A DNA stretch of 35,982 nucleotides from a virus (Duplodnaviria; Caudoviricetes). Below, piece after piece: positions 1-35,982 of the stretch; the first letter of the stretch is position 1; each line of letters starts with the position of its first letter. Under the pieces are notes generated by a model, which worked only from the letters and a program-made list of their open reading frames with translations, did no database searches and was not told the DNA's origin. Location: positions 1 through 35,982 of the IMG/VR virus record IMGVR_UViG_3300032253_000246; one strand, written 5' to 3'. A program made the position numbers and the translations under genes.

Positions 1-63
1 ACCGGTTTCTTGTTCTTTCAATATGCGGATGATCTGTTCTTCGGTAAAACGACTGCGTTTCAT
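1..63 (-). CDS. IS3-family transposase OrfA, N-terminus (partial)
   Basis: Manual translation from the ATG at 63 gives MKRSRFTEEQIIRILKEQETG, the characteristic IS3/IS407 OrfA start. Not in the ORF track. Confidence 0.9.
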   Translation of the reverse strand, partial: MKRSRFTEEQIIRILKEQETG

Positions 64-127
64 AAATCTGTCTCCTATGGTTGACAGACTCTACTTATAT
101 ATGGAGGTATTTAAAGGGCGCAGGTCA
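1..127 (-). mobile_element. Left end of an IS3-family (IS407-group-like) insertion sequence, continuing off the window edge
   Basis: The minus strand from 127 reads TGACCTGCGCCC, a TG-starting IS3-type terminus. An AGGAG RBS and a typical orfA start follow. Confidence 0.85.
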
Positions 128-162
128 CCGTCGTTTGTCATAATGGCAATGTTCGTCATCAT
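128..162 (-). pseudogene. 5' stub of a small gene interrupted by the IS
   Basis: ATG at 162 gives MMTNIAIMTNDG, which runs directly into the IS end at 127. It lies 37 nt downstream of the motif at 200-225. Confidence 0.45.
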
Positions 163-199
163 TTTTCTCTCTGGTTTAATCATTTTGTTGATCCCAGTA

Positions 200-225
200 A
201 CGCTCTTAGGCGTCATCTTATCAAG
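200..225 (-). promoter_or_regulatory. Conserved promoter-like motif CTTGATAA-N10-AAGAGCGT, copy 1
   Basis: Both 8-bp blocks and the 10-bp spacer length are identical to the copy at 23305-23330. Confidence 0.5.
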
Positions 226-263
226 TCTAATAGGCTGTAAAATAAGCAGTATTTTGAAAACTC

Positions 264-842
264 ATGTCCGATAACACTCAGCCAATCTCGGTGATTACGA
301 GTCTGCTCGACCTGTCCGAGAGACGGGTGCAACAGCTATCGCGGGCGGGGGTTATTCCGAAAGCGGCACGGGGTCGATACGAGCTGATTGGATCAGTCCG
401 TGGCTACATTCGCCATTTGCGCGACATCAATATTAAAAGCGAGACGGGGACCGTTGACTACGGCACCGAGCGCGCAAGGTTGGTTAAAGCCAAGGCTAAT
501 CTGGCGGAAATGGAAGCTTCACAAATGCGGGGAGATTTGCTTCCCGCACCTGACGTAACGGCGGCCTGGACGGAGATCGTGGCGCTGATGCGAGCGCGGC
601 TGCTGGTGCTGCCCGACAAAATCGCACCGGTGGTTCATGAAACGACAAGCCTCAATCAAACAAGAGACGTCATCAAAAAGGCAGTCTACGAAATCCTCAC
701 GGAAATCGCCGCCACAGACGTTGAAATCATGCCTCGCACTGATGGGAACACCAGCGTTGAGGAAGGCGGTGAAGAACGCCTGCAAAGTGGCGGCACCACC
801 GCCGGATCTGACGATCAGCCAGTGGGCGGATCAAAATCGTAG
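264..842 (+). CDS. Terminase small subunit (Nu1-like)
   Basis: N-terminal wHTH (LLDLSERRVQQL...GRYELIGSVRGYI) and a coiled coil (ERARLVKAKA). Directly upstream of the large terminase. Confidence 0.85.
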   Translation: MSDNTQPISVITSLLDLSERRVQQLSRAGVIPKAARGRYELIGSVRGYIRHLRDINIKSETGTVDYGTERARLVKAKANLAEMEASQMRGDLLPAPDVTAAWTEIVALMRARLLVLPDKIAPVVHETTSLNQTRDVIKKAVYEILTEIAATDVEIMPRTDGNTSVEEGGEERLQSGGTTAGSDDQPVGGSKS

Positions 843-2676
843 GCTGAGCTCTGAAGCCAGTGCCGAACCGGGTCAATGGATGACGGATCGCGCTGAATAT
901 CAGCGCGGTATCATGGGCGCAATTTCTGATCCTTCGGTGGAAACCGTGGTGGTCAAGACCTCAGCGCAGGTTGGTAAAACCGAGTGCATTTTAAACGCTG
1001 TTGGCTATTACGTTGATCAGGATCCATCGCCGATCATGGTGGTGATGCCAACGGAACGAGATGCTGAGACTTGGTCGAAGGACCGTTTTGCCCCCATGGC
1101 ACGAGATACGCCATGTCTGCGGGGCAAATTGTCAGATCCCAAATCGCGGGATGGATCGAACAAGATCCTTCATAAGAAATTTGGCGGTGGTCACTTGACC
1201 ATTGTTGGTGCCAATGCGCCATCGGGTTTGGCCATGCGTCCGATCCGTATATTGCTTTGTGATGAGGTTGATCGGTATCCAGCCAGTGCAGGCGCTGAAG
1301 GCGATCCGGTTAACCTGGCCAAAAAACGAACCGTCACTTTTTGGAACAAGAAGATTGTTCTCGTCTCGACCCCCACCATTAAAGGGGTGAGCCGGATCGA
1401 TGCGGCTTGGGAAGAAAGTGATAAACGCCGGTATTGGGTGCCGTGTCCCGATTGTGGAGAACATCAAGTTCTGCACTGGGAGCAAGTGCGCTGGGATAAA
1501 GACGCGGCAGGAAAACATCTGCCGGAGAGCGCCCATTATGTTTGCGAGCAATGCGGCTCACTTTGGAAGGACACTAAGCGCGGCGGGGCCATCCGCTTAG
1601 GTGAATGGCGGACGGAAAAGCCTTTTGAGAAGATCGCAGGGTTTCATCTGAACGAGATTTACTCACCATGGGTCAAGTTGGAAGAGATGGTTCGCACCTT
1701 TCTTTCCGCCAAGGAACACGGTGAGGAGGCCATGAAGACGTTTATCAACACATCGTTGGGGGAAGTCTTTGAAATCCGGGGCGAGGCTCCGGAATGGGAA
1801 CGTATTTATAATCGCCGAGAGGAATATCCCATCGGTGCGGTGCCGGAAGGCGGGCTGTTTTTGACAGCCGGTGCCGACGTGCAACGTGACCGCATCGAGG
1901 TTGAGGTGATTGCCTGGGGCCGAAGACGGGAAAGCTGGTCGATAGATTACCGGGTTCTCCATGGTGATACGGCCAAGACGGATGTTTGGAACAAGCTGAG
2001 CGCCATGTTGGAAGAACGGTTTTCCCATACGGAAACCGGCGCTGGCATGATGATTGATCGCATGGCTGTTGATTCCGGTTATGCCACGCAGCAAGTTTAC
2101 GCCTGGTCGCGGACGGCCCCATTGGGGCGCGTCATGCCGATTAAAGGCGTGGATAAAAGCCGGTTTCCAATTCAGGGGCCGAGCGATGTCGAAGTAAAGA
2201 TCGGCAAGCGCAAACGCAAACGTGGAGCCAAGTTATGGACGGTCTGCGGGCCGGTGTTTAAAGCCGAGCTTTATGGAGACCTGCGTAAAGACCCGCCTGA
2301 TGACGAAGAAGAGTTTCCGCCGGGATACTGTCATTTTCCGCAGTATGACCCGGAGTATTTTAAGCAACTGACCGCCGAGCAGGCTGTGACCCGGGTTAAG
2401 AAAAACGGGTTTGCCGTTATCGAGTGGCAAAAAACCCGTGAACGTAACGAGGCGCTGGATTGCCGGGTCTATGCCCGTGCGGCGGCAGAATATGACTTGG
2501 TCCGACTGACTGAGCGTGTAGCGCGCAACAAGGAACGTAAATTGGAAGACTGCGCCAAGGAAAATAACAAGGGCAGCGTGGTCAAAACGAAAACATCGCT
2601 GTCCTTGCCGGAGACGGAAACCGACACATCATCGCGTTGGGCAGATCCTATCCTGTCCGACGATCCCTGGCTCTAA
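637..2676 (+). CDS. Terminase large subunit (lambda GpA family); true start may be the ATG at 742
   Basis: Walker A SAQVGKTE, Walker B LLCDEVD, STPT motif, CPDCG/CEQCG zinc pair, GADVQ nuclease motif, RNEALDC. Confidence 0.95.
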   Translation: MKRQASIKQETSSKRQSTKSSRKSPPQTLKSCLALMGTPALRKAVKNACKVAAPPPDLTISQWADQNRRLSSEASAEPGQWMTDRAEYQRGIMGAISDPSVETVVVKTSAQVGKTECILNAVGYYVDQDPSPIMVVMPTERDAETWSKDRFAPMARDTPCLRGKLSDPKSRDGSNKILHKKFGGGHLTIVGANAPSGLAMRPIRILLCDEVDRYPASAGAEGDPVNLAKKRTVTFWNKKIVLVSTPTIKGVSRIDAAWEESDKRRYWVPCPDCGEHQVLHWEQVRWDKDAAGKHLPESAHYVCEQCGSLWKDTKRGGAIRLGEWRTEKPFEKIAGFHLNEIYSPWVKLEEMVRTFLSAKEHGEEAMKTFINTSLGEVFEIRGEAPEWERIYNRREEYPIGAVPEGGLFLTAGADVQRDRIEVEVIAWGRRRESWSIDYRVLHGDTAKTDVWNKLSAMLEERFSHTETGAGMMIDRMAVDSGYATQQVYAWSRTAPLGRVMPIKGVDKSRFPIQGPSDVEVKIGKRKRKRGAKLWTVCGPVFKAELYGDLRKDPPDDEEEFPPGYCHFPQYDPEYFKQLTAEQAVTRVKKNGFAVIEWQKTRERNEALDCRVYARAAAEYDLVRLTERVARNKERKLEDCAKENNKGSVVKTKTSLSLPETETDTSSRWADPILSDDPWL

Positions 2677-2690
2677 ACAGGTTTGAGATC

Positions 2691-2918
2691 ATGACTGAAT
2701 TATCAACATTGGAAACCCGGCTTACGCAAGCCGAGGCTGCTCTGCATGTGCTTGCCACAGGCGGTCAACGCCAGGTCGTGGATATCGGAACCGGTGGGCG
2801 TGTTGCCTATACGCCAGCCAATGTTGCTGACCTGCGTTTGTATATCGCCGGTCTTAAAAACCAGATTGCCAAGCTTAAGGGTCTGTCTCGGCGGGCTCCC
2901 ATTTACGTGGAATTTTAA
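2691..2918 (+). CDS. Head-tail joining protein gpW-like
   Basis: 75 aa from the ATG at 2691 (LTQAEAALHVLATG...VAYTPANVADLRLYIAGL). Located between terminase and portal as in lambda. Confidence 0.85.
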   Translation: MTELSTLETRLTQAEAALHVLATGGQRQVVDIGTGGRVAYTPANVADLRLYIAGLKNQIAKLKGLSRRAPIYVEF

Positions 2919-4469
2919 ATGCTCCAACGATTGCGTTCTTTCATCTCGCGGCCAAAGGCTCAAGCGGGGGCCTATAATGGTGCCTCGACCACGGACCGGG
3001 AAACAGCTTCCTGGCAGCCATCGTTCGGTTCAGCTGATGCGGACTTGCTGGATGACCTGCCCATTCTGCGGGCGCGCAATCGTGATTTAGCGATTAATAA
3101 CGGCATTGCTTCGGGCGCAATCCAGACCATTACCGACAATGTGGTTGGCACCGGGTTCCGGTTATCGGCCAAGCCTGATTATCGCGCACTTGGTCGTGAC
3201 AAGGTTTGGGCTGATGAATGGAGCAATCAAATTGAAGCCCTATGGCGGACCTGGGCTGATGGAACTGACTGTGATGCGGGTCGGACACTGAATTTTGCAG
3301 GCCTGACCCAACTGGTGTTCCGTTCTGGATTGTTGAACGGCGAAGCTTTGGCGCTTCCCTTGTGGTTGCCCGGCGACGGACCGTTCGCCACCCGTATTCA
3401 AGTGATTGAAGCCGACCGACTATCGACGCCGCCGCATAAAAGTGACGGCAAAGGAATGCGCGCCGGTATTGAGGTTGATGGCTACGGTGCGCCGCAGGCG
3501 TATTGGATTAAGAAAACTCATCCCGGTGATCATTTCGCCTGGGGATATGCGGCCACTGATTGGCAGCGGGTGCCTGCGTTTACGCGCTGGGGCCGCCACC
3601 GGATCATCCATGTTCATGACAAGGAACGCACAGGTCAGAGCCGAGGAAAGCCTCTGTTCTCTGCAGTGATGAAACAGTTTCGTATGCTGGATAAATACCA
3701 GAGTAGCGAACTGCAGGCTGCCGTTATCAATGCCATGATCGCGGCCTTCATTGAAACGCCGATGGATCAAGACAGCATTGTCGAGATGTTTGGCGGCGAC
3801 GCCGATCAATATATGCAGGACCGCAACGCCTATATCAAAAACCGGGTCCGTCTCAAAGGTGGGGCGGTTATGCCGTTGTTTCCGGGGGACAAGTTGTCAT
3901 CGTTTGCGCCGTCGCGACCGGCAGATGGGTTTGCGCCTTTTGTTGAGGCCATGTCCCGTCATGTGGCGGCGGCATTGCACATGCCCTACGAGCTTTTGCT
4001 CAAGGATTTTAGCAAGACCAATTACTCCAGTGCCCGGGCGGCATTATTGGAAGCCTCGCGGTTTTTTAATGGTCGTCGGCAATGGCTGTCAGCCCAATGG
4101 ACGCAGCCCGTTTATGAGCTCTGGCTCGAGGAAGTCATCGAGGCCGGGCTGATCGAAGCCCCAGATTTTTACGAATACCGCCGTGCTTATGCCCGGTCCC
4201 GTTGGATTGGGCCAGGGCGGGGGTGGGTGGATCCGGTCAAAGAAGCCAAAGCCGCACAGACCCGTATGGATATCGGGGTTTCGACTTTGGAAAACGAATG
4301 CGCTGAGCAAGGTCTTGACTGGGAAGAAGTCCTGGAACAACGGGCGCGGGAACGCGAACGCATGGCCGAGCTTGGTCTTTTGGGTGCGGCAGATGTCGTG
4401 TCCGGTCAGCCGTTTGTAGAGGAAACACCCGGTCAAGAATCAGGTCACGGTAAGGAAGCAAAGCCATGA
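2919..4469 (+). CDS. Portal protein, lambda family
   Basis: LRARNRDL, GQSRGKP, NYSSARAALLE and GWVDPVKE motifs; synteny. Confidence 0.95.
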   Translation: MLQRLRSFISRPKAQAGAYNGASTTDRETASWQPSFGSADADLLDDLPILRARNRDLAINNGIASGAIQTITDNVVGTGFRLSAKPDYRALGRDKVWADEWSNQIEALWRTWADGTDCDAGRTLNFAGLTQLVFRSGLLNGEALALPLWLPGDGPFATRIQVIEADRLSTPPHKSDGKGMRAGIEVDGYGAPQAYWIKKTHPGDHFAWGYAATDWQRVPAFTRWGRHRIIHVHDKERTGQSRGKPLFSAVMKQFRMLDKYQSSELQAAVINAMIAAFIETPMDQDSIVEMFGGDADQYMQDRNAYIKNRVRLKGGAVMPLFPGDKLSSFAPSRPADGFAPFVEAMSRHVAAALHMPYELLLKDFSKTNYSSARAALLEASRFFNGRRQWLSAQWTQPVYELWLEEVIEAGLIEAPDFYEYRRAYARSRWIGPGRGWVDPVKEAKAAQTRMDIGVSTLENECAEQGLDWEEVLEQRARERERMAELGLLGAADVVSGQPFVEETPGQESGHGKEAKP

Positions 4470-5803
4470 AATATCCCCGTCTGTGGTCACGGCTCTATAA
4501 CACGCCGCTGGCCATCGGGTTCGGTAAGCTCAGGGTGATCGAAGGTGTGTTTAGAAAGCATCTCGACGCGTTGCACCTTGAAGAACCGCAGGCAGCATTA
4601 AGTCGTCCAGAGTCTAATGGGCGGTCATCCTATTCCGTCTCAGGTGGCTGCGTTGCCGTTATCCCTGTGCAGGGCACTTTGGTACAGCGTTCCAGTGGTC
4701 TGGATGCGGAAAGCGGGTTGACCAGTTACGCCTCTATCGGCGCACAAGTCCGTGAGGCGATGACCGATACTCAAGTCCGTGCCGTGCTCATGGAAATTGA
4801 TAGTCCCGGCGGCGAAGTCGCTGGGTTGTTTGATTTGGCGGATACCATTTATCAGGCCCGAAGCATTAAACCGGTCTGGGCCATTGCCAACGAAAATGCT
4901 TACTCGGCTGCCTATGCCATTGCCAGTGCGGCGGAACGGTTGACGCTGCCACGCTCAGCCGGTGTCGGTTCCATTGGCGTTGTCGCCATGCACATGGACC
5001 AAAGCGCGAAAGATGCCAAGCAGGGCTACGTCTACACGCCGGTGTTTGCCGGTGATCGCAAAATCGATGGAAGCGAGCATTTTCCGCTGACCCCAGAGGC
5101 TAAGTCCTCGCTCCAGTCAGAGGTAGATCGGCTTTATGGCCTGTTCGTCTCCACGGTGACCCGCAATCGAAACATTGATGCAACGCTTGTTCGCGCCACT
5201 GAGGCCGGATGGCTTAACCCGCAAGAAGCGGTGGCCTCTGGCTTTGCCGATGGCATTGCGACCTTCGCTGAAACTTTATCGCAATTAGAGCGACGGGCGG
5301 CCTCGTCGGTAACAACAACAGGTGTGCGGGCCGCTGCGCATCATGTCTCAACCATAAGGAAAAGACAGATGGATGAACACCAAGACACGGCAGTTGATGC
5401 CAGCCAAGAAAGCCCCAACGTTGAGGGCCATGCGCAACCTTCAAAAGGCACACCGATTGATACCGATGCTTTGAAGGCGGAAGGCCATCGGGATGGTCAG
5501 GCGTCTGAGCGCAGCCGCATTGCAACCATCTTGAATGCAACAGAAGCAGAAGGCCGCACTGAGTTGGCTCGATCTCTTGCGCTGGAAACTGACCTGGACG
5601 CCGCGAGCGCCATCAAGGTTTTGTCGTCCACACCCGAACAGCCGAAAACTGGCAGCCTGCTGAAAGCGGCCATGGCGAGCATCGACAATCCGGTTGTTGG
5701 AGCCGATGCCCCGGAAGGTGAAGAAGACACTGTTGTTGAAGCCATGACGGCCCGGGCGCTTTCGACCCTCGGTCATAAACCCACACATAATCAAGGAGCC
5801 TGA
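4466..5803 (+). CDS. S49 family prohead protease (gpC-like) with C-terminal scaffold region
   Basis: IDSPGGEV, AYSAAYAIAS and GVGSIGV motifs; follows the portal with an ATGA overlap. Confidence 0.93.
   Translation: MKYPRLWSRLYNTPLAIGFGKLRVIEGVFRKHLDALHLEEPQAALSRPESNGRSSYSVSGGCVAVIPVQGTLVQRSSGLDAESGLTSYASIGAQVREAMTDTQVRAVLMEIDSPGGEVAGLFDLADTIYQARSIKPVWAIANENAYSAAYAIASAAERLTLPRSAGVGSIGVVAMHMDQSAKDAKQGYVYTPVFAGDRKIDGSEHFPLTPEAKSSLQSEVDRLYGLFVSTVTRNRNIDATLVRATEAGWLNPQEAVASGFADGIATFAETLSQLERRAASSVTTTGVRAAAHHVSTIRKRQMDEHQDTAVDASQESPNVEGHAQPSKGTPIDTDALKAEGHRDGQASERSRIATILNATEAEGRTELARSLALETDLDAASAIKVLSSTPEQPKTGSLLKAAMASIDNPVVGADAPEGEEDTVVEAMTARALSTLGHKPTHNQGA
5369..5803 (+). CDS. Nested in-frame scaffolding protein (Nu3-like)
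   Basis: In-frame ATG at 5369 preceded by TAAGGAAAAGACAG. The product contains ERSRIATIL. Same arrangement as lambda C/Nu3. Confidence 0.6.
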   Translation: MDEHQDTAVDASQESPNVEGHAQPSKGTPIDTDALKAEGHRDGQASERSRIATILNATEAEGRTELARSLALETDLDAASAIKVLSSTPEQPKTGSLLKAAMASIDNPVVGADAPEGEEDTVVEAMTARALSTLGHKPTHNQGA

Positions 5804-5805
5804 TC

Positions 5806-6186
5806 ATGGCGTTACGCGATCCCAATTTTGGCAATGTTGATGCCTTCACTCAACAAGACCTCATTGCTGGTGATTTTCCCCGTCACACCGACACCGTGGT
5901 CATCGCCGCCGGTGAAACCTTGGGCATGGGTGCGGTCCTTGGTGAAGTGACTGCCGACAATACCTTCAAGCTTTCACTCGTCGCCGCCGCCGACGGTTCT
6001 GAAATCCCTATCGCCATTTTGCAAAACGACGTGGATGCCAGTGCCGGGGCCATTAATGCTGCCGTCTGGTTCACCGGTTGCTTTAACGAAGACGCCCTCG
6101 TCTTCGGTGCCGGTCATGACAAGTCCACCGCCAAACCGGGACTCAGGTCTCAAAGTATTTTCCTCAAACCTGTTGTAGGAGCCTAA
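5806..6186 (+). CDS. Head decoration protein (gpD-like)
   Basis: 126 aa between protease and capsid; GAVLG, DGSEIPIAIL and GCFNEDAL pattern; AAGGAG RBS. Confidence 0.88.
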   Translation: MALRDPNFGNVDAFTQQDLIAGDFPRHTDTVVIAAGETLGMGAVLGEVTADNTFKLSLVAAADGSEIPIAILQNDVDASAGAINAAVWFTGCFNEDALVFGAGHDKSTAKPGLRSQSIFLKPVVGA

Positions 6187-6190
6187 ATCC

Positions 6191-7231
6191 ATGCCGATTA
6201 ACGCTTATGATACCGGTCGCCTGGAGCGCGTCATTGAAGGAATTGTCGCCTCCAACGCCGAGCCGGTCCAGTTTCTAGCCCGAACCTTCTTCTCTACGGT
6301 CTCACGATCTGACACGGAGGAGATTTTCTTCGATGTGGTCGATGGCAAACCACGCATCACGCCCTTTGTCTCGCCTTTGGTTGAAGGCAAGGTGGTGGCG
6401 AACCGTGGTTACGAGACCAAGAGTTTTAAACCAGCCTACCTCAAGGAAAAACGGGTGGTTCGGCCACAGCAAGGTCTCAAACGCCGCCCGGGAGAGCCGT
6501 TCATGGGTCGCATGTCTCCTGAAAGCCGCATTCAGGCCGCAGTCGCCGACAACCTGGCTGATATGCTTAAAATGCTGAACCGTCGCTTTGAAGTGATGGC
6601 GACAGAAGTTCTTTTGACCGGCAAACAAGTGGTAGCCGGTGAAGGTTATGCCACCCAGGTGGTCGATTTTCAGCGAGACCCCACCCATACGGTGGCGCTA
6701 ACTGGTGCATCCCGTTGGGGCGAAGCCGGGGTGAGCCCTCTGGCTGATCTTCGTTCCTGGGCGATTACGGTACGGGGAAATTCTGGCCTTAGCCCGCGCA
6801 CGGTGATTATGGAAGACAGTGCCTTTGAGCAATTTATCAAAGACCCGGAAGTGAAGGCCTTGTTCGATGTCAGGCGTGGCACCTCGATCAGCCTGTCGCT
6901 TGATCCCATCGTCGCGGATGAAAAATCCGTGTTTCGTGGCAACATCGGCAGCTTCGATATCTGGACCTACAACGATGTTTATGTGGATGACGACGGTGTC
7001 GACCAAACGCTGCTCCCCACCGGCACGGTGTTGCTGGTTGCCCGCACGGGGTTGGAAGGTGTCCGTCATCACGGGGCCATTCTTGACGAGGCCGCAGGCA
7101 TCCGCCCGCTGGAATACTTCGTTAAATCGTGGTCGGAAAACGATCCGCCGGTGCGCTACATGTTACTGCAATCTTCAGCACTGGTGGTGCCTTACCGCGC
7201 CAACGCCAGTTTCTGTGCAACCGTATTGTGA
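6191..7231 (+). CDS. Major capsid protein (lambda gpE family)
   Basis: TPFVSPLVEG, FKPAYLKEKR and YMLLQSSAL motifs; size and synteny. Confidence 0.93.
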   Translation: MPINAYDTGRLERVIEGIVASNAEPVQFLARTFFSTVSRSDTEEIFFDVVDGKPRITPFVSPLVEGKVVANRGYETKSFKPAYLKEKRVVRPQQGLKRRPGEPFMGRMSPESRIQAAVADNLADMLKMLNRRFEVMATEVLLTGKQVVAGEGYATQVVDFQRDPTHTVALTGASRWGEAGVSPLADLRSWAITVRGNSGLSPRTVIMEDSAFEQFIKDPEVKALFDVRRGTSISLSLDPIVADEKSVFRGNIGSFDIWTYNDVYVDDDGVDQTLLPTGTVLLVARTGLEGVRHHGAILDEAAGIRPLEYFVKSWSENDPPVRYMLLQSSALVVPYRANASFCATVL

Positions 7232-7242
7232 GAGGCCCTGTC

Positions 7243-7434
7243 ATGAAGCTTAAAGCAAACGTCATGGTCGTCGCCGGTAAGAAAACCCATTCTCCGGGCG
7301 ATACGTTCGATATCAACGAAGACGAGGGTCGCAGGCTTGTTGATCGCAAGCTGGCAAGCCTGGTCACAGAACAACCTGTCAAAAAGGACGGCAAGGCCAA
7401 ACCAGAACCTGATACGCCCAGTGAAGATAAATGA
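7243..7434 (+). CDS. Small virion or packaging-associated protein (gpFI position)
   Basis: ATG at 7243 after GAGAGG; 63 aa MKLKANV...PGDTFDINEDEGRRLV; immediately after the capsid gene. Confidence 0.65.
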   Translation: MKLKANVMVVAGKKTHSPGDTFDINEDEGRRLVDRKLASLVTEQPVKKDGKAKPEPDTPSEDK

Positions 7435-7748
7435 CATTCGCCTCCCTAGCTTTGGAAGCACTCAACATCACGTTTGATGAATTTGGTGTTGATGCATCGT
7501 ATTCCCCGCAAGGGGGTGCGGCTGTGAATATCCGGGTGATCGCCATCCGCCCCGACGAAATTGTCGGGTTTGGTGAAACCCGGGTTCATGCTGAAACGGC
7601 CCTGTTTGAAGTTCGTGTTTCAGAATTGGCGCAACCACGCCCTGATGACCTTCTCTCCATTGATGGGGTTGATTACGTTATTCAGGGTGAGCCTGAACGC
7701 CGAGATCCTCATCGGATGGTTTGGACGCTTGATGTGAGACCAACATGA
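7431..7748 (+). CDS. Head-tail joining/closure protein (gpFII-like)
   Basis: 105 aa, beta-rich (PRPDDLLSIDGVDYVIQGEP); ATGA overlaps on both sides. Confidence 0.75.
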   Translation: MTFASLALEALNITFDEFGVDASYSPQGGAAVNIRVIAIRPDEIVGFGETRVHAETALFEVRVSELAQPRPDDLLSIDGVDYVIQGEPERRDPHRMVWTLDVRPT

Positions 7749-8392
7749 AGCTTGGTGCCACCATTGTTGGCTCCCTTATGGCCGACATGAAGGCGGAGAC
7801 AAAACGCATTGAGCGCGGTGTTGCTGCTGGCGTTAAGGAAGCAGGCGACGGGCTCAAAGGCGATCTTCGTAAACAGGTTATTGCTGCCGGTTTAGGACCA
7901 AGGTTGGCCCGGACCTGGCGGAGCCGTGTCTATCCCAACAAGGGACATGACGCGGCAACTTTGGTCTGGTCCAAGGCTCCACAGATCATTCGCACCTTTG
8001 ATGAAGGGGCGGTGATCCGAAGCAAGTCCGGTCTTTGGCTGGCCATTCCGACACCGGCAGCTCCAAAACGCGGGGTTGGTGGCAAGCGGATCAATCCGGG
8101 TAATTTCCCAGAGCACCGGTTTGGGCCGCTGCGGTTTGTTTATCGCCGTGGACGTCCGTCACTTCTGGTGGTGGATGGCGTGCGTATCAATAAATCAGGG
8201 CGGGTTGGCCGTCGTGCCAAGGGTGGTGCGTTCACCAAGACCGGACGCATGAAGCAAGGGATCGCCACCGTGGTCATGTTCATCATGGTGCCACAGGTGA
8301 AACTTAAGAAACGATTGGATGTGGTGCGAGAAGCCAAACGTTGGGAAAGACGACTTCCTGGAGTGATCAGTAAAAATATGAGACTGGAATAA
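7745..8392 (+). CDS. Basic neck/tail-completion protein (DUF6441-like)
   Basis: Arg/Lys/Gly-rich, with WLAIPT and VPQVKLKKRLD; occupies the gpZ position. Confidence 0.65.
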   Translation: MKLGATIVGSLMADMKAETKRIERGVAAGVKEAGDGLKGDLRKQVIAAGLGPRLARTWRSRVYPNKGHDAATLVWSKAPQIIRTFDEGAVIRSKSGLWLAIPTPAAPKRGVGGKRINPGNFPEHRFGPLRFVYRRGRPSLLVVDGVRINKSGRVGRRAKGGAFTKTGRMKQGIATVVMFIMVPQVKLKKRLDVVREAKRWERRLPGVISKNMRLE

Positions 8393-8397
8393 ATATG

Positions 8398-8679
8398 TTA
8401 ATCGCCCGTGTAGTCGGAAAATTCACTTAGTCGATTTTTATCAATTACCAACAGCCTAGATGGAGGTGCAGTTTGATCACAGTTTATAATCGCTAAATCG
8501 GCATCTTCATCATATTCAAGATAATCATCGTGAATATTACCCCAAACAGATTTTTGGCTCAATTTTTCCTGATCGAACCAATGAAGCAACTCCCACCGTT
8601 CAAAAATGGTGAAGCCTTGAGAGTTCAATTGATTGAGCTTTTCTTCAAGTTTCGTTTTGTATCTTTTTTGGACACCCAT
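8398..8679 (-). CDS. Hypothetical protein, AT-rich antisense moron
   Basis: 93 aa with an AGGAG RBS and its own promoter. Opposite strand and visibly lower GC than the flanking genes. Confidence 0.75.
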   Translation of the reverse strand: MGVQKRYKTKLEEKLNQLNSQGFTIFERWELLHWFDQEKLSQKSVWGNIHDDYLEYDEDADLAIINCDQTAPPSRLLVIDKNRLSEFSDYTGD

Positions 8680-8726
8680 AATCTCGCTCCTGATATTTAA
8701 AGACGTAAATTGATATTAACATTTTT

Positions 8727-8755
8727 AATATAATATTTATAATTATAATATTCAA
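8727..8755 (-). promoter_or_regulatory. Sigma70-type promoter for the moron
   Basis: The minus strand reads TTGAAT-N17-TATATT within a very AT-rich spacer. Confidence 0.6.
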
Positions 8756-8780
8756 GTAATAATTTTAAAGGTTTTTCTAA

Positions 8781-9215
8781 ATGCCCAGCAAATCAGAGCA
8801 GATCCTTGATGCAATCAAGGCACTGCTGATTACCGTGCCCAATGCCAAAATTGAGCGCAACACAGCCGTCCCTGAGAAAACACCACCCAGCGGCCTGATC
8901 GTACTGCGCGATGGAGACCCGGGCGAACCTGAGACCGCTCTTGGCGGCTTTGGCAGTGTTTACTACAGCCACGATATTGAGATCGAGCTCTATATCGAGG
9001 AAGGGAGTGCGATAGCCCGTGATGCCGCCTTTGACAATTTGGTGCAATCTATCGGCATCGTTCTGGAAATGGACCCCACTCTCGGTGGTCTTGTCTTTGG
9101 CATGTCCTATGGTCGCTCGGAAATCGATATCGAAGCCGTGGCCGGAGCCCCGGCCATCAAGACTGGCACGATCACCGTGACCGTCGAATACGAAACGACC
9201 AGCCTACTCGGCTGA
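8781..9215 (+). CDS. Tail terminator-like protein (gpU position)
   Basis: 144 aa acidic protein (LRDGDPGEPE, DPTLGGL) directly upstream of the tail tube. Confidence 0.7.
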   Translation: MPSKSEQILDAIKALLITVPNAKIERNTAVPEKTPPSGLIVLRDGDPGEPETALGGFGSVYYSHDIEIELYIEEGSAIARDAAFDNLVQSIGIVLEMDPTLGGLVFGMSYGRSEIDIEAVAGAPAIKTGTITVTVEYETTSLLG

Positions 9216-9242
9216 CCATAACCCAATAACAGGAGACGATAA

Positions 9243-10193
9243 ATGTCGCGAGCCTATGGTTCGAGCGCAACACTGCTGCTCAAACGAGAAACCGCCTATG
9301 GCACAACGCCGTCCGGCGATTACATCCGGATGCCGTTCAACAGCGTCTCTCTGGGCTCTGAACAGGGCCTGATTGATGACCCGGTTTTAGGTCAGGGGCG
9401 CGATCCACTGGCACCCTTGCAAGATGTGATCAACGATGAGGGCGACATCACGGTGCCCATGGATCCGCGCTATTTGGGCCTTTGGCTCACCGGTTTGTTT
9501 GGCGATCCCACCAGCACCGACAATCTGGACGGTACCTTCGATCATGTGTTTGTCTCTGGCGTTGATCTGCTGCCCAGCTATTCCGTTGAAGTCGGCATGG
9601 CTCAAGTGCCTGCTTTTTTCATGCACGCTGGCGTGGTTCTTAATTCCATTGCTCTGGACTTTCAGCGTTCCGGTGCTGCAGCGGCTACCGTAAATGCCAT
9701 TGCTCAGGGGGAGACCCGCAACGCAACATCTCAGGGCGGCACACCCAGCACACTGACCTTTAACCGCATCAGCCAGTTCCAGGGCTCCATCAAGAAAGCG
9801 GGCACGGCGGTCGCCAACCTCACCTCTGGCTCGCTGACCTATTCCAATAATCTCGAGAAAATCGAGACCATCCGCTCTGACGGTTTGATCGATGGGGCTG
9901 ATCCAACGGTGGCGTCATTGTCGGGTCGCATCGATGTGCGGTTTGCCGACACGACCCTGATTGATGCTGCTTCCAGCGGAACGCCGGTGGACCTGGAGTT
10001 TGGATACACGGTCGGTACATCCAGCGTCAAGTTCACGGCCCACGAAGTCTATCTGCCTAAGCCCAAGCTGGCCGTAGAAGGTCCCGGCGGCATTCAGGCC
10101 AGCTTTGATTTTCAAGGGGCCAAGAACGAGGCGGCAGGTCGAATGCTGACGGTGACATTGGTCAATGATCTGGATGGAACAGTGTACGCATGA
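9243..10193 (+). CDS. Tail tube (major tail) protein
   Basis: ETAYGTTP, LGSEQGLI and GPGGIQASFDFQGA motifs; AGGAG RBS; no sheath gene, consistent with a siphovirus. Confidence 0.85.
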   Translation: MSRAYGSSATLLLKRETAYGTTPSGDYIRMPFNSVSLGSEQGLIDDPVLGQGRDPLAPLQDVINDEGDITVPMDPRYLGLWLTGLFGDPTSTDNLDGTFDHVFVSGVDLLPSYSVEVGMAQVPAFFMHAGVVLNSIALDFQRSGAAAATVNAIAQGETRNATSQGGTPSTLTFNRISQFQGSIKKAGTAVANLTSGSLTYSNNLEKIETIRSDGLIDGADPTVASLSGRIDVRFADTTLIDAASSGTPVDLEFGYTVGTSSVKFTAHEVYLPKPKLAVEGPGGIQASFDFQGAKNEAAGRMLTVTLVNDLDGTVYA

Positions 10194-10693
10194 TTTCTTT
10201 AAAACAACCGATCCAGCCTTTTGATATCGAGCTTCCTTACGGCATCGCCGTTACCGTTACACCCTTAACCACGACAGCAATGGCGGCGGCGCAGGCTGGT
10301 GCCCGACGGCGTGTTGAAGCCGTGGAAGCGCAGGTGCGAGATCGTAAAGACTCAGGTCTGTCATTGGACGGACTTCCTGATCTCAGCGTTGAAGAGGAAC
10401 GGGACGGCTTTCTGCAATGCCAGGTCGTCTACGAATTAGCGACACGCCAGATCACCGCCTGGATCGGGATCGAAGACGACCCGCCGGTCACCCGGGACAA
10501 TATTATTGCCGTGATGGATATCTATCCGGTCGGCGAGCAGTTCCTGCAGAAACTGACCCTGCAGCAGATGTTGCTCAACGCCGCAAAAAACGCATCCGGG
10601 CTCTCTGCCTCTGGCATTTCAAGCCAGGTGGAGGGCCCGGATACTGCCAAGGCTGCTGGGAAGAAGGCGCGGCCTGTTCAACAAGAAAACTAA
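10190..10693 (+). CDS. Tail assembly chaperone (gpG-like)
   Basis: Between tail tube and tape measure; contains the slippery heptamer A AAA AAC. Confidence 0.75.
   Translation: MISLKQPIQPFDIELPYGIAVTVTPLTTTAMAAAQAGARRRVEAVEAQVRDRKDSGLSLDGLPDLSVEEERDGFLQCQVVYELATRQITAWIGIEDDPPVTRDNIIAVMDIYPVGEQFLQKLTLQQMLLNAAKNASGLSASGISSQVEGPDTAKAAGKKARPVQQEN
10585..10642 (+). other. Programmed -1 frameshift signal (slippery heptamer plus stem-loop)
   Basis: A-AAA-AAC at 10585-10591 is in XXXYYYZ phase. 10594-10605 (ATCCGGGCTCTC) pairs with 10631-10642 (GAGGGCCCGGAT), with an inner CTGGC/GCCAG stem. Confidence 0.8.
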
Positions 10694-10947
10694 ATCCGGG
10701 CGAATGCCCGTGTCCCTACCAGGAACATGCCCTGCAATCAGCGGAAGAACACCAGGCCTGGGACGTGCTCAGCGCCTGCCTTGGGCAATTACGCTTTGCG
10801 CCGTCCGGCCATGTGGCGGGCATCGATATGAACGCAGCTCTCAAAATTACTGAGGCTCGAGGTTTCGAGCCGGGCGTTATCTCCGAGCTTCTGAGCGCGG
10901 CAGAGAACGGGTTGGTTGAAGCGATGAACCAGAAAGAATTGGAATGA
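10585..10947 (+). CDS. -1 frame extension of the tail chaperone (gpT-like part of a G-T fusion)
   Basis: The ORF-track frame 10417-10947 is -1 relative to 10190. It is open from the slippery site to the tape measure start. Confidence 0.75.
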   Translation, partial: KKRIRALCLWHFKPGGGPGYCQGCWEEGAACSTRKLNPGECPCPYQEHALQSAEEHQAWDVLSACLGQLRFAPSGHVAGIDMNAALKITEARGFEPGVISELLSAAENGLVEAMNQKELE

Positions 10948-13865
10948 TGGCAAAAGCCAAACATACCTATGCAATCCGTCTCAGTGTTGACGGTGGCGGT
11001 AAGGTCAAGGCTGAGCTCATGGATGTGGGCCGCGCTGGTGACAAATCCCTCAAGAAGATTGAGAAAGCGGGTGGCCGTGCATCACTCGGCCTTACCAAAC
11101 TATCTGATCGCGCCCAGGCACTGGCCCGAAATATGAAGTTCCTCTATGGCGCAATTGCCGCCGCCGGGGCCATTCGCGGCCTGCAGGAAATGGTCAAACT
11201 CTATGCCGATTTTGAAGCCGGACTGATCGGTGTCGGCAAGACGGCAAACCTGTCCAAGACCGAACTGGCCGCATTGGGCCAAGACATCGACGCCCTTTCC
11301 AAACGCATCCCGGTGGCGACGGATGAGTTGCTGGCCATTGCCCAAAGTGCGGGCCAGCTGGGGGTGAAGGGTGCCGCCAATATTCTGAGGTTTACCGAAA
11401 CCGTGGCCAAACTCGGCACGGCGACGGATTTGTCCGGCAATGACGCGGCCATGGCTTTGGCGCGTATTCTCAATGTGACCGGGGAGACCATGGATACCGT
11501 GGATGTCCTAGGTTCAGTGATTGTCGCCCTCGGCAATAACTTTGCCGCCACGGAAAGCCAGATTACAGAAATGACCACCGAGATCGCCCGAGCCACCGCC
11601 GTCTTCGGCGTAAGCTCTGCCCAGGCCTCAGCATTGGCTGCGGCATTGGCTTCTGTTGGCGTTAAATCGGAAGTGGCGGGGACGTCCGTTGGTCGGGTTA
11701 TGCATATGATGGATGCCGCAGTGCGCAGTGGCGGCAAGCATCTGGATATTTTGTCTAAAATCACAGGTCAAACCGGTGCAGAAATCAAAACCCTGTTTCA
11801 GAAGGATTCAACCGCTGCCTTCGTGTTGTTCATCGAAGGGCTGAAACGGATCAGCGATGCTGGTGGATCAGCGGCGGAAGCCATGGCGGCATTAGGGCTG
11901 TCCGACCAACGTTTGTTAAAAACACTGCCCGTGTTGGCAAACCGTGCCGATCTATTGGCCACAGCGCTTAATCTTGCCAGCCGTGAGACCGAAAACGCCA
12001 CGGCCCTGAATGAGGAAGCGGCAAAGGCGTTCGAGAGCCTGAACAGCCAGACGGAGATGATGTGGAACAACATCAAATCATTGGCGCGTTCTATCGGTGA
12101 AGATTTGGCTCCCGGTGTGACCACTGCGGTCAAGGAGTTGGGTAGTCTGGCCAATCAGGCCAGCGTCGCCTATGAGCAATTGAAACTGCTGGCCCAGGGT
12201 GATTCCAATCTTGAGGGCCTGAGCCTTGGCAGTACTCGTTCCATTGTCGAGGAACGCCGAGCCGAGCTTCAGGAAATTTCCCGAGAATTAAACGAATTAA
12301 GCGACGTCGGGTTCATGGATGATCCCCTTGGCTGGGGCCGCAAGGTGGCGTTGGAACGCCAGCTTAAGGAAAAGACGGCCACCTACCAGCAATGGGCGAC
12401 GAAGCTCGCCTGGATGCAGAGGGATATGGGCGGCAAGCCAAACCCTGAAACCAGCACGGTTGCGCCGGGTGGCACGGTTGAGATTGATATCAAGGCCGCT
12501 CAAGCCAGATCTGATCGCATCACCAAACTTGAGAAAGACCTGCAGCGGCAACTGTTCATCCTGACCCATCAGGGGGCAGATCGTATTCGTGCTGAATATG
12601 AACAACTGGCAAAAGACATTGAGGCATTGCTTGCCCCGGACGGCAGCAATCAGTCTCAGGTGGATGCCTTGATGGATCAGGCCAGCTCCGTCCGTGACGC
12701 CAAGCTGGCAAGGCTGGCTGCCAAGGCACAAGAGGCTGCTGATCGAATTGCTGACGCAAATCGTAAAATTATAGACGGATTACGCGCCGAGCATGACGCG
12801 CTCGCCATGACCGACAAACAGCGCTTTGTCTCTCAGGCCCTGCGGCGATTATCGGCGGAGGCCACGGACGTTGAACAGCGACAGGTGCGGCAATTGGCCG
12901 GGGCCTTGTTTGAGGAACAACAAGCCATTGAAGCCCGCAACAAGGCCGAGCAGGAATCTACCAAACTAAAAGAAAAAGGCCGCGCTCTCACGGAAAGCCT
13001 GCGCACGGCTCAGGAAGCGTATAAGGCCGAGATTGCGGATCTCAATCGCCTGCTTGATGAAGGTGCGATTGCTCAGGAAGCTTTTGCTCGAGCAGCTGAA
13101 GAAGCCTATGGCCGTATGCTCAGCGCAAGCCGGGAATGGTCGGATGGTGTCACCCGAGCTTTGCGCGATTACGCTGAAGAGGCTGGCAATGCTGCCAAGC
13201 AATTTGAGCAGGTTACCACCCGGTCGCTGAAAGCCGGAGAAGACGCGTTTGTTCAGTGGGCCAAGACCGGCAAGTTCAATGCTGCCGACTTGTTCAACAC
13301 CATTGCCGAAGAGGCAATGCGCGCGGCCATTCGCATGTCGGTCATCAAGCCGTTCAGTGGTTTTTTGGAAAACGTGTTCAGTTCCATCGGGGCCAACCTG
13401 TTTAGTGGCGGATCATCTTCGCCTGTGGGGGATTTTCCTGCGGCGGGGCCGGTGATGGTTGCTCATACGGGCGGTGTCATTGGCATGGATGCTCTCGTCA
13501 GTCGTTCCGTTGACCCAGCTGTGTTTGCTTCTGCACCACGGTTTCATGGTGGCGGTGTGGTCGGCGGTGAAGTTCCGATCATTGCCAAACGTGGCGAGAC
13601 CGTTTTTACGGCTGGCCAGATGCGGATGCTGGGAGCGGGATTGGGGCAAAAGCCTGAGGTTAAGGTTGTCGTCAACGTTGATAACCGGGCACCGGGAACG
13701 GAAGCCACAGTTCAAACCCGCAAGGATTCCAGCGGTAACCTTGGTCTAGATATAGTTGTCGAGAAAGTTGAGGGCAAACTCGCACGCAATATTGGGCGCG
13801 GTGAAGGATTGGCCCCAACCCTGGAACGCCGTTACGGCCTTAACCCGGCGGCGGGGAGTTATTGA
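10944..13865 (+). CDS. Tail tape measure protein
   Basis: 973 aa, Ala-rich and helical. N-terminal TP901-type core (ALGNNFAATESQI); C-terminal lambda-type region (WSDGVTRALRDY, FHGGG, EVPIIAKRGETV). Confidence 0.93.
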   Translation: MMAKAKHTYAIRLSVDGGGKVKAELMDVGRAGDKSLKKIEKAGGRASLGLTKLSDRAQALARNMKFLYGAIAAAGAIRGLQEMVKLYADFEAGLIGVGKTANLSKTELAALGQDIDALSKRIPVATDELLAIAQSAGQLGVKGAANILRFTETVAKLGTATDLSGNDAAMALARILNVTGETMDTVDVLGSVIVALGNNFAATESQITEMTTEIARATAVFGVSSAQASALAAALASVGVKSEVAGTSVGRVMHMMDAAVRSGGKHLDILSKITGQTGAEIKTLFQKDSTAAFVLFIEGLKRISDAGGSAAEAMAALGLSDQRLLKTLPVLANRADLLATALNLASRETENATALNEEAAKAFESLNSQTEMMWNNIKSLARSIGEDLAPGVTTAVKELGSLANQASVAYEQLKLLAQGDSNLEGLSLGSTRSIVEERRAELQEISRELNELSDVGFMDDPLGWGRKVALERQLKEKTATYQQWATKLAWMQRDMGGKPNPETSTVAPGGTVEIDIKAAQARSDRITKLEKDLQRQLFILTHQGADRIRAEYEQLAKDIEALLAPDGSNQSQVDALMDQASSVRDAKLARLAAKAQEAADRIADANRKIIDGLRAEHDALAMTDKQRFVSQALRRLSAEATDVEQRQVRQLAGALFEEQQAIEARNKAEQESTKLKEKGRALTESLRTAQEAYKAEIADLNRLLDEGAIAQEAFARAAEEAYGRMLSASREWSDGVTRALRDYAEEAGNAAKQFEQVTTRSLKAGEDAFVQWAKTGKFNAADLFNTIAEEAMRAAIRMSVIKPFSGFLENVFSSIGANLFSGGSSSPVGDFPAAGPVMVAHTGGVIGMDALVSRSVDPAVFASAPRFHGGGVVGGEVPIIAKRGETVFTAGQMRMLGAGLGQKPEVKVVVNVDNRAPGTEATVQTRKDSSGNLGLDIVVEKVEGKLARNIGRGEGLAPTLERRYGLNPAAGSY

Positions 13866-14344
13866 TGCCTGTCATTTGGCCCGCCAACCTCCCATTGCCA
13901 AGCATTCAGGGTTATGGCGTTCATCCGGGTGAAGCAATCCTGCGCACGGAAATGGAAGCGGGGCCTGCCCGGCAACGCCGTCGTTACACCCAGGTGCCGA
14001 GCCGGATCTCCGCACGCTGGACGTTCCGCCGCGATCAATTTGCCCTGTTTGAGTCCTGGTATCGCTGGCACGCCAAGGAAGGCGGCGAGTGGTTCGAGAT
14101 AGAGCTTTTGGGTGGTATCGGCATGTCTATCCATGAGGCCAGGTTTACTAAACCTTTCGATGCCAAACCACGATCTGGAATTTTATGGGAAGTCACCTCT
14201 GAGCTGGAAATCCGTGAACGGCCCGTATTGACAGAAGACGCTTTGGCTATCGCGCTCGACAGCGACCTTTCCGCTTTATTCGCCACCGTTGATCGGTTGC
14301 ACGGGCTGGTGAACGTTTCACTAATCAGCCCCTATTCCTGGTAG
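13865..14344 (+). CDS. Distal tail protein-like (gpM position)
   Basis: WPANLPLP, LRTEMEAGPARQRRR and FESWY motifs; TGATG overlap with the tape measure stop. Confidence 0.75.
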   Translation: MPVIWPANLPLPSIQGYGVHPGEAILRTEMEAGPARQRRRYTQVPSRISARWTFRRDQFALFESWYRWHAKEGGEWFEIELLGGIGMSIHEARFTKPFDAKPRSGILWEVTSELEIRERPVLTEDALAIALDSDLSALFATVDRLHGLVNVSLISPYSW

Positions 14345-14354
14345 GAGAAATTAT

Positions 14355-15560
14355 ATGACAATGCAGACCGACCTTCAGGCGGCTGTAGACAAAGCCACGG
14401 CAGCCAGCGCTAGGCTGCACGATGTCGTTCATGGCGATGCAGTGTCCACCGTTACAACAGATTCCGGCCAGGTCAAGACGGTGGCCAAGGCGGTTGCTGA
14501 CATCGAGGCCGATATTGATGCCAGCCGCATTGAGCTCGATCAAAAGGTTGCCGATGCCGCAGCCAGCGCCACTTCTTCTCAAGCCGCCCGCACTGCATCG
14601 GAAACGGCTGAAACCGCATCAGAGACAGCCCAGTTAGGTGCCGAGATTGCCGAAGCCGGAGCGCTTACTTCGGAGACAAACGCGAACGCCGCGAAAGCAG
14701 CATCCGAAATCGCCCGCGATGCGGCCAGCGCCAGTGCCGGTCAGGCCGCGACAAGCCAGTCGGCGAGCGCTGCTTCAGAATCAGGTGCTGCTGCAAGTGC
14801 CCTGGCGGCTGTCATTTCCGAAAACAACGCCGCGACCAGCGACGGCATTGCAACCACGAAAGCCACAGAAGCTTCCGCCAGCGCCGATGCCTCCGCTCTT
14901 TCCGCAACGGCCTCCGCCGCCAGCGCCTCAGAGGCCAGCGGTGCAGCCGCGTCCTTGAACCTGCCGACCGCGACTGGACAGGCGGGACAGTATCTTCGGC
15001 AAAAACAGGATGAGACAGGCCTTGAATATGCTCAGGTCGATCTCGCCAGCCGGGTCGCCAAAAGCGGTGACACCATGACGGGTGACCTGACCCTGCCCAA
15101 TCTGGTTGCGACCGGTAACCTCCAGTCAGGGGCTGTCGGTGATGATGGCCGCAACACGGGGTTCAAGATCGCTGACGGCACGGATATTGGTGAACTTAAC
15201 CGGGTTAGCCAATATTACGACGACCTCATTGATAATTGCGCAGGCTATATCCCGGGTGGCAATTGCAACACCGACCTTCAATGGACCCCGCCTGACGGGA
15301 ATTGGTGGAACTGGGGGCTAGGCTTCTCGCCTGCCAATCCCAACGGTTATGACTTTGCCGGAGGTCAGACGATTGGGTATCAAACGGTACCGGTTGGCTT
15401 TGTTTACGCCTCCTACAACCTGGCTGCTGATGAGATCGGTGGCGGCGAATACCGCCGAGACTTCAACAACTGCAATTGCGGCGGCTTCAACTGTTATTCG
15501 AATTGTAACTGTAACTGTGCCTGCGCTTGTGATTGCGACTGCAATTGCGGCGATGCCTGA
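14355..15560 (+). CDS. Tail fibre-like protein with Ala/Ser-rich shaft and Cys-rich C-terminus
   Basis: AGGAG RBS; Stf-like Ala/Ser repeats; fibre motif VAKSGDTMTGDL; ends NNCNCGGFNCYSNCNCNCACACDCDCNCGDA. Confidence 0.8.
   Translation: MTMQTDLQAAVDKATAASARLHDVVHGDAVSTVTTDSGQVKTVAKAVADIEADIDASRIELDQKVADAAASATSSQAARTASETAETASETAQLGAEIAEAGALTSETNANAAKAASEIARDAASASAGQAATSQSASAASESGAAASALAAVISENNAATSDGIATTKATEASASADASALSATASAASASEASGAAASLNLPTATGQAGQYLRQKQDETGLEYAQVDLASRVAKSGDTMTGDLTLPNLVATGNLQSGAVGDDGRNTGFKIADGTDIGELNRVSQYYDDLIDNCAGYIPGGNCNTDLQWTPPDGNWWNWGLGFSPANPNGYDFAGGQTIGYQTVPVGFVYASYNLAADEIGGGEYRRDFNNCNCGGFNCYSNCNCNCACACDCDCNCGDA
14550..14954 (+). repeat. Low-complexity Ala/Ser/Thr/Glu heptad-like protein repeat (fibre shaft)
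   Basis: Recurrent AxxS(A/E)xx units such as ARTASET, AETASET, AKAASEI, AATSQSA and SAASESG. Confidence 0.7.
15471..15548 (+). repeat. xC dipeptide repeat
   Basis: Codons such as aat tgt aac tgt aac tgt gcc tgc gct tgt gat tgc gac tgc aat tgc. Mixed synonymous codons indicate selection at the protein level rather than a DNA slippage repeat. Confidence 0.9.
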
Positions 15561-15572
15561 GGAGCTTGATTG

Positions 15573-16463
15573 ATGATCCAGCCTTTCACACGGCACTTCC
15601 CAGGGTTGGGGGTGCCGGTTCTATTATCTGTGCTGCGCGATACGCGGCGGGTTACTCTCAGAACCTTTCGTGCGGTAGCGAAAGCGCAAGCCCTTGATAA
15701 GGGAACTCGGTCCGCGAAAGCCACTGCTATTACCAATCGCATGCTCCGTCACGCAAAACCAAAGACCGATTGGGCTTATCGCTCCAAGCTGATTGATGGT
15801 GCCGTTCTCGATCCCAAATTCGCAGGGCAGACCTTCGAACCCTTGGGCGGGGTTTGCCTGGATCTGGATGCCGCCATGGGAGACGCCGAATGGAGTGATT
15901 ATGGAAACTGGGTGTTCCCTCTGGATCAACAAGGAGCGCCGGGAATACCCTTTAATCGCTATATCGAAACCACCAACACCAAGGCCCGTACGCCGCGTCT
16001 TCTTCAACTGAAAAAGGTTAACTGCGCCTTGCAGGTCTATGTTCCGTTTGGGTCCTGCGACTTTTCTAATTGCAGTTTCAGCATTGCGCATCATCCCGAC
16101 TATGGAATGATTGGCAATCTTGATCCAGGAGCCAAAGTTACCTTCGCGGAGGTACTCAAAGGCGCATCTCGCGCCTTCCCAAAACTTGCAATATCCGGTC
16201 CGGCTGAAGTGGCCCCCGATGGGTCTGCATTGCTGACAGTGTCGCTCAAAACCTCAAGCGGCACCCTGATTAGAGACGCGTCGCCACAGGTTTATCTCGA
16301 ACAGACAGCCGGATACCTGCCCAAACGTCGTGTGGTACCACAGGACGGCAATGCGCAATTCAAGGTATCGGCTCTCGGCCTCGAGGTTGGTGACAGCATC
16401 AGGGTCAAAGCCGGGTTCCGTCATTATGCTGGGTTGGCTGAGCATACGCTGCAGGTTATCTGA
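15573..16463 (+). CDS. Hypothetical protein with a putative C-terminal Ig-like beta-sandwich
   Basis: GGAG RBS at 15561. The last ~95 aa show an alternating beta-strand pattern (LAISGPAEV...LLTVSLK...VYLEQTAGYLP...AQFKVSALGL...IRVKAGF). Confidence 0.7.
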   Translation: MIQPFTRHFPGLGVPVLLSVLRDTRRVTLRTFRAVAKAQALDKGTRSAKATAITNRMLRHAKPKTDWAYRSKLIDGAVLDPKFAGQTFEPLGGVCLDLDAAMGDAEWSDYGNWVFPLDQQGAPGIPFNRYIETTNTKARTPRLLQLKKVNCALQVYVPFGSCDFSNCSFSIAHHPDYGMIGNLDPGAKVTFAEVLKGASRAFPKLAISGPAEVAPDGSALLTVSLKTSSGTLIRDASPQVYLEQTAGYLPKRRVVPQDGNAQFKVSALGLEVGDSIRVKAGFRHYAGLAEHTLQVI

Positions 16464-17485
16464 TGCTTAATGTCTTTTTGGGTTATGCCTGCAATTTTAA
16501 ATGCGGCTACTGTCTGCAATCGCCAGGTTCCCTGCCACCCGCCCAGAACCGCAGAAACACTGAGCAATTTGTCGAAAAAATCGTCCCCTTTTTGCAAAAG
16601 AACGGCATCGATGAGATCGCCTATTGGGGCGGCGAGCCGCTTCTTTACTGGTCCCAGATCAAGCCTATTCATGAGGGACTGCTGCACGCCGGTTTAACGT
16701 TCAAGTTTGTTAAATTCGTCACCAATGGATCGCTCCTTGAAGATCATCATGCGGAAGCCCTGAACAGTTGGAACGCTTATGTGGTCATTAGTCGGCATGA
16801 GGCAGAGGGAGAGGGCGCGCCGCACTGGGACAAGGTCGCCAAGCTCTGCCGTTCAAGTGTTTCATTTTTGTTTACCCATGGTGACATCGTTGCCTGGCCT
16901 TGGTTCCAGTTTTTGGATGGGTTGGAGCAACGTTGGGGTCGACCATTCTTTCCTTATGTTCACTGGGTACGGGCGACAGCCGGGTGCGATTCCAGGTTCT
17001 ATCTGACCCATGATGACCTTGATCACCATGTTCCCCATCTTTGGGATATGGCGGAACGGCGCTTGGCAGGTGACCGGCATGCCCGCTCCATGTTCGAGGG
17101 CCATCTTCGCGACTGGCGTCGGGATTTATATCCTGACGGTGACAGCAGACCAATGTGCCATGGCGATCATCACATCTCTGTTGATCTCGCGGGCAACCGT
17201 TACGGCTGTCATCACTCGGCTCGGGAAGAACTCAGGACCGGCAATATTTTCGTTGCAGAAGGGCCAACACCGAAAACAGAGCACGCCATTGCGCATGTCG
17301 AGAAATTTGTGAAGAGCGGGGAGTGTATGGTTTGTCCAATACGGTCCTGGTGCCGGGGAACCTGCCATCTCTCCAACACTCACGATGTGGACTGCCGCCT
17401 GGCCAAGGAAAAACACAAACTGCTCGCCTGGATTGACGCCCAGGAAATTGGCCCTAACGACCGTAACTCAATAAAGGTTCCCTGA
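16463..17485 (+). CDS. Radical SAM protein with SPASM-like C-terminal domain (rSAM-1)
   Basis: CNFKCGYC, WGGEPLL and TNGSLL motifs; C-terminal MC...VDLAGNRYGC...CMVCPIRSWCRGTC...C. Confidence 0.92.
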   Translation: MLNVFLGYACNFKCGYCLQSPGSLPPAQNRRNTEQFVEKIVPFLQKNGIDEIAYWGGEPLLYWSQIKPIHEGLLHAGLTFKFVKFVTNGSLLEDHHAEALNSWNAYVVISRHEAEGEGAPHWDKVAKLCRSSVSFLFTHGDIVAWPWFQFLDGLEQRWGRPFFPYVHWVRATAGCDSRFYLTHDDLDHHVPHLWDMAERRLAGDRHARSMFEGHLRDWRRDLYPDGDSRPMCHGDHHISVDLAGNRYGCHHSAREELRTGNIFVAEGPTPKTEHAIAHVEKFVKSGECMVCPIRSWCRGTCHLSNTHDVDCRLAKEKHKLLAWIDAQEIGPNDRNSIKVP

Positions 17486-17488
17486 CAC

Positions 17489-18865
17489 ATGACAGACAAT
17501 CCTCAATTCCGCCTGACCATGCGGGGGCGGAACGGCTACTTGCGCCATTTGCTCTACCGACCCCACGAGTCCCAGTTGGTCTGGGAGGATGACGGCGAGC
17601 GTGTTCCCTTGGCTGCGATTGGTATGGGATATGAGGACCAGGACCGCGCCTGGAAATCAGCTTTCCCGATGAGCCCGGATAATCCAGCCCGCAAGTCGAG
17701 AGCCGTGCGCACGCTCAAAATTCAGATGGGTCTCAATTGCAACTTCTCCTGCGCTTATTGCAACCAGGCAAGCCAAGTGGGGCAAGCCAACGGTAACGTC
17801 GCCGATGCTCGGGCATTTCTGGAAAATCTTCCCAATTGGCTTCAGGCTGATCCGGATAATCTCAGGATTGAGTTTTGGGGCGGTGAGCCGTTTGTTTATT
17901 GGAAAGCACTCAAGGTTCTGGGTGAGGAATTACGCAAAAAATTCCCCAAGGCTCATTTTAACATCATTACCAATGGCTCGCTTCTTGATGATGACAAAAT
18001 CAACTGGCTGGATGAGCTGAATTTTGGTGTCAGCATCAGTCATGATGGACCAGCCCACAAAGCGACGCGTGGTCCCGATCCGCTGGAAACACCGAAAACA
18101 CGCCAAGCTATCCGCTCTCTTTATGACCGGCTGTTTCCGAAGGGCAAGATCGGTTTTGGCTGTGTGCTGACCAAGGATAACCGGTCCCTGGTTGCTGTGC
18201 GAAAATACATTGGTGAAAGGCTCGATATTCCGGCCCGTAATATTCCGCTATCGACCGAAGAAATTTTGCTCCCCTACGATCAGGGTGGAATGGCGTTATC
18301 GCCGGTTTCGGTTGAGGAACAGGAACAGTTCTTGGCGGATGTATTCTGGGAGGCCGTTCGCGGTGGTTCCATGCCGGTGGGTGCTGTCCATCGCAAGTGC
18401 GAGGATTTTTACCGTTCCCTCGCTCAAGGTCGACCGGTCCGAACACTGGGCCAGAAGTGCGGCATGGACAAACCTGAGCATCTTGCCGTCGATTTGAAGG
18501 GCAACGCTCTGACTTGCCAGAACACCAGTGCTTCAAAGGGCCATGGTATTGGCAATGTTGGTGCCTTCGATGATATTCGCCTGACCACGTCCCGGCATTG
18601 GTCAACAAGGCTCGAGTGCAACCGCTGCCCCGTTGTCCAGCTTTGCAAAGGGTCCTGCATGTTTTTGGAGGGCGATCTGTGGGATCAGGCTTGTGACAAT
18701 AGCTACACCTGGAATCTCTCCATGCTGGCGGCCGCGCTCTATTGGCTGACCCGGCTGGTTCTAGTTGAGATCGAGGGACCGACACGGCGATCAGGTATGC
18801 CGAACACTGTGCCGGTCATCCGTTTAACGGATTTGGAGTTCGCCGACGGAGGGCCTGATGCCTGA
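17489..18865 (+). CDS. Radical SAM/SPASM protein with N-terminal extension (rSAM-2)
   Basis: CNFSCAYC, WGGEPF, TNGSLL and SISHDG motifs; C-terminal KCG...VDLKGNALTC...CNRCPVVQLCKGSC...C. Confidence 0.93.
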   Translation: MTDNPQFRLTMRGRNGYLRHLLYRPHESQLVWEDDGERVPLAAIGMGYEDQDRAWKSAFPMSPDNPARKSRAVRTLKIQMGLNCNFSCAYCNQASQVGQANGNVADARAFLENLPNWLQADPDNLRIEFWGGEPFVYWKALKVLGEELRKKFPKAHFNIITNGSLLDDDKINWLDELNFGVSISHDGPAHKATRGPDPLETPKTRQAIRSLYDRLFPKGKIGFGCVLTKDNRSLVAVRKYIGERLDIPARNIPLSTEEILLPYDQGGMALSPVSVEEQEQFLADVFWEAVRGGSMPVGAVHRKCEDFYRSLAQGRPVRTLGQKCGMDKPEHLAVDLKGNALTCQNTSASKGHGIGNVGAFDDIRLTTSRHWSTRLECNRCPVVQLCKGSCMFLEGDLWDQACDNSYTWNLSMLAAALYWLTRLVLVEIEGPTRRSGMPNTVPVIRLTDLEFADGGPDA

Positions 18866-19400
18866 TCCTTCTCTTTCTCAAGCGATAAAAGAAGCTTATG
18901 CGGTAGCACCGTCTGACGTGGTGATCTTGCATACTTTGGAACTGCGGCATCCCGCATTTAAAGATGATGAAGGTCTGCCAACAGCCATTCGCGTCGTTCG
19001 TGACCATGTGGATTTGACGGCGCGGCTTGAATCTGAAGCGCCATTAGATGGCGGGATCATGGTGACGTTCGTGGCGTTGGCGTTTGATTTGTCATTGCCA
19101 CCCATCGATACCGCGCCTGTGCCGGAAATTACGGTCACACTGGATAACGTATCTCGTGAGATTGTCCGGCATCTGGATGCGGCGGTGGCGACGCAAGATC
19201 GAATTGAGGTGACGTACCGACCTTACCTTTCAACAGATAAGGAGGGGCCACAAATGGATCCTCCGATTACCTTGGTGTTGACCGAGGTGGAGGCAAACGC
19301 CCTTCAGGTCGTCGGGCGAGCGCGAATGCTTGATGTCGGCAATAAAGCATTCCCGTCTGAGACCTATACGGCGTCACGGTTTCCAGGACTGGCGAGATAA
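18858..19400 (+). CDS. Tail tip protein, DUF1833-like (gpL position)
   Basis: AIKEAYA, LHTLELRHP, LDNVSREI, VTYRPYLS and FPGL motifs; upstream of NlpC/P60 and J. Confidence 0.8.
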   Translation: MPDPSLSQAIKEAYAVAPSDVVILHTLELRHPAFKDDEGLPTAIRVVRDHVDLTARLESEAPLDGGIMVTFVALAFDLSLPPIDTAPVPEITVTLDNVSREIVRHLDAAVATQDRIEVTYRPYLSTDKEGPQMDPPITLVLTEVEANALQVVGRARMLDVGNKAFPSETYTASRFPGLAR

Positions 19401-19401
19401 C

Positions 19402-19836
19402 ATGCATTGGGCTGAAACATATATTGGCATTCCCTGGTCGGCGACGGGGGAAGGGCCTGCAAGAGGCGAGGACGGCGGCACGCCGGACAGGGAAACATGG
19501 AGTTATCATTGTTGGGCTTTTGTGCGCTATATCCAGAAGCAGCATTTTGGCCGGATGTTGCCGGGCATCCCTAATCCCGAGGATGTTCTCGCCATTGCGC
19601 GGGGCTTTCGTGACCATCCAGAAAGGCAGCGTTGGAAACTGGAAACGGATCCTGCTGAGAGTGACTGCGTCCTTATGCGACAGGCGCGTTATCCCATCCA
19701 TGTGGGCGTTTGGCTTGATGTTGATAATGGCGGTGTTTTGCACTGTTCTCAGGAAGCCGGTGTCGCTTTTCAAACCCTGACTTCTCTGGCCTTGAATGGC
19801 TGGAGTGTCGAAGGATTTTATAGGTTTACCGGATAA
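19402..19836 (+). CDS. NlpC/P60 family tail tip protein (gpK-like)
   Basis: WAETYIGIPW; catalytic Cys in HCWAF; HVGVW and VLHC histidines. Start reassigned to the ATG at 19402. Confidence 0.85.
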   Translation: MHWAETYIGIPWSATGEGPARGEDGGTPDRETWSYHCWAFVRYIQKQHFGRMLPGIPNPEDVLAIARGFRDHPERQRWKLETDPAESDCVLMRQARYPIHVGVWLDVDNGGVLHCSQEAGVAFQTLTSLALNGWSVEGFYRFTG

Positions 19837-22157
19837 TGCTCGCTTGTGTCGTCATGATGAATAACCCGTTTCAACCGGAGCGGGGGCGAGAAGTTATGCC
19901 GGTGGATAAGGCGCTTTCTGTGCGGAACTGGCTGGAAGGCCAGGGTATTGCAGAGTTTGAGAAGCCGACTATCTGCTTGCACAACGGCCAAGCTCTCCTT
20001 CGTGCTGACTGGTCAACGATGATCATAGGCAACGGCGATGTTGTCACTTTTGTTGCTTTGCCCCATGGCGGTGGTGGCGGGGGCGGAGGTAAAAATCCTC
20101 TCAAAACGGTTCTTTCTATTGCTTTGATGGTGGCCGCGCCTGCCCTGGGTGGGGCACTTGCAGGTTCCATGGGGCTGACAGGCAGCTTGTTTGCCGGAAC
20201 GGCCTTTGAGATCGGTTGGGGCACGATCATGGGCGGCGTTGTGTCTCTGGCCGGAGCAGCCCTGATTAGTGCTGTCATTCCTTCACCGAGGCCCTCCGTT
20301 CCGAGTATGAGCTTCAGTGCCGTTGGGTCGCCGCCTGCGCCAAGCCCGACCTATTCACTATCGGCACAGGGTAATGAGGCCAGGTTGGGTCAGCCCATCC
20401 CCGTCCTCTACGGGCGGCATTTGATTTATCCAGATCTGGCAACCCAGCCATATCAGGAATTTGTGAACAATGAACAATACCTGTTTCAGCTCCATGTGAT
20501 CGGCCAAGGAAAATACGATCTGGAGCAGGTCCGCATTGAGGACACGCCGTTGTCTTCGTTTGAAGAGGTGGAAACTGAGCTCGTTGGTCCTGGTGGCAGT
20601 GTCACCTTGTTTGAAACCGACGTCATAACGGCCCCTGAAGTGGCAGGGCAGGAATTGCTAAGCGCTGCAGATAGCGGCTCATGGATTGGCCCCTTTACGG
20701 CAAACCCAGCAGAAACACTGGTGAGCCATCTCGGCATTGATGTGATTTTCTCCCGTGGTCTTTATTACGCCAATGACGCTGGTGGCTTAGAAAGCCGCAC
20801 CATACAATGGGAGGTGCAAGCGCGATCTATTGATGATCAAGGCGTTGCCATTGGAACTTGGGTTACTCTGGGCTCTGAAACCTATTCTGATGCGACCAAT
20901 ACAGCCCAAAGACAGAGTTATAAATACGCCGCTACACCCGGGCGTTATGAAGTTCAGTTACAACGGCTTGATACCAAGGATGCTTCGTCGCGGGCCGGTC
21001 ATGAAATTCGCTGGGGCGGCCTTCGCTCTTATCTAGACGGCACCCCTGACTTTGGTGATTTGACCATTTTGGCCGTGAAAATGCGGGCCACCGATAACTT
21101 ATCACAACGATCAGCGCGCATGATCAACTGCATCGTGACACGCAGGTTGCCAGTTTGGGAGCCGTCAACTGGCTGGAGTGCAGCGGTGCCAACCCGGTCA
21201 ATCGCCTGGGCTTTTGCCGATGCGTGTCGTGCCCAATATGGAGCAAAACTGACCGACGCCCGCATTGACCTGAACGCACTTCGTGTACTGGATCAAACGT
21301 GGGCTGATCGTGGAGATGAGTTTAACGGCATCTTCGATAGTTCCATGACGGTGTGGGAGGCGCTGAACCGCATCGCTCGCTGTGGTCGGGCCGTGCCCGT
21401 TTTGCAAGGCGGCGTGGTGCGGTTGTTTCGTGATGCGCCTCAGACCTTGCCTATTGCCATGTTTGGTCCGCGCAATATCGTCAAAGGGTCGTTCAAAATC
21501 CAATACATTATGCCAGGGGAGGAGACGGCAGATGCGGTGACCGTTACCTTCTTTAATTCTCGCACATGGAAGCCAGATGAGGTGACCAGTAGTCTGCCCG
21601 GAAGTGCGGCAGAGCAACCTGCAAAGGTCGCATTGTTCGGTTGCACCGATGCGCTGCAGGCCAAGCGCGAAGGCCTCTACATGGCTGCCGACAACCGCTA
21701 TCGGCGGAAGTTGGTGTCTTGGTCAACGGAACTCGAAGGCATGATCCCGACCTATGGCGATCTGGTTGCCGTCACCCATGACATGCCCCATTGGGGGCAA
21801 GGCGGGGAAGTGGTTGCCTGGGATGATCAGGAACAGGTTCTGACTGTTTCTGAGCCGCTGATGTGGGAGACGGGCGTTGGGCACTATATTGCGCTTCGCC
21901 GTCGCGATGGCTCTCTGGCAGGGCCATTTGTGGCCGAAGCCGTCGGGGGCAACGACCGCCTCGTTCATGTATTGGAGCCCTTGGATTTTACGCCATACAC
22001 CGACACGTCTGAGGAACGGACTCACTTTGCCTTTGGCGCGGGTGACACCTGGGGTGCCAAAGCCCGTGTCATTGCCGTAAAGCCCCGTGGCGAAAACGTC
22101 GAAATCACCGCTGTCGCAGAAGACGCCCGTGTCCATCAGGCGGATCTCGCTGCCTAA
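19836..22157 (+). CDS. Tail tip/host specificity protein J family with fused gpI-like N-terminus
   Basis: Ubiquitin-like N-terminus followed by a poly-Gly linker; NEARLGQPIPVLYG, TRSIAWA and FGPRNIVKGSF motifs. Confidence 0.88.
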   Translation: MLACVVMMNNPFQPERGREVMPVDKALSVRNWLEGQGIAEFEKPTICLHNGQALLRADWSTMIIGNGDVVTFVALPHGGGGGGGGKNPLKTVLSIALMVAAPALGGALAGSMGLTGSLFAGTAFEIGWGTIMGGVVSLAGAALISAVIPSPRPSVPSMSFSAVGSPPAPSPTYSLSAQGNEARLGQPIPVLYGRHLIYPDLATQPYQEFVNNEQYLFQLHVIGQGKYDLEQVRIEDTPLSSFEEVETELVGPGGSVTLFETDVITAPEVAGQELLSAADSGSWIGPFTANPAETLVSHLGIDVIFSRGLYYANDAGGLESRTIQWEVQARSIDDQGVAIGTWVTLGSETYSDATNTAQRQSYKYAATPGRYEVQLQRLDTKDASSRAGHEIRWGGLRSYLDGTPDFGDLTILAVKMRATDNLSQRSARMINCIVTRRLPVWEPSTGWSAAVPTRSIAWAFADACRAQYGAKLTDARIDLNALRVLDQTWADRGDEFNGIFDSSMTVWEALNRIARCGRAVPVLQGGVVRLFRDAPQTLPIAMFGPRNIVKGSFKIQYIMPGEETADAVTVTFFNSRTWKPDEVTSSLPGSAAEQPAKVALFGCTDALQAKREGLYMAADNRYRRKLVSWSTELEGMIPTYGDLVAVTHDMPHWGQGGEVVAWDDQEQVLTVSEPLMWETGVGHYIALRRRDGSLAGPFVAEAVGGNDRLVHVLEPLDFTPYTDTSEERTHFAFGAGDTWGAKARVIAVKPRGENVEITAVAEDARVHQADLAA

Positions 22158-22187
22158 GCCAACTTCTAAAATCAAGGAACCAAAAAA

Positions 22188-22478
22188 ATGAACCGACCGT
22201 CCATGGAGGATGGGCATGTCCGCATGCCCGAAGATGAGTTTGAAGAACTTCTGGAACTGGCTGCCGAGCGTGGGGCAAAACGCGCCCTAGCCAATGTTGG
22301 CCTGGTCGATGAACACGCCGCCAATGACATCCGGGATTTGCGCTCCCTGTTGGGGGCGCTGCGTGTTGCCAAGCACACCGCTTGGTCGACCGTTATTCGA
22401 CTGATCACCACCGGGTTAATCCTCGCCCTCATGGCTGGCGTTGCCATCAAGCTCAAACTGTTCGGAGGGATACAGTGA
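22188..22478 (+). CDS. DUF6127-like membrane protein (putative holin or lysis accessory)
   Basis: AAERGAKRAL, DIRDLRSLL and one C-terminal hydrophobic helix; upstream of the endolysin. Confidence 0.7.
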   Translation: MNRPSMEDGHVRMPEDEFEELLELAAERGAKRALANVGLVDEHAANDIRDLRSLLGALRVAKHTAWSTVIRLITTGLILALMAGVAIKLKLFGGIQ

Positions 22479-22873
22479 TGCCGAGTTTTTCTGAGAAATC
22501 ATTGGCCCGGCTCACCACCTGTGATTCCCGTTTACAGCGGTTGTTCCAGCAGGTCGTTGGTGAGTTTGACTGCAGCATCATTGAGGGGCACAGGGATGAG
22601 GGCCGTCAAAATCGGATGGTAGATGAAGGGAAAAGTCAGGTGCGGTGGCCGGATGGCAAGCACAATACTGTGCCGTCCTGTGCGGTTGATGTGACGCCAT
22701 ACCCTATCGTCTGGGATGATCGGGAGCGCCAGACTTTGTTTGCTGGTTATGTGCTGGCAACCGCTAAAGCCATGGGCGTTGAACTCCGCTGGGGAGGTGA
22801 TTGGGACCGTGACACCGAGGTTCGCGATAACACCTTCGATGATCTTGTTCATTTTGAACTGACGGGGGATTGA
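22478..22873 (+). CDS. Endolysin, M15 family peptidase
   Basis: SIIEGHR...RQ, KH...AVD, RWGGDW and DLVHFEL motifs. Start reassigned to the ATG at 22478. Confidence 0.88.
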   Translation: MPSFSEKSLARLTTCDSRLQRLFQQVVGEFDCSIIEGHRDEGRQNRMVDEGKSQVRWPDGKHNTVPSCAVDVTPYPIVWDDRERQTLFAGYVLATAKAMGVELRWGGDWDRDTEVRDNTFDDLVHFELTGD

Positions 22874-22875
22874 AC

Positions 22876-23286
22876 ATGTTGGAGAAACTGATCGGTGGCG
22901 GCATCGTTTCAGCCGCTGAGGGCGTTGCCAATATCATTGACCAGTTTGTTGAAACCGATGATGAAAAACGCGCCGCCGAGGTTATTAAGGCCAAGATGAT
23001 GATGAAGCCGAGTTTGGCTCAGATCGAGCTCAACAAGATTGAGGCCGGGCATCGCTCAATATTTGTTGCTGGCTGGCGACCATTTATTGGCTGGGTCTGT
23101 GGGTTTGCACTCGTCTGGCACTTCATCCTGTTTGACTTGCTGAATTGGGTGACGGTGAATTTTTTCCCGCATGTGACGGAATTGCCCGAGTTGTCGGGGA
23201 CAGAGACGCTGGTCACCGTACTCCTGTCACTTCTTGGTCTTGGGGCTATGCGGACGGCGGAGAAATTCGTTGGGAAGACGAAGTAG
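22876..23286 (+). CDS. Holin, 3TM/GTA-holin type
   Basis: AQIELNKIEA, FVAGWRPFIGWVCG and LLGLGAMRTAEK motifs. Confidence 0.85.
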   Translation: MLEKLIGGGIVSAAEGVANIIDQFVETDDEKRAAEVIKAKMMMKPSLAQIELNKIEAGHRSIFVAGWRPFIGWVCGFALVWHFILFDLLNWVTVNFFPHVTELPELSGTETLVTVLLSLLGLGAMRTAEKFVGKTK

Positions 23287-23304
23287 GGAAACACCCTTTA
23301 ACAG

Positions 23305-23330
23305 CTTGATAATTAATCAAAAAAGAGCGT
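23305..23330 (+). promoter_or_regulatory. Conserved promoter-like motif CTTGATAA-N10-AAGAGCGT, copy 2
   Basis: Matches 200-225 on the minus strand; 35 nt upstream of the ATG at 23366. Confidence 0.5.
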
Positions 23331-23365
23331 GTATCAAAACCCATATTCTACATTAGGGGAAATAT

Positions 23366-23665
23366 ATGACGAAATGATTCACAACAAAAATTGTCGAAGA
23401 TATTGTCTCCGAAGGAGTCAGTGATCGCGAGATATCCCAACTATTGGATATAGCGGCTTACGCAGTGGAATCCATTGCGCCTACGCTTGCGAAGATGGCC
23501 GGTTTCGACATGTCTGATTTTTCATTGGCAAAACAGCGCGGTGTCTCGGGCTATGAGCTGCTCTTAACTCGAGAAAAAACAAAGGGGCACGAAAGTTGGA
23601 TTGCGGAGTTTAAACACGGAGACAAAAGTGTAAGGGTTTTACTGGTTGTGTCAGAGCAAGGTTAA
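23366..23665 (+). pseudogene. Hypothetical gene with an in-frame TGA at codon 4
   Basis: AGGGGA RBS, then ATG ACG AAA TGA TTC ACA. The same frame stays open into the ORF-track protein 23444-23665. Confidence 0.6.
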
Positions 23666-24600
23666 AGATTTGCCGGTAAATCCCAATCCTTAGGACGAGG
23701 GTCTTCTGTTTGATGAAATTGCCGAACCAGTTTTAGGAACTGAAGGAAATCCTTGTTCTCCTCCGTGAGGCGATTACAGGTCGCCCAATCCACTTCAAGC
23801 CTCTCTCGTGCGGGGATCAATATTTGGCTTTCCGTCGGGTTTTCCGGGTCGATTTGGATCAATCCGATACCATGTAACGAAAAGAGCATTCGTAGCTCCT
23901 TCATCGTGTCCGTACCTTCAATCTCTGCGGCTGCGAGATATCCAAAATTTGCCCATGACGAGTTTGAGACTGCCTGGAAAAAAGACTCCCGGACGTTAGA
24001 ACGATTTAGAAGGATTTTTACTTCAAATGACCAGAGCTTGGTTTTCTTATCGGCGTACTCTTTGACCAGATCCTTTACTTCTTGATGCCAATCGGCTGTC
24101 AGGTTCTCCATTCCGACGATATCGGGGTAGAGCCATTTATTGCCTTTTGGCCCCTGCCTGTTCGATGATTTCTTTTCATCGATGCGCTTAGAATAAACAC
24201 TAAACTCAGACCACAGGTATTCAGAAAGCAAGGGGTATAGATCGGCTTCTTTTAAAGTTCCGCTTCCGGCTATCAGGGGGTGGGTCGCACTTGTTTCTTC
24301 CGCCTCAGCAACTTCAGCCTGGTCGGTTTTCTCTGTCCAGTAGTACTGGCGCGGTCGTCCTTCCGTAGTTTTGACTTGAGGGCTTCGTCTCTGAAGTGCT
24401 GGGCGCTGAGACGCAATCTCACGAATAATTTGCTGCACGAGGTCGTCATCTGTTTGGATAGATGCGCTATTTTCTTTCTTTTCCTGACACTCGGCGGGAA
24501 AGCTCTCGAATATCCACTGAGCTATTTGGCGAGCCGTAAATTTTTGTTCTGTGCGCTCAGATAAAAATCCGACAACCGTCTTAGCAAGATTTAGTCCCAT
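23662..24600 (-). CDS. HrgA/COG2958-like protein (N-terminal HTH plus restriction-endonuclease-like fold)
   Basis: YPDIVG...WSFEVK...FFQAVSNSSWANFGYL, a PD-(D/E)xK-like motif. Likely start is the ATG at 24600 (MGLNLAK) after GAGGGG. Confidence 0.8.
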   Translation of the reverse strand: MGLNLAKTVVGFLSERTEQKFTARQIAQWIFESFPAECQEKKENSASIQTDDDLVQQIIREIASQRPALQRRSPQVKTTEGRPRQYYWTEKTDQAEVAEAEETSATHPLIAGSGTLKEADLYPLLSEYLWSEFSVYSKRIDEKKSSNRQGPKGNKWLYPDIVGMENLTADWHQEVKDLVKEYADKKTKLWSFEVKILLNRSNVRESFFQAVSNSSWANFGYLAAAEIEGTDTMKELRMLFSLHGIGLIQIDPENPTESQILIPARERLEVDWATCNRLTEENKDFLQFLKLVRQFHQTEDPRPKDWDLPANL

Positions 24601-24616
24601 AGTATTTCCAATCCCC

Positions 24617-27600
24617 TCAATTCGGTCCGGTCGCAGATTGATCATCAGATTTTCCACTGCCTGTGGTGTTTCCGGTTTCCTTCGCGGAACCTCCCAGCTG
24701 GTCATAAATCTGACTGCCCAACCACTTTGAAACCAGTTCCTGTAAGTCGGGTTTACTCATGTAGTCGGTAAATAACTCCTCGTTGAGCTCCATACGTTCG
24801 ATGAAAAGAGATTCTAGAACTTCGCTAAAAACCAGTTGGAATTTATCGAGAGAGTTTACCTCCGCAGCCCTGCGTAAGGCCTCGTTTTGGCTTGCTGCTT
24901 CGGCGATTTGGTCGAAAAATAACTGATCCGCTTCCGTCAGTTCGCCGCCAAAACGTTCATTGATGAGATCGACCAGCCGGGATAATGGAACATCTTCTTC
25001 TCGCGCCATCCCCGTGCCGACCTCTCGTGGTCCGTCGAGTGGCGTAGCCTGACCGTCCTGCAATTTTATGGATCCTTCGCTTATCTTTTGCAGACGGTAG
25101 TAATCCAGCTCAATTTCTTCGTCGAACTGGTAACCTGGGCCGTTTGGTCGTTTGGGTAACTTCAACACCAGATGTCTTAGATAGGTAAACAGCTTCTCAA
25201 GATCACTATCCTGATATGGGATCACCTGACTCAAGAAACTGTACAGGTTGCGATAAGCCTGAGTTTTGCCACGCCACAACTCGCTTTCTTCTTCATCATT
25301 GTTTTGCATATCTGCAAAACGCGCCACAGCCTGATCAAGAATGGCATTCATGTTCTTGTGGTCCGTTGGGCTCTGACGGCGTTTGGGAGCAAAGAAAATA
25401 TGGACGAACGCATCCACCTCTGTTTCCAGATAAATTCCCGAAGCATCCAGCTCGGCCTTGATTTCATAAAGTCGGTCGGGATCGACCTCCTCACCCATCA
25501 CTGAACCTTCATAATACTGTCGGAAAGCCTCCTGAATCTCGTCAGGGTCGTTTACGAAGTCCAGAACAAAGGTGTCGTCTTTCAGCGGATGTGTCCGGTT
25601 GAGGCGTGACAAGGTCTGCACGGCTTGAATGCCCGCCAATCGCTTGTCTACATACATGGTGTGCAATAAGGGCTGATCAAAACCGGTTTGATATTTTTCC
25701 GCCACCAACAACACACGGTATTCCGGTTTGGCAAAAGTCTCAGGTAACTCTTTCTCTTTTAGCCCATCATTCATCTCGACTTCGGTATATGTTTTTTCGG
25801 GCACCTTATCGTCTTCCACGGTGCCCGAAAAAGCCACCAGGCTCTTGATGGAATAACCCTTTTCATTGATATAGCGATCAAATTCATGCTTGTAGCGCAC
25901 CGCCTCAAGTCGTGATCCGGTTACCAGCATCGCTTTGGCGTGACCGCCGATTTTGTGGCGGGTATGATGTTGAAAATGTTCGACCATGATTTCTGTTTTC
26001 TGGCCGATGTTATGTGGATGTAGCCGCATGAAGCGAGCCAATGCCCGAGCCGCTTTCTTGCGTTCAACGTTCGGATCATCCTCAGCTTTTTTAATCAGCT
26101 TGTAGTAGGTTTTATAGGTCACATAATTTTTCAGGACATCTTCGATAAACCCTTCCTCGATAGCCTGACGCATGGTGTAACGGTGAAAGGGTTCGCCATC
26201 GCGGCCAAAAATCACCAACGTCTTGTGCTTGGGGGTGGCGGTGAAGGCGAAAAAGCTCATGTTTGGTTGGCGACCTCTTTTTGCCATGGCGCGAAACAGT
26301 CGCTCCAGTTCCACTTCCCCTTCTTCTTCAGCTAGCTCCTGAGCCTTCTTGCGCAATTCAGCACCGCCCAGAACGCCTTTCAGCTCGGTGGCCGTCTCAC
26401 CTGATTGTGAGCTGTGAGCCTCGTCAATAATGACGCCGTATTTGCGAGTTGGCAGGTGGCTGCCGCCGCTGCCACGTTCCTCAGCCATCTTCATCAATTG
26501 CCCAGAAACAAACGGAAACTTTTGCAAGGTCGTAATGATGATCGGCACGCCCGATTCCAATGCTTCGGCAAGCTGACGTGAATCTTCATCAATCTTCTGC
26601 ACCACACCTTGTCTATGATCAAACTGATAGATGGTGTTTTGTAATTGACGGTCGAGCACCACCCGATCGGTGATCACGACCACGCTGTCAAATATCCGTT
26701 CATCCTGCTCGTTATGCAAAGAAGAGAGCCGATGCGCCAGCCATCCGATGGTGTTGCTCTTGCCGCTGCCCGCCGAGTGTTCAACAAGGTAGTTGTGCCC
26801 AACACCCTCGGCGCTTGCTGTCGATACCATTTGCCGCAAGGCCTGCAACTGATGATAACGAGGGAAAATCATCGTTTCCTTGCGTACCTTCTTGCCTTCA
26901 TCGGTGACCTTTTCTTCGATATTCAGATGAAGAAAGCGGGCAAGAAGATCTAGAAAGCTATCGCGCGACAGGACCTCTTCCCAAAGATAAGCGGTTTTGT
27001 AGTTGCGTCCATCTTTGTCCGGCTCGTTCCCAGCGCCACCGTGGTTTCCCTGATTGAACGGCAAAAAATAGGAACTGGTCCCGGCGAGGCGCGTGGTCAT
27101 ATGCGCTTCTTCTGTGTCCACGGCGAAATGCACCAGTGTGCGCTTGGTGAACTGAAAAATAGGCTCGCGTGGATCGCGGTCGTGACGGTATTGATGAATG
27201 GCATTGGCCGTCGTTTGGCCGGAAAGGGGGTTTTTTAGTTCCAGCGTCACAATCGGAACGCCGTTAACGGATAACACAACATCCAGTGAGTTTTTGTTTT
27301 TGGCGCTGTAATAAAGCTGGCGTGTAATGCCTAACCGATTGGCACAGTAGCGGGCCTCTAACTCGGGATTAAGACCGTGGGCCGGGCGGAAGAAAGCGAT
27401 ACGCAGGGTTTTGCCGAAGCATTTGAAACCATGGCGCAGGGTTGTTAACGTTCCATGGGTATCCAGCCATTTGCACAGTGCTTGCAGCACCCGTTCTCCG
27501 GTCTCGTCACCGTGTAATGCTTCCAACTTCTCCCATGTCTTTGTCTGTGTCTCACGGATAAAGGCTAGCGCCTCGGCGGGAAAGATAGCCCGTTCAGGGT

Positions 27601-27691
27601 CAAATCCGTCTGAAGGAAGTTTTGTATAGCCATCAGCCAGCAAAACAGCCTCAATGGCGGTTTCAAAGGCAGCTTCACTAGTCTGCTTCAT
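24617..27691 (-). CDS. hsdR: Type I restriction enzyme R subunit
   Basis: D...NGVPIVTLELK nuclease motif, HSAGSGKS, DEAH, FTATPK, TGFDQP and QTLSRLNR. Start MKQTSE at 27691 overlaps the HNH stop. Confidence 0.95.
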   Translation of the reverse strand: MKQTSEAAFETAIEAVLLADGYTKLPSDGFDPERAIFPAEALAFIRETQTKTWEKLEALHGDETGERVLQALCKWLDTHGTLTTLRHGFKCFGKTLRIAFFRPAHGLNPELEARYCANRLGITRQLYYSAKNKNSLDVVLSVNGVPIVTLELKNPLSGQTTANAIHQYRHDRDPREPIFQFTKRTLVHFAVDTEEAHMTTRLAGTSSYFLPFNQGNHGGAGNEPDKDGRNYKTAYLWEEVLSRDSFLDLLARFLHLNIEEKVTDEGKKVRKETMIFPRYHQLQALRQMVSTASAEGVGHNYLVEHSAGSGKSNTIGWLAHRLSSLHNEQDERIFDSVVVITDRVVLDRQLQNTIYQFDHRQGVVQKIDEDSRQLAEALESGVPIIITTLQKFPFVSGQLMKMAEERGSGGSHLPTRKYGVIIDEAHSSQSGETATELKGVLGGAELRKKAQELAEEEGEVELERLFRAMAKRGRQPNMSFFAFTATPKHKTLVIFGRDGEPFHRYTMRQAIEEGFIEDVLKNYVTYKTYYKLIKKAEDDPNVERKKAARALARFMRLHPHNIGQKTEIMVEHFQHHTRHKIGGHAKAMLVTGSRLEAVRYKHEFDRYINEKGYSIKSLVAFSGTVEDDKVPEKTYTEVEMNDGLKEKELPETFAKPEYRVLLVAEKYQTGFDQPLLHTMYVDKRLAGIQAVQTLSRLNRTHPLKDDTFVLDFVNDPDEIQEAFRQYYEGSVMGEEVDPDRLYEIKAELDASGIYLETEVDAFVHIFFAPKRRQSPTDHKNMNAILDQAVARFADMQNNDEEESELWRGKTQAYRNLYSFLSQVIPYQDSDLEKLFTYLRHLVLKLPKRPNGPGYQFDEEIELDYYRLQKISEGSIKLQDGQATPLDGPREVGTGMAREEDVPLSRLVDLINERFGGELTEADQLFFDQIAEAASQNEALRRAAEVNSLDKFQLVFSEVLESLFIERMELNEELFTDYMSKPDLQELVSKWLGSQIYDQLGGSAKETGNTTGSGKSDDQSATGPN

Positions 27692-28314
27692 GGACAGGCC
27701 CTCCCAATTTTCTTGTTCAACCAAAAGACCATGACTTGGGCGTATTCGGGTAGGTCACCTGGTTGGGTTCCGTCCCATTTTTGGATTTCACGCGCCGCAT
27801 TTATTGGACCCCGGTCAATCTGTTGCTTAAAGGCGTCGAGCACAGCCTTGCGATTGCTGACGAGGCGGCTCCAGTTCAGGTTCAACACATCGTCCAAAGC
27901 AGATTTGATGTCTTCGTCGTTGGAAGTGATTCTCCCATCACCAAGAAAGCGGATCTGCGGCTCAATGGGGTGCGCTGGGTCGGCGGGACAAAAACATAGG
28001 TCAGCGTTGCCTTTGCGGGTATCGCAGTATTGTTCTTCTTTTGAGTTTCCGTGTCCGCCACGACATGCACCCAATAAATTCCGGTAGTCCAATTGGCGGC
28101 CCGGGTAATTGGCTTGACACTGCCAATGCTCGATTTTCATCTTTTGGGGATCTGGCTTTATTCGCGATTGGCAATAGCAACACAGGCCGCGTTGCTCAGT
28201 AACCAGACTTTGCCGTAAAGCATCTTTATCCGCGTAATTATCATAGTCGGCACGCGCTTGTTGGCGATGGGCGGTTAGGGAGCGGGGTTCGCCGTTTTTC
28301 TGGATGGTTCGCAT
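27688..28314 (-). CDS. HNH endonuclease (PtuB/TIGR02646-like)
   Basis: EQRGLCCYC, IEHW, NLLGAC, CDTRKG and LNLN motifs. Confidence 0.85.
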   Translation of the reverse strand: MRTIQKNGEPRSLTAHRQQARADYDNYADKDALRQSLVTEQRGLCCYCQSRIKPDPQKMKIEHWQCQANYPGRQLDYRNLLGACRGGHGNSKEEQYCDTRKGNADLCFCPADPAHPIEPQIRFLGDGRITSNDEDIKSALDDVLNLNWSRLVSNRKAVLDAFKQQIDRGPINAAREIQKWDGTQPGDLPEYAQVMVFWLNKKIGRACP

Positions 28315-29627
28315 TACTCCGAGCCCTCCAAAAAGGTAATAAGAGAATTGGCGCGGGTTAGTTCGGGTTCGCTATCTCCCAATTGTTTTTCCAACGACGT
28401 AATTTTTTCGCGCGCTTTCTTGAAATCTTCCTGATCGATCAACTCGAACAAGGCTCGTAACTCCGCCTCAATGGCTTTGTTGCGCACCGGCGCTCCCATC
28501 AGTTCTTGCAAGATGCGATTGGCATCCATGCCATAGGCCTCGGCGGGAATGGTCGAAATCACCTTGCAATTATCAAACTCCAGGAAGCGCACACAGCGCG
28601 CCTCCACCTCACCCAGCACCAACGGAGAATGAGTAGTGACCACAAACTGGCAATTCTCGAATATTTTCTGCAAGCGGCCCAACACATCCCGTTGCCATTT
28701 CGGGTGCAGGTGTAATTCGATTTCATCGATAAGGACCAGCGCTACGCCCTCGGCAATGGGGTTGTCGCTGTCAGGGTTGGCGATGGCCAGGCGACGGGTC
28801 AGGTCGAAAACGAGCGCCAGCAGCCCGCGTTCACCGTCTGAGAGTTGGTGCAGGAAAAAGGGCAACCCGCGTTTGTCGACGACAAAGCCAAGACGCGGGC
28901 TTTCCTGAATGCGCAAATTGCTGAAATCCGGCACCAGATCCGTGACCACCGCGCGCAAAGCGTCGAGAACCTTGAGGCGACGCGGTTCTTTGGTTGCCCC
29001 GAGTTTTTCTTGTGTCCGGAACCAGTGCATGAACTCGCGCAATTCGACTTCGCGATCATGCAAGGCGCGGCCATAAGCGATAGAGGGGTCAAAGGGCTTG
29101 ACCTCTGGCAGGGTGCGAGGCTGTCCCGGCAATTGCCTTTTGGGGGTGAAGTAAACGGCAAGCGGCGGGTTGGCCGCGTTCTTCAACTTGGCCAGTGCAG
29201 TTCGCGTTTCCCCCATTCCTGCTTCCAAATCGCCGGTTAGCGTACGCGTGCGGAGTGATTCAACGAAGTCGGTGGCCTCCGCTGACACCTCTGCCTGGCG
29301 CAGCAGCACAAATCGATCACCCTTTTCGTCAGTGTCGCGCAGACGCTGTATTCCGGCATTTATAATCTGGCCGTCGACCTCCAGCCGTGCCGATACTTCC
29401 AATGAGCTTTTGTCGCCGTGGATTTCATCATTGGTGAAATAGTTGGGGGCCGATCGTGAGGGCGTAAATTCCGGCATGGCCCGTGAAAGTAAAACGGCTA
29501 AAACTTTCAGCAGGGTGGATTTGCCGACGCCATTTACCCCGGCAATCAGGGTAACATCGCGTTCAAAGTCGATGTCGATCTGTTCGAAACCACCGCAATG
29601 GACAAGGCTGAGACGCTCCAGTTTCAT
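28314..29627 (-). CDS. ABC/AAA-type ATPase (PtuA-like)
   Basis: Walker A GVNGVGKS, signature LSDGER, Walker B LIDEIELHLHPKWQ, H-loop TTHSP. Confidence 0.9.
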   Translation of the reverse strand: MKLERLSLVHCGGFEQIDIDFERDVTLIAGVNGVGKSTLLKVLAVLLSRAMPEFTPSRSAPNYFTNDEIHGDKSSLEVSARLEVDGQIINAGIQRLRDTDEKGDRFVLLRQAEVSAEATDFVESLRTRTLTGDLEAGMGETRTALAKLKNAANPPLAVYFTPKRQLPGQPRTLPEVKPFDPSIAYGRALHDREVELREFMHWFRTQEKLGATKEPRRLKVLDALRAVVTDLVPDFSNLRIQESPRLGFVVDKRGLPFFLHQLSDGERGLLALVFDLTRRLAIANPDSDNPIAEGVALVLIDEIELHLHPKWQRDVLGRLQKIFENCQFVVTTHSPLVLGEVEARCVRFLEFDNCKVISTIPAEAYGMDANRILQELMGAPVRNKAIEAELRALFELIDQEDFKKAREKITSLEKQLGDSEPELTRANSLITFLEGSE

Positions 29628-30847
29628 ACAGCCATCTCCTCAACGGGGATTTGGCCGGTCACGGCGGCGGTGATCAGCGCGGAGCGGCGTTCCTTAGCCA
29701 GTGCAATAGACTGCTGCAAGGCCATTGTTAGTTCTTTTGCCTTGTTTTGATTTTTGGCGACAAATTCAATTATTTCACGTTGCTCGCTTTCCGGAGGAAC
29801 AGCTAAGCGTATTTCAAAGAAGTTCTCTGGATAGAGTCGTAGTCGAGACGACCAAACGCCTTTTGACCAGCGATTTACCTCGGCGACAAATGGCTTGGAG
29901 CGGCAAAGTAGCTCGATAAACTCAGGCAAGAGTTGCCAGTTCGATGTGTAAACGTGATAGTCCGGGCTCACGATACCTTCGAGCGGAGAGATGCCCATTG
30001 CGCCCATCCATCCCCATAACGTATTGATAACGAGATCGTCTGGATAACAAAGCTTATATCCAGCCTTATCGTCAGCCAGAAACATATTCACGTCCTTTTC
30101 TGACCGTGCCGTTACACCTGTAATATGAGAGACAGAGAGAAGCTCTTCTTCTCCAGTCTTTGAACGTTGATCTCGGACAGTGAACAATACTTTTGCACGC
30201 TCTAGATCCCAATGTTCAGGAATGTCCCCTAACCAATCGAGGCCTGAGGGTTTGAGGGGGATGTCAGGGTTTATGCCCTTGGTGACAGCTTGACTAATCA
30301 GTGCGGTCCGCTTTTCTTCTAACAGGGCCAGCATGCGTTCCTTTTCCGCCACCAGTGCATCAATCCGCGCGGTTTCACGGTCAAGATAGTCGGCAATGAC
30401 GCGTTGAAAGGCGTAGTCGGGAATGGACAGGTATAAATTTCCTAAATCCTCCGCTGAAACTGCATCGTAGGTTGATCCTGTTGCGACCTCATTGAGTTTT
30501 GCTCGATGGTAGTGCATCGTCCACCATCCGAATTGAGGATCAACATTGGTCCATGACACAGCACAAAGTCCGCGTCCTATCCCATAAACTTGATCAGCCC
30601 TATTTAATGCTCCGACTGGGGCACGCACAGAAACCAGTAGATCTCCGGGAGCAGCTATTTTCGGGGGGGAGTTACAGGTATGTTTATATTGAGGTGAGGT
30701 AGCTCCAAACTCTGCGTTTCCTTGCAAAAAGGGAAGGCCGACATTTTCATCAAACCTCGTCACCTCTTCCGATGAAGGTGACTGTCCCATATTTAATGCC
30801 GAAACGTACTTGAGACGTTTGCGTTCAATGGAAATGGCAGTATTCAC
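29624..30847 (-). CDS. hsdS: Type I R-M specificity subunit
   Basis: Two variable TRDs with conserved helices (IADYLDRETARIDAL...LISQAVTKG; ERRSALITAAVTG) and WLGDIPEHW. Confidence 0.93.
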   Translation of the reverse strand: MNTAISIERKRLKYVSALNMGQSPSSEEVTRFDENVGLPFLQGNAEFGATSPQYKHTCNSPPKIAAPGDLLVSVRAPVGALNRADQVYGIGRGLCAVSWTNVDPQFGWWTMHYHRAKLNEVATGSTYDAVSAEDLGNLYLSIPDYAFQRVIADYLDRETARIDALVAEKERMLALLEEKRTALISQAVTKGINPDIPLKPSGLDWLGDIPEHWDLERAKVLFTVRDQRSKTGEEELLSVSHITGVTARSEKDVNMFLADDKAGYKLCYPDDLVINTLWGWMGAMGISPLEGIVSPDYHVYTSNWQLLPEFIELLCRSKPFVAEVNRWSKGVWSSRLRLYPENFFEIRLAVPPESEQREIIEFVAKNQNKAKELTMALQQSIALAKERRSALITAAVTGQIPVEEMAV

Positions 30848-32976
30848 TCCGTCACCTCCTGCAGCAAAGTCATGATGTGCTGCTCTACGGCCTCCAGTTC
30901 ATCGTCAATATCCGCCAGTGCGCGCGGTGGCTGGTATTTGAAGAATTCGCGGTTGAAGTTAATTTCGTAGCCGACCTTGCCAATGCCACCGTCCTGCTCA
31001 TCCAGGCTGGTTCGGTCGATCCAAGCATCCGCTACATACGGGCGCACTTCGCGTAGGACGTAGCTGACGATGTCTTCCTTGAGGGGAATGTTTTCGACAT
31101 CCTTCAGCGCTGGGTCGGCTTCGTACTGGATGTGTTTGTTTTTACCGTCGGTGTATAGGCCCAAGGTGGCGTAGAGGTTTTCTACCGTTTGTTCCGGCAG
31201 GGTCTGGTTGGGAAATAAGGTCGAGCTGATCGGATTGTCGCCTGCTTTGCTGCGTTTGGCGACCACCGGCTTGGCTTCCGGATCGGCCTCGGTAAAGACG
31301 TCCCGGAACAACTTCTTCTGCGCCGTGCCCTTCGCGCCCTTGGTCCAGCCCTCAACGTCATCTGGCAAGGCCTTGACGATCTTCTGGACTTCATCCCAGA
31401 CGACGTTCCAGTCGTCATAGGGCTCGCCACCCAGCTGTTCTTCCACCGCAAGAACGGCGTCAAGGAGTTCGGGGCAGGTGTCGAGGTAACGTTCCTTGGC
31501 ATCCTCAGTAATTTGGAAGCGCAGGCGCAAGGGGCGCTGGATGGTTACGCGGCGGTAGCCAAAGTAGGTGTTGTCAAAAACCTTGCTGACTTTGGACTCT
31601 TCCAGTTCACCATGTTCCTGGGTGATCTCGTTGATCGCAGCCTCGTCTATATAACGCCGCTTGTTGCCCAGGCTGCGTTTCATGGGCGTGAAGCGTTTGC
31701 GGGCGTCGATCAACTGAATTTTACCTTTTCGGTGCTGTTCCTTGCGGTTACTGAGCACCCAAATGAAGGTTCCGATACCGGTGTTGTAAAACATCTGTTC
31801 GGGCAGTGCTACGATGGCTTCCAGCCAATCATGTTCGATGATCCAGCGGCGGATTTCGCTCTCACCGCTGCCCGCGCCGCCGGTGAAGAGGGGGGAGCCG
31901 TTGAAGACGATAGCTATGCGCGAGCCGGGTTTGTCGCGGTTGCCGCTCTTCCAAGGTTGATACTTGGCGATCATATGAACCAGGAACAAAAGTGCACCGT
32001 CGTTGATTCGTGGCAATTTGCCGTTGTAGCCGCGAAAATTGGGCAAGCGTTCGATTTCCTTCTTTTCCCCTTTCCAGTCCACACCAAAGGGCGGATTGGC
32101 TAACAGGTAATCGAAGTGCATATCGGGAAACTGGTCATTGGTAAGGGTATTGCCGTATTCAATGCGGCTGTCCCTGTGCCCCTTGATCAGCAAGTCGGAG
32201 GCCGCAACGGCATAAGAACGGGGATTGTAGTCCTGGCCGAACACCTTGACCGTGGCGTGTTCATTATGGGCACGGATCCAGTTCTGGCTTTCCGCTAGCA
32301 TGCCGCCGGTACCACAAGCCGGGTCGCAGATGGTGACTATGACGCCTTCTTGCGTGAGCACCGTGGTGTCCGGTTCCAACAGCAGGTTGACCATAAGGCG
32401 GATGACTTCGCGCGGGGTAAAGTGATCGCCAGCTGTCTCGTTCGCCGCTTCGTTGAAACGCCGGATCAGATCCTCGAACACTAGCCCCATGGTGATGTTG
32501 TCCACATGCCGGGGGTGTAGGTCGATTTCGGTGAACTGGGAGACGACTTGATAAAGGCGGTTGGCTTCTTCCAGCTTTTCGATTTCTTTCTCGAATTCGA
32601 AACGCTCCAGGATTTTACGGACGTTCTCAGAAAAGCCGTTGATGTAATCGACTAAGTGACGGCCAATGTTGTCTGGATCGCCCTTGAGCTTGCGAAAATC
32701 AAGTTGGCTATGATTATGGAAACCGAGCGGATTGCCGTCGTCGTCCTTGGCCAATTCATTAAGTACCCGGTCAACCAACTGTGGGTCTTTGTCCCTCAGT
32801 GTGTTGTACCGTTTCAGAACCGTATCTTTGGTCAGCGCCAGCACAGCATCAAAGCGACGCAACACTGTCAACGGCAGCATCACCCTTTCATATTGCGGTG
32901 GCCGATAGGGACCACGCAGCAAATCAGCAACGGACCAGATGAAATTCGCAAGTTGCTGAAAGTTGGCGGGCGTCAT
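30844..32976 (-). CDS. hsdM: Type I R-M N6-adenine methyltransferase
   Basis: FIWSVADLLRG, GDHFTPREV, motif I DPACGTGG, motif IV NPPF, MFYNTGI. Confidence 0.95.
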   Translation of the reverse strand: MTPANFQQLANFIWSVADLLRGPYRPPQYERVMLPLTVLRRFDAVLALTKDTVLKRYNTLRDKDPQLVDRVLNELAKDDDGNPLGFHNHSQLDFRKLKGDPDNIGRHLVDYINGFSENVRKILERFEFEKEIEKLEEANRLYQVVSQFTEIDLHPRHVDNITMGLVFEDLIRRFNEAANETAGDHFTPREVIRLMVNLLLEPDTTVLTQEGVIVTICDPACGTGGMLAESQNWIRAHNEHATVKVFGQDYNPRSYAVAASDLLIKGHRDSRIEYGNTLTNDQFPDMHFDYLLANPPFGVDWKGEKKEIERLPNFRGYNGKLPRINDGALLFLVHMIAKYQPWKSGNRDKPGSRIAIVFNGSPLFTGGAGSGESEIRRWIIEHDWLEAIVALPEQMFYNTGIGTFIWVLSNRKEQHRKGKIQLIDARKRFTPMKRSLGNKRRYIDEAAINEITQEHGELEESKVSKVFDNTYFGYRRVTIQRPLRLRFQITEDAKERYLDTCPELLDAVLAVEEQLGGEPYDDWNVVWDEVQKIVKALPDDVEGWTKGAKGTAQKKLFRDVFTEADPEAKPVVAKRSKAGDNPISSTLFPNQTLPEQTVENLYATLGLYTDGKNKHIQYEADPALKDVENIPLKEDIVSYVLREVRPYVADAWIDRTSLDEQDGGIGKVGYEINFNREFFKYQPPRALADIDDELEAVEQHIMTLLQEVTE

Positions 32977-33170
32977 GATTTTTTTTCCTTACCGTCGTTT
33001 TGCTTCGACTGATTTTTAGTGAATTTTTCGATTTCATCCATGCGGAAGCGCCAAGCACCGCCCACTTTGAAACCAGGAATCTTGCCTTCAGCCGCAAGGC
33101 GATAAGCCGTCTTCTCATTAATTTTGAGGTACTCAGCTACTTCGCGAACCGTCAGGATGTCATTAGCCAT
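32973..33170 (-). CDS. Excisionase-family HTH regulator (similar to MAD1-type defence-operon leaders)
   Basis: ILTVREVAEYLKINEKTAYRLAAEGKIPGFKVGGAWRF; GGGAGA RBS; ATGA overlap with hsdM. Confidence 0.85.
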   Translation of the reverse strand: MANDILTVREVAEYLKINEKTAYRLAAEGKIPGFKVGGAWRFRMDEIEKFTKNQSKQNDGKEKKS

Positions 33171-33361
33171 TGGCGTAAAATCTCCCTTTTCTACGCGAAT
33201 ATGAGAAATTAATAGAATTTTGTGGAAATAACAAGGATTTTTGGATTGCTCATGATATATAGAGGTTCAACCTATACGAATAGAGAGCGCAGCAATCATG
33301 CCATCCGTCTTTGCATGGGTTTCAAACGGATTGATTTTTCTTTCGTTACCGATTGAATTAA

Positions 33362-34351
33362 GTGGATTGGATGAAGGGGCAAGTCTTGAAAATCGGCGAT
33401 ATGATGAAGCCCGATGGACGGGTCTTCTTGAAAAGTGAATGGGGATTAATCGGTGACGATTGGCCGTGCGTTTCCTTTACTAAAAAATCAGTAGGTGACC
33501 GCTTACGGGTGGAATTTCATCCGGGCCGTGACGTCCTTGTTTATGTTGGAACGTCCAATGCCGAAATGACGCAAAACCCAGCCCATCGAGGTCGGCTTTT
33601 ATCAGCGGTCGTGATCCAGCCAAAGCAGGTTCTTGAGACACGAAAAATTATTCCGCCAAATGTTTGGCAAAAAACTATGAATCGTTGGGGAAAAAATCGC
33701 TGGCCATATGCAATGGCGGTGACTCGGGCTACGAATATCGTCAAAAATCCACTGCCCCATGCTCATGATGTTATTCCCATAGCATATCGTTCGTTCAGCG
33801 AACTCGCGAACCGAGGGAATGTGGCTGAAGCTCTGGATTCAGAGCGTGCGGCTGTAATGGAGATTGGAGTTGAGGAAATTGAACTTCATTTGAGTGAGGA
33901 TGTGCAACGCCACCTGAAAATGATGGAAGCGATCTCTCCGGATATTGAAAAGACGATCAGGCAAGAAGTGTCGAGAATGGCGATGGGTATTCAGGCCAGA
34001 GTTTCATCTGGCGGCGAAGCATCGGTGAAAATTAATCCGCAACGAAATGCGCCCAACATTAGTGATTTGGTTTTGCTGCTAACTGAAAAATGGAAGCAGC
34101 AAAGTGGCCAATGCGGTTTATGTGGTGGCAATCTTGCGTTGAAGGGGGGCAACCCAATGCTTCAGCCATCTCCTGACCGAATTGACAGTGACAATGGTGC
34201 TTACGATGAGGGCAACGTTCACATCACTCACCTTGCATGTAATTTGGCGAAAAACCAATACGGCAGTCCTCAATTTATTCAATGGCTAGAGGTCGTCAGG
34301 GGTGATGATGTCCCTGACGATGAAACGCCATTAACCAACCCCAAGGAGTAA
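33362..34351 (+). CDS. Hypothetical protein with C-terminal HNH-like nuclease domain
   Basis: QCGLCG...PSPDRIDS...YDEGNVHITHLACNLAKN. The start could instead be the ATG at 33371. Confidence 0.75.
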   Translation: MDWMKGQVLKIGDMMKPDGRVFLKSEWGLIGDDWPCVSFTKKSVGDRLRVEFHPGRDVLVYVGTSNAEMTQNPAHRGRLLSAVVIQPKQVLETRKIIPPNVWQKTMNRWGKNRWPYAMAVTRATNIVKNPLPHAHDVIPIAYRSFSELANRGNVAEALDSERAAVMEIGVEEIELHLSEDVQRHLKMMEAISPDIEKTIRQEVSRMAMGIQARVSSGGEASVKINPQRNAPNISDLVLLLTEKWKQQSGQCGLCGGNLALKGGNPMLQPSPDRIDSDNGAYDEGNVHITHLACNLAKNQYGSPQFIQWLEVVRGDDVPDDETPLTNPKE

Positions 34352-34374
34352 AGTTCTAATGCCTGATTTATCCT

Positions 34375-34719
34375 ATGAAGAAAAATGACGAGAAGCGGAT
34401 AGCTGCCAGACTAGCCAAGATCATGACCATGATGTGCGTCCGCAATACGAAACTGGAGGACATCCACGCTGGGATGGTGCCCATCAGCAAGACAGGGGAT
34501 TTTTCAGACGTTATGGTCGTTGACGCCGAAGGGCGGAAAATTCCGTGGCCGGAAGTCTCGCATTTTGATGATGGCGCGATGCGTGATTTGATGCGGCAGA
34601 TTGTTAATCGGCTTTATACATTTCAGTTGAAAACGGATGACCCCCAATTCCAGAAGCTGATTGACCGCTGGGCTTCAGTCGCCGACAAATGGGACGATCC
34701 GGAAATGGATGAATTTTAA
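34375..34719 (+). CDS. Hypothetical protein
   Basis: 114 aa ORF on the same strand, 23 nt after the HNH gene; protein-like composition; no motif recognised. Confidence 0.65.
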   Translation: MKKNDEKRIAARLAKIMTMMCVRNTKLEDIHAGMVPISKTGDFSDVMVVDAEGRKIPWPEVSHFDDGAMRDLMRQIVNRLYTFQLKTDDPQFQKLIDRWASVADKWDDPEMDEF

Positions 34720-34788
34720 TTACAAACAATCGAACGTTATCAGGAAATTGAGAACGCAGAAGAGTAGGCCCCAATCAGTCACCATTCG

Positions 34789-35982
34789 TCAGCGCGGCGC
34801 GCTTGTTAATATGAAAGATTTCAAATCAATCATGTCATAACGAATTCGGTTGCCGACCTTGACGAATTTGGGGCCAATTTTTCTCCAGCGCCAATTTTCC
34901 ATGAGGCGAGGGGCCACATTCAGATACTTGGCGGCTTGATCAGACGTTAGAAATGTTGGGGCCACCACCTTGGTGCCGGGGATGGCATTACCCGACTGCC
35001 GTTTTTGCCTTTTGGTTGTTTTGGGCTTGGTGTCCAAACTCATAAGATCGCCGAGGACATCTGTGACAGTGCTGGCAGCTTCCGTCATTGGGCCAGCCAT
35101 TAAATGGGCGTAGCGGGCTGTAGTCTGCACCTGAGAGTGGCCCAGCAACCGACCGATCATGGCGAGGCTCATGCCCTTGCTGACAGCGAAAGAGGCAAAG
35201 CTGTGGCGTAAATCATGGGTACGGACATCTTCAATGCCAGCCATCTTTCTAAAACGCCGCCATGGTTTCTGGACATTATCAAGATGGCAGCCTTCTTTCA
35301 GGCCCCAGATGACATAAGGGTTGTCTGATGGCCGAGCGGGATGAGTGTGGATTTCATCAAGCAGGTTCATGACCGTGTTTCCCACGTAGACGTATTTTGC
35401 CCCGGTTTTGGAATCAGGTAATTTCAGCACCTGCATTTTTCGGTCGACGTAATCCCATTTCAATGAACGGATTTCGCCAAGGCGGCAACCTGTGAGCAGC
35501 AGCAGTTGGATGCAATAGACAGCAGCCAGGTTTTCGTCTGGGTAAAGCTTGGTTTCATCTAGGACGGCACTAAGGCGCTTTACCTCTTCCTCACTGAGAT
35601 AGCGCTCTCTGGCCTTCGACGGATATTTTTTGATATGCCTTCGTGGGTTGGTATTGTCGTCACGCAGGCCCCACATTTCCGCAAGGTTGAACATCTTGGA
35701 TATAATCTCAAGGCCATGATTCGCCTCATATGGAGTCCGCCGTAATGTATGATGAAATTCAGCAACGTCGGACCGTTGTACGTTTTTGATTTTCATGTCT
35801 CCGAAAAATGGAATTAGATGTTTATCCAGGTAACGCCTGTAGCCCTTGGCGGTGGAGGGTTTGCAATGGGGGATGACGTGTTCTTCCATATATCGTTCGG
35901 CCAAGTCCTTGACGAAAAGCTCGCGACGTTTGGCTAATTTTTCCTTTTGCGGGTCTGCACCAGCTTTGATTTCGCCAAGCAT
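34789..35982 (-). CDS. Tyrosine recombinase/integrase with C-terminal HTH; N-terminus probably beyond the window
   Basis: TGCRLGEI, DSKTG, HDLRHSFAS and LLGHSQVQTTARYAH catalytic motifs; tail FLTSDQAAKYL...GPKFVKVGNRIRY. Confidence 0.93.
   Translation of the reverse strand: MLGEIKAGADPQKEKLAKRRELFVKDLAERYMEEHVIPHCKPSTAKGYRRYLDKHLIPFFGDMKIKNVQRSDVAEFHHTLRRTPYEANHGLEIISKMFNLAEMWGLRDDNTNPRRHIKKYPSKARERYLSEEEVKRLSAVLDETKLYPDENLAAVYCIQLLLLTGCRLGEIRSLKWDYVDRKMQVLKLPDSKTGAKYVYVGNTVMNLLDEIHTHPARPSDNPYVIWGLKEGCHLDNVQKPWRRFRKMAGIEDVRTHDLRHSFASFAVSKGMSLAMIGRLLGHSQVQTTARYAHLMAGPMTEAASTVTDVLGDLMSLDTKPKTTKRQKRQSGNAIPGTKVVAPTFLTSDQAAKYLNVAPRLMENWRWRKIGPKFVKVGNRIRYDMIDLKSFILTSAPR

Follow-up and report, generated by a model that had tools for sequence, protein, structure and literature searches.

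Organization of the fibre cassette

The window, i.e., the whole stretch of 35,982 nt analysed here, carries a tail module of lambda-like type whose variable fibre slot is occupied by a cassette of four co-oriented genes; NlpC/P60 and TipJ genes come after the DUF1833 gene, downstream of the cassette. The features are as follows:

13865..14344, + strand: conserved virion gene (phrog_384) that borders the variable fibre slot on the left
14355..15560, + strand: tail-fibre-like protein gene, 401 aa
15465..15560, + strand: Asn/Ala/Asp-Cys ladder and terminal Cys-x-Asp-x motif, fibre residues 371-401
15573..16463, + strand: partner protein gene, 296 aa counted from the ATG
16463..17485, + strand: rSAM1 gene, radical SAM/SPASM, 340 aa, without N-terminal extension; accessory enzyme
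17489..18865, + strand: rSAM2 gene, radical SAM/SPASM, phrog_1802, 458 aa; core enzyme of the cassette
18858..19400, + strand: DUF1833 minor tail protein gene, right border of the variable fibre slot

An earlier note on this DNA described the four genes as tightly coupled, and we found each junction as described: a 12-nt gap (15561-15572), a TGATG overlap (16461-16465), a 3-nt gap (17486-17488), and an 8-nt overlap with the DUF1833 gene (18858-18865). The note also saw no obvious compositional break and no room for separate promoters. Indeed, the GC3 of the cassette (0.55-0.60; GC 0.53-0.59, with a mild dip to 0.52-0.54) falls within the range of the tail and head genes (0.51-0.63), and the plus strand of the cassette holds no promoter-like site except one 9/12 match inside rSAM2. 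On the basis of gene coupling, GC3, and a comparison of fibre slots, we rejected the possibility that the genes are morons, in agreement with the note's view of them as native late genes. The upstream gene had been called Dit-like; a neighbour is present there, but it matches the phrog_384 virion gene and no match names Dit. As claimed, no small precursor, protease, or exporter is encoded in the window's cassette. Since a short leader-core precursor, protease, and exporter are all missing and the putative substrate is a 401-aa protein, a classical RiPP cluster was rejected.

The product of the first gene, a prophage tail-fibre-like protein, consists of an N-terminal anchor (residues ~1-65), an Ala/Ser-rich stalk (~60-200), and a tip domain (~255-370) in which two Asn-Cys pairs stand isolated (C295 and C304). 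A Cys ladder (372-398) of alternating Asn and Cys follows and leads to a Cys-Gly-Asp-Ala end, with C398 and D400 as its Cys and Asp. Residues 1-290 are devoid of Cys and all 13 Cys lie within residues 295-398, i.e., in the last 107 residues. The protein is predicted to be a phage tail fibre from its position in the tail module and from its anchor, which recurs in most related tail modules in the gene that opens this slot. The stalk matched tail fibre family phrog_24159 (E 2e-6, over a low-complexity stretch), and Atlas comparisons gave leads only, at 0.85-0.89, to tail-fibre families. A tblastn search of cultured phages with the fibre tip and one small putative substrate gave no match. The ladder is encoded by mixed synonymous codons, so that selection for it acts on the protein, and a microsatellite artefact was rejected. 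Judging from sequence, the C-terminus of the fibre is likely the substrate of the cassette's enzymes.

Radical SAM/SPASM enzymes and partner protein

Both enzymes scored above the cut-offs for radical SAM (PF04055; 39.6 and 37 bits, cut-off 29.5) and SPASM (TIGR04085; 34.3 and 29.3 bits, cut-off 27), neither had a Pfam match to a PqqD domain, and rSAM2 matched phrog_1802 (E 2e-55). Alignments of each enzyme showed an invariant CxxxCxxC motif and seven invariant SPASM Cys; the invariant Cys of rSAM1 (36 sequences) are C10/C14/C17, C232, C249, C288, C291, C297, C301, and C311, and ten Cys are invariant across 61 sequences of rSAM2. Seven SPASM Cys leave three for AuxI, as in thioether maturases of the CteB/PapB/CrpC type. 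In rSAM2, no conserved Cys lies between C91 and C324, and the invariant D327 and H370 are possible fourth AuxI ligands. As regards a leader-binding RRE domain, the AF2 model of rSAM2 (pLDDT 91.4) has a three-strand N-terminal extension with no three-helix bundle after it; rSAM1 has no such extension. Foldseek placed CteB (5why, E 5e-13) and anSME (4k37, E 1.3e-12) about level as the top matches of rSAM2. Against curated thioether families the enzymes scored 24-65 bits, versus cut-offs of 340 (PapB), 425 (SCIFF), 453 (QhpD), and 525 (TIGR04463), and the PapB model was the best NCBIfam match for rSAM1. Membership in prokaryotic viperins was rejected (NF038283, 43 bits over the N-terminal half only, cut-off 180), as was membership in anSME (TIGR03942, 38-43 bits, cut-off 349), the SPASM Cys not numbering eight. 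The seven-Cys layout and the CteB-like model of rSAM2 would fit thioether formation.

The partner protein had no match in Pfam, NCBIfam, or PHROG, and its relatives amount to 1113 representatives at E<=0.001. In the AF2 model (pLDDT 87.6), residues 204-296 form an Ig-like domain that resembles those of GH2 enzymes (Z 12.5; 90 aligned, rmsd 2.2) and of intimin (Z 11.2); the N-terminal domain had no match in Atlas. The partner is missing from a whole subgroup of loci. A second type of partner, of the kind found at locus L026 and in Achromobacter phage JWF, has no profile similarity to that of the window (HHalign probability 0.1). The partner is likely a chaperone or adaptor of the tip.

Co-occurrence of enzyme and ladder

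Among rSAM2 loci with at least 4 kb of upstream sequence, 70/78 had an Asn-Cys-tailed ORF within 5 kb upstream, and six of the eight others bear a ladder farther off or in variant form. Conversely, rSAM2 and the partner lay downstream of every ORF ending in NCNCNC-stop for which at least 2.5 kb of downstream sequence was available (44/44). In that reverse search, 17/65 matches were not at the end of a called ORF; 16 of them were off-frame repeats without an rSAM gene, and the other was a ladder truncated at a contig edge and accompanied by an rSAM gene. As a control, 56 complete slots from related tail modules were compared: five had both enzyme and ladder, 49 had neither and held other fibre genes, none had the enzyme alone, and two motif matches fell outside the slot. 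In a set collected with generic motifs, a ladder was present in 23 of the 27 fully flanked rSAM2-family loci, in one case by way of a doubtful ORF. Some contigs enter these locus totals more than once. The forward, reverse, and control samples thus all gave the opposite of the outcome that the earlier note had named as fatal to its reading, namely rSAM homologues occurring mostly without Cys-rich fibres.

The linkage of the enzymes to a Cys-rich fibre therefore held, but the long fibre of the window is not general, since many relatives have instead small adhesin-anchored proteins, or proteins of 80-170 aa in tandem. Ladders cap unrelated proteins, including collagen-like and other PHROG tail fibres. 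Small ladder proteins, whose genes often come after S74-type fibres, match Gly-rich gp38-like adhesins at the N-terminus (E 7e-6 and 3e-9). Relatives of the cassette also add genes for 2OG-Fe(II) oxygenase, heme-oxygenase-like, and DctP proteins.

Motifs associated with each enzyme

Considering Cys outside the ladder, Asn preceded an isolated Cys in 346/390 cases. A smaller count placed Asn at -1 in 89% (70/79) and at -3 in 11%, against a background of 14%; for isolated Cys, NxxC was therefore rejected as the unit, together with membership in the NxxC (NxxcB) subfamily. Within the ladder itself, NxxC and adjacent Asn-Cys spacing are indistinguishable. The Asn rule comes mostly from three large tip families, which supply 333/353 isolated Cys; of 11 tip families with isolated Cys, six have a majority of Asn, and some have Tyr-Cys or Gln-Cys. 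Gly preceded Cys in only 2/1880 cases, although it makes up 12% of the region, and this near-absence would suit an acceptor residue better than an oxidation of Cys only. As judged from these sequences, rSAM2 likely joins each Cys to the residue before it.

The second motif follows rSAM1. The rSAM1 loci came from alignment-based scans; a single-sequence scan returned only one close locus. A terminal Cys-x-Asp was present at 59/69 loci with rSAM1 and at 0/116 without it; eight of the ten rSAM1 loci lacking this end belong to one clade. Among six supported independent pairs, Cys-x-Asp went with rSAM1 in 5.6 and against it in 0 (p about 0.03), or, with loci from the NC-stop search removed, five pairs remained (p about 0.06), and both values are to be read in light of the rule having been spotted after the fact in the sample used to test it. 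The end motif of the substrate also switches with rSAM1 within one tip family. We suggest that rSAM1 likely staples the terminal Cys-x-Asp. The interpretation in the earlier note, cross-links installed on the fibre C-terminus, is thus supported and refined: the unit is the adjacent Asn-Cys pair, and the two enzymes follow different motifs.

Proposed modification of the fibre tip

Because each enzyme travels with one tip motif across many phages, the virus likely cross-links its predicted host-binding fibre tip by a chemistry of the kind seen in peptide antibiotics. We consider it probable, though well short of certain, that the cassette as a whole is a fibre module that can be swapped and that its two SPASM enzymes install thioether cross-links on the Cys-rich tip. 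A substrate Cys would bind the predicted open iron of the first auxiliary cluster of rSAM2, which would take hydrogen from the residue just before the Cys, mostly Asn and probably at C-beta, and close every Asn-Cys pair into a small Cys-S-C ring. The optional second enzyme, rSAM1, would likely connect the final Cys with the Asp at +2, like the Cys-Asp links of PapB and QhpD, and the Ig-domain partner would likely hold or protect the tip during modification. Such a tip, made in the cytoplasm, where no disulfides form, would be rigid and reduction-proof and would serve in host binding. More tentatively, and with the odds somewhat against it, hundreds of phage lineages might carry such a RiPP-like, host-contacting tip with Asn-Cys rings, a Cys-x-Asp cap, and swappable oxygenases that vary the product, recognition being set by the motif and the enzyme set.

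If the cross-linking of the tip is confirmed, sequence alone would not suffice to read the tips of fibres in a widespread group of phages, and the enzymes would need to be included when host range is predicted, fibres are expressed heterologously, or fibres are swapped. The two rules that tie motif to enzyme are sharp and cheap to test; they also hint at new catalysts for peptide stapling between adjacent residues and suggest a reason for the clustering of rSAM and oxygenase genes beside phage tail genes.

Other readings of the locus account for part of these data. The same substrate could undergo an anSME-like oxidation of Cys at C-beta, giving formylglycine, a thioaldehyde, or an Asn-amide heterocycle and possibly a metal-binding or reactive tip. 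The structural match of anSME, which ranks with CteB and aligns over the whole enzyme, would allow this, as would an AuxI ligated by D327 and the additional oxygenase, heme-oxygenase-like, and DctP genes of relatives; however, rSAM2 has no counterpart of the anSME ligand C261, the TIGR03942 scores are far below the cut-off, and the scarcity of Gly before Cys favours an acceptor residue, making this reading rather unlikely. Slightly less likely still is that a modified ladder ends up elsewhere than on the virion tip, acting as a clipped peptide or within the cell in assembly or in metal or Fe-S handling. RP12-like phages encode stand-alone peptides of 65-89 aa, some of them beside IscU/IscA genes, along with a DUF3050 enzyme and three rSAMs, and many phages have small ladder proteins in tandem sets of two or three, like RiPP clusters. 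The ladder of the window, however, ends the product of the slot's single fibre-like gene, no protease is encoded in that slot, small relatives bear an adhesin-type anchor, and a Hint domain, such as that directly after the ladder in phage JWF, would be expected to keep the ladder on the fibre.

Asn ladders are common in beta-solenoids, and the Asn-Cys run might be purely structural, a beta-solenoid or trimer core with disulfides or metal, while the enzymes act on something else. Two rSAM2-family loci would be in keeping with this, L300, where no ladder was found, and L297, with no candidate within ~4 kb upstream or 2.5 kb downstream. Considering that all 44 testable ladder loci have the enzyme, that irregularly spaced isolated Cys are likewise preceded by Asn, and that the end motif switches with rSAM1 inside one tip family, we regard a purely structural role as improbable. 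Polytheonamide is an L/D-alternating beta-helix, and the strict two-residue period of the ladder, together with the epimerase EpeE among the structure matches, could suggest that the enzymes epimerise alternate residues to give a similar tip. EpeE nonetheless ranks far below CteB and anSME (E 6e-8 versus 5e-13 for CteB), the epimerase model TIGR04078 is not among the top matches listed for either enzyme, and isolated Asn-Cys pairs would be left unexplained; of these readings, epimerisation appears the most improbable.

Relation to known systems

The cross-linking proposed here has partial counterparts. PapB has a C-x3-D spacing, which differs from the Cys-x-Asp of the fibre. In freyrasin, the PapB cross-link runs from Cys to the carbon alpha to the carboxylate of a downstream Asp/Glu, and this Cys-to-Asp link resembles the reaction proposed for rSAM1 (as described in the part of PMC12373016 available to us). 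CteB, the SCIFF enzyme, is the best structural match of rSAM2. Unlike CteB and PapB, the window enzymes are far under the family cut-offs, and their putative substrate is a 401-aa phage tail protein without a leader protease or exporter. The enzyme anSME also acts on Cys of proteins and is a near-tied structural match of rSAM2, but the window enzymes have no equivalent of its C261 ligand and no sulfatase gene is encoded in the window.

CrpC of Methanococcus voltae, which has seven SPASM Cys and a predicted open AuxI iron, forms thioethers on the Cys-rich protein CrpA; as at the present locus, a seven-Cys SPASM enzyme sits beside a Cys-rich protein with C-terminal repeats, and CrpC acts on a protein rather than a short peptide (accessible text of PMC13692751). 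The system differs in being archaeal and cellular, in its C-x-x-Q/D motif with Cys ahead of the acceptor, and in having an RRE, and the word phage is absent from the main text of that paper; on TIGR04463, whose cut-off is 525, the enzymes of the window reach 24 and 35 bits. With respect to NxxcB/NxxcA (PMC9389541, as far as that source was available), the difference lies in Asn, which here stands at -3 of an isolated Cys no more often than background. Radical SAM small rings between neighbouring residues have precedents, at least in the portions of the sources available, in the six-membered thiomorpholine formed from ornithine-Cys by a link at C-alpha in enteropeptin (PMC12395415) and in the Thr-Gln ether made between adjacent residues by TqqB (PMC9389541); both are single rings on short secreted peptides.

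Radical SAM cross-linking is known so far from secreted peptides and from a small number of cellular proteins. Within the literature searched, main texts from largely open journals, we found no description of a ladder/rSAM fibre system, no description for any protein of a ring of the size given by adjacent Asn-Cys, and no case of radical SAM cross-linking on a virus particle. Of the papers that come nearest, PMC2938197 proposes, in the part available, dioxygenase hydroxylation and sulfation of bacterial tail-collar/collagen-like proteins, not rSAM action on phage fibres; PMC5468394, which also names the deposited RP31 virion data set PXD006355, merely lists the rSAM genes of RP12/RP31; and PMC12579225 is unrelated. 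A cyanophage rSAM was interpreted as an antibiotic gene (PMC12801897), and the hairpin sactipeptide of PMC10288494 has a CxCxC...GxGxG layout that differs from the Asn-Cys ladder.

The cassette and its slot

Re-reading the window sequence reproduced every coordinate, gap and overlap that the earlier note had given for four genes of the tail region, here called the cassette:

14355..15560, +, fibre-like gene
15573..16463, +, partner gene
16463..17485, +, rSAM1
17489..18865, +, rSAM2

Fibre residues 1-290 contain no Cys, while residues 295-398 contain 13, preceded by Asn (nine), Ala (two) or Asp (two), and the protein ends in Cys-Gly-Asp-Ala. The mixed codons of this Asn-Cys-rich run, the ladder, show that it is maintained at the protein level. 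The GC3 of the cassette agrees with that of the tail genes. To place the cassette in its slot, between a phrog_384 virion gene (13865..14344) and a DUF1833 gene (18858..19400), 80 loci of DUF1833 relatives were retrieved and 79 analysed. Both slot borders were present in 56, among which 5 slots held rSAM2 and a ladder protein, 49 held neither, and 2 had a motif match outside the slot. Since slots without the enzyme carry fibre-type genes of other kinds, and most of these share the N-terminal anchor of the window's fibre at their start, the cassette is, judged by gene content, one of several interchangeable fibre modules.

Linkage of rSAM2 and ladder

The earlier note's expectation that rSAM homologues would neighbour Cys-repeat fibres was borne out. 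The forward set comprised 90 rSAM2 loci: 66 viral, 22 genomic and 2 from cultured phages. Upstream sequence reached 4 kb or more at 78 of them, and at 70 of these an ORF with an Asn-Cys tail lay within 5 kb. Among the misses, such an ORF lay at 5.3-6 kb in L014 and L021, tails were of variant type in L057 and L233, the ladder immediately preceded a Hint domain in Achromobacter phage JWF and took a short form in phage RSP15, and no ladder was found at L018 or at L235, the latter a truncated gene. In reverse, a DNA pattern for NCNCNC-stop retrieved 65 viral loci; it ended a called ORF in 48, at least 2.5 kb lay downstream in 44, and rSAM2 and partner were present at all 44, a few contigs occurring in more than one locus scan. 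In a less biased sample, retrieved by generic motifs, 27 rSAM2-family loci were fully flanked, and a ladder was present at 23 of them, at one via a doubtful ORF; L310 and L312 had variant tails, L297 had no substrate candidate and L300 no ladder. The cassette is real, tightly coupled and widespread. The rSAM2 gene was broken into pieces in a Polynucleobacter record (L065/L236) and a Halomonas record (L237), which we attribute to decay or sequencing error.

Substrates and partner

The proteins that end in a ladder are otherwise unrelated to one another. They are collagen-like fibres, PHROG tail fibres and proteins of 80-170 aa, the last frequently two or three in tandem. Many of the small ones start with a segment that resembles the N-terminus of Gly-rich gp38-like adhesins, and several come after S74-type fibres. 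By homology and position, the ladder is predicted to sit at the expected fibre tip. A subgroup from the generic-motif sample lacks the partner gene, and its substrates combine an adhesin-type anchor, an Asn-Cys-rich core and a domain of ~170 aa beginning KIIC:

L262, 8268-9152, no-partner substrate
L286, 9716-10618, no-partner substrate
L303, 8245-9138, no-partner substrate

The KIIC domain had no match in Pfam or NCBIfam; it occupies the place of the Hint domain in JWF and may, like it, be self-cleaving.

The partner had no family match in Pfam, NCBIfam or PHROG. Its structure model is confident, with an Ig-like C-terminal domain; structure and family comparison placed no counterpart for the N-domain. 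The family is large (1113 representatives). Since the partner is swapped for an unrelated protein in some phages and missing in others, it is not required by every rSAM2; it presumably serves as a tip chaperone or adaptor.

An RP12-like clade (L069:4858-11967, L257, L281) has an unannotated Cys-tailed peptide of 65-89 aa, three rSAMs and a DUF3050 enzyme, with IscU/IscA-like Fe-S assembly genes close by in L257 and L281. In or beside the cassettes of L004, L024, L055, L064 and L154 were genes for 2OG-Fe(II) oxygenases, heme-oxygenase-like and tryptophan-halogenase-like proteins and TRAP DctP solute-binding proteins.

Enzymes and proposed reaction

rSAM1 and rSAM2 share one pattern, in which ten Cys are invariant: three belong to the SAM cluster and seven lie in SPASM. 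An alignment with anSME gave no counterpart for its C261 ligand. The confident rSAM2 model (pLDDT 91) matched CteB first, with anSME nearly equal, and both enzymes scored below every cut-off of the named-family models. CrpC, which has seven SPASM Cys and puts thioethers on a Cys-rich archaeal protein (PMC13692751), is the closest working precedent. The cassette is proposed to work like CrpC, CteB and PapB but falls outside the families of all three; so far as the literature searched shows, its class of substrate is without precedent.

The most probable reading is that both enzymes form thioethers on the fibre tip, rSAM1 at one motif and rSAM2 at another. Another Cys chemistry is unlikely, and a product that ends up off the virion slightly less likely still. 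A purely structural ladder is quite improbable, and epimerisation highly improbable.

Motifs of the two enzymes

For rSAM2, in 52 substrate representatives, Asn stood at -1 for 70 of 79 isolated Cys and at background level at -3. Across 254 substrates Asn preceded 346/390 isolated Cys, mostly contributed by three large families; it was the majority residue in 6 of the 11 families with isolated Cys. In 193 distinct tips Gly came before Cys in 2/1880 cases, against 12% Gly in the region, and after it in 131/1688. Since Gly is nearly absent before Cys and not after it, we infer that the acceptor is the preceding residue and requires a beta-carbon. Enteropeptin (PMC12395415) and TqqB (PMC9389541) offer precedents for a ring joining neighbouring residues, and NxxcB acceptors include Asn, Ala, Gln and Asp (PMC9389541). 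A link between chains of a trimer is a conceivable alternative. Tips of L325-L345 and L312 are built of Ser-Tyr-Cys triplets instead of Asn-Cys; their rSAM2 sequences cluster on the tree, and these tips suggest an acceptor switch to Tyr.

Since a 2OG-Fe(II)-oxygenase-like gene (weak Pfam matches, below cut-off) takes the place of rSAM1 in the close relatives L166 and L183, rSAM1 is optional. Substrate and partner were both present at 185 loci; among these, Cys-x-Asp plus 0-2 residues formed the substrate's C-terminus at 59/69 with rSAM1 and 0/116 without, a rule spotted post hoc in the loci on which it was counted. Per partner cluster (60% identity) the counts were 19/22 and 0/54, and with the NCNCNC-stop loci left out, 59/69 and 0/83. 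Eight of the ten exceptions came from one clade, the others being L241 and L380. On a FastTree tree of 86 rSAM2 sequences, rSAM1 and Cys-x-Asp each changed 11 times; over 6 supported independent pairs the motif went with rSAM1 in 5.6 and against it in 0 (p ~0.03), or 5 pairs (p ~0.06) minus the NCNCNC-stop loci. Tree neighbours had contrasting ends, CGDS vs CGNA and CGDA vs CGNQ.

Provirus setting and host

The window record is a provirus. Its head genes are lambda-like; it also encodes a tail tube, a tape measure, DUF1833-NlpC-TipJ and lysis functions, and after these come a type I restriction system and an integrase. Since the best genome match of rSAM2, at 84%, comes from a Rhodospirillaceae MAG carrying the same four genes, with further matches in Burkholderiales MAGs and genomes and in Halomonas, the host is likely alphaproteobacterial. 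Other features of the window were:

23662-24705, -, 347-aa ORF behind HsdR
24617-32976, -, type I RM operon (HsdM, HsdS, HsdR) that includes a Septu-like pair, PtuA (ATPase) and PtuB (HNH)
33362-34719, +, two ORFs (329 and 114 aa) ahead of the integrase

The PtuA/PtuB pair lies between HsdS and HsdR. The 347-, 329- and 114-aa ORFs had no informative Pfam or PADLOC match. At 8400-8780 a low-GC gap separates head-tail from tail genes; it holds a 93-aa minus-strand ORF and clustered promoter-like sites, one scoring 11/12, and is possibly a small moron.
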